A stretch of DNA of 32,000 nt from Candidatus Saccharimonadota bacterium. GTDB lineage: Bacteria > Patescibacteriota > Gracilibacteria > UBA4473. The first letter of the stretch is position 1, and every line of letters begins with the position of its first letter. The translations under genes and the position numbers were made by a program. Positions 1 through 32,000 of the stretch are shown in pieces. A model generated the notes under the pieces. That model searched no databases. It saw only the letters and a list, made by a program, of their open reading frames with translations, and was not told the DNA's origin. The stretch covers positions 660,001-692,000 of the forward strand of contig JAUIFI010000001.1 in the NCBI GenBank assembly GCA_030429505.1, read 5' to 3'.

Positions 1-368
1 CTGGCTTTTACGCCGGCATGCACCGATCCAAAAGAGAAGATAAAGCTGCCCAACTGCTCGAAACCGTAGGCTTAGGAGACCGACTCGATCACAAACCCTC
101 AGAGCTTTCCGGCGGGCAACAACAACGCGTCTCCATCGCTCGAGCTCTTATGAATGATCCGGAAATTATTCTCGCAGATGAACCCACCGGAGCCCTAGAT
201 TCAGTCACCGGAAAAGAAATTCTCCAACTTTTTCTGGATTTCAAAAAACGCGGGAAAACCGTCATCGTCGTCACTCATGACCCAAAAGTCGCCGATTACG
301 CCGACCGCATCATTTTCATGAAAGACGGAAAAGTACTTGATCATAACTATAAACTGACAAAAGCCTAA
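1..368 (+). CDS. ABC transporter ATP-binding protein (MacB/LolD-like), C-terminal part; 5' end lies outside the window
   Basis: ABC signature [15 protein letters not shown], Walker [13 protein letters not shown] and H-loop VTHD. The frame stays open back to position 3. An FtsX-type permease gene lies downstream. Confidence 0.9.
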
Positions 369-509
369 ATGATGAAAATAAAAAAATTGTCGCAGTGCTT
401 TTGTCATCCTGAATTTATTTCAGGATCTATGAACAAAAATACCACTCACTCTTGGAGCTCCCGAAACAAGTTTGGGATGACAGATTCTTTGTTAACTTTT
501 AAAAAATGA
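369..509 (+). CDS. Candidate 46-aa small protein bridging the ATPase and permease genes (MMKIKKLSQCFCHPEFISGSMNKNTTHSWSSRNKFGMTDSLLTFKK)
   Basis: The ATG at 369 directly abuts the TAA stop at 366-368. The frame stays open for 46 codons in an AT-rich spacer. Its TGA (507-509) overlaps the permease ATG (506-508) as ATGA. It is below the ORF-track size cut-off and I recognise no homology. Confidence 0.3.
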   Translation: MMKIKKLSQCFCHPEFISGSMNKNTTHSWSSRNKFGMTDSLLTFKK

Positions 510-1699
510 TACGTTGGGAAATGCTACTCATGGCGTGGAATGCACTCGTTGCGAATAAGATTCGTACACTGCTCTCTATGCTCGGTATCATTATCGGCGT
601 TTCTACTGTCATTGCCGTCATTGGCATCGGTGCTGGAGCACAACAAACTATCGATCAGCAATTTAAAAATCTCAGCGTCACCTCTATCATTGTTTTCCCC
701 AATCGTGGAGGCGCCGGCAGTTCCAAGCTCTCCGCAGATGATGTTCCCTACGTCCTCTCACGAGCGAACTTCGTCGTCAATGGAACCGCCATGATCTCAG
801 GAAATACAACCGTCTCTGCTGGTAAAGAAAATCAGAGCACATCAGTCCTAGGGATCAATTCAAAATTTTTTGACATTGCCAATCTCTCTATAGGACAAGG
901 AGAACTCATTACCGACGCCATGGAACGTGAGCATCAGAAAGTCGTCGTCCTAGGATACACACTGGCTGAAACACTCTTTGGTGAAGGCAATGCCTTTCAG
1001 GCCGTCGGACAACCCGTCACCGTTGCCAGACGAAAATTTACCATCATCGGAGTTTTGGCTGAAAATGGTGCCAGTTCCTTTGGAACTTCCTACGATGATG
1101 CTGTTTACACGCCTTTTTCGGTTGCGGAAAAAACCGTCCTCGGCGGCAACGCTCAAGTCCGCCTGACCTTTCTCGGACGAGAAGTGGAAACTCTAGAACT
1201 CGCTGAGGAAGAAATCACCACACTCCTGCGAGAAAAGCATCGACTGCGAGACAGTCAAGAAGACGATTTTCGAGTTCGTGACCCAGGCTCTATCGTCTCC
1301 TCAGCCAAAGAAACCACCAGCACCATATCTTTTCTCCTTACTTCTGTCGCCACTATCGTCCTGATCGTATCGGGAATCGGTATCATGAATGTCATGTTTG
1401 TCACCGTCGCCGAACGCACCAAAGAAATCGGCGTACTCAAAGCCATTGGTGCTAAAAAGCAAGATATCCTGTCCCAATTTTTATTAGAATCTGTCATCTT
1501 ATCTGTATCCGGCGGCATCATTGGAATTATCCTAGGACAGACCATCATACCACTTCTTCAGGAGTACGGCGCTGTCCGTTCCCTCTCTGCGGTACTTCTG
1601 GGTTTCTTTTTCTCAGTGATGGTCGGCATCTTCTTTGGCTTTTATCCGGCGTTGCAGGCATCAAAGCTCGATCCGGTAGATGCGTTGAGGAGTGAGTAA
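506..1699 (+). CDS. ABC transporter permease, MacB/FtsX family
   Basis: N-terminal TM helix (RTLLSMLGIIIGVSTVIAVIGIG), a large extracytoplasmic domain, and a C-terminal FtsX-type 3-TM bundle (AERTKEIGVLKAIGAKKQDILSQFLLESV). It is paired with the upstream ATPase. Confidence 0.9.
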   Translation: MIRWEMLLMAWNALVANKIRTLLSMLGIIIGVSTVIAVIGIGAGAQQTIDQQFKNLSVTSIIVFPNRGGAGSSKLSADDVPYVLSRANFVVNGTAMISGNTTVSAGKENQSTSVLGINSKFFDIANLSIGQGELITDAMEREHQKVVVLGYTLAETLFGEGNAFQAVGQPVTVARRKFTIIGVLAENGASSFGTSYDDAVYTPFSVAEKTVLGGNAQVRLTFLGREVETLELAEEEITTLLREKHRLRDSQEDDFRVRDPGSIVSSAKETTSTISFLLTSVATIVLIVSGIGIMNVMFVTVAERTKEIGVLKAIGAKKQDILSQFLLESVILSVSGGIIGIILGQTIIPLLQEYGAVRSLSAVLLGFFFSVMVGIFFGFYPALQASKLDPVDALRSE

Positions 1700-1706
1700 A
1701 AAAAGA

Positions 1707-1737
1707 AGCCTGGAGGAAAAAATTTCCCCAGGCTTTA
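1707..1737. terminator. Putative bidirectional rho-independent terminator between convergent genes
   Basis: Stem AGCCTGG (1707-1713) pairs with CCAGGCT (1728-1734). An A-run lies upstream and TTT downstream, so the minus-strand reading gives a long T-run. Confidence 0.5.
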
Positions 1738-1784
1738 ATAACTAAGGTTTTGTGAAGTGTTTTTTAATAAATTTCTAATTAGTG

Positions 1785-2690
1785 TTATGGATAAATCATT
1801 ATTTTCTGATTGTGCTGTCTTTGCCCTCCTGGGGCCATAAGCACTAATTGGTAGACGCCGGGTACTATGCCGACCGTTGAAAATGGTTGTTCATTTGAAC
1901 CATGAAACGACCTTACTGGTCGTCCCGTAAAATCAAACAGAACTATATCCGATTTAGGATAAACAGAAGAGACCAAAAAGCTGTTCCCAGCTTTGATCGG
2001 ATTTGGAAAGATCCTGAAACTAGGAACTGCCTCCACAAATTCTACACTAGTAGAAATCCCTGATTTCACAACGTGAAACCATTTTTCAAACCAAGTTTGA
2101 GTCGCCAGAAATCTTCCGTCTGGCAATTTTCCTGCCGATAACAGTCGTATTTCGTAAACCGTATCTCTTACAAAAGAGTCACGGTTATAGAAACTCGGCA
2201 AAAATACATCTTCCGGCAAAGGAAATTCTACCCAATTTGCCCCACTGGTATCCACAACAAAGTCTTCCGGGATTTCCCAAAAGAAATAATCCGGACTTTT
2301 CACTCGAGGTTGATTAAGTTCATCTCGAATTATGCGATCGATAAAGATCGCATAAGCACTGACGTTGGTATACTGCATCTTCGAAAAGAAGCAAATAGGA
2401 AAAGATAAAGAAAAAGCCACGGTATCTCTGTCCGATCGATCCGTTATTATCAATGAACACGGGGTTGGATGCCCCTCGTCCATAAATTGAGGAATAGTAT
2501 CAATTTCGAAATCGCCATTGGCAAAAAAGTTTCTCGCTCCTGGCCAATTTATAGTACCATCATCCCGTACTATATCGGTCAACAAGGAATCACTTCCTTG
2601 TGGCAAAATTATTACCTCAGTAGCTTGTGCACTTAGCATCGTACTCACGGCAGTCGTGAGTAGAAAACATAAAATTATTAACCTTTTCAT
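1785..2690 (-). CDS. Secreted hypothetical protein with a T9SS-type (Por) C-terminal sorting-domain-like tail
   Basis: Signal peptide MKRLIILCFLLTTAVSTMLSAQA. The C-terminal ~75 aa (FRIFPNPIKAGNSFLV...IVLFDFTGRPVRSF...VPGVYQLVLMAP) fit the TIGR04183-like pattern PNP...D..GR.V...G.Y. An alternative ATG lies at 2711. Confidence 0.6.
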   Translation of the reverse strand: MKRLIILCFLLTTAVSTMLSAQATEVIILPQGSDSLLTDIVRDDGTINWPGARNFFANGDFEIDTIPQFMDEGHPTPCSLIITDRSDRDTVAFSLSFPICFFSKMQYTNVSAYAIFIDRIIRDELNQPRVKSPDYFFWEIPEDFVVDTSGANWVEFPLPEDVFLPSFYNRDSFVRDTVYEIRLLSAGKLPDGRFLATQTWFEKWFHVVKSGISTSVEFVEAVPSFRIFPNPIKAGNSFLVSSVYPKSDIVLFDFTGRPVRSFHGSNEQPFSTVGIVPGVYQLVLMAPGGQRQHNQKIMIYP

Positions 2691-2895
2691 AAAAAAATTC
2701 CTTAAAATCATTCACGAAAACTTTAAAGAGCAACGCCTCTCTGAAAAAATTCCAGAGAGAACCACATGCCACAAACGCAATATAATACAAAAATGTAAAA
2801 AAGTGAAATATACATGAAGAAAATATTTGCCCTGAAAATTTTCTCTTCGTTAGTCAAACAAGCTATACTTGATCCAAATCCCTTCTTTCTAAATC

Positions 2896-3348
2896 ATGAA
2901 AAATCTATTCACACTCCTCACACTCATTATCACGACCTCTGTACTCGCTGGATGTCAGCAACCATCATCTTCCGTCCCCACCGTGAAAGAAGAAAAAATG
3001 ATGGAAGACCATTCCACGATAGATAATGAAATGATGGAACCTAAAGAGTCCGAATCAATGGAAACAGAAAACGTGGAAACCTTTTCCCTCACTGGAGAAA
3101 ATTTTGCCTTTAGTCAGAAAGAAATTCGTGTCAAAAAAGGCACAACAGTCAAAATCCAATTTGCCAGCACTGGCGGTTTCCACGATTGGGTTATAGATGA
3201 ATTCAACGCCGCCACAGCTCAAGTCAAAGCTGGAGAATCCACCTCTGTCGAATTTGTAGCTGACAAAATCGGAACCTTCGAATACTACTGCAGCGTCGGC
3301 AATCATCGCGCTCAAGGCATGGTTGGCACACTAATCGTAGAAGAATAA
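2896..3348 (+). CDS. Cupredoxin (type-1 blue copper) lipoprotein with a Met-rich linker
   Basis: Lipobox VLAGC at Cys20. Candidate Cu ligands are His in GGFHDW and the C-x4-H-x4-M motif in YYCSVGNHRAQGM. The linker EEKMMEDHSTIDNEMMEPKESESMETE is Met/Glu-rich. Confidence 0.8.
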   Translation: MKNLFTLLTLIITTSVLAGCQQPSSSVPTVKEEKMMEDHSTIDNEMMEPKESESMETENVETFSLTGENFAFSQKEIRVKKGTTVKIQFASTGGFHDWVIDEFNAATAQVKAGESTSVEFVADKIGTFEYYCSVGNHRAQGMVGTLIVEE

Positions 3349-3425
3349 ATCACAAAAAACGCAAAAAAATTTTCTTTACAAGAAAAAAGCCCATATACTA
3401 GACACAAATATTTCTTTTTTTAACC

Positions 3426-3650
3426 ATGAAAAATATATTCGCAATGTTCGCTCTAATCATTATGACTGCTGTTTTAGCTGGATGTCAGCACACTCCTTCT
3501 TCTGATTCCATGATGATGGAAGACGACGCTTCTATGAAAATGGAAGAAGAAAAAATGATGGAAGATAATTCCATGATGGAAGATGACGCTTCTATGGAAA
3601 TGGAGGAAGAAGTAGCTACAGAGGCTGATACTGAAGCGGCTACAAAGTAA
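3426..3650 (+). CDS. Small Met/Glu/Asp-rich lipoprotein, candidate Cu(I)/soft-metal binding protein
   Basis: The leader MKNIFAMFALIIMTAVLAGC is paralogous to the cupredoxin leader, with an identical 14-mer gctggatgtcagca at offset 51 in both genes. The mature part has 11 Met in 54 aa and a duplicated MMEDDASM(K/E)MEEE unit. Confidence 0.65.
   Translation: MKNIFAMFALIIMTAVLAGCQHTPSSDSMMMEDDASMKMEEEKMMEDNSMMEDDASMEMEEEVATEADTEAATK
3513..3611 (+). repeat. Intragenic tandem repeat (period 60 nt) encoding MMEDDASM(K/E)MEEE twice
   Basis: Units at 3513-3551 and 3573-3611 are near-identical at the nucleotide level. Confidence 0.85.
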
Positions 3651-3678
3651 ACGCAGCAATAGTTTGTATTCTAAAAAA

Positions 3679-3700
3679 AGTTGGGAAACCAGCTTTTTTT
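3679..3700 (+). terminator. Rho-independent terminator after the Met-rich lipoprotein gene
   Basis: Stem AGTTGG/CCAGCT (one G-U pair) with a GAAA tetraloop, followed by a run of 7 T. Confidence 0.65.
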
Positions 3701-3713
3701 GTTTCTACCTTGA

Positions 3714-3751
3714 CAAAAAACAACCTGAGAAAAATGTTAACTTCTCTCAGG
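3714..3751 (-). terminator. Rho-independent terminator for the minus-strand gene ending at 3780
   Basis: Minus-strand stem CCTGAGA/TCTCAGG (7 bp, 14-nt loop) followed by TTGTTTTTTG. Confidence 0.5.
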
Positions 3752-3779
3752 CTGCAGGTTTAGGTTAGATGAGTGGGAA

Positions 3780-4568
3780 TTAGTGGACTATAAGTTGGGC
3801 GTATTCTATTGAGGTTCCGGTTCCAGAGTGGAACCTAATCTGGTACGAGCCTCGGGGTATATTTTGCGTTGGAATTGCCATCTCACTGTTGTATCCACCA
3901 AAACTATGGAATACCACTCTCCCCATGAGGTCATATATTGTGACCTTACAAGGAGTTTCAAGAGAAGCCGTTACAACATCGCCTTTTTCGACTGGGTTCG
4001 GATGGACCGAAATGTCGAGAGGGGCCATGTCCAGAACGCTTGTTGATATGCGGTTGATCACTTTTATCATTGCAAAGTCGAACTTAAAGTTCCAAAATCC
4101 TCCATTCTCCATACGTCCCGCAGCGATGAGCGAAGGACGGAAAAAAATTAGAGAATCTGGATCTTCGCTTTGATAAAGGTATTCAGTCTCTTCTATCGGA
4201 ACAGATAGTGATATTATTCTTGAAGAATCAGTCTTTTCCTCAGAAAAGTCTGTTTCCTTAAAAATATCTTTTCCAAAAATTTCCGCCACGGAGATTTCAG
4301 AGTAAATCCCACTGAGAGGGATAAGTTCTCTGAAAACTACTCTGTCTATGGACAAATAGAATTGAAGCTGGTTATTTGTAGTCGCCTCAAACCTGAATTC
4401 CATTTCGTCCTGATAATGGACACTCAGCGTATCACCAAAGCACTTATCGTAAATATAAACGCCTGCTCTGACATGATGTTCCCATGGATCACACCTATTA
4501 TGCTGAGCTATAACAAAGGATACAGAGGAAATCAATACGACAAAAGATAAAAAGAAAAGCCTTTTCAT
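3780..4568 (-). CDS. Secreted hypothetical protein with a T9SS-type C-terminal sorting-domain-like tail (paralogous tail to 1785..2690)
   Basis: Signal peptide MKRLFFLSFVVLISSVSFVIAQ. The tail is ISVHPNPVEKGDVV...VTIYDLMGRVVFHSF...IPRGSYQIRFHS. Both proteins have ISTSV just before the tail. Confidence 0.6.
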   Translation of the reverse strand: MKRLFFLSFVVLISSVSFVIAQHNRCDPWEHHVRAGVYIYDKCFGDTLSVHYQDEMEFRFEATTNNQLQFYLSIDRVVFRELIPLSGIYSEISVAEIFGKDIFKETDFSEEKTDSSRIISLSVPIEETEYLYQSEDPDSLIFFRPSLIAAGRMENGGFWNFKFDFAMIKVINRISTSVLDMAPLDISVHPNPVEKGDVVTASLETPCKVTIYDLMGRVVFHSFGGYNSEMAIPTQNIPRGSYQIRFHSGTGTSIEYAQLIVH

Positions 4569-4723
4569 AACTTTACTCCTTTTTTAGGTTTTCTAACAAT
4601 ACTCACTCATAAAACTTCAAAGAGCCATCCTCCTCTTAATTTTTTAGAGAGAATAAAACGCTACTACTATGCTTATACCATTTTGCACTATAAAAGTGAA
4701 GAAATTATTAAATGAAAAATCTG

Positions 4724-6034
4724 CTATGCCTTTTTTGGAGAAATAGTTTTTATCTCAATTGTTTTGGCGGTTTTCCCTTCCATAGCCATAACCTTGAGTT
4801 CGATCTGAGTTCGTGGGATGCGAACGACGTCATCTTTTTTGGGAAATCGATGAAGGAGTTCCATAACGAGCCAACCCACAGACTTATACCGGGGAAACCG
4901 AACAGGAATGCTTCCATTCATTTCTTTTTCTAAATCTCCCAGAGACATATCCGCATCTACCGTCATATTATTCTTTCCACGCTTAGTAATCGCTAATTTT
5001 TTTTTGTCCGTTTCATCCTCGATTTCTCCCACAACCTCCTCCAAAATATCCTCCATCGTCACCAGACCCATCGTTTCTTGATTTTCATTGACCACTATAG
5101 AGAGATGCTGTTTTTTCTTCTGAAACTTAAAAAACAAGTCATCAATAATCATACTTTCTGGAACCTTAAGAATCTTCGGGAGAGCAAACTTTCTGAGGGG
5201 TTTTTCCAAATTATGAGGATCCGACAAATGTCGACTTATCTGAGAAAGAGCAGCAATATGAGTAATATCATCAACATTGGTCTCAAAAAGCGGGACTCGG
5301 GACACTCCATGATCAGTAAAAACCGCCAAAAGATCTTTGAGCAAAATATCACGCGAAGCTGCCACGATACGAGATTTTGGAGTCATAACCTCCCGTACAC
5401 GTTTGTCATTGAGCAACAAAATTTTTTGTAGCATTTCCTGCTCTTTTTTTTCGAGTACACCATGCTTTTCTCCGACACGAATCATAGCCTGTATTTCTTC
5501 TTCGGAAATATCACTAAGCTCCATTGAAGAAGTTTGAGCTTGCTTTTTTCTCTTGTGACGGGGTTTTAGAAGCTCTGTAGCCTTTGATACCGGTATGATC
5601 ACCGGTGCTAGTACAAACATGAGAAAGAGCAACACATGAGCCGAAGCCCTCGTAAATCCCACTGTGTAATAGATCGCTATTTTTTTGGGAATAATCTCCC
5701 CAAAGAGCAAAATCAAAACCGTCCCCGTCGTCACCGCCCACGTAAAACCAAGCCCCACCCCGAATAAAGCCGTCGCCGTCACCGTCAGATACGCACTAAG
5801 TAAGATATTCACCAAATTACTCATGATCAGATTCGTCATGATACATCGATCCAATTCACCATAAACTTTTGCTATCGCCTGAGAAGCAAACTTTTTTTGT
5901 CCCTTGATCATCTCTACCTTTGCTAAAGATAAAGCGGTAAAGGCTGTTTCCGCACCAGAAAAAAACGCTGATAAAATCAGCAATACCGCAACGTTGAGAG
6001 AGACGAGTCCTAGATGAACCGATTCAAGTTCCAT
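4724..6034 (-). CDS. CNNM/TlyC/CorC-family transporter (DUF21 membrane domain, CBS pair, CorC_HlyC domain)
   Basis: The N-terminus is a 4-TM DUF21-like region (ILSAFFSGAETAFTAL). The central part is CBS-pair-like (VREVMTPKSRIV...; QHLSIVVNENQETMGLVTMEDILEEVVGEIEDE). A C-terminal transporter-associated domain follows. Confidence 0.85.
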   Translation of the reverse strand: MELESVHLGLVSLNVAVLLILSAFFSGAETAFTALSLAKVEMIKGQKKFASQAIAKVYGELDRCIMTNLIMSNLVNILLSAYLTVTATALFGVGLGFTWAVTTGTVLILLFGEIIPKKIAIYYTVGFTRASAHVLLFLMFVLAPVIIPVSKATELLKPRHKRKKQAQTSSMELSDISEEEIQAMIRVGEKHGVLEKKEQEMLQKILLLNDKRVREVMTPKSRIVAASRDILLKDLLAVFTDHGVSRVPLFETNVDDITHIAALSQISRHLSDPHNLEKPLRKFALPKILKVPESMIIDDLFFKFQKKKQHLSIVVNENQETMGLVTMEDILEEVVGEIEDETDKKKLAITKRGKNNMTVDADMSLGDLEKEMNGSIPVRFPRYKSVGWLVMELLHRFPKKDDVVRIPRTQIELKVMAMEGKTAKTIEIKTISPKKA

Positions 6035-6190
6035 TATATGCAGAAAGTATAACAGGAAATGAAAAAAAACAGAGGCATATCAATGACTTTTGCCCAAAAT
6101 AGAAAAAAGTATTCCTTCATAATAACATGCCAAAAGATGCCAAACTAATACCAAAGGGTGGAAGAACACAAAATCAACACATTCGTTTCT

Positions 6191-6223
6191 ATATAAAAAA
6201 ATAGAGGAGAGATTACTCTCCTC
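6191..6223 (-). terminator. Rho-independent terminator downstream of 6238..6558
   Basis: Minus strand reads GAGGAGAG-TAAT-CTCTCCTC (8-bp perfect stem) followed by TATTTTTTTAT. Confidence 0.75.
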
Positions 6224-6237
6224 CGAAAAAAGTTTGT

Positions 6238-6558
6238 TCAAGGGAACCAAAAGGATGAAACTGATGATCTCCTTTGTTCGTAAAATGAGGTGCCTCGAGA
6301 ACTGCTTCGTTGAGGCTCTTCGAAAGTACGAAGCCTATCCTGCACCAGTTGCGATGAACCCCCTTGCCGAAGAGCATGAGCATTGTTTATCACAAATCGA
6401 CGAAAATTCTTTGTATTACGCACAATGGTTCTGTGCTTAAGACAATTTACTCTGTATCTCCCACCGCTGAGAGGTTTAAACGTTACCCTAAAAGATGGGT
6501 CTTGTCCTAGGTGCTTTATTAAATCACCTAAACTATTGAATTTCACGGGTTTAGACAT
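6238..6558 (-). CDS. Small basic hypothetical protein (106 aa)
   Basis: The ATG at 6558 is preceded by GGAGG (6568..6564) with a 5-nt spacer, and a strong terminator follows directly. The listed TTG start at 6570 sits inside the RBS. No family recognised. Confidence 0.6.
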   Translation of the reverse strand: MSKPVKFNSLGDLIKHLGQDPSFRVTFKPLSGGRYRVNCLKHRTIVRNTKNFRRFVINNAHALRQGGSSQLVQDRLRTFEEPQRSSSRGTSFYEQRRSSVSSFWFP

Positions 6559-6649
6559 ACAAACCTCCAATGTTTATAAAAAAGAACAAACTAAATATTT
6601 TTCTAATGTATATTTAATTTTTTGTCAAAGTTCCTTTATGATGTATTTT

Positions 6650-6677
6650 TGAAAGAAAAATTTCTCTCTTACGTCTA
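6650..6677 (+). promoter_or_regulatory. Candidate ECF-type (sigma-W-like) autoregulatory promoter TGAAAG-N16-CGTCTA
   Basis: TGAAAG at 6650-6655, a 16-nt spacer, then CGTCTA at 6672-6677. The B. subtilis sigma-W consensus is TGAAAC-N16-CGTA. The motif ends 13 nt before the sigma-factor ATG, and no SD is visible. Confidence 0.35.
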
Positions 6678-6690
6678 TACTTTATGAAGT

Positions 6691-7263
6691 ATGGAAGATA
6701 CAAAAAAACTGAGCGACGAAGAGTTGGTTCAGAAATCACTCCAAAACGTGGATTATTTCGGTTCTTTGATGGAACGGTTTGAACCCAAACTCATCCGATA
6801 TGTTCTACGTATATCCTCATTTTCACTAGAAGAAGCAGAAGAAATCATCCAAGAAGTTTTTTTAAAAACATGGAAAAATCTCAACGCTTTCTCAGGAGAA
6901 GTGAAATTCTCTAGCTGGATTTACCGCATCACACACAACGAAACTATTTCCGCATTTCGCAAATACAAATCTCGTGGACACGACCAAAAAATTGACGATG
7001 AAAAAGCTTTTGAACTCATCGCTTCCGAAGTTGACCTTCCCAAAGAACTGGACCAAAAATTAAACGCCCATACCGTCCGAAGCACTCTAAATCAAATGAA
7101 AGAAAAGTATCGCGAAGTACTCATCCTCAAATTTCTAGAAGACAAAAGCTACGAAGAAATCTCCGATATCCTGCAAAAACCCATGGGTACCGTTGCCACA
7201 CTAATAAATAGAGCCAAAGAGTCATTCCGAGAAATCGCCACCCGCAAAAATATTCAATTCTAA
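6691..7263 (+). CDS. RNA polymerase sigma factor, ECF (sigma-70 group 4) family
   Basis: Region 2 (EEIIQEVFLKTWKNLNAF...FSSWIYRITHNETISAFRK) and region 4 HTH (YREVLILKFLEDKSYEEISDILQKPMGTVATLINRAKESF). Confidence 0.9.
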   Translation: MEDTKKLSDEELVQKSLQNVDYFGSLMERFEPKLIRYVLRISSFSLEEAEEIIQEVFLKTWKNLNAFSGEVKFSSWIYRITHNETISAFRKYKSRGHDQKIDDEKAFELIASEVDLPKELDQKLNAHTVRSTLNQMKEKYREVLILKFLEDKSYEEISDILQKPMGTVATLINRAKESFREIATRKNIQF

Positions 7264-7268
7264 ATACC

Positions 7269-8066
7269 ATGTCCCCAAAAAAACTCTCCAAATCCGTCCT
7301 CAAAAAAATCCAAAAGGAGCAAATAACTCCCACTGCTCGAACATATTTCATCTTCCGAAATATGGTCATAGGGGGTCTAGGAATACTTTTTTTAGTCCTC
7401 GGAATCCTAGCCTGCGCGATTATTATTCATTTTCTCAATAATGCCGAATTTCTCGAATTTGTATGGAAAGGACCGAGACAATTTCTAAAACTTCTGTGGT
7501 TTGGCATTCCAGTTTTTTGGATCATCCTACTCATCGGACTCGTATTCATCACCACCTATCTCACTCGAAAAACTCCCAAAGGATATAAATTTCCATTCGG
7601 ATGGGCATTAGGAGCTTTTTTACTCTCACAAATAATTGGAGGAATTGTCCTCGAAGGATCAAATATCGGTGAACAACTCGATCAACGTATCGCTCGACAC
7701 ATATCCTTTTATCAAAATCGCCAAGAACGTCGTCAAAAATTCTGGAAAAATCCCGAAAACGGCTTTCTCGCCGGCACTATCATTGAAATAAACGAAAACG
7801 GTATTTTACTACTCGATGATTGGAATAAAACCCAATGGACCGTTGATTTTACCAAAAGCATGATCGGTGAGCGTGTCCAGCTCCAACCTGACGAAAAAAT
7901 CCGCCTTATCGGTACCAAGGCTGGTAATACAGAGTTTATCGCTGATCAAATCCGATCCTGGAAAAGAGCACGAGGGAGAGGTTTGAGAGGGAAAAAAGAC
8001 TTTCGTCAGCCACCTCGATTTGAAAAAAAGAAAAATCATCTGCTCCCACCATTCGAAAAAAACTAG
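7269..8066 (+). CDS. Multi-pass membrane protein co-transcribed with the ECF sigma factor (possible non-canonical anti-sigma/sensor)
   Basis: It starts 5 nt after the sigma-factor stop. About 4 TM helices are followed by a soluble domain and a basic tail (KRARGRGLRGKK). There is no HxxxCxxC zinc anti-sigma motif. Confidence 0.6.
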   Translation: MSPKKLSKSVLKKIQKEQITPTARTYFIFRNMVIGGLGILFLVLGILACAIIIHFLNNAEFLEFVWKGPRQFLKLLWFGIPVFWIILLIGLVFITTYLTRKTPKGYKFPFGWALGAFLLSQIIGGIVLEGSNIGEQLDQRIARHISFYQNRQERRQKFWKNPENGFLAGTIIEINENGILLLDDWNKTQWTVDFTKSMIGERVQLQPDEKIRLIGTKAGNTEFIADQIRSWKRARGRGLRGKKDFRQPPRFEKKKNHLLPPFEKN

Positions 8067-8163
8067 AAATCATAGTACAATTCGAGTCGTGTCAGTTGAT
8101 CTCACAAAATCTCAAAGCGAAAAAAATTATTCTATCGGAAAAAGCATTTCCGTCTCTGATTTG

Positions 8164-8655
8164 ATGCAATCAGGATATACATACCAATTATCAGAACCCA
8201 TCGGAAAAAATTTTCACCCTGATTTCACACCACAATTCAGTCCAAAAGAAATGCTCTCACTAGGAGTTTTTGAAGGCAAATATCTCAACGACTGCACATC
8301 AGAATTTCCTCGAGAATGGTATGAAGAAGCTTTGAAAAAAAATAAACTTTCACCAGAAAAAGCTGATCCATCTCTTAATTATTTTGGCATCAAATCAAGA
8401 CAATCTTTATCAGTCTGGAGAGAAAAAGGCTGGATCACTCCCGACGATCCAGACATAAGAGGGTGGTTTCAGTGGTACTGTCGATACTATCTGGGACGAC
8501 GTGATCCCGTACTCGATGAAAGGCAGATCAAACGCTGGCGAGCCTTCCGACGACATCTCGGACAAATCAAAAAAAATTGTTCCCCCGGAGACCTTTTCTG
8601 CAGACCAAAACAAAGACAAGCTCTCCTCCAATGGGCTTACGATCCATTTGTATAA
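8164..8655 (+). CDS. Conserved-looking hypothetical protein, Trp/Arg-rich (GWFQWYCRYYLGRR...QIKRWRAF)
   Basis: Long ORF. The listed start at 8020 overlaps the upstream gene by 47 nt, so the in-frame ATG at 8164 is preferred. I cannot assign a family. Confidence 0.55.
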   Translation: MQSGYTYQLSEPIGKNFHPDFTPQFSPKEMLSLGVFEGKYLNDCTSEFPREWYEEALKKNKLSPEKADPSLNYFGIKSRQSLSVWREKGWITPDDPDIRGWFQWYCRYYLGRRDPVLDERQIKRWRAFRRHLGQIKKNCSPGDLFCRPKQRQALLQWAYDPFV

Positions 8656-8662
8656 GAAAAAA

Positions 8663-8684
8663 GCGAGTCCGAAGACCCGCTTTT
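8663..8684 (+). terminator. Rho-independent terminator
   Basis: Stem GCGAGTC/GACCCGC (one mismatch) with a CGAA loop, followed by TTTT. It lies 8 nt after the stop at 8655. Confidence 0.55.
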
Positions 8685-8893
8685 ACTCCTAACGAGAATA
8701 CGCTTGCCTAAGCCTGAGATTTCGCAACCACTGCTTCATCCAACAAATCTCTCATTCTTGCTCACGGACAATTCCATGAACGAAAGGGAAAATATTTTTT
8801 CATCCACAGACAACTTTACCTTAGCGTTGTAAAAAACAAAGAGAAGAAACTCTTTTTGACTCTCTCTGGCCTTCTTCGTACTATACTTGTGAT

Positions 8894-9553
8894 ATGAAAT
8901 CTCTCCTCAAACTCATTCTTCTCCTGCTAGTATTAGGCATTGGTTACTATTTCTGGTACGGAGAACTCCCGACCAAAAACAATCTTGATATCCATCTTCC
9001 CGACCTCAAACAAGACATTTCTGAAGGAGTACGTGAAATCAAAGAAACAATTCAAACCGCCAAAGAAGAACCCAATCAAAAATCTATATCTGAGAACAAT
9101 ACCCAACAACAATTTCTCCAAGCCCGAGGTATTCCTGGAATTTTCGTGATTCTTTTTTCTGATGCTATGTTAGATGATACAGGAAAACCAATCCAAAGAC
9201 CCAAACCCATTCGCGCCGAAACCTGGACATTTGGAGCGCCACATAATGTAATTTCAACTTTCGAGAACAATTTTTTTATTCAAGAAGAAAGTTCCAATCA
9301 AACTGCCGAGCTCATGAGCCATAGCATCAATCCTCTGAGCTTCACTTTCGATACAACTCAATCAGACATTAAAGAACTTCTCGGCCCCCCTGACTGCCAA
9401 ACCGAAGCTGACGGTGGATCACATACCATCCACACTCTCAAATATCAGGAAACAACCAATCGACCCTACGCCACAGTGTCTTTCCGCGATGATCAAATCA
9501 TGAGTGTGACCGTTGGTATAGCATTTTCCGAAAGTAAACAACTCTGTCCCTAA
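8894..9553 (+). CDS. Membrane-anchored hypothetical protein
   Basis: N-terminal signal-anchor LLKLILLLLVLGIGYYFW. Long ORF with no competing frame. Confidence 0.6.
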   Translation: MKSLLKLILLLLVLGIGYYFWYGELPTKNNLDIHLPDLKQDISEGVREIKETIQTAKEEPNQKSISENNTQQQFLQARGIPGIFVILFSDAMLDDTGKPIQRPKPIRAETWTFGAPHNVISTFENNFFIQEESSNQTAELMSHSINPLSFTFDTTQSDIKELLGPPDCQTEADGGSHTIHTLKYQETTNRPYATVSFRDDQIMSVTVGIAFSESKQLCP

Positions 9554-9562
9554 TATTTCTCT

Positions 9563-10480
9563 ATGAATCATAAATCTTCCGGCTTCATCATGACCTTCGC
9601 GATGGTGACCACCATCATCGTCACCGGAGGTGCGATTTTGCTCGGAAGTGCCGTCATCGAGAATGTAAACCAAAAAGGCTGTGGTCAAGCTTACGATGCC
9701 TGGAGATCGGGTGACATCTACGGTGATCTGGCAGATGCCGATAATACGGAAGTACTCGATCAAGCCCTTGATTGTCAGAAATCCATTCATGACGCGGTGC
9801 AAACTGCCAAACCCGTCGCCACACTGATTTCTGCTTCCGGTAATATCGGCGGCGGAGCTGACAATTTTGGTACACTCATCGTTGATCGTACCATGGATCT
9901 GACCGACAATTTATCCAACCCCGAACACAAACATCCTATTCGAGACGCACTCTTACCACCAGACATCACAAAACACATGGATAAAAAAGAAGAAATAACT
10001 GACAATTCCTCCTCACCCGAAAAGACAAATACCACTAACATCGACACAACAAAATCACTTCCACAAAATTTTATCGGAACACGCACCGCTGATTTTCATC
10101 ACCCAAATCAAAAAACTTTTTCTGAACAAGGAGTAGAAGTCACCATGGATGAACTTAGCGCCGGAAACCTAACCTTTGATTTTAAAGCAGACGGAAGCTT
10201 GACCTGTTCAGTAAGTATAGAAGTAAACTTTTCTACCAACTTCGTAGGACAGCAAACTCAGACTGGATCAGCTTCCGCACAATCAACCAAATGCACAGGT
10301 ACAATTGATAAAGAAGGCATTTTTATCTTTTCTGGAATACTAGATGGCACTATACAAACTGCCGGAAACAATATAAAAAACAGCGGAGCCTTCTCCGGAA
10401 GTGGTTTTATTGATGAATACGGATCACTCCTTGGAGATTTGCAAATAGGAGACAAAAACGAAATTCCGTTTGAAGGATAA
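9563..10480 (+). CDS. Membrane-anchored hypothetical protein
   Basis: N-terminal TM helix GFIMTFAMVTTIIVTGGAILLGSAV. It starts 9 nt after the previous gene, and the C-terminal half is Thr/Gly/Ser-rich. Confidence 0.6.
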   Translation: MNHKSSGFIMTFAMVTTIIVTGGAILLGSAVIENVNQKGCGQAYDAWRSGDIYGDLADADNTEVLDQALDCQKSIHDAVQTAKPVATLISASGNIGGGADNFGTLIVDRTMDLTDNLSNPEHKHPIRDALLPPDITKHMDKKEEITDNSSSPEKTNTTNIDTTKSLPQNFIGTRTADFHHPNQKTFSEQGVEVTMDELSAGNLTFDFKADGSLTCSVSIEVNFSTNFVGQQTQTGSASAQSTKCTGTIDKEGIFIFSGILDGTIQTAGNNIKNSGAFSGSGFIDEYGSLLGDLQIGDKNEIPFEG

Positions 10481-10496
10481 AAAAAAGTAATTCCTA

Positions 10497-11549
10497 TTAC
10501 CACAACCGCATCAAACACACCAACCCAATACTCACCAAAAGCCCAATAGACGCCAAACCAATGTCCTTCAAGACCAGAAACGCCGTCTCTTTGTAATTAT
10601 TTTTGTCAGTCTCCGCATGCAAGTACGTCAAAATCAACTCACGACCTGCCAATAAACCCAAAAAGACCCATGTCGTTGACATTGGGATTGAATTCATTTG
10701 TTTAAAATAAATCAAAATCAACGCCATCGTGATATCGATAAACGTCGCCGCCCGCACATCCACCACATCACGTTTCTCCTCCACGATCGACTGAATCGGC
10801 CCCCCTCGCCAATATAACAATACCCCAATCAGGAGAAACCCGATCAGCACAAACCCTGCAAAGGTATAGCTATCCATACTACGTGGTAAAAAGACCGCAA
10901 TATTCGCCGTGTCCTGCATCAACCAACTTCCCCACAAAAACGCCGTTGATGCCCACTGAGCTACTCGCCATGAGCGATGAGCTTTTTTGGATAAAGGCTT
11001 GATCAACCAGTGTCCAATAAGCTTGGCAATCAGTCCAAAGACAATGATAGCAATCACAAATGCCAACATGTACCCGATGAAAGTTTTGCTCAGCATGGCT
11101 TCGATGGTCTTGCTGGTCGCAAACATGGACAAAATCAAAAACGTCGTACTCACCGGCACACCAAATCGGGTAATCAGGAGCAAGATCGCCGGGGCGAAAA
11201 CTTGTAAGAAATGAAACGAATCTACGGGTTCAATTTTTTCCAATCGTCCAAAATCAACCCCCTCACCACTACTCCATCCCCAATAAGAAATCGCCACAAA
11301 TATCCCCCCGATAAAAAGCCACAAAACCCACCATGGAGCTTTTTTATTGGACGTCAGAAACGTCCCCAAAGTCTGAATACTATCATTGCCGATCGCCGCA
11401 ATCGCCGCCAAGGAAAACCCCGTCCACATCGCGATCGTACTATCGGTGTAGGTAAACGAGATAAAGATTGTGAGAAATATGAAAAAAAAGAGAAAGGTCT
11501 TTTCGGCTTGAACCTTTCTGAGGAAGAAATTAGAAGCTTTTTGTATCAT
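10497..11549 (-). CDS. Divergent PiT/PHO4-superfamily-like transporter (phosphate/sulfate permease-like)
   Basis: A polytopic membrane protein with duplicated motif pairs: AIGNDSIQTLGTF...GVPVSTTF, then MQDTANIAVF...IPMSTTW. These resemble the PiT GANDVAN...PVSTTH repeat. Confidence 0.55.
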   Translation of the reverse strand: MIQKASNFFLRKVQAEKTFLFFFIFLTIFISFTYTDSTIAMWTGFSLAAIAAIGNDSIQTLGTFLTSNKKAPWWVLWLFIGGIFVAISYWGWSSGEGVDFGRLEKIEPVDSFHFLQVFAPAILLLITRFGVPVSTTFLILSMFATSKTIEAMLSKTFIGYMLAFVIAIIVFGLIAKLIGHWLIKPLSKKAHRSWRVAQWASTAFLWGSWLMQDTANIAVFLPRSMDSYTFAGFVLIGFLLIGVLLYWRGGPIQSIVEEKRDVVDVRAATFIDITMALILIYFKQMNSIPMSTTWVFLGLLAGRELILTYLHAETDKNNYKETAFLVLKDIGLASIGLLVSIGLVCLMRLW

Positions 11550-11622
11550 GAAAAAATTATTTTTCCGTAATTCATTGTATGCCTATACTATTTCCGAAAC
11601 AAAATTTATTTTCCATCTTCCT

Positions 11623-12696
11623 ATGCTCACCCATCCTCAAAACAAAAAACACAAGTTCATCCTCACGACAATCCTTTTCCTCGGATTCATAATAGGTCTT
11701 ATCGTAAGTATTACGAAAGATAAGAATACTCAATTACCAAATCAAGATTCCATTCAAATCGCTCTCCAAGAACAACTTCACACAAATGTTCATATCGAAA
11801 TAGAAAAGCAAACCGAAACCCACGCCAGAGGAGCTGTGCGGTTTGTAGATGAACCAGGAGGCGGAATCTTTCTCGCTGTCAAAACTGATACTGGCTGGGA
11901 GGTACCATATCATGGCAATGGAGCAATCGTCTGTGAAGACATGCAAGCCTATGGATTTCCAGAAAACATGATCTCCGATTGCACCCCACTCGCCTCTGCT
12001 GTAGAAATTGTAGAAATCACTGATATATCCTGCGAAAACGATAATCAGTGTGAAACGCCAATGGACTATCTCGTCAAATCAAACTGTCCCTACGGTTCAC
12101 GTTGTATAGAAGGAAAATGTGCTGTAGTTTGTCCCGAAGGCTGGCACCATTTTGCCACTCCAAATGAAAAAGACATGATCGAAACCATTCCCCCAGAAAA
12201 ACTGCTTTCCTCCTATGCTGATCCGACGGAACTTGAAAATAAAAATTTACCCAAAGGCACCTTTGCCTTCAATGAATCGGGGAATTTTTACGGAGAACTT
12301 TTTGTACGAGGATACATAACTACCAAAGAAATCCCCACCGCTTTTTGTGAAGAAAATTGTGATACCGAACAAGGAGTCTTCCTCAATATATTAGAAACGG
12401 GAAACAATGAATTTCAACTTTTCCTCGAAAAAAACAGAGACAACAGTTATGTCGAAAATACTCCCCCACGAGTCATGATCGGATGTCACAAAGGTGATAA
12501 CATTATCTATTTCAATCACTCGGATGAATTAGGCATGAAAGAATTTCTTATCTCTTCAGACGATACTCGCAGCTTTCTTCAAACAAGCTCAGATCAGCCA
12601 TCCTATTTTCGACTAGAAAAATATACCCTCAGCGGAGGTATGGGAGCTCCGACCTGTTATTCACATTTTACGGAAATTGAAAGATTGTTGGACTAG
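11623..12696 (+). CDS. Signal-anchored Cys-rich hypothetical protein
   Basis: The charged N-terminus MLTHPQNKKHK is followed by the TM helix FILTTILFLGFIIGLIV. There are many Cys residues (CENDNQCETP...CPYGSRCIEGKCAVVCP). The listed start at 11548 would overlap the divergent start at 11549. Confidence 0.55.
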   Translation: MLTHPQNKKHKFILTTILFLGFIIGLIVSITKDKNTQLPNQDSIQIALQEQLHTNVHIEIEKQTETHARGAVRFVDEPGGGIFLAVKTDTGWEVPYHGNGAIVCEDMQAYGFPENMISDCTPLASAVEIVEITDISCENDNQCETPMDYLVKSNCPYGSRCIEGKCAVVCPEGWHHFATPNEKDMIETIPPEKLLSSYADPTELENKNLPKGTFAFNESGNFYGELFVRGYITTKEIPTAFCEENCDTEQGVFLNILETGNNEFQLFLEKNRDNSYVENTPPRVMIGCHKGDNIIYFNHSDELGMKEFLISSDDTRSFLQTSSDQPSYFRLEKYTLSGGMGAPTCYSHFTEIERLLD

Positions 12697-12723
12697 AGAT
12701 ACTAATAAGTATGATCTTCCCGA

Positions 12724-12743
12724 TTTTTCATATCCTCAAAAGA
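12724..12743. repeat. Direct repeat copy 1 (TTTTTCATATCCTCAAAAGA), a remnant of the DUF1801 gene 3' end
   Basis: An identical 20-mer occurs at 13583-13602, and similarity extends to about 33 nt with 3 mismatches. The minus-strand frame reads ...RLIKISFEDMK, against LIKVSFEDMK in the intact gene. Confidence 0.85.
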
Positions 12744-12876
12744 TATTTTAATCAATCTTTTGGTTGGAATATGTTGAAAAGTTTGGTTTGACCCAAAGGA
12801 ATTATAATAAAAAGAAAAAAGCCCTATTTGTTATTGCAGTTGGGCTTCTGCAGATTTCAAACCGAAGGAGAAATAT

Positions 12877-13203
12877 TCAACTACTACACGAACGACCTAC
12901 CGTATATTGCCTATAATCAACAATAAATATAGAAAGCATGCACAGAAATGATCCAAACAAAATATTCGTTATGCCCAACGCAACTGGATTGAAATCCAGA
13001 AAGTAAAAGCTAACAACAATAGATACAATGAATTTAAAAATAAAAAAAGAAACAAACACTAATAAGTCGTCTGACGTACAGGCATCCCAACGAAAAAAAA
13101 ACGAGAGATATCCCAGAACAATGTAAAAGATTACAAGGAAGGCATTTCCCACAGTGGAGAAAAAACCACCCATGGAGAAAAAATCATCAACAGGGAGGTA
13201 CAT
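12877..13203 (-). CDS. Small 3-TM membrane protein (108 aa), hypothetical
   Basis: Strong RBS AAGGAG 7 nt upstream of the ATG at 13203. Three hydrophobic helices. A weak hairpin with a T-run lies downstream at about 12820-12846. Confidence 0.55.
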   Translation of the reverse strand: MYLPVDDFFSMGGFFSTVGNAFLVIFYIVLGYLSFFFRWDACTSDDLLVFVSFFIFKFIVSIVVSFYFLDFNPVALGITNILFGSFLCMLSIFIVDYRQYTVGRSCSS

Positions 13204-13572
13204 GTAATCACTCCTTCGATTTGTTAAAGAAAGTTAGAATAATTTGTCTTTAGAGAGATGTCTGCCTTTGACCTTCATTATTCTTTCCGACAAATTATCT
13301 AATTACATAGTAATGATTTTTCAAAAAAAGTCAATACTTTTTCACAGAATTTTGGAAAAGAAATCACATAGAAAGCTCGTATCGTATTCGTAATGTTTTT
13401 CGTCTAGCTTATTTGACCTATTTGAATGGGGTACTAGCAAATGCAGGTGTGAGGATTTTTATGACTTTTGCTTTTTTTATAGCCCACACCTAAAAACAAA
13501 GTTCTTAATCCGCAGAAATCAAGCCCAATCCTACGTGATCGGCGTACTTTCCAATACCCCGACTGATTTTTT

Positions 13573-13992
13573 TTATTGTTTCTTTTTCATATCCTCAAAA
13601 GACACTTTTATCAGTTCTCGCAGAATATCCAAATTCACATCAGATAACTTTTTGATGTACAAACAACAACCAGAGCTAATTTTATGCTTACCAAGTTTTT
13701 TGAGGAGTTCTGGATATTTGCTCGGACCAGACATGATGTAGAGCGAGAGTTGTTGCTTCCGTGGAGAAAAAGCCGTCAACATCCAATCCCCTTCCTGCTT
13801 ACTTCGTTGAGATTTATAGTGATAAAAACCAAAACCAATGATACTCGTCCCCCACATGACGGGTTTTTCTCCGGTGATTTTACTAAAAATTTTGACGAGT
13901 TGGTGACTATCAGCTCGTTTTTGTTCATCATCGAGGCTTTCGATAAAGTCGGTGACACTCGCATCGTTTTTCTGGGTTTTGAGTTCAGCCAT
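13573..13992 (-). CDS. DUF1801 (YdhG-like) domain protein
   Basis: From MAELKTQKNDASVTDFIESL...PVMWGTSIIGFGFYHYKSQRSKQEGDWMLTAFSPRKQQLSLYIM the pattern is typical DUF1801. The listed start at 14043 adds an implausible hydrophobic extension. Confidence 0.75.
   Translation of the reverse strand: MAELKTQKNDASVTDFIESLDDEQKRADSHQLVKIFSKITGEKPVMWGTSIIGFGFYHYKSQRSKQEGDWMLTAFSPRKQQLSLYIMSGPSKYPELLKKLGKHKISSGCCLYIKKLSDVNLDILRELIKVSFEDMKKKQ
13583..13602. repeat. Direct repeat copy 2, inside the last codons of the DUF1801 gene
   Basis: Identical 20-mer to 12724-12743. Confidence 0.85.
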
Positions 13993-14199
13993 ACCTTTGA
14001 AATAATTTACTTCAGTATAGCAAAGGAACAAATAAATGAACATTACATTCCTACATTCATTTGTTCAGTCCCCACTAAATTTTCCTGATAAGAGACTCTG
14101 TTATTCAGTAAATTATTACTACAAACTTTACCCCAAATAGCGAAGTCATCTCAGGAGAAATTACGATAGAAAAATTAGAATGTTTGAAAGTCCTTATTT

Positions 14200-15285
14200 T
14201 TAGAAAGTAACTAAATCCTTCTCCACTTCTTGCGAAACAAAAGTTTTTCCTTCTTTTTTCTCACCTGCAGGTTCAGATATTTGCATTTGATGAAGTTTTA
14301 AGTATTTCGAAACATCTTTAAAAATTATATTTGCTAGTTGTCTTGCAAATTCAACTGGCACTGCATTTCCAATCATTTTATATCCATCCGCAACATTATC
14401 ATATTTAAACAAAAAACAATCCGGAAAAGTTTGTATTCTTGCGCATTCACGAACAGAAAGCCTTCTGTATAAATCTTCTTTTCCAGGCACAAAAGCCCTT
14501 TTATTCTGCTCAATAAATTTCATTTTAGGAGCTTGTGGATGAATTGGAGCATGGCGACCTCCTGCTTGAATAGTAAAACTTGGCTCATCCCAACTTCTGA
14601 CACGATTTCTTGACATATAAATAGTAGAAAAACCACCATTCATATACTCGTGATTAAGAGCAGAAAGTTTTTCATTTCCATTAGTATAGTTTTTTTCTTT
14701 AGCAGGTTTTGCAGGCCCTAAATCCCAAATAGCATCTTTGAGAGTTTGTCTTGGTAATATTTCTTTTGGAGAACTAAAAGTTTTCCCTATTTTTTTATGG
14801 TATCCCACAATGATAACCCTTTTTCTATCTTGTGGAACTCCGTAATCATTCGCATTTAAAAGAAAATACGAAACATTGTAATTTAAAGACTTAAACTCAT
14901 TGAGAATATTCTGAAATGCTTCTTTATGTCTTGAAAGGAGAATACCTGAAACATTTTCCGCCAGGAAAAATAATGGTTCTTTTTCTTTTAAAATTCTTAT
15001 ATATTCATAAAAAAGTTGTCCTCTTTTATCGTTTATCCCTCTTCCTGCCCCTGCTTCACTCCAGCTTTGACATGGAGGACCACCAATAATTCCTACAGAA
15101 TCAGGAACATCAGAGCTAGGGACATCAATAATACTTCTTTTGTCTAAATGAGTCTTTGGAAAATTATGTTCAAAAGTATCCCAAATTGTTTTATCAAATT
15201 CATTTGCAAAAATAGTCTCAAAACCTGCTTGATGAAAGCCAAGATCAAGACCACCTGCACCGCTAAAAAGAGAAACTATTTTCAT
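14200..15285 (-). CDS. DNA (cytosine-5)-methyltransferase, M.HaeIII-like (predicted GGCC specificity)
   Basis: Motif I LFSGAGGLDLGF, IV GGPPCQSWS, VI FLAENV, VIII QDRKRV and X GNAVPV. The variable region (NHEYMNGGFSTIYMSRNRVRSWDEPSFTIQAGGRHAPIHPQAP) is collinear with the M.HaeIII sequence as I recall it. Confidence 0.95.
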   Translation of the reverse strand: MKIVSLFSGAGGLDLGFHQAGFETIFANEFDKTIWDTFEHNFPKTHLDKRSIIDVPSSDVPDSVGIIGGPPCQSWSEAGAGRGINDKRGQLFYEYIRILKEKEPLFFLAENVSGILLSRHKEAFQNILNEFKSLNYNVSYFLLNANDYGVPQDRKRVIIVGYHKKIGKTFSSPKEILPRQTLKDAIWDLGPAKPAKEKNYTNGNEKLSALNHEYMNGGFSTIYMSRNRVRSWDEPSFTIQAGGRHAPIHPQAPKMKFIEQNKRAFVPGKEDLYRRLSVRECARIQTFPDCFLFKYDNVADGYKMIGNAVPVEFARQLANIIFKDVSKYLKLHQMQISEPAGEKKEGKTFVSQEVEKDLVTF

Positions 15286-16274
15286 GATTCTTTCTGTCTA
15301 TGGACAATATTTAGAGTGTTTTTATACAAACTTTTTGGAGACTTTAAAAGGTTGACATCAAACTTTAATGAAGGCTCAACTCTTGAGCTCGCATTATGAA
15401 TTCTAAAAGATAAAGCCCAATCATTATTAAATTTCACGATAACCGTTGTTTGAGAATTTTCTTTAAAAGAAATATCCGTTATTTCTGTTGGAAGCAAAAC
15501 CTGTGGTGTTTTATATTTTGGCTCAATATCCTTGAAAGAAAGGTTTAGTGTTCCATTTATATTATAGGCATGTATTTCAACGGTATTTTTACTTTTTATA
15601 ACTTTGTAAAAATCTTGATTTCCGGTTAAATAGGCAACAAGGTTTCTTGATATTTCTTTCGGATTTTCTTCATGCAGTCTTTTAAGTTCTGTTACAAATG
15701 CTTGCAGTATTGGAACATATACTGAAGAATGATGATCTTCAAGCTCACTCCACTTTGCAGTGGCATTACTTTTTTGACGGATTTCTTTTAAGTTTTTAAA
15801 AATAGGAGTTACAGAGTCAAAATATTCTTTTGAAACTTTTCTATTAAGCCATTTATCTCCAAAATCTATATCAGCAGAGAGTCTTGAATGTTTAACCGCT
15901 TTATGATTATTTTTGGCAGATACTCCAATTTCCCATTTTTGCAAAAGTCTTATCGCAAGAACGTCTCTTACGTCTCCATTTTTTCCGTGATCGTCTGACA
16001 ATATCTCTAACTGTAGAATATCTTCCTTTCCAATATCATTTGAAAGCCTAGGTTCAATATCCATAAGAAAGTTAACGGCAAAACTTGCCGAAATAAGATA
16101 TTCACTTTTTTCTATTTTGGTCACTTTTTCAAAGCAATCCTTGGCAATAATAAAAGCTGAATTAGCAATAACTTTTACGTTTGTTTTATTTCTTAGCTTT
16201 TCCTCAAATTGAATAAGAAGAGCATATTCAAAAGACTTTCCAGTAATCATTTGCTTTGAAATTCTTATTACCAT
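15282..16274 (-). CDS. Probable type II restriction endonuclease partner of the methyltransferase
   Basis: A 330-aa ORF whose TGA overlaps the methyltransferase ATG (ATGA, 15282-15285). It has the same low-GC composition and matches no housekeeping family. The endonuclease call rests on context only. Confidence 0.6.
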   Translation of the reverse strand: MVIRISKQMITGKSFEYALLIQFEEKLRNKTNVKVIANSAFIIAKDCFEKVTKIEKSEYLISASFAVNFLMDIEPRLSNDIGKEDILQLEILSDDHGKNGDVRDVLAIRLLQKWEIGVSAKNNHKAVKHSRLSADIDFGDKWLNRKVSKEYFDSVTPIFKNLKEIRQKSNATAKWSELEDHHSSVYVPILQAFVTELKRLHEENPKEISRNLVAYLTGNQDFYKVIKSKNTVEIHAYNINGTLNLSFKDIEPKYKTPQVLLPTEITDISFKENSQTTVIVKFNNDWALSFRIHNASSRVEPSLKFDVNLLKSPKSLYKNTLNIVHRQKES

Positions 16275-16286
16275 AGCAGGAGTAAA

Positions 16287-16478
16287 TTATTCGTTAAAAT
16301 TTACATTCATAATATAGTAAAAGGCAGTTACTTTTCCACCTATATTTCTATAAAGTTCAATATCAGATCGAAAAGCATCACTGAGACAATACTGTGGTTG
16401 AGGCGAAACGGATTGTATCGCTTGAAGTATCGTATTAAGCTTTTCAGAAAAGGATTGATAGAGAGCTTTATAATCCAT
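16287..16478 (-). CDS. Small ORF (63 aa from MDYK) 12 nt upstream of the endonuclease gene; doubtful
   Basis: Open frame ending in TAA at 16289-16287. No SD, no HTH-like segment, and an uncertain start (TTG at 16490 or ATG at 16478). Confidence 0.25.
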   Translation of the reverse strand: MDYKALYQSFSEKLNTILQAIQSVSPQPQYCLSDAFRSDIELYRNIGGKVTAFYYIMNVNFNE

Positions 16479-16572
16479 AAAGAAAAACAAAAAGTATGAA
16501 AAAAATAGTAATTTTCTCTCTTAATGCAAATGAGTTGCAATAAGAAAAAAAATAGTTAGAGTCTCCCTGCTC

Positions 16573-16992
16573 ATGGAAAAATTATATGATCGACTCCGAC
16601 AACAAGGACTGAGAATAACCCCTGTCCGACGAAGCATGCTCCAAGTCATGACCGAACACGGACAACCTATCACAGTTTTAGAACTACACGACCAGTTGCA
16701 TTGCCAAGGTCTCAAGCCTCACAAAGCCACACTTTACCGCCAACTCGAAACTCTGGTCGAACACGGCGTAGTGCAAACGGTGCAGCTCAGTGATGAAGTG
16801 ACCTACTATGAAATCCAAACCCATCACCATCATCATTTTACCTGTACGGATTGTCAGTCTATCCATTGCATCACAGATGAAAGATTGGAAGATCAGATCC
16901 ACGATCTAGAACGAAAACTGGAACGCAGTGGGGTGACCTCGTGTCGTCATCATTTTTTCTTATCTGGTCTTTGCGCTGATTGCTCTGCGTAA
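16573..16992 (+). CDS. Fur-family metalloregulator (Zur/Nur-like)
   Basis: Winged-helix N-terminus (RITPVRRSMLQVMTEHGQPITVLELHDQL...KATLYRQLETLVEHGVV), then HHHHHFTCTDC...GLCADC, giving the His cluster plus two CxxC pairs typical of Fur proteins. Confidence 0.85.
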   Translation: MEKLYDRLRQQGLRITPVRRSMLQVMTEHGQPITVLELHDQLHCQGLKPHKATLYRQLETLVEHGVVQTVQLSDEVTYYEIQTHHHHHFTCTDCQSIHCITDERLEDQIHDLERKLERSGVTSCRHHFFLSGLCADCSA

Positions 16993-17005
16993 TTCTTTTT
17001 TCCCT

Positions 17006-17704
17006 ATGAATCAAACCCTCCTCAAGCTCAGGTATTATTTAGAAATTATCGCAGTACCGGTCTTTGTCTGGCTGGTGGCTCATCTATCAGGACACGGACT
17101 AATGATTCTCCTCGAAAGTGGTTATGACCACGCTCACCATCACGGGAGACATGAAGGAAGACATGGCTTTGATCTGCCTGCAATGCTGGAGTTTTTTCTA
17201 ACTGTGGAAGTACTGAGTGGAGTATTAATTCTACTTCTTTTCACTTGGCTGTGGCATCTTCCAGCGCTCAAAAAATGGGTGCCGTGTAGTCATGAACACT
17301 GTCACGGTGAGGTACCAATTTCACACACTCTAGCAATTGTAGCTCTGTGTCTTCATTTTTTTCCAGAAGCTGGAGTCAGGCATGAGCTTTTTCACGGCAT
17401 GATGAGTGGAGAAATGATAAGCATTCTGGGAGTAATTGGCTTTAGTGCCCATTTTTTCATCGACGTAATTGTAGCTCTGATGGTATCAAGCTACTGGAAA
17501 ACCAAGCAAGGCTTTGCTCTAAGCTTTGGTTCAATTGCAGTAGTATGGCTCGTAGCGTTTTTTACCGCTGAACCATTTGTTGATCACATTCCGACCTCTG
17601 CGGAAGGAATACTCTTCCTCATGAGTGCGTTCTTGCTCGCCATGTTTGTGCATAAACCGCACCACCCAGTGCTGAATTGCGAAGGATGTCAGAATCACCA
17701 TTGA
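17006..17704 (+). CDS. His/Cys-rich 6-TM membrane protein, candidate metal transporter
   Basis: It starts 13 nt after the Fur-family gene. About 6 TM helices are separated by the loops HAHHHGRHEGRHG and CSHEHCHGE, and the tail is HKPHHPVLNCEGCQNHH. Confidence 0.6.
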   Translation: MNQTLLKLRYYLEIIAVPVFVWLVAHLSGHGLMILLESGYDHAHHHGRHEGRHGFDLPAMLEFFLTVEVLSGVLILLLFTWLWHLPALKKWVPCSHEHCHGEVPISHTLAIVALCLHFFPEAGVRHELFHGMMSGEMISILGVIGFSAHFFIDVIVALMVSSYWKTKQGFALSFGSIAVVWLVAFFTAEPFVDHIPTSAEGILFLMSAFLLAMFVHKPHHPVLNCEGCQNHH

Positions 17705-17736
17705 TGTAGATAATGAGTTGAGACTAATATCAAAAG

Positions 17737-18489
17737 TTACGCAAGTACGGCTTTGACTTTGTTATTACCAGCTTTGGTAATACGGTATTTCTGAGTGAAG
17801 TATAACTCAGCAGTACTTAAGATTTCAAAATTTTCATTCTCAAGCTCGATTGTTTCTTCATCAAGAACTACTCCTCTGACTTTGTCCTGAACATAACTCA
17901 TGATAAGATTAGCTTTTTCAGGTGAATCATAATAAATGGCAAAAATTTGGCTTAGCTTAGAGGCATCCCTTTCTTCACAGTCTTTATACACCTCGTTGCT
18001 GAAAAAATAGCTTATGATCTGATTCCATTTTTCAGCCTCTTGAAGAACAAGAGAATAAAGCTTCTTCTGAGACTCATAAATATTATTAAATATCAAACTT
18101 TCAGTTTCTTCAGCTTCTTTGCCTGGGACAATCCTATCTGTAGATTCCCAAAGATATTCTATATGCTTTTTTAAATCATTAATGGCTTCAAGGTCAATTT
18201 CTACGTCAAACTCTTCCAATAAAGGAGACCATCTTTGAAATTCATAAATAAGTTTTTCGACTATATCTTGAGTGATGTAAAAAAAGTCATCCCAGCAGGC
18301 TTCTTCGAGCTCGTACCAAGCTATTAAAATTTCATCCTGTTTTAATAGTTTAATCAGACTGTCGTTTTTAGGATAAAGTATTAAGCTACTCTGAAATGCT
18401 TTTTGAAGATCTCTAATCCTGATTACTCCTTCTGAAATTTCTTCTAAAGTAGCTTGCGTATCGAAAATTTCGTGTCTTTCTATTTCCAT
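17737..18489 (-). CDS. Acidic, probably all-helical cytoplasmic hypothetical protein (250 aa)
   Basis: A long ORF in a low-GC stretch. No motif recognised. Confidence 0.55.
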   Translation of the reverse strand: MEIERHEIFDTQATLEEISEGVIRIRDLQKAFQSSLILYPKNDSLIKLLKQDEILIAWYELEEACWDDFFYITQDIVEKLIYEFQRWSPLLEEFDVEIDLEAINDLKKHIEYLWESTDRIVPGKEAEETESLIFNNIYESQKKLYSLVLQEAEKWNQIISYFFSNEVYKDCEERDASKLSQIFAIYYDSPEKANLIMSYVQDKVRGVVLDEETIELENENFEILSTAELYFTQKYRITKAGNNKVKAVLA

Positions 18490-18665
18490 CCATCTCTTTT
18501 TAAAACTTTTTCGATATAAGTCAATAAGTCTTAGCTATATGATTTTTTGTATATTTAGAGATTTATACATATACTACTTTTAGTCAGTATTAATGAATCT
18601 AAAGAGATCAATATTGAAAAAAATAAAACCTTCTTTAAACTCGTATTGTTTCTGTTTGGTTTTTC

Positions 18666-19376
18666 ATGAAAAAAATAATTTGGCTAGTGTTGATAGTGAT
18701 CGTCATCGTTGGAGTCGCCGGATATCAATGGTACATAGATCGTCTGGAAAAGAGTAAAGCCGAAGTCGCCCATGTGACGAATCGTGTCGTACAAGAACTT
18801 CCATCAGAAATCAAAGCTCAATACGAAGCAGATCAAGCCAAAGCCCAAGAAACTATGAAAGAAGTCATGGAAGAAATCGAAGTAGAAGAGCTACCAGCAC
18901 CGGAAAGTTTACCCGTAAACCCTGATCCAGTTGATACGCCAACCGAAGTCCCCATTATTGAACCAACGGAAGAAGAACCAACTCCAGTCAATGAAGAACC
19001 GCAAGAACTACCCAATACAAAACCCTCTATCCCCTCTCAGCAAGGAACATTCACCAAAGTCGATTTGATTCATTTTGCTAAAGGAACAGTCCAGACCGTA
19101 GCCAAAGACGATGCCGTGTATATCATCTTTTCAGAAGATTTTGAGACACCACGAGGACCAGATCTCTATGTCTTACTCGGAAAAGAGTCATCGATCAAAG
19201 ATAATGAAGTTCAAGAATCCGAAGCCTATAATCTGGGAGCTTTAGCAGAATTTAAAGGCACACAAGCCTACAAAGTTCCCATGGATATTTTTGAGCAATA
19301 CGACCATACCGTGATCATTTGGTGCCGAGCTTTTGATGAGTTATTTAGCACAGCTAATCTTGCTCCAATGCAGTAA
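18666..19376 (+). CDS. Membrane-anchored DM13-domain protein
   Basis: An N-terminal TM helix and a Pro/Glu-rich linker are followed by GTFTKVDLIHFAKGTVQTV...FETPRGPDLYVLLG...YDHTVIIWCRAFDELFSTANL. This matches the DM13 pattern (G.F...H...G, GPDL, vviWC..F...F). Confidence 0.7.
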   Translation: MKKIIWLVLIVIVIVGVAGYQWYIDRLEKSKAEVAHVTNRVVQELPSEIKAQYEADQAKAQETMKEVMEEIEVEELPAPESLPVNPDPVDTPTEVPIIEPTEEEPTPVNEEPQELPNTKPSIPSQQGTFTKVDLIHFAKGTVQTVAKDDAVYIIFSEDFETPRGPDLYVLLGKESSIKDNEVQESEAYNLGALAEFKGTQAYKVPMDIFEQYDHTVIIWCRAFDELFSTANLAPMQ

Positions 19377-19393
19377 TCTTTCCTTTTTTTCTC

Positions 19394-20536
19394 ATGTTTT
19401 TTCGATCTTGTATCGTTGTCAGTCTTTTCTTTCTCGCTGGATGCACCCCGATGACCAATTCACATACCCCTTCCCCTGAAACGCCTACAAATACATCGCC
19501 ATCTCTCTCAGAAAATACAGAGCAGGCTACCTTTGCTGGCGGATGCTTCTGGTGTATGGAACCAGCCTATCAGGAACATGAAGGTGTGATCGATGCAATC
19601 GTCGGCTACGCAGGAGGAAATGCATCAGATGCTTCGTATAAATTAGTAGCCAAGGGAATCACTAAACACCGAGAAGCCGTGCAAGTAACCTACAATCCCG
19701 AAAAAATATCCTATGAAGAATTAGTCGATATCTTTTGGCGACAAATTGATCCGACAGATTCGGGTGGACAGTTCGCCGATCGTGGATTCCAGTACACCAC
19801 CGCCATCTACTACCACAACGATGAGCAAAAAAATATCGCTGAAAAATCAAAGCAAAAACTTCAAGACAGCAAAAAGTTTGAAAAAGATATAGCCACAATC
19901 ATCCTCCCCTACACCACCTTCTTCTCCGCCGAAGAATATCATCAAGATTTTTATAAAAAAAGTGCTGATCACTACAAACGCTACAAAAAAGGTTCCGGTC
20001 GAGAAGATTTTATCGAAGAAAACTGGGCAAAGGAAGCCGCCTTACTATACAGCGAAGAGCAGGAAACATCAGATACGCCACGCCAAGAATACGAATACAC
20101 CCCCGAAGAAATCGCCAAAAAACGAGCCAATCTCGATCCGCTTTCTTATCATGTGATTACGGAAGGAGGCACAGAACAGCCATTTGAAAACACTTACTGG
20201 GACAACAAAGCCGAAGGAATCTATGTCGATAAAGTTAGTGGTGAACCACTTTTTTCATCCACCCATAAATATGATTCAGGAACAGGGTGGCCGAGCTTTT
20301 ATAAAACCCTAAAAGAAGACAGCGTGACCTATCATGAAGATGATACCCTGCCCGTTACACGGACCGAAATCAAATCAAAGATGGGAGAAAGTCATCTCGG
20401 ACATGTCTTTGACGATGGACCGGAAGACCAGGGAGGGCAACGATTTTGCACCAACTCAGCATCTCTTCTCTTCGTACCAAAAGAAGAGATGAAAGAAAAG
20501 GGATATGAGGAGTATTTGTACCTTTTTGAAGAATAA
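19394..20536 (+). CDS. msrAB: Exported (lipoprotein) bifunctional peptide-methionine sulfoxide reductase MsrA-MsrB
   Basis: Lipobox FFLAGC. The MsrA active site is GGCFWCMEPAY. The MsrB part reads GIYVDKVSGEPLFSSTHKYDSGTGWPSF...HLGHVFDDGP...RFCTNSASL. Confidence 0.9.
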   Translation: MFFRSCIVVSLFFLAGCTPMTNSHTPSPETPTNTSPSLSENTEQATFAGGCFWCMEPAYQEHEGVIDAIVGYAGGNASDASYKLVAKGITKHREAVQVTYNPEKISYEELVDIFWRQIDPTDSGGQFADRGFQYTTAIYYHNDEQKNIAEKSKQKLQDSKKFEKDIATIILPYTTFFSAEEYHQDFYKKSADHYKRYKKGSGREDFIEENWAKEAALLYSEEQETSDTPRQEYEYTPEEIAKKRANLDPLSYHVITEGGTEQPFENTYWDNKAEGIYVDKVSGEPLFSSTHKYDSGTGWPSFYKTLKEDSVTYHEDDTLPVTRTEIKSKMGESHLGHVFDDGPEDQGGQRFCTNSASLLFVPKEEMKEKGYEEYLYLFEE

Positions 20537-20539
20537 AAA

Positions 20540-20734
20540 CTATTTCTTCGTTGCTAAAAAAGCATACCCAACTGCCGCAATAAAGATAAAGAGACTAATG
20601 TAATATTCCACATCTCCACCAGCATTGATTTGAAAAGCCAGAGCCGCAGAAAAATAAACAATAGCAACTAAAAAAATCGTCTGAATAAAGTTCAAAAGGA
20701 ATGTCATAAAAGAAGTATGAAGAATCAAGTTCAC
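20540..20734 (-). CDS. Small 2-TM membrane protein; doubtful
   Basis: The ORF has two hydrophobic segments. Another ORF (20595..20792) overlaps it in a different frame. Confidence 0.3.
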   Translation of the reverse strand: MNLILHTSFMTFLLNFIQTIFLVAIVYFSAALAFQINAGGDVEYYISLFIFIAAVGYAFLATKK

Positions 20735-20806
20735 TATATACTGTGAGAAAATATTTTAGCAAGTAGTTGAATAAAAAATAGGCGCTCCCCAAGAAAGGTT
20801 ATGCGC

Positions 20807-21385
20807 CTATATATTTCGAGAAATACTTTTTCTCGAACGATAAAATCCGGCAATGGCAAGACAAAAAGATATCCCTTGCTGAAAGACTAATAAATTTTTG
20901 TCTTGAAGGAGCATAAGTGTACCAGTACTTGCATTCATAAGCACAAAAAGCAACCACCCTGACGATTTTTGCCTAGCAAGCAAACGAGTTCCAACAAGAA
21001 AACCGATCATAGTGCCAATTTCACAGAAAAAAATAAGAATATCTCCAAAATAAAAACAAACACTATAAATCAATCCCATGAAAGGAAAACTCCAAAAAAA
21101 AATTCTGGATATTTTCTCAATCCATCCCACAGTATTACCTCTCACTCCAAACGCCAAAACAAGACCAAGTACCATAGAAGGAAGCCCACCAAATCCAACC
21201 CCTATCATAATCCAGTTCTGTTCTTGGAAAAGAATAATAGTCCAAGCCACCAAACCAATAATGTCAGCTGTCCATGCTGTGATTCTCAATTTTCTGGCAC
21301 TTTCACACCCTTCCGCCAGAAAAAGAAAAATCTTATGAAAGAGGTAACCGAGACCTCCACATATCTGGAGAAAAATGTCCAACAA
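20807..21385 (-). CDS. Polytopic membrane protein (about 6 TM), hypothetical
   Basis: Hydrophobic throughout. The listed start is TTG and there is no nearby in-frame ATG. Confidence 0.5.
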   Translation of the reverse strand: MLDIFLQICGGLGYLFHKIFLFLAEGCESARKLRITAWTADIIGLVAWTIILFQEQNWIMIGVGFGGLPSMVLGLVLAFGVRGNTVGWIEKISRIFFWSFPFMGLIYSVCFYFGDILIFFCEIGTMIGFLVGTRLLARQKSSGWLLFVLMNASTGTLMLLQDKNLLVFQQGISFCLAIAGFYRSRKSISRNI

Positions 21386-21512
21386 AGCCTCCTTTTTTAG
21401 GTATCTTTAAAGAACAAAAGCCAAAAGTGAAAAATTCATTCACCACAAAGCCATAAGAAAATAAAACTATTAAAGAATATTGTCAAAGAAGAAACAAAAA
21501 ATAAAGAGACTT

Positions 21513-22013
21513 ATGAGAAACAAACAAGACATGATAATATCAAAACGTTCGGTGCAAAACACCATGACAAAAAAAAGTCCTCTCTCAAAAACAATCAGTC
21601 CCAACATGACCTTTTTGGCTGATCATTTTATCCGCCAACACGAAAACCAAAAGAAACACCGAGAGCAATTCGATCAAAAAGTAAGTTGGTTTTTGATGTT
21701 TGAGTCAGCAGTCCTTATTTGGTTTTTGGATAAGCCACCAATCTTTCCAGGCATACTTATCGTCAGCATAATTCTAAACACCATCGCCGTCTTTCCCAGA
21801 AGCTTTCGAGTTGCCTATAGACCCGAACACATTGTGGATCAGTTCTGGAAAAACGAAATAGACATAGAAAGCGCTCAAGCTCACATGATAGTTCAAACCA
21901 CCGAAGCCATCAAAGAAAATAAAGAACTCTTTAAAGTAAAAGCCATATGTGCTACATTTGGAATCACTACCTTCATTACTTTCCTCATACTTCTCGTTAT
22001 CTTTGCCATATGA
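21513..22013 (+). CDS. Hypothetical membrane protein with a central TM hairpin and a C-terminal TM helix
   Basis: The listed start at 21480 is TTG, and the first ATG is at 21513. TM segments are VSWFLMFESAVLIWFL, FPGILIVSIILNTIAVF and ATFGITTFITFLILLVIFAI. Confidence 0.5.
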   Translation: MRNKQDMIISKRSVQNTMTKKSPLSKTISPNMTFLADHFIRQHENQKKHREQFDQKVSWFLMFESAVLIWFLDKPPIFPGILIVSIILNTIAVFPRSFRVAYRPEHIVDQFWKNEIDIESAQAHMIVQTTEAIKENKELFKVKAICATFGITTFITFLILLVIFAI

Positions 22014-22118
22014 CAGACCCCAAAACACCTCCCGCTCCACAACAACCAACACCAGACGATTACCAAACTGAAGGACTTTAAAATATCAGTACCCCAAAGA
22101 CGCACTTGAGACAATATC

Positions 22119-22520
22119 CTAGGTCAAATCAAAGAAAGGATTATACGCCACCTCCCACAAATGCTCATCCGGATCAGAAAAATAACCTGAATATCCACCC
22201 CAGAAAACTTTCTGCGGCTTTTTAATCAACTTCGCCCCAGCATCAAGAGCTTCTTGCATCACCACATCGACTTCTTTTTCAGAGCCAACGTTATGAGCCA
22301 ATGTCACTCGACGAAAGCCACTACCATCAGAAGAAATTTCAGCATCTTCTGCCAATTTATCCACAGGATAAAGCCCCAACCATGTCCCCTCCAGCATAAA
22401 AAAACAAACACTATCCGTATCCTCACCATCTTTCAGAGGAAACCCAAGTTTTTGATAAAACTCACGAGACCTTGAAATGTCAGCAACACCGAGAGTGATA
22501 AGAGAAATTTTGGGCTTCAT
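22119..22520 (-). CDS. VOC (glyoxalase/bleomycin-resistance/dioxygenase) superfamily protein
   Basis: MKPKISLITLGVADISRSREFYQKLGF...FSDPDEHLWEVAYNP is a typical VOC pattern. The start is taken at the internal ATG (22520) rather than 22604. Confidence 0.8.
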   Translation of the reverse strand: MKPKISLITLGVADISRSREFYQKLGFPLKDGEDTDSVCFFMLEGTWLGLYPVDKLAEDAEISSDGSGFRRVTLAHNVGSEKEVDVVMQEALDAGAKLIKKPQKVFWGGYSGYFSDPDEHLWEVAYNPFFDLT

Positions 22521-22598
22521 AGTGGAATGATAGCAATATTTCTCCCGAAAAAGAAGGTCGTGTACAATACACTTACTATTTCTTTTTTCTTTATCATT

Positions 22599-22982
22599 AT
22601 GCAAAAAAACCCTATCGGCTGGATCGAAATACCTGTGTCTGACTTAGACAGAGCAGAAAAATTTTATACTGATTTTTTTAGTTTTAAATGTGACCGTCAA
22701 CCGGAAAAAGATGGTTACACCATGAGCTGGTTTCCAATGGATATGAAAGGCTACGGATCAGCCGCCACTCTCATGCACGGAAAAGGTTACGCCCCTTCTC
22801 ACGAAGGACCAATCCTCTACTTCACAGCTCCCGAAGGACGTGTCGATAAAGCGCTGGAAAAAGCAAAAAAAATGAATATCAAAATCCTGCTCCCAAAAAC
22901 TGACATCGGAGAACACGGCTTTATGGCTTATATCGAAGATTCAGAAGGAAACAGAATAGCCATACATTCGATGGAGGGATAA
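22599..22982 (+). CDS. VOC (glyoxalase-like) superfamily protein
   Basis: IGWIEIPVSDLDRAEKFYTDFF...GFMAYIEDSEGNRIAIHS. The start is taken at the ATG at 22599 (MQKNPIGW). Confidence 0.8.
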   Translation: MQKNPIGWIEIPVSDLDRAEKFYTDFFSFKCDRQPEKDGYTMSWFPMDMKGYGSAATLMHGKGYAPSHEGPILYFTAPEGRVDKALEKAKKMNIKILLPKTDIGEHGFMAYIEDSEGNRIAIHSMEG

Positions 22983-23048
22983 AAAACATCCCCCATTAAA
23001 CGAGAATCTAAACAGGAAAAAAACTTTTCTCCAGTCGTAAGCTTATAC

Positions 23049-23435
23049 TCATTTTTTATTTCCATTTAAATACTCATTAACTTTTCTGACCACATCATTA
23101 AGCGTCCAATCTATTTTAACAAGATAATCATAGACTCCATTCCTCATAGATCGAACAATACTGTCATGATCTTGAAGGTTAGTCAGCATAATAACACCAA
23201 TATTTTTCCCTCGTTTATCTTCTCGCAACTTCTGAAACATCGTCAGACCATCCATCTTGGGCATGACTATATCAAGTAAAATCATATCAGGAGAATTTAA
23301 AAGAGCCATGCGAAGACCATCTTCTCCATTACTACATTCTACAATATAAAAACCTTCTTTTGAGAATTTATCTCGCAATGCTTCACGAAGTGAATCGTCA
23401 TCTTCGACAATAAGAATGGTCTTTTTAGTAGTCAT
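23049..23435 (-). CDS. Single-domain (CheY-like) response regulator
   Basis: Receiver motifs ILIVEDDD, the phospho-acceptor context MILLDIVMPKMDG, and a conserved Thr in VIMLTN. There is no output domain, and the 4-nt overlap with the kinase gene suggests coupling. Confidence 0.9.
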   Translation of the reverse strand: MTTKKTILIVEDDDSLREALRDKFSKEGFYIVECSNGEDGLRMALLNSPDMILLDIVMPKMDGLTMFQKLREDKRGKNIGVIMLTNLQDHDSIVRSMRNGVYDYLVKIDWTLNDVVRKVNEYLNGNKK

Positions 23436-25849
23436 TCTTTTTCGTTTAATTTTTTAATCCCTTTTTTAGATTTCATGCCTTTTTGAGGCAAAGTAACAAA
23501 GAAAGTAGTACCTTTATTCTCCTGAGATGTGAACCTGATTTCTCCCCCGGCTTGTTCAACGATAGATTTTACGAGATAAAGTCCCAATCCATTACCTTCC
23601 GTATCTTGCTGTTTGACATTGTCAGCCCTAAAAAGCTTCGTAAATATTTTATCAGCTTGACCTTTGGGGATCCCATATCCGGTGTCTGTTACTTGAATGG
23701 AAATATCACTCCTTTTCTTTTGAACAGAAAGTTCTATTTTTCCTTTTTCAGGAGTGTATTTGACTGCATTAGAAAGTAGGTTTTGAAAAATAATTCGGAT
23801 GAGTTTTGGATCAGCGGATAAGACAGGAAGTTTTTCATCATATTGTGTGATAATTTTGAGATTTTTTTCTTTTATATCAGGGGCAAGTTCTGACAAAACA
23901 CTTTTTGCGGTTTCTTTGAGATCTACATCTTCAGGATCAATTGCTAGAGTACCCAACTCTATCCGCGATACATTGAGCAACGAGTCAACGAGCTTGACCA
24001 TACGCTTATTACCATCATAAATCTGCTGGACATATTTTTTTTGTTCCTTACTGATTTTTCCAGCATCACCATCGAGCAGCATAGCCGAAAACCAATTGAT
24101 CGCTGACAAAGGTGTACGCAATTGATGAGAAGCGAGTGAGACAAATTCTGTTTTGGCTTTATCGATTTCTTTGCGTTTGGTGATATCCTGCTGGATACCG
24201 AGATAAAAAATATTTTTTTTGTTTTCTTGGATAGGAATAACAGACAGCTGAACAGGATACTCTGATCCATCTTTTCTTTTATTTATAATATCCTCGGTTT
24301 GAAAAACTTGTCCCTTTTCGATCGATTTCCACATTTTGGTGTAGACTTCAGGATTAGTTTTCCCGCTCCTCAAGAGAGCGGGTTTTTTGCCAACTACGTC
24401 TCTCATCAGATAACCATTCATAGCCTCCCATGCTTTATTGACATAGATGATAAACCCTGCGGGATTGGTGATAATGATTCCGTCTGTAGATCGTTCAACA
24501 GCTTGTTGAAATTTCTTGGTTTCTCGTATTTGCTGTTGCATTTTTTCTTTTTCTTCTGTGATATCTTCGAGAACGTTCGCAAGAGCCTTTTGTGTGTCTT
24601 CTAGATCAGCATTTTGTTTTTGCAGGTCTTTTGTTTTTTCAAAAATCCCTTTTTCCAAATTATTGTATATTTGATTGAGTGTCTGAGTCATACTAAAAAA
24701 GGCTCTCGCTAACTGTCCTATTTCATCTTTTTTTTCCAAAAGGTCGGATGGAAATTCTGCATTTCGGTTTCCTTTGGAGATTGATCGTGCTAAACGAGTT
24801 ATTTTTTCCAGAGGACGAGCAATAGACTTTCCGGCAAAGAAGGTCACGATAATGGTCAGCGGTATAAAGAGAATAGTAATAAAAAAAGATCTTTGTCTCA
24901 AATCCCATAAGGGCTGAAGTAAATCATCTTCGTCAATGACTTTAAAGAGTATCCAGTACTCGTTTCTGTTCTGTGGATTATAAAATATTTTTTGCCATAT
25001 TCTCCACTTCTTTTCTTCTGAATCATAACTGTCAAATATATTATGACGGGCAACATCATCAATCAACTCGGGTTGTTCCAAAAAATAATTATAAGTGTGC
25101 GTTCCTAATTGATCACTAAAAAGTTTATTCATGTCAGGATGAATTAAAAACTGACCTTGTCGATCAATTAATATGGTTTCTAACGCACCATTAACTTGTG
25201 TCACTTTTCGCAGTATACGCTCAGCAAAAATGTTCATAATAACAGCTCCTTTTCGTTGTCCGGTTTCTGCATCAAAAACAGGAATACCAAATCGTAGTAC
25301 TGGCACATAGGGAATCTGAATAACTTCATTTTCTACATTGAGATCTAACGGAGATACATAAACAGAATTTTTTGAAGCTCTCATTATATCTCGAAAATAA
25401 TATCTATCGCTTTTATTCTGCAATTCTGACTCAGCGGCAATACGAACTGTTTCACCAATTTTTTCAACCCGGATCATTTCCTGCCCTTTTTCATCCAGAT
25501 AACGCATCTGAAAGATATCAGGATCTGTTTGAATTTCGGCAAAAAATATCGTTTGAAGACGTTCTTTCCACTGCTTGAGTGTACTTTGGTCGACCGGATC
25601 AATCCCAGTTTCACGAGCACGAATGATCCCCTGAATCGGAGGATAAAGGGCTGCAAGTTTCGCTTTAGAAGCGAAAGCGTCCAAAAGATTTTTAATAGTC
25701 GAACCTTCTTCACGAATAACCGTGTGATGAATAAGTCGAGCCTGATTTGAAATAGTCTCTCTAGTATTAGGGAAAATCAAAACCCACTGGATAATAACGG
25801 CTGGTACTATTGAGGCAAAAAGTAAGAGTAGGATCAGATTTTTTTTCAT
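23432..25849 (-). CDS. Sensor histidine kinase (TM, double-Cache-like periplasmic domain, TM, HAMP, PAS, HisKA, HATPase_c)
   Basis: H-box FVSLASHQLRTPLSAI, N box LLSNAVKYTP, G boxes DTGYGIP and GNGLGLYLV. HAMP is KSIARPLEKITRLA...EIGQLARAF and PAS is TDGIIITNPAGFIIYVNKAWEAMNGY. The extracytoplasmic region is Cache-like (YYFRDIMRASKNSVYVSPLDLN...PVLRFGIPVFD). Confidence 0.9.
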   Translation of the reverse strand: MKKNLILLLLFASIVPAVIIQWVLIFPNTRETISNQARLIHHTVIREEGSTIKNLLDAFASKAKLAALYPPIQGIIRARETGIDPVDQSTLKQWKERLQTIFFAEIQTDPDIFQMRYLDEKGQEMIRVEKIGETVRIAAESELQNKSDRYYFRDIMRASKNSVYVSPLDLNVENEVIQIPYVPVLRFGIPVFDAETGQRKGAVIMNIFAERILRKVTQVNGALETILIDRQGQFLIHPDMNKLFSDQLGTHTYNYFLEQPELIDDVARHNIFDSYDSEEKKWRIWQKIFYNPQNRNEYWILFKVIDEDDLLQPLWDLRQRSFFITILFIPLTIIVTFFAGKSIARPLEKITRLARSISKGNRNAEFPSDLLEKKDEIGQLARAFFSMTQTLNQIYNNLEKGIFEKTKDLQKQNADLEDTQKALANVLEDITEEKEKMQQQIRETKKFQQAVERSTDGIIITNPAGFIIYVNKAWEAMNGYLMRDVVGKKPALLRSGKTNPEVYTKMWKSIEKGQVFQTEDIINKRKDGSEYPVQLSVIPIQENKKNIFYLGIQQDITKRKEIDKAKTEFVSLASHQLRTPLSAINWFSAMLLDGDAGKISKEQKKYVQQIYDGNKRMVKLVDSLLNVSRIELGTLAIDPEDVDLKETAKSVLSELAPDIKEKNLKIITQYDEKLPVLSADPKLIRIIFQNLLSNAVKYTPEKGKIELSVQKKRSDISIQVTDTGYGIPKGQADKIFTKLFRADNVKQQDTEGNGLGLYLVKSIVEQAGGEIRFTSQENKGTTFFVTLPQKGMKSKKGIKKLNEKE

Positions 25850-25868
25850 AGATAAGAGAATATTACCC

Positions 25869-27404
25869 CTAAGAATCCGAGGATTTCTTTTTCTTTTCTT
25901 TGACTGATTTTTTCAGTTCTATCATTTTCATTTCTCGTCCAATCATGACTTTATTGAGCTTTTCTAGTGATTCTTTTTGCTTTCGGATTTGTTCGTCTGA
26001 TTTTTTACGAACAGTGATATCTTGGGTTTGTGCTACAAAATACAAAGGTGTTCCCCCTCTATCTCGAACGAGGGAGACATCTAAAAGAACCCATATGATA
26101 TTTTTTTTCTTGTGAATATAACGTTTTTCTGACTGGAAGTGAGCGACTTCTCCGTTGATGAGTTTCTTCATCAAGTTCATACAGCGATCTAGATCGTCTG
26201 GGTGAGTTAGAGATTGAAAACTCATCTTGAGAAGTTCTTCTTCACTATATCCAAGAATGTCACAAAGTGCTTTATTGACCTGAATCCATTTACCTTTGAG
26301 AGAGACAAGTGCCATACCGACGGGAGCATTCTGAAATGCTTGCGAAAACCTATTTTCACTCTCCTCTAGTGAAGATTGAGCTTTTTCTGTCTGAAGCGAT
26401 GTCCGATACTGATGGAAAAGCAAAAAACTAATTATACTCAGGAGAAAAATACTAGCACTTGCGCTAATCAAGAGAGAGAATAAAGGAAGTTGTGTATGAA
26501 ATCTTTCTTCCATTTCTACTGAAGATTCCCAGAGAATTGTCCAAACATTGTTTCCAAGTTCTAATGATTTTTGAATACTAAATCGTGGAGAATGATTTGC
26601 ATCAATTATTTTTTTATAGATCAGGTTATCGTTGGTAATGTTTGCTTGGTCATAAACCGAAAAACTAAGAAAACTGTCAGTATTAATAATATCTTGTAAA
26701 AAGTTTTCCCCCACAAATGGAGCATAAACCCATCCCTGCAAGGCTTCTCGTTTTTGTATTACTGTTTCTACGGGCTTGCCTTTCTCATAGACTGGCAAAA
26801 GGAGTAAAAAACCTGCTTTTTTTTGTTGATCCTGTACGAGCTGGATTATCTGGGTGATGGTAGCTTTGCCACTATCACGAGCTTTCTCTGCTGCAAAGCG
26901 TCTATTGGCTTCACTACCAATATTGAGTCCTACTGCTTCCTTATTGATCTCAACTGGTTCGATAAACAAAATAATGTAGTCTTCCTTATAATCTAAGTTA
27001 CCAATGTTGGTAATTTTGAATTGTGGATAATCATCTTCTCGTGCCAATTGCACAAAATTTTCTAGATCATCTTTTGACACCACTTGAATGTAACCAATAC
27101 CGTTAATACCAGGATAGTGCTGATTGACTTTTAGCGCCTGAACATAAGCTCCCCACTCATTTCGTTCTACACTTTGCGAAGCATTAAAGAGACCCACCCC
27201 TCCCCATAATCCTTCCTCATAAAATAACATTCGATTTTGGATGGCTGTTTCCGAGTCATGCACGATATCCAAAAAGAGTTCATAAGACTCTTTTTGTTCA
27301 AATTCTTTTGTTTTTTGATATATAAAGATATTTGTTGCAAAAAGAAATATCAAACACATCCCCCAAACTCCCCAGTAATTCAGTTGTTTTTTGTTTTTTT
27401 TCAT
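25869..27404 (-). CDS. CHASE-PAS sensor protein lacking any transmitter/output domain
   Basis: Order is TM, CHASE (YPGINGIGYIQVV...EPVEINKEAVGLNIGSEANRRFAAEKARDSG...LLLPVYEKG), TM, PAS (APVGMALVSLKGKWIQVNKALCDILGY), then a roughly 40-aa coiled-coil tail and the stop. Confidence 0.85.
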   Translation of the reverse strand: MKKNKKQLNYWGVWGMCLIFLFATNIFIYQKTKEFEQKESYELFLDIVHDSETAIQNRMLFYEEGLWGGVGLFNASQSVERNEWGAYVQALKVNQHYPGINGIGYIQVVSKDDLENFVQLAREDDYPQFKITNIGNLDYKEDYIILFIEPVEINKEAVGLNIGSEANRRFAAEKARDSGKATITQIIQLVQDQQKKAGFLLLLPVYEKGKPVETVIQKREALQGWVYAPFVGENFLQDIINTDSFLSFSVYDQANITNDNLIYKKIIDANHSPRFSIQKSLELGNNVWTILWESSVEMEERFHTQLPLFSLLISASASIFLLSIISFLLFHQYRTSLQTEKAQSSLEESENRFSQAFQNAPVGMALVSLKGKWIQVNKALCDILGYSEEELLKMSFQSLTHPDDLDRCMNLMKKLINGEVAHFQSEKRYIHKKKNIIWVLLDVSLVRDRGGTPLYFVAQTQDITVRKKSDEQIRKQKESLEKLNKVMIGREMKMIELKKSVKEKKKKSSDS

Positions 27405-27411
27405 AGAGTTT

Positions 27412-27894
27412 TTACAAACTTACCTCAATAGTTTCTGACAATTCAGCATCAGGTGCACATACAGTTACACGTTTATTCCCATCGCTTGTAATATGATATC
27501 CGGCACCATTAGAAGTTGCTCCTATAGGATCAACAGGAATTTTTACCAGATACTCCTTATCGGCAGTTAATTCACCTAAGCTAACTAGATTATCACAACT
27601 AGCTGCATCAGTTCGACAAATTTCATTCGAAAAAAGATTTTCACAACTTCCGACAGGAATATCTGCAGGGAGTTCTCCATTGTTATCAATGGCGTATTGA
27701 TAAACAGCATTTATGATGGTTGAAATATTAGCTTGTCTTTGTGCATTTTTGGTTTGACTGAGCTGTTTGCTGGGATTTATAGCTATGATGATAATGCTCG
27801 CTAATATGGCAATAGCAGCTACAACGAGAAGTGTTTCGATAAGAGTAAAACCGGATCTTGGTGAGCGAAAACAATAATTTTTTTGCATGAGCAT
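27412..27894 (-). CDS. Type IV pilin/pseudopilin (PilE-like; could be the major subunit)
   Basis: Class III signal RSG|FTLIETLLVVAAIAILASIII, which carries the prepilin N-methylation motif with Glu5. Confidence 0.85.
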   Translation of the reverse strand: MLMQKNYCFRSPRSGFTLIETLLVVAAIAILASIIIIAINPSKQLSQTKNAQRQANISTIINAVYQYAIDNNGELPADIPVGSCENLFSNEICRTDAASCDNLVSLGELTADKEYLVKIPVDPIGATSNGAGYHITSDGNKRVTVCAPDAELSETIEVSL

Positions 27895-27954
27895 AAGAAA
27901 TGAATATTACCATGATACCAAACCCTTTCGGGATTGAAAAATATTAAATTTGCA

Positions 27955-28359
27955 TTAAAAATCAGCTACTTCTGTCCATGAATGAAGAACTATTTGGGGG
28001 GTAATGCTAGAAATAGTAACTTGTGTTTTTCGGATTATACTGCCAGCTGTGCCAGTAGCTGTGACACTACGTGTTTCTCCTCCTGTATTGGTTACGGTAT
28101 AAGTACATGTTCCTGTAGGGAGAGTGACATTACCAGAGCCAGAAAAAGAAGTATTCGTTCTGACTTGTTCCAAGGCTTGCTCTGCGCAGGTATTACTCAA
28201 AGACTTGGCTTGGAGTGATTGTTGAAGTGTGAAGCTAGAACGTGAAGAATCGAGTCCCAAAAGAAGAAGTGATACAGTAATTGATACTCCAACAGCGCCT
28301 ATAATCAGGATGCTCAGGAGCATAATATAGCCTTGTTTTCGGTTTGGTATTTTAAACAT
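27955..28359 (-). CDS. PilX-like minor pilin
   Basis: N-terminus RKQG|YIMLLSILIIGAVGVSITVSLLLLG lacks Glu5. It is followed by the helix ...AKSLSNTCAEQALEQV, as in PilX N-terminal domains. Its position in the operon also fits. Confidence 0.6.
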   Translation of the reverse strand: MFKIPNRKQGYIMLLSILIIGAVGVSITVSLLLLGLDSSRSSFTLQQSLQAKSLSNTCAEQALEQVRTNTSFSGSGNVTLPTGTCTYTVTNTGGETRSVTATGTAGSIIRKTQVTISSITPQIVLHSWTEVADF

Positions 28360-28363
28360 AGGT

Positions 28364-28897
28364 TTAAGGATAAAATCTCAAGGAAGCAGAACTAGTAAAT
28401 GTCTTTGTGAAATCGTATTCGTTTCTTGATCCAGGATTTGTATGGGTAAGTGTTAATTGGATTTGAATAGTACCCGGAGTATCAATTCGAGAAATGTTTT
28501 CAAAAGTAAGATTCGAGACAATCACTCGATCAGAAGTCAGGCTTATAGCACTACCTACGCCTTCAGTGATGCGAAGAGTTCCATTCGATAGGTCGAAGAT
28601 AGTCGGATTTTGTTCAGCATTACTCATGGACAGAGAAAGCGTTGATCCACTATCCCCATTGGTGGGAATAGTGATAGCTTCAGCATTTCGGATAGCTTGG
28701 GTAATGATTTGCATAGTTTGAATCCCTTGTTGTCCGACTTCGGCAATAGTTTGGTTTTTTATTTTGGCTTGGATAAGTGTCCAGTAGAGAGTGGATATAA
28801 CTATGAGCATTCCTCCTGCGAGTGCTATGTAAAGCAACAGCTCGACAAGAGTAAAGGCATATTTTTTGTGTAGGGAAGATTGCAAAAAAATGGACAT
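28364..28897 (-). CDS. PilW-like minor pilin with an atypical -1 residue
   Basis: KKYA|FTLVELLLYIALAGGMLIV has Ala instead of Gly at -1 and keeps Glu5. There is a 1-nt overlap (TAATG) with the upstream gene. Confidence 0.7.
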   Translation of the reverse strand: MSIFLQSSLHKKYAFTLVELLLYIALAGGMLIVISTLYWTLIQAKIKNQTIAEVGQQGIQTMQIITQAIRNAEAITIPTNGDSGSTLSLSMSNAEQNPTIFDLSNGTLRITEGVGSAISLTSDRVIVSNLTFENISRIDTPGTIQIQLTLTHTNPGSRNEYDFTKTFTSSASLRFYP

Positions 28898-31104
28898 TAG
28901 TAGGGTTTGAAAATAAGAAGCTCTTGGTTGTTATCGGTCGTAGTTATAAAGGCAGTATTATTGCGTACAAATATTGAGGTTGGTCGACCGGCAAGACTGG
29001 TGATACTCAAGGATATAGGAGAAACGGGAGAGGTCACATCAATCACCTGAAAACCATTGATGTCTCGATTTACCACGATAAAAGCCTTATTATTATCGAC
29101 AAAGATATCATTCACATCGTCTCCTAACTCAAGTCCATTCAGATTCATCACTATCGGAGACAAAGGATTGGTAATATTGATGATGTAAAACTCTCCGGAC
29201 TGATTAACCGCATCTTTGCCCACATACGCATAGTTTCCATCGACAAAAACTGCACTTCCAGCAGAGTTATTAGGAAGATCAAGCGCAAACACGACGCTAG
29301 GAGAAGTAGGATTGCTAATATCAACTACTTGAAATTCTTCTTGATCATTTGCTACAGCCAGATAGGCATAGTTGCCAGATACAGTAATATCATTAATGGT
29401 ATTACCAATATTGAGTCCTCCTGACAGAGTAGGTGAAGATGGTGTCGAGACGTCCAGAATGTAAAGTTCATAGCCCGGATTTCCTCCGACATTATTGGTT
29501 GCCAAATAGGCGTAATCACCAGACACATCTATGGCTGATGTATCAGCATTACCCGATTTATTAAAGTCTCCAATCTGAGATAGAATTCCATCAGTATGTA
29601 CTATCTGTAACTCTTCACTATTATTACGTGAAGCGATGTAAGCATTTGGAAAGGAGATATCGATACCTGTAGCTCCTGATGAACCAAGATCAAGAGAGCT
29701 GGAGAGTGTCGGAGTCACTTCATTACTGACGTCAATCACATACAAATCATCCTGATTTCCTTGAAATGTTACAAGATAAGCAGTGTCATTCAGTACAAAC
29801 ACGTCCTGACCATCAGCACTAGAAGGCGTATTGTAAATCCCCTCAATCCTCGGAAATACCCATTCGGGAAGTGTCAGATCAATGTTGGCAGATTTCGTAG
29901 AACCATCAAGCATCCTAAACGTGATGGTAAAGCTCGTACTCAACATGTTTCCATCAAAACGGAAAAAATCTATATCGACTATTCCTGATGCAGGAGAGAG
30001 GACTGTATCAACGATGTCGATTTCAGTACCAGAATTTTGAGAGCCACTTGGACTGCCAGGTCCGCCGTCAGCCCATGCAGTATTATTGGCGATGTCGATC
30101 TGTTCGATTTGTCTTCCTGCTTTATTCCAAAAAGTCGTGATTGTATCAATAGTAATAGCACACGTCGGATCAGTATTCTGTACAGTTATATTTTCGAGAT
30201 CAGTAAAAAGGATTCCTCCGACATCAGCTGAACTAGTATCAATAGTCAAAGTGCTGGCTTGAAAAGGACAAGAAGGACCGGAAAAGTCGATACTAACGGA
30301 TTTTGAGCTGCCATCCGTCATAGTGAAAGTCATATCGAGAAGCACACCACTCATGTCACCATCAAATTGCAGATAATCCAAGTTTATAGCTCCGCCTCCG
30401 GCTGTCAGGGTGACATTTTGAATGTCGATTTCTACCCCCGAACTTTGTGCACCACTAGGAGTGCCTGGGCCAGTATCAGACCATACGATATTTCCATCGA
30501 TAGCCACTTCATCCATCAGGGTAAAGACATCCCAAGACACGGTTATTTTATCGAGGATAAGGTCGGTAGTACCAGTATTCTCCAGAGTAATTCCATTGAT
30601 CCTGGTATTGCCTAAGGCTAAGCCAGCACTACTGGTATCAATAATCAGATCAGTCAGATCTGATATGACTCTCTGCCAATTGGTTAGGTACATTTCAGCA
30701 CTGACAGTTCCTTGCCTTTGTGAACTTTGCTGCCAGGTAATAGTACTGGTGATATGTCTGGTTTGATCATTGATAGTGGTAATAGTGATTTGCCGAGTGA
30801 ATATATCAGTTTGATCTTGCATTCCGGAAAGTATCCATTGATTGCCACTTTTGATTATTCCATGTTTACCATTCACAAGGAGTGAAAAACTATCATCTCG
30901 GATGTTTCGGATAGCCTCCAACCCCTCTTCCGCCAACATTACCGCTCGAGCACGTTCGACTGATAGCTTTGTACTTTCTTGTCCATATAAAAAAGCGCCA
31001 ATAAATCCCATGACGATCAATCCGAGCAGTCCTGAAGCCAATACAATTTCTACCAGCGAAAATCCTGATTGGTTTGTACGGAAAAATTGAGGAGAAAAAA
31101 ACAT
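28897..31104 (-). CDS. Giant PilV-like minor pilin fused to two tandem ~125-aa modules and a seven-repeat LVIVD beta-propeller (putative pilus-tip adhesin)
   Basis: Class III signal TNQSG|FSLVEIVLASGLLGL. Tandem modules cover aa 153-277 and 286-413. Seven LVIVD-like repeats occupy aa ~431-733, e.g. GNYAYLAVANDQEEFQVVDISNPTSPSV, GDYAYLATNN..YELYILDVSTPSSPTL and NNKAFIVVNRDINGFQVIDVTSPVSP. Confidence 0.85.
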   Translation of the reverse strand: MFFSPQFFRTNQSGFSLVEIVLASGLLGLIVMGFIGAFLYGQESTKLSVERARAVMLAEEGLEAIRNIRDDSFSLLVNGKHGIIKSGNQWILSGMQDQTDIFTRQITITTINDQTRHITSTITWQQSSQRQGTVSAEMYLTNWQRVISDLTDLIIDTSSAGLALGNTRINGITLENTGTTDLILDKITVSWDVFTLMDEVAIDGNIVWSDTGPGTPSGAQSSGVEIDIQNVTLTAGGGAINLDYLQFDGDMSGVLLDMTFTMTDGSSKSVSIDFSGPSCPFQASTLTIDTSSADVGGILFTDLENITVQNTDPTCAITIDTITTFWNKAGRQIEQIDIANNTAWADGGPGSPSGSQNSGTEIDIVDTVLSPASGIVDIDFFRFDGNMLSTSFTITFRMLDGSTKSANIDLTLPEWVFPRIEGIYNTPSSADGQDVFVLNDTAYLVTFQGNQDDLYVIDVSNEVTPTLSSSLDLGSSGATGIDISFPNAYIASRNNSEELQIVHTDGILSQIGDFNKSGNADTSAIDVSGDYAYLATNNVGGNPGYELYILDVSTPSSPTLSGGLNIGNTINDITVSGNYAYLAVANDQEEFQVVDISNPTSPSVVFALDLPNNSAGSAVFVDGNYAYVGKDAVNQSGEFYIINITNPLSPIVMNLNGLELGDDVNDIFVDNNKAFIVVNRDINGFQVIDVTSPVSPISLSITSLAGRPTSIFVRNNTAFITTTDNNQELLIFKPY
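29866..30648 (-). repeat. Intragenic tandem duplication (two ~125-aa modules) in the giant pilin
   Basis: Module 1 (30274-30648) and module 2 (29866-30249) share IDTSSA..., W(S/A)D(T/G)GPG(T/S)PSG(A/S)Q(S/N)SG(V/T)EIDI, FDG(D/N)M and DGS(S/T)KS. They have diverged at the DNA level. Confidence 0.8.
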
Positions 31105-31109
31105 GTGAC

Positions 31110-31550
31110 TTAGTACTGAATCATACCTTTAGCATTGATCGTGAGAGAATGAATTTCATTGAGTGGACTGGTAAAGCTAAGCATTCCGGTGGTATTCGGC
31201 TCTCCAGATAATTTTGTAAAAACGATTTCTGTCAGCCCTGACGGGAGAAATCCATTAGGGATGGAAAATGATTCATCAAAGTTGGCATTCCGTGTCCCAA
31301 AACTCGCTCCCTGAAAAAGAGTTACTTGTCCTGTCTGAACCGATATGCCCCATGTCTGGTCACTATGTGAAGCCTGAGAAAGAAGTTGTGCTCGACGCAT
31401 AGTTTGAGCAACGATGTTGACCGCGATGCCACCTTCGTTATGAACTGCGAACGAACGGTACAAAGGAATCGAGAGTCCAGCCAGTAACGCAAATATTACA
31501 ATGGATAGAAGGATTTCTACCAGAGTGAAGCCTTTACTCGGTTTCATCAT
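31110..31550 (-). CDS. GspH/FimT/FimU-like minor pilin
   Basis: Class III signal MMKPSKG|FTLVEILLSIVIFALLAG. It is the first pilin gene of the array and ends 5 nt before the next gene. Confidence 0.8.
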   Translation of the reverse strand: MMKPSKGFTLVEILLSIVIFALLAGLSIPLYRSFAVHNEGGIAVNIVAQTMRRAQLLSQASHSDQTWGISVQTGQVTLFQGASFGTRNANFDESFSIPNGFLPSGLTEIVFTKLSGEPNTTGMLSFTSPLNEIHSLTINAKGMIQY

Positions 31551-32000
31551 TTTCTAAAAGTTCTATGTATCTCCCAATGACCCAGCCGGTTTGATTTTCT
31601 GATATCTGAATCTCATACCAACCTTCACTTTCGGTGATGTACGGATATGTCTCCCCGGGAGAGACGGTCGCAATGATATTTCCATATGGTTCTGCCCTAG
31701 CATTGAGTGAGCCAGTTCCGGTAGGAAGGATAATGAGCTTTGAAACAGACTTTTCTGGGATCGTGGTTTCTTCTGAAACCGGAGGAATGATAATAATCTC
31801 TTCTGGAATATTTCTTTCTTGTATTGGTGGTGGAGAAATGGTTTTTGGGATCGGCGCAGGAGATGTAGTACTTGTGCTAGTTGTAGTAGCATTGTTAATA
31901 TTTCCTACTAAGTTATAGATAGGTAAGATAACACTAAGAGCTACCGAAATCACTCCTCCCCAAACAATGATGAGTAAAAGAGGTTCTAAAATGACAGTGA
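31534..32000 (-). CDS. Membrane-anchored Pro/Thr-rich protein with a C-terminal SH3b domain; 5' end lies outside the window
   Basis: The frame stays open past the listed GTG (31953) to the window edge (...TVILEPLLLIIVWGGVISVALSVIL). The C-terminus GSLNARAEPYGNIIATVSPGETYPYITESEGWYEIQISENQTGWVIGRYIE is bacterial SH3-like. It overlaps the next gene by 17 nt. Confidence 0.7.
   Translation of the reverse strand, partial: TVILEPLLLIIVWGGVISVALSVILPIYNLVGNINNATTTSTSTTSPAPIPKTISPPPIQERNIPEEIIIIPPVSEETTIPEKSVSKLIILPTGTGSLNARAEPYGNIIATVSPGETYPYITESEGWYEIQISENQTGWVIGRYIELLENDETE

Follow-up and report, generated by a model that had tools for sequence, protein, structure and literature searches.

Type IV pili of Patescibacteria are an organelle for host attachment and DNA uptake. 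The locus described here raises the question of how such pili could be controlled. Within the window (the whole 32,000-nucleotide stretch of DNA that was analyzed), pilin-like genes run in the same direction as genes for two membrane sensors and a CheY-like protein, and an initial annotation proposed that they form a self-contained module whose output targets the pilus machinery instead of transcription. We consider it modestly probable that the region represents the downstream end of a type IV pilus operon from Patescibacteria (CPR), into which is built a two-component cassette that steers the pilus machine. An operon with its own kinase, co-sensor, and CheY-like protein probably lets the cell control its pili by outside cues, and the best reading of the array is a sensory module that is coupled to type IV pili and does not depend on CheA. 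If this is correct, Patescibacteria steer type IV pili through a CheA-independent pathway.

The array as the distal part of a pilus operon

The array (23049-32000, minus strand) comprises nine frames, defined by ORF coordinates and Pfam. These frames and the sites within or between them are, in order of transcription:

31534..32000, minus strand: 3' end of pilC (GspF/T2SSF platform protein), running past the window end
31110..31550, minus strand: minor pilin, 146 aa, FimU/GspH/ComGD position, motif KGFTLVEILL, Pfam N_methyl
28897..31104, minus strand: candidate pilin-headed adhesin, 735 aa, PilV-like prepilin N terminus, Pfam LVIVD, Beta_propel, and N_methyl
28364..28897, minus strand: minor pilin, 177 aa, PilW/GspJ position, motif YAFTLVELLL read from the sequence
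27955..28359, minus strand: PilX/ComGG-like pilin-related protein, 134 aa, weak NCBIfam ComGG match
27912..27940, minus strand: promoter-like site with an extended -10 element, TTTTCA-17-TGgTATCAT, in the 60-nt spacer ahead of the last pilin gene
27412..27894, minus strand: GspG/ComGC/PilA-like pilin, 160 aa, four Cys, Pfam N_methyl
25869..27404, minus strand: kinase-less co-sensor, 511 aa, Pfam CHASE (5e-52) and PAS
25902..25967, minus strand: C-terminal tail motif LEKLNKVMIGREMKMIELKKSV, co-sensor residues 480-501, conserved across related loci
23432..25849, minus strand: sensor histidine kinase, 805 aa, Pfam HK_sensor_dom_bact/dCache-like, HAMP, PAS, HisKA, and HATPase_c
24542..24592, minus strand: acidic helix QKALANVLEDITEEKEK between kinase HAMP and PAS, co-occurring with basic-tail sensors
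23049..23435, minus strand: CheY-like stand-alone receiver, 128 aa, clade A, last gene of the array, Pfam Response_reg only

The ORF coordinates reproduced the eight spacings given initially (-17, 5, -1, 4, 60, 7, 19, and -4 nt), and Pfam bore out the accompanying domain calls. All nine co-directional minus-strand frames were recovered, but the first is a fragment of pilC and not a separate gene. It contains the last transmembrane helix followed by a linker rich in Thr and Pro and, at the C terminus, an SH3b domain (Pfam SH3_3). The fragment aligns with the C termini of PilC-SH3 fusions in the related loci L093, L097, L096, and L024 (E 1e-8 to 1e-30), and the part of the T2SSF domain that lies inside the window (only its C-terminal ~35 residues) aligns with PilC of L093, L097, L024, L099, and L095. 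Because the frame is open as far as the window end and matches these fusions, a stand-alone SH3b gene was rejected, and the GTG start at 31953 is regarded as an artifact. The array is thus the downstream portion of a longer pil operon that the window cuts short. The pilB gene lies outside the window and is expected beyond position 32000, given that it is directly upstream of pilC in L093, L096, L097, and L024. Rather than being self-contained, the module is the tail of a pilB-pilC-pilin operon.

Prepilin class III motifs (GFTLVE, GFSLVE, AFTLVE, and GFTLIE) occur in four of the five pilin-like genes, three of which match Pfam N_methyl. The 146-aa pilin has weak NCBIfam matches to ComGD/GspH and orthologs with 47-52% identity in L097, L096, and L024. 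The 735-aa protein, which matches NCBIfam PilV weakly, contains two tandem repeats of ~115 aa (40% identical to each other; internal repeat E = 2e-27) and ends in a beta-propeller of LVIVD repeats recognized by Pfam; its N-terminal 140 aa are kept in L097 (where LVIVD is also found), L096, L093, and L024. A Pfam search with the 177-aa pilin gave no match, and its orthologs in L097, L096, and L024 are 46-48% identical. The 134-aa protein has a hydrophobic N terminus lacking the G/E5 motif, with orthologs (52-57% identity) at the same position in the same three loci. For the 160-aa pilin, the best NCBIfam matches are GspG and ComGC/ComGD, and orthologs show 45-55% identity, with a duplication in L097.

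The consensus scan of the minus strand agreed with the earlier statement that the array holds no convincing internal terminator. The sole match within it is a 5-bp stem inside the 177-aa pilin gene, and the scan returned four sites in total against 6.3 expected. Folding at the junction between the last pilin and the CHASE-PAS gene was no better than in shuffled sequences (z = 0.14). Because of the promoter-like site in the 60-nt gap, however, the nine genes probably do not form a single simple transcription unit. Extended -10 elements also precede the orthologous pilin in L097, L093, L024, and L099, and the site is probably an internal promoter that drives the last pilin and the signaling genes. 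The 160-aa pilin, initially counted among the minor pilins, is more likely the major one, having a promoter-like site of its own that recurs in related loci.

Kinase, receiver, and their linkage to pilus genes

The kinase consists of a transmembrane helix, a dCache-like sensor, a second transmembrane helix, HAMP, a coiled coil, PAS, HisKA, and HATPase_c. The H, N, G1, and G2 boxes are all present (SHQLRTP with H575, NLLSNAVKYT, DTGYGI, and GNGLGLYLV), and the Pfam E-values are 7e-16 for HisKA and 1e-28 for HATPase_c. The receiver is likewise intact at D12/D13, D55, T85, Y104, and K107 (Response_reg 6e-24). It had been described as CheY-only and devoid of a DNA-binding domain, and this holds for the whole family: all of the homologs examined (at least 120 among the matches listed) are single-domain proteins of 116-156 aa. 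More than 100 of these single-domain homologs share 45-62% identity and derive from Patescibacteria wherever they are labeled. Because the two genes overlap by 4 nt and the kinase core and receiver are conserved jointly in collinear loci, we infer that the kinase would phosphorylate the 128-aa receiver.

Relatives were to be expected to keep the pilins, the CHASE-PAS gene, the kinase, and the CheY-like gene together if these form a module. All but the CHASE-PAS gene do recur: collinear orthologs of every pilus gene, the kinase core, and the receiver (54-62% identity) are found in L097 (a complete Moraniibacteriota genome), L096, L093, and L024, in the order pilB, pilC-SH3, five pilin-like genes, HisKA kinase, and stand-alone receiver(s). 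The only elements with no collinear ortholog in other Patescibacteria are the CHASE-PAS sensor and, within the kinase, its dCache input. The PAS-DHp-CA core of the kinase is 46-51% identical to that of the kinases at the same position in these four loci, whose input domains differ. Across loci, inputs are exchanged (dCache, PAS-PAS, MASE3, 4HB, and PilJ) and the kinase core and receiver stay constant. Rearranged versions occur in L011, L012, L014, L095, and L099. Two gene orders can be recognized: pilB, pilC, pilins, kinase, CheY (L093, L096, L097, and the window, for which pilB itself is outside) and kinase, CheY, pilB, pilC, pilins (L011, L012, and L099).

Overall, the kinase/receiver pair is linked to pilus genes in 10 of 17 related loci, metagenome loci included, and the linkage covers lineages labeled Moraniibacteriota and Woesebacteria as well as other Patescibacteria (CAILIB01). 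Independent look-ups found pilus genes beside the pair in three of five cases starting from kinase homologs and in four of five starting from receiver homologs. The expected tie between sensory genes and pilins is therefore present in these 10 loci but incomplete, as pilus genes are missing around the pair in L013, L026, L098, and the P0127 contig, where at least 10 kb can be seen to either side. These exceptions are in keeping with a general envelope or environment sensor that is merely co-located with the pilus operon and has an unrelated receiver target, as are the abundance of the receiver family in Patescibacteria and the best NCBIfam matches of the kinase core, which are of the PnpS, WalK, and PhoR types. 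Such a neighborhood arises easily in small, gene-dense genomes packed with operons; as pilus genes are numerous there, some adjacency is expected by chance, and the linkage counts are not independent because the loci are related phylogenetically. Nevertheless, linkage in 7 of 10 independent look-ups and in 10 of 17 loci, spanning these lineages and surviving two different gene orders, leaves mere co-location, in our judgment, quite improbable.

The position of the receivers bears on what they act upon. There are up to three per locus. In the tree, clade A receivers always come after the kinase, and a stand-alone receiver sits directly upstream of pilB in six of the six loci where that position is visible (clade B in five; the receiver of L011 falls in a sister group). 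Because the window receiver belongs to clade A, whereas it is clade B that adjoins pilB, it could instead serve as a phosphate sink or act on a different target.

It is also conceivable, although we think it unlikely, that the cassette acts on transcription, with the phosphorylated receiver binding a DNA-binding protein or a sigma/anti-sigma factor, or relaying to a regulator elsewhere, and so setting expression from the internal pilin promoter. A conserved promoter-like site does precede the probable major pilin, another part of the window encodes an ECF sigma factor, the number of receivers would fit a relay or sink, and it is established that FimS-AlgR and PilS-PilR adjoin pilin genes and act on transcription. 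On the other hand, neither an Hpt protein nor a DNA-binding regulator was seen within the conserved string of pilus genes, kinase, and receiver in related loci, one receiver clade lies immediately before pilB and not before the pilin promoter, and the signaling genes are downstream of the pilin that they would regulate. More broadly, no CheA, CheW, MCP, or DNA-binding regulator was seen in the pilus-linked related loci. The single DNA-binding regulator noted, of 234 aa, is encoded about 6 kb downstream in L013, where pilus genes are absent from view.

A kinase-less co-sensor with a conserved basic tail

The CHASE-PAS gene, initially counted as part of the module, is not conserved; its product is one of many interchangeable kinase-less co-sensors. 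This protein comprises a transmembrane helix, an extracellular CHASE domain, a second transmembrane helix, a cytoplasmic PAS domain, and a basic C-terminal helix with the conserved pattern LNKxMxGRELKMIELKK, and Pfam found no output domain in it (CHASE occurs without HisKA/HATPase, GGDEF, or cyclase). Its closest full-length homologs (38-42% identity) all run on into HisKA and HATPase_c, and the window protein stops about 45 residues past PAS, as would be seen if the gene were the decaying, functionless remnant of a CHASE-PAS histidine kinase that had lost its catalytic half. We consider this highly improbable. The reading frame is intact, and the protein terminates in a 22-residue motif that also occurs in kinase-less sensors of the dCache, HAMP-only, and PAS kinds, encoded at the equivalent place in 10 loci, and in about 5,400 protein clusters; a remnant would not be expected to show such conservation.

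In the window co-sensor, the motif lies 13 residues from the protein end, and it is found 8-16 aa from the C terminus in every kinase-less sensor adjoining the kinase in the 10 related loci. A profile search with the tail matched 5,375 clusters, and a Pfam census of these returned sensor domains only, with no output domains. We therefore define a provisional GRELKMIELKK-tail family of proteins that have sensor domain(s) only and carry LEKxNKxMxGRELKMIELKKxI within about 25 residues of the C terminus; the window CHASE-PAS protein has both properties. Neither Pfam nor NCBIfam nor the literature that could be searched yielded a description of the motif.

The acidic helix of the kinase (net charge -5, compared with +6 for the basic tail) is a candidate docking site for the tail. 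Acidic motif and basic-tail sensors occur together at 10 loci, the tail alone at one, the acidic motif alone at none, and neither at eight. The docking proposal draws on this co-occurrence and on charge only; L024 is the locus with the tail and no acidic helix. If docking does take place, the tail/helix pair would be a new and general wiring of output-less sensors to a kinase.

A proposed pathway and known systems

In the pathway that we favor, the dCache domain of the kinase and the CHASE domain of the co-sensor would read extracellular ligands, and the catalysis-free co-sensor would signal through its basic C-terminal helix to the acidic helix preceding the kinase PAS. The kinase would autophosphorylate on H575 and transfer the phosphoryl group to D55 of the receiver, and probably also feeds receiver paralogs whose genes lie beyond the window, upstream of pilB. 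Lacking a DNA-binding domain, the phosphorylated receiver(s) may contact the pilus machine (PilB ATPase, PilC platform) and gate pilus extension, adhesion, or DNA uptake. With EmvR/PilB of Xanthomonas (PMC11973254) as the precedent, we infer that the receiver would act on the pilus motor directly and not through transcription. A more elaborate version, in which one HisKA kinase serves exchangeable inputs, tail-docked co-sensors, and up to three receivers, with the pilB-adjacent one gating the motor, is offered tentatively, as we doubt that all of it will hold.

Among known arrangements, FimS-AlgR is similar in that a two-component system lies beside a minor-pilin set (Pseudomonas fimU-pilVWXY1E), and the pilin order here parallels fimU/pilV/pilW/pilX/(pilY1)/pilE, except that here the PilV-like pilin and the propeller adhesin are a single protein. 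AlgR, with its LytTR DNA-binding domain, regulates transcription, whereas the regulator here is a bare receiver without LytTR, and the sensor genes are downstream of the pilins in the same direction. No NtrC regulator of the PilS-PilR type (sigma-54 AAA+, HTH) was found in the window or the related loci. The succession of an ATPase, a platform protein, and five pilin-like genes in one operon recalls comG and gsp (ComGA-GG; GspE-K), as do the weak NCBIfam matches of the pilins to ComGC/GD/GG and GspG/GspH. However, those operons have no kinase or receiver, and here the platform protein is SH3b-extended and one pilin bears a beta-propeller. Neither the window nor the related loci inspected showed a secretin.

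The Pil-Chp system of Pseudomonas aeruginosa (PilG/PilH, ChpA, PilI, and PilJ) has several single-domain receivers dedicated to pili. It resembles the present system in having CheY-like single-domain receivers, more than one per system, but the kinase here is a HisKA sensor kinase and not of the CheA type, and no CheA-type kinase (Hpt, P5), CheW, MCP signaling domain, CheR, or CheB was found in the window or the related loci inspected.

Single-domain receivers that bind PilB and alter its ATPase activity are reported from Xanthomonas: EmvR, which works with ColS, in X. oryzae (PMC11973254) and DrdR in X. campestris (PMC13507683). The likeness lies in an output-less receiver tied to a classical HisKA-type kinase, with PilB binding only proposed in our case. 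Both Xanthomonas genes are orphans located apart from the pil genes of a Gram-negative proteobacterium; in Patescibacteria, the pilus operon itself contains the kinase and receiver(s), along with kinase-less co-sensors and as many as three receiver paralogs.

Those co-sensors invite a last comparison. Accessory sensors without catalytic output (RetS-GacS heteromers, YycH/YycI-WalK, and UhpC-UhpB) are thought to modulate a neighboring kinase, and the second membrane sensor here likewise has no catalytic output and is encoded beside a kinase. Unlike these, the co-sensors described here are a family set by a common basic C-terminal helix on varied sensor domains.

The pilus operon and its signalling genes

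The region belongs to a pilus operon and contains an intact kinase and receiver; the gene linkage is conserved, as is a C-terminal tail motif of the kinase-less sensors. An ORF listing returns nine minus-strand frames within 23049-31953 and reproduces the eight spacings reported in the initial annotation (-17, 5, -1, 4, 60, 7, 19 and -4 nt). Those frames, spacings and domains stand; what changes is the identity of the first frame, which is the end of pilC, and the 60-nt gap, which carries a promoter-like site (see below). The frames with Pfam matches are as follows.

23049-23435, minus: receiver, 128 aa; Response_reg only
23432-25849, minus: kinase, 805 aa; HK_sensor_dom_bact (dCache-like), HAMP, PAS, HisKA, HATPase_c
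25869-27404, minus: CHASE-PAS protein, 511 aa; CHASE (5e-52) and one PAS, no output domain
27412-27894, minus: pilin gene; N_methyl prepilin motif
28897-31104, minus: 735-aa pilin; N_methyl and LVIVD beta-propeller repeats
31110-31550, minus: pilin gene; N_methyl prepilin motif
31534-31953, minus: SH3 frame; SH3_3

The remaining two frames (177 and 134 aa) gave no match in the Pfam search; the former bears the prepilin motif YAFTLVELLL, and the latter has a hydrophobic N-terminus and is PilX/ComGG-like. All catalytic boxes of the kinase are present, with H575 as the phospho-acceptor, and the receiver retains D12/D13, D55, T85, Y104 and K107. Response_reg is the sole Pfam family over its 128 aa, in keeping with the earlier description of a regulator without a DNA-binding domain. 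The terminator scan likewise agrees that there is no convincing minus-strand terminator inside the array, and shuffled versions of the pilin/CHASE-PAS junction (27404-27412) fold just as well as the junction itself (z = 0.14).

The supposedly separate SH3b protein proved to be the C-terminus of PilC. No stop codon interrupts its frame before the window ends (...TVILEPLLLIIVWGGVISVALSVILPIYNLVGN...). That stretch, together with a Thr/Pro-rich linker and the SH3 domain, aligns with the C-terminus of SH3_3-bearing PilC (T2SSF) proteins from related loci of other genomes and metagenomes (e.g., L093, 468 aa; L096; L097). The array thus starts inside pilC, which is cut by the window. The PilC proteins with a C-terminal SH3b behind a Thr/Pro-rich linker are these.

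Window, 31534-32000, minus
L093, 5324-6730
L096, 3744-5072
L097, 1833-3272

With three transmembrane helices, PilC is expected to have its C-terminus outside the cell, so one possible role of the SH3b domain is as a cell-wall anchor for the platform.

The promoter-like site in the 60-nt gap has an extended -10 (TTTTCA-17-TGgTATCAT, 27940-27912). An extended -10 also occurs before the orthologous pilin in L097 (TGGTATACT), L093 (TGCCATAAT), L024 (TTGATG-17-TATAAT, TG preceding) and L099 (TTGACA-17-TATACT). The pilin encoded at 27412-27894, which scores best with GspG and ComGC/ComGD models and whose orthologue is present in two copies in L097, is probably the major pilin, served by a promoter of its own. 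In the window, transcription of the three signalling genes would start from this predicted promoter as well. Between its pilin head and its LVIVD propeller, the 735-aa pilin has a tandem pair of ~115-residue repeats (40% identical, E = 2e-27). The orthologue in L097 has only 476 aa, which means that the adhesin part differs in length among relatives. A sequence search of the 735-aa protein against solved structures gave no match, and AlphaFold2 with no alignment supplied gave a mean pLDDT of 37, too low for a usable model.

No further pilus gene was found in the remainder of the window, and Rfam and tRNA scans of the whole window were empty. Several other features were recorded there. A complete HaeIII-type restriction-modification pair (14200-16274, minus; C-5 cytosine methylase 1e-93, RE_HaeIII 3e-96) sits in the window's lowest-GC part (0.32-0.33). 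A 262-aa protein (3780-4568, minus) has a weak match (30 bits vs. a cut-off of 27) to Por_Secre_tail, the type IX secretion C-terminal sorting domain, which is unexpected for a Patescibacteria genome. Four large ORFs in succession (8894-12696; 219, 305, 350 and 382 aa) have zero Pfam matches. Two glyoxalase-family ORFs on opposite strands (22119-22604, minus; 22527-22982, plus) overlap by 78 nt, and one of the two start codons is probably miscalled. The plus-strand glyoxalase gene is convergent with the receiver gene, across a 66-nt gap without a recognisable terminator.

Linkage of kinase and receiver to pilus genes

Searching the full kinase against one genome per species matched only distant kinases from Bacteroidota and other phyla. 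Gene contexts were fetched from kinase homologues, from receiver homologues and from a metagenome scan using an alignment of the sensor domain only (phmmer and motif searches). Four loci, one of them in a complete Moraniibacteriota genome, are collinear with the window, and others hold the same genes in permuted order.

Gene order in related pilus-linked loci
L097 (CP064974.1, complete Moraniibacteriota genome), collinear: pilB > pilC-SH3 > 146 > 476 (LVIVD) > 178 > 143 > pilin 151 > pilin 152 > 85 > NAD_binding_1 > PAS-PAS-kinase > receiver 130
L096, collinear: receiver 121 > pilB > pilC-SH3 > pilins > PAS-kinase > receiver 128 > receiver 120
L093, collinear: receiver 118 > pilB > pilC-SH3 > five pilin-size genes > dCache-PAS-kinase > receiver 126 > receiver 122
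L024, collinear: pilB > pilC > pilins 151, 466, 178, 134, 159 > kinase-less sensor 464 > MASE3-PAS-kinase
L011, permuted: dCache-HAMP sensor > kinase > receiver > pilB > pilC > pilins > pilM > pilins
L012 and L099, permuted: kinase > receiver(s) > pilB > pilC > pilins
L014, permuted: receiver > pilB > pilC > HAMP-only protein > hemerythrin > kinase > receiver
L095, permuted: pilC > pilins > receiver > two genes > 4HB-HAMP kinase > two receivers

In the collinear loci, almost every window gene has its best BLASTP match at the same position (pilins 45-57% identity, PAS-DHp-CA core of the kinase 46-51%, receiver 54-62%), the exceptions being the CHASE-PAS gene and, in the kinase, the dCache region.

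A rival explanation is that the pair forms a general sensor merely co-located with pil genes. L013, L026, L098 (where an rRNA-like stretch precedes the kinase) and the contig encoding protein P0127 have no pilus genes in view over at least 10 kb on each side, and none is in view on the short contigs of L016, L022 and L094. On the other side, the kinase/receiver pair is pilus-linked in 10 of 17 loci and in seven of 10 independent database look-ups; at a generous 10% adjacency per look-up the chance of the latter is ~1e-5, a figure that is indicative only, as the loci are related. A stronger argument is the persistence of this linkage through two different gene orders. Of the self-contained pilus sensory module proposed in the initial annotation, the pilus linkage is thus borne out by collinear and permuted loci, and the self-containment is not.

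Output-less sensors and a possible docking code

The nearest full-length homologues of the CHASE-PAS protein (38-42% identity over about 90% of the length) all run on into HisKA and HATPase_c, whereas the window protein ends 45 residues past PAS and has no phospho-acceptor His. The closest of these kinases (L001) has no pilus genes in its gene context, which places the CHASE sensor outside the conserved core. A recent PAS duplication between this protein and the kinase was ruled out (26% identity only).

Truncation of this kind could mean that the gene is a non-functional remnant. Output-less sensors also lie directly upstream of the kinase in related loci, as dCache-HAMP proteins (L011, L016, L022, L026, L094), kinase-type sensors with HAMP (L024, L036, L060), a HAMP-only protein (L014) and PAS-only proteins (L022, L026). 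All of them share the tail motif LEKxNKxMxGRELKMIELKKxI, 8-16 residues from the C-terminus, and its conservation contradicts the remnant reading. Judged by its sequence, the CHASE-PAS protein is a co-sensor. The kinases beside tail-bearing sensors have in turn an acidic helix between HAMP and PAS, Q.A(I/L)LN(I/V)LED(I/V).EEK.

25902-25967, minus: tail motif LEKLNKVMIGREMKMIELKKSV, residues 480-501 of the CHASE-PAS protein; motif also in L011, L014, L016, L022, L024, L026, L036, L060 and L094
24542-24592, minus: acidic helix QKALANVLEDITEEKEK, kinase residues 420-436

Among the Patescibacteria-like loci, 10 have both motifs (the window, L011, L014, L016, L022, L026, L036, L060, L080, L094), only L024 has the tail without the acidic helix, none has the helix without the tail, and eight have neither (L012, L013, L093, L095-L099). 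For this table (10/1/0/8), Fisher's exact probability is of order 1e-4, with loci that are not independent. Neither motif was detected in any of the other metagenome loci. The tail has a net charge of +6 and the kinase helix of -5, and both come after an S-helix-like (E/Q)(R/Q)T...LEK stretch. We infer a pairing of the basic tail and the acidic helix, by which several sensors would feed one kinase.

The tail itself is widespread. A two-sequence profile searched against 1.84 billion cluster representatives matched 5,375 proteins at E <= 1e-3. In the best 149 of these, the motif was found by regular expression in 132, with a median of 14 residues to the C-terminus (92% within 25 residues). Pfam domains on 100 of the best matches were PAS (69), HAMP (16), CHASE (5), GAF (5), dCache (4), CHASE4 (3), receiver (3), PocR and CBS; no kinase, cyclase, phosphodiesterase or MCP signalling domain is among the 25 most frequent of the 35 families matched. 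Cluster names are almost absent, and one cluster member is labelled Parcubacteria. The motif has no model in Pfam or NCBIfam, and a text search of the literature returned nothing.

"Sensor-only" proteins are frequent in genome annotations, mostly with no explanation given. Thousands of PAS, HAMP, CHASE, GAF and Cache proteins without an output domain share the tail, which, together with the acidic helix in the adjacent kinase, suggests a general docking code that could account for how such proteins signal. The tail and its partner helix, absent from the initial annotation, are the most novel element here.

Small hemerythrin-domain proteins were also seen between kinase-less sensors and the kinase (L014, 9489-9917; the P0127 contig), and a 138-aa ORF at that position in L022 (6628-7044) is similar by sequence alone. 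They may provide oxygen or iron input to the same kinase.

Receivers, working model and known systems

Close homologues of the receiver (45-62% identity) are all 116-156 aa, and where named come from Moraniibacteriota, Kerfeldbacteria, Falkowbacteria, Woesebacteria or the "Patescibacteria group", which marks the source of the window as a Patescibacteria (CPR) bacterium; a sequence search against solved structures matched only generic receiver domains. In a neighbour-joining tree, 28 stand-alone receivers from related loci form three groups. Clade A (REDxWGK ... LTNL ... YDYLVKSDWK), which includes the window receiver, always follows the kinase. Clade B (SNLGQxED ... DYxVKS) is directly upstream of pilB in L012, L014, L093, L096 and L099 and behind pilins in L095; the L011 receiver, also directly upstream of pilB, nevertheless falls in its sister group. 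Where it occurs, clade C (WLDHYL around the phospho-site), which also matches Pfam cREC_REC, directly follows the kinase. Up to three stand-alone receivers occur per locus, after the kinase and before pilB (L093, L094, L095, L096, L098, L099). Because clade B adjoins pilB and the window receiver belongs to clade A, another receiver would be better positioned than the latter to contact PilB. All six loci in which the gene before pilB is visible have a stand-alone receiver there; by analogy, we predict pilB and a clade-B receiver shortly past the end of the window.

The most likely working model runs from co-sensor and kinase through stand-alone receivers to the pilus machine. CHASE and dCache domains would read external cues, the co-sensor would modulate the kinase, the kinase would phosphorylate the receivers, and these would act on the pilus machine through protein contact. 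This last step, suggested by the absent DNA-binding output, the receiver clade at pilB and precedent, competes with transcriptional control via an unseen partner or relay. As to precedent, EmvR, a single-domain regulator from Xanthomonas, interacts with a classical kinase and also binds PilB, whose ATPase activity it represses (PMC11973254), and DrdR binds PilB and PilT (PMC13507683). One study notes that sediment-attached ultra-small genomes have CheY-like genes at about double the frequency (PMC9938205).

A signalling cassette kept in the pilus operon across distant lineages is a concrete, testable control point for pilus deployment, with a named kinase, named receivers and candidate ligand-binding domains (CHASE, dCache). 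In the ultra-small, host-dependent Patescibacteria, type IV pili are regarded as the key organelle for attaching to hosts and taking up DNA.

We found no description in the literature of a kinase/receiver cassette inside Patescibacteria pilus operons. The cassette is not Pil-Chp, because CheA, CheW and MCP are lacking in the window and the related loci inspected, nor PilS-PilR, because these contain no NtrC-type regulator. Like FimS-AlgR it adjoins a FimU/PilV/PilW/PilX/PilE-like pilin set, but without a LytTR domain it is not a member of that system. The operon skeleton (ATPase, platform, five pilins) resembles those of comG and gsp, and its stand-alone receivers, probably dedicated to pili, would work in the manner of PilG/PilH or EmvR.

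Follow-up and report, generated by a model that had tools for sequence, protein, structure and literature searches.

A probable modular minor pilin bearing an LVIVD beta-propeller in a CPR-type pilin cassette

Within a 32,000-nucleotide window of a Candidatus Saccharimonadota assembly (GCA_030429505.1, contig JAUIFI010000001.1, positions 660,001 to 692,000), an intact open reading frame on the minus strand (28897..31104, ATG start) encodes a 735-aa protein, hereafter the V-like protein, that consists of four parts: a prepilin leader with its pilin module, two Ig-like modules, and a seven-repeat LVIVD propeller. This combination makes it a modular pilin sensu Raynaud 2021. Its domain architecture, fold, operon context, and family-wide modularity are established by the present analysis, and we consider it probable that the protein serves as a modular minor pilin in a type IV pilus of the CPR/Patescibacteria type, with the propeller and Ig-like cargo displayed at or beside the tip, where it most likely functions as an adhesin.

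We envisage that prepilin peptidase would cleave the V-like prepilin after Gly13 and that the N-terminal pilin module would take the second, PilV/GspI position of an H-I-J-K-like cassette, where it would join the H-like and W-like subunits and the X-like subunit lacking Glu5 in a priming complex. The cargo, two Ig-like beta-sandwich spacers and then a seven-bladed LVIVD propeller, would be shown at or beside the tip as an effector whose ligand, glycan or protein, would most likely lie on a host cell or surface.

Prepilin leader and pilin module

The class III (prepilin) leader peptide of the V-like protein (aa 1–13; 31066..31104, minus strand), read from the sequence, is MFFSPQFFRTNQSG and ends in Gly-1. 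Leader and start of the mature protein together read MFFSPQFFRTNQSG/FSLVEIVLASGLLGLIVMGFIGAFLY (slashes here and below mark the predicted cleavage site), and the stretch around the junction, ...NQSG/FSLVEIVLASGLLGLIVMGFIGAF, has the Gly-1, Phe+1, and Glu+5 of a class III signal. An earlier note on this DNA had claimed a prepilin signal at QSG/FSLVEIVLA, and homologue comparison bears this out, with G13, F14, and E18 each at least 90% conserved in 86 homologues. Of the two HMM searches it had proposed, that for LVIVD succeeded (see below), while that for Pfam N_methyl (PF07963) remained sub-threshold (17.0 bits against a gathering score of 21.2), as did TIGR02532 (11.6 against a cutoff of 16.3). 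Since these curated pilin HMMs are sub-threshold for the V-like protein, the leader motif itself carries the prepilin argument.

The pilin module (aa 14–147; 30664..31065, minus strand), delimited with AlphaFold2 (AF2) and homologue comparison, comprises a hydrophobic alpha1N segment with Glu5, the alpha1 helix, and an antiparallel beta-sheet. What had been described as a pilin-sized region was modeled as a lollipop fold, with an alpha1 helix of ~52 residues (17–68) followed by the beta-sheet, at a pLDDT of 84–96 over aa ~17–141 (residue numbering in AF2 model 1 is protein numbering minus 1). The pTM of 0.60 for the 735-aa protein means that the relative orientation of its domains in the AF2 model is unpredicted. 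Homologues of the protein are annotated at NCBI as prepilin-type proteins, and N_methyl was matched at E ≤ 0.001 in 31 of 79 V-like orthologues.

It is very improbable, in our view, that the V-like protein is a non-pilus surface protein whose uncleaved N-terminal signal anchor merely resembles a prepilin signal. The sub-threshold N_methyl and TIGR02532 scores would fit such an anchor, as would the existence of non-pilin LVIVD surface proteins (e.g., P0105, ~30% identity), but the conservation of Gly-1, Phe+1, and Glu5, the N_methyl matches among orthologues, the high-confidence model of helix and sheet, and the fixed position of the gene between canonical prepilins, beside PilB and PilC in related loci, all argue for a pilin.

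Gene order and sub-threshold HMM matches suggest that this pilin module occupies the PilV/GspI (I) position: its gene stands second in an H-I-J-K order, with a J-like gene next and then a K-like gene whose product lacks Glu5, and the V-like protein has weak PilV and ComGE matches below curated cutoffs. GspI was absent from the Foldseek listings for models of the V-like protein. Queried against PDB sequences, neither the pilin module alone nor a 35-sequence profile of it gave a significant match, and the profile recovered no minor pilin; the best matches were a spurious one to LT-IIB and others that covered only the N-terminal helix of geopilin and PilA.

Ig-like modules and the LVIVD propeller

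Two tandem modules of ~133 aa each follow the pilin module: module 1 (aa 150–282; 30259..30657, minus strand), an Ig-like beta-sandwich, and module 2 (aa 285–417; 29854..30252, minus strand), a second copy of the sandwich. The tandem arrangement, already recognized from the sequence, is evident as an internal repeat (aa 153–281 and 286–417, 41% identical over 132 aa, E 6e-29), and AF2 modeled both copies as beta-sandwiches, with a pLDDT of 86–96 for module 1. A second AF2 model (aa 1–420, 20 sequences) was confident for the two middle modules only. No Pfam family matched either module, and the Foldseek matches, to tandem Ig-like domains of adhesins and transglutaminases (E ~1e-5), were generic ones with low TM-scores. 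The modules carry net charges of -15 and -13 and may serve as spacers between the pilin module and the propeller.

The remainder of the protein (aa 419–735; 28900..29850, minus strand) belongs to Pfam LVIVD (PF08309; E 1.2e-23, 82.6 bits against a cutoff of 20.2), and Beta_propel matched the same region at E 7e-6. Seven motifs (LYVID, LQIVH, LYILD, FQVVD, FYIIN, FQVID, and LLIFK) lie within aa 454–729 at a spacing of 44–48 aa. The earlier note had counted seven repeats, enough for a closed propeller, and had called for a fold prediction; AF2 gave 28 strands in seven blades, each motif forming the fourth strand of a four-strand blade, with a mean pLDDT of 91.6 (range 86–98), a model in which the repeats are predicted to close into a propeller. 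Foldseek aligned it with seven-bladed WD40 propellers at TM-scores of 0.6–0.8 (normalised to target). The propeller is strongly acidic, with a net charge of -28, and homologous propellers have a pI ≤ 4.2 in 38 of 38 cases. Choice-of-anchor B (TIGR04312) was considered and rejected, as its 33.8 bits against a cutoff of 100 reflect only shared LVIVD-type repeat similarity. We know of no function for LVIVD repeats.

The protein had been called PilY1-like, a description that we retain as an analogy only. PF05567 (Neisseria_PilC/PilY1) had no match on the V-like protein at E ≤ 1 in Pfam, and PilY1 was absent from the top 50 Foldseek PDB matches of the propeller, which were WD40-type propellers. PilY1/PilC of Pseudomonas, Neisseria, and Myxococcus is likewise a large tip-associated protein with a seven-bladed propeller and has fimU-pilVWX-type minor pilins alongside. 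In that family, however, the C-terminal propeller (PF05567/IPR008707) is the conserved domain, a carrier docking on minor pilins (on PilX), and it is the variable N-terminal domain that is exposed (PMC7541494, PMC8179133), whereas the V-like protein comes with a class III signal and a pilin module of its own. Because the pilin module is here the carrier and the propeller the cargo, the PilY1 analogy is inverted.

A five-pilin cassette

The LVIVD fusion is encoded by gene 2 of five closely spaced pilin genes (intergenic gaps -17 to +60 nt), a cassette in which an H-I-J-K order is joined by a GspG-like pilin; ORFs and HMMs confirm the order of H-, V-, W-, and X-like genes plus a fifth pilin that had been read from the sequence. 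Gene 1 (31110..31550, minus strand) encodes an H-like minor pilin of 146 aa (MMKPSKG/FTLVE) with an N_methyl match at E 1.4e-7 and weak GspH and ComGD matches. The W/J-like minor pilin (28364..28897, minus strand; 177 aa, KKYA/FTLVE), whose gene overlaps the V-like stop codon by 1 nt, was assigned from weak N_methyl, ComGF, and ComGD matches and a conserved position, and the X/K-like minor pilin (27955..28359, minus strand; 134 aa, RKQG/YIMLL) has a weak ComGG match and no Glu5. The fifth, GspG/ComGC-like pilin (27412..27894, minus strand; 160 aa, SPRSG/FTLIE; N_methyl E 1.4e-5, GspG 2.7e-7) is taken to be the major pilin or else a PilE-like subunit.

Four consecutive minor-pilin genes in this order, the fourth without Glu5, also make up the GspH-I-J-K, FimU-PilV-W-X, and ComGD-E-F-G sets, but the bulky extra domain is here on the second (I-like) subunit, not on K as in core minor-pilin sets. 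The X-like subunit has no Glu5, either here or in 56 of 57 related loci. Glu5 is also missing in the tip-capping GspK and PilX (PMC7541494), and by this likeness the 134-aa X-like protein is probably the tip-most subunit, with the V-like fusion below it. The earlier proposal that the propeller is anchored at the pilus tip through the V-like pilin helix thus stands in part: a tip-displayed effector is the most reasonable reading, while the tip-most place itself probably belongs to the X-like subunit.

None of the scanned ORFs of the window matched a PilY1/PilC domain, in agreement with the claimed absence of a separate pilY1. There are no PilB, PilC, or PilD genes inside the window, whose edge the cassette abuts, and a promoter and terminator scan of 22500–32000 gave counts not above those of shuffled sequence. 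Genetic code 25 was considered because the closest matches are labelled Gracilibacteria, and rejected because TGA acts as the stop in the HK and RR genes and table 11 leaves the long ORFs uninterrupted.

The cassette could also encode a competence pilus or pseudopilus of the Com type that serves to take up DNA or nutrients, its cargo binding DNA or a different substrate in the manner proposed for Thermus ComZ, though we regard this as quite unlikely. In cassette order the weak HMM matches are ComGD/GspH, PilV/ComGE, ComGF, and ComGG, all far below curated cutoffs, and the best (sub-threshold) NCBIfam matches of the four minor pilins are ComGD, ComGE, ComGF, and ComGG, the order of the comG operon. 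A single T2SSE ATPase was found per surveyed locus, with no second, PilT-like ATPase seen, and CPR bacteria rely on scavenged nucleotides. Yet the acidity of the propeller, of both middle modules, and of all 38 homologous propellers makes direct DNA binding unfavourable, and the propeller-bearing pilus of TM7x made no contribution to competence.

Conserved scaffold and variable cargo in CPR loci

Among 80 CPR loci, nearly all keep the gene order H, V with cargo, W, X, A, with the H-like gene upstream of the V-like gene; the position of the fifth (A) pilin is conserved, and this gene is often duplicated in other loci. In all 12 loci surveyed, the cassette is immediately preceded by genes for a PilB-type ATPase (T2SSE + MshEN) and PilC (T2SSF). 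Of the 80 loci, 36 have a propeller as cargo, 1 a middle module plus propeller, 8 a middle module only, and 11 other large cargo, and in the rest the cargo is short or absent; scaffold-bearing proteins range from 135 to 1,300 aa. Kinds of cargo on the V-like scaffold in CPR include LVIVD propellers, Ig-like modules, FN3 arrays, double propellers, and unknown domains. A survey of fused versus split genes, also proposed in the earlier note, found the propeller fused in 37 of the 80 loci and never as a separate gene within ±10 kb, the propeller HMM matching V-like ORFs only.

The pilin scaffold, matched by 1,137 cluster representatives at E ≤ 1e-10, is 51–62% identical among relatives whatever the cargo, where the propellers are 31–37% identical. 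In a scan of GTDB representatives, the best match of the V-like protein was L001 from Ca. Altimarinota (47%). The propeller is present on roughly half of the closest scaffold orthologues, among which it is the commonest cargo. These sequence comparisons suggest that V-like cargo behaves as an exchangeable effector on a conserved pilin scaffold.

We think it unlikely that the propeller, instead of being an adhesin, is a cap with a structural or regulatory role, one that would prime assembly, oppose retraction, or serve as the docking site of another secreted protein, and is functionally nearer the PilY1 C-terminal domain or CofB, which recruits CofJ. Such a role would suit a fusion to the subunit in the putative I position, which nucleates HIJK complexes, and seven-bladed WD40-like propellers are typically protein-protein interaction platforms; its presence on about half of the closest orthologues could likewise mark the propeller as a core machine part. 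However, the many orthologous cassettes with a bare or differently loaded V-like pilin indicate that the propeller is dispensable for assembly, the faster evolution of cargo than of scaffold fits an outward-facing effector, and PilX2 of TM7x is unnecessary for filament extrusion.

An adhesin carried by a modular pilin, the reading we favor, has precedents. Deletion of TM7x PilX2 halves host binding while filaments are still formed, and Grossman 2024 likens PilX2 to PilY1 and proposes it as a pilus adhesin (PMC11623550). Compared by description, PilX2 of Nanosynbacter lyticus TM7x (Saccharibacteria) shares several features with the V-like fusion: both are minor pilins of CPR bacteria, both end in a seven-bladed beta-propeller, and both are encoded among five pilin genes. 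However, the PilX2 propeller is annotated with RCC1 repeats where the V-like fusion has LVIVD, PilX2 is reported without a predicted PilD signal where the fusion has a canonical G/FxxxE, and it lacks the tandem Ig-like spacer modules, of which the fusion has two. PilB and PilC of S. sanguinis are modular pilins acting as tip adhesins (PMC8179133, PMC9934059). In these, as in the V-like fusion, a small pilin module bears a grafted effector via a short linker, and the complex that PilB and PilC form sits at the tip in a bacterium that has no PilY1. Their cargo folds are vWA (PilB) and lectin (PilC), unlike the Ig-like modules and LVIVD propeller of the V-like fusion, and the GspI-like PilA of S. 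sanguinis is not modular, whereas here the cargo is on the I-position subunit of a complete H-I-J-K-like set.

The novelty of a pilin–LVIVD fusion, implied in the earlier note, does not hold. Dataset S1 of Raynaud 2021 contains about 30 pilin architectures combining IPR012902 with IPR013211 (LVIVD), one of them an 860-aa Falkowbacteria protein (PMC8179133), Shahin 2023 proposed modular pilins as effectors replacing PilY1 in monoderms (PMC9934059), and the NCBI prepilin annotations of homologues and Grossman 2024 count against it as well. The design of a pilin with an LVIVD propeller is common in ultrasmall CPR bacteria and already described in outline. A literature search for LVIVD with pilin found no dedicated study and no experimentally characterised LVIVD-type pilin.

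CPR bacteria are obligate episymbionts whose recognition of hosts is, to our knowledge, largely unknown, and type IV pili are their best-supported attachment organelle. The general principle is known, both from the replacement of PilY1 by modular pilins in monoderm-type bacteria and from the TM7x propeller pilin, and the gain is incremental, not conceptual. With the fused propeller the pilus can probably take hold of a host or surface, and what varies and faces outward in the pilus is encoded as exchangeable cargo of a single conserved minor pilin. The V-like gene is thereby a defined candidate for host specificity, and the LVIVD repeat receives a functional hypothesis. More tentatively, and with some doubt on our part, one orthologous PilV/GspI-position scaffold in a syntenic pilB-pilC-H-V-W-X-A cassette could be a universal CPR socket for host-recognition cargo, with the LVIVD propeller as its commonest host-binding module. 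If so, host range would be readable from, and engineerable through, the V-like gene alone, and the LVIVD repeat family would gain its first function.

Architecture of the V-like fusion

The V-like fusion, the second gene product of the pilin cassette, is encoded by an intact minus-strand ORF (28897..31104) of 735 aa, and an earlier note had described it as a pilin bearing a prepilin signal, two tandem modules and seven LVIVD repeats. The feature is real, and that description of its sequence is correct. Its N-terminus (MFFSPQFFRTNQSG/FSLVEIVLASGLLGLIVMGFIGAF) has Gly-1, Phe+1 and Glu5, positions at least 90% conserved in an alignment of 86 homologues. Among profile HMMs, Pfam LVIVD matched well above its cutoff (E 1.2e-23; 82.6 bits vs. 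20.2) and Beta_propel matched at 7e-6. For this one protein, N_methyl (17.0 bits; cutoff 21.2), TIGR02532 (11.6; cutoff 16.3) and PilV (E 0.004; below the curated cutoff) all fell short.

The AlphaFold2 model built with the 86-homologue alignment had a mean pLDDT of 91.6 (model 1 lacks Met1; model residue i is protein residue i+1), and its pTM of 0.60 carries no information on the geometry between domains. The pilin-sized region is predicted to form a pilin lollipop, with an alpha1 helix of ~52 residues leading into an antiparallel beta-sheet (pLDDT 84–96). The two middle modules (aa 153–281 and 286–417) are 41% identical (E 6e-29), and both are predicted beta-sandwiches (pLDDT 86–96) whose Foldseek matches, among them Als9-2, MSCRAMM N2N3 and RbmA, were tandem Ig-like domains of adhesins and transglutaminases, a generic likeness only (E ~1e-5). 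Seven LVIVD-type motifs, spaced 44–48 aa apart, follow; each supplies strand four of a four-strand blade, giving seven blades and 28 strands in the predicted structure (pLDDT 86–98). Foldseek against the PDB matched this domain to seven-bladed WD40-type propellers (e.g., beta-TrCP and COPI) at ~10% identity.

The pilin cassette and its surroundings

The V-like gene lies within a tight minus-strand run. An SH3_3 gene (31534–31953; 139 aa) runs 17 nt into the beginning of the H-like pilin gene (G/FTLVE, 146 aa); the latter ends 5 nt before the V-like gene, which overlaps the W-like gene (A/FTLVE, 177 aa) by 1 nt. The X-like gene (27955–28359; G/YIMLL, no Glu5, 134 aa) follows after 4 nt and the GspG-like gene (160 aa) after another 60 nt. 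Beyond a 7-nt gap come genes for a CHASE-PAS protein (511 aa), a PAS histidine kinase (805 aa, after 19 nt) and a stand-alone receiver (128 aa, 4-nt overlap with the kinase gene), which together span 23049–27404 (-) and end the run. The four minor pilins showed weak NCBIfam matches to ComGD/GspH, PilV/ComGE, ComGF and ComGG in gene order, indicating an H-I-J-K order and agreeing with the H, V, W, X assignment made previously. By gene position, the V-like fusion is the I-like subunit of an HIJK-type set, with its own putative effector. As the earlier note had remarked, no pilY1 accompanies the cassette: genes for PilB, PilC, PilD, PilT and PilY1 were all absent from the window's remaining 27 kb, and the cluster abuts the window edge.

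The N-terminal half of the SH3_3 protein is low-complexity and Thr/Ser/Pro-rich, and 26 related loci have an SH3 homologue upstream, on the strand of the cassette. Of the related loci, 38 encode a kinase homologue on the strand of the V-like gene and no more than 6 kb downstream of it (downstream sequence reaches 5 kb or more in 56 loci), and 48 of 66 have a receiver homologue upstream; given these counts, the two-component system seems to be a conserved part of the CPR pilus operon.

Elsewhere in the window, a complete HaeIII-type restriction-modification pair (14200–16274, -; C5 cytosine methyltransferase, E 1e-93; HaeIII endonuclease, E 3e-96) sits in a stretch with a GC content of 0.32–0.33, compared to ~0.40 in the rest, which suggests horizontal acquisition. 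A 262-aa protein (3780–4568, -) carries a Por_Secre_tail (T9SS C-terminal sorting) domain (E 5e-7), unexpected in a CPR genome since this signal is typical of Bacteroidota. Gracilibacteria and Altimarinota are lineages known for genetic code 25, and the closest homologues bear these labels; nevertheless, the histidine kinase and receiver genes (23049–25849, -) end in TGA and long ORFs are intact under table 11, which rules out code 25 for this organism in favor of the standard code.

A conserved scaffold with variable cargo

We identified 140 homologues of the V-like fusion (E <= 0.001). Those with names are nearly all CPR/Patescibacteria (Gracilibacteria, Uhrbacteria, Jacksonbacteria, Wolfebacteria, Paceibacteria and Parcubacteria), and several bear the annotation [quoted passage not shown]. 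The pilin module as sole query matched 1,137 representatives of 50% identity clusters (E <= 1e-10), N-terminal in every match, in proteins of 135–1,300 aa.

A scan of species-representative genomes yielded 135 relatives, from which 80 loci were kept. Their gene order is near-invariant: first a prepilin of ~150 aa, then the V-like scaffold and its variable cargo, a prepilin of ~170 aa, a ~135-aa protein (Glu5 missing in 56 of 57 loci) and, last, one or two prepilins of ~150 aa. The cargo was an LVIVD propeller in 36 loci, a middle module plus propeller in one, a middle module only in eight and large cargo of another kind, unmatched in Pfam, in 11; in the remainder it was short or absent. Further family members carry two propellers, a propeller with FN3 arrays, or FN3 with middle modules. 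Within 10 kb on either side, the propeller HMM matched no separate ORF, so fusion to the V-like ORF is the rule rather than a split arrangement. Scaffolds are 51–62% identical to their relatives whichever cargo they bear, but propellers only 31–37% (the two closest homologues excepted), which points either to greater divergence in cargo than in scaffold or to cargo exchange. In a Pfam survey of 12 loci, PilB-type ATPase (T2SSE + MshEN) and PilC (T2SSF) genes lay directly upstream in all 12, and PilY1 was absent among families matched by at least two of 100 neighboring ORFs.

The N-terminus of the X-like fourth protein is conserved as G/[YF][IV]TL[IL]SVL. The Pfam-less Ig-like middle module also occurs on the gene after the V-like gene (L002:9582-10580, L003:11163-12161 and L044:11358-12797; in L002 and L003 a 332-aa W-like pilin), implying movement between the cassette's minor pilins. 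Eleven V-like scaffolds carry 200–455 aa of C-terminal cargo matching neither Pfam nor our propeller and middle-module HMMs (ORFs of 514–623 aa in L046, L047, L057, L065, L070, L072, L073, L078 and L079; L065 has two such genes in tandem). Some CPR-type cassettes came from MAGs titled "uncultured Gammaproteobacteria", "Bdellovibrionales" or "Pseudomonadales" (binchicken assemblies) and one "Weeksellaceae" (L010, L012, L013, L019, L025, L040 and others), which are probably mislabelled or chimeric bins.

A putative tip adhesin

HIJK minor pilins assemble into a quasi-helical priming complex, which comes to lie at the filament tip and is capped by the Glu5-less K subunit. The X-like protein, though from a very distant lineage, also follows the GspK/PilX rule of lacking Glu5, and it is more likely than the V-like fusion to be the tip-most subunit. 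The V-like fusion probably acts as an adhesin displayed at the tip of a CPR type IV pilus: cleaved after Gly13, it would use its alpha1 helix and beta-sheet to assemble with the H-, W- and X-like subunits, and its two Ig-like spacers would carry the LVIVD propeller outward, where the propeller might bind a host-cell or surface ligand. The strongly acidic cargo (net charges of propeller and middle modules -28, -15 and -13; pI <= 4.2 in 38 of 38 homologous propellers) argues against direct DNA binding. Orthologous cassettes often lack the propeller or bear other cargo in its place, which suggests that assembly can proceed without it.

The earlier label "PilY1-like" is a functional analogy at best, since PF05567 did not match the fusion in Pfam and PilY1 was outside its top 50 Foldseek matches in the PDB. 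In diderms, the minor-pilin complex presents the non-pilin PilY1, which docks via its conserved C-terminal propeller and exposes a variable N-terminal domain (PMC7541494; PMC8179133). Roles are inverted in the V-like fusion, with the pilin module as carrier and the propeller as cargo. In monoderms, which have no PilY1, tip effectors are modular pilins with grafted adhesive modules (PMC9934059).

Nor is the fusion as novel as had been supposed. Raynaud et al. (2021) listed ~30 proteins in which one to thirteen copies of IPR013211 come after IPR012902, among them an 860-aa pilin from Falkowbacteria whose repeat they called a "motif of unknown function" (PMC8179133); IPR013211 is the InterPro entry for the LVIVD repeat. 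TM7x PilX2, like the V-like fusion, is a CPR minor pilin with a C-terminal seven-bladed propeller; efficient host binding depends on it, filament extrusion does not, and PilY1 has been discussed as its analogue (Grossman et al. 2024, PMC11623550). The V-like fusion is therefore best filed within a known class of modular minor pilins, while the LVIVD type itself, its placement on an I-position scaffold and the spacer modules are without prior characterization. The wider interest lies in the family pattern of one conserved scaffold in one syntenic position with highly variable cargo across CPR, which could be a host-recognition determinant of CPR episymbionts.
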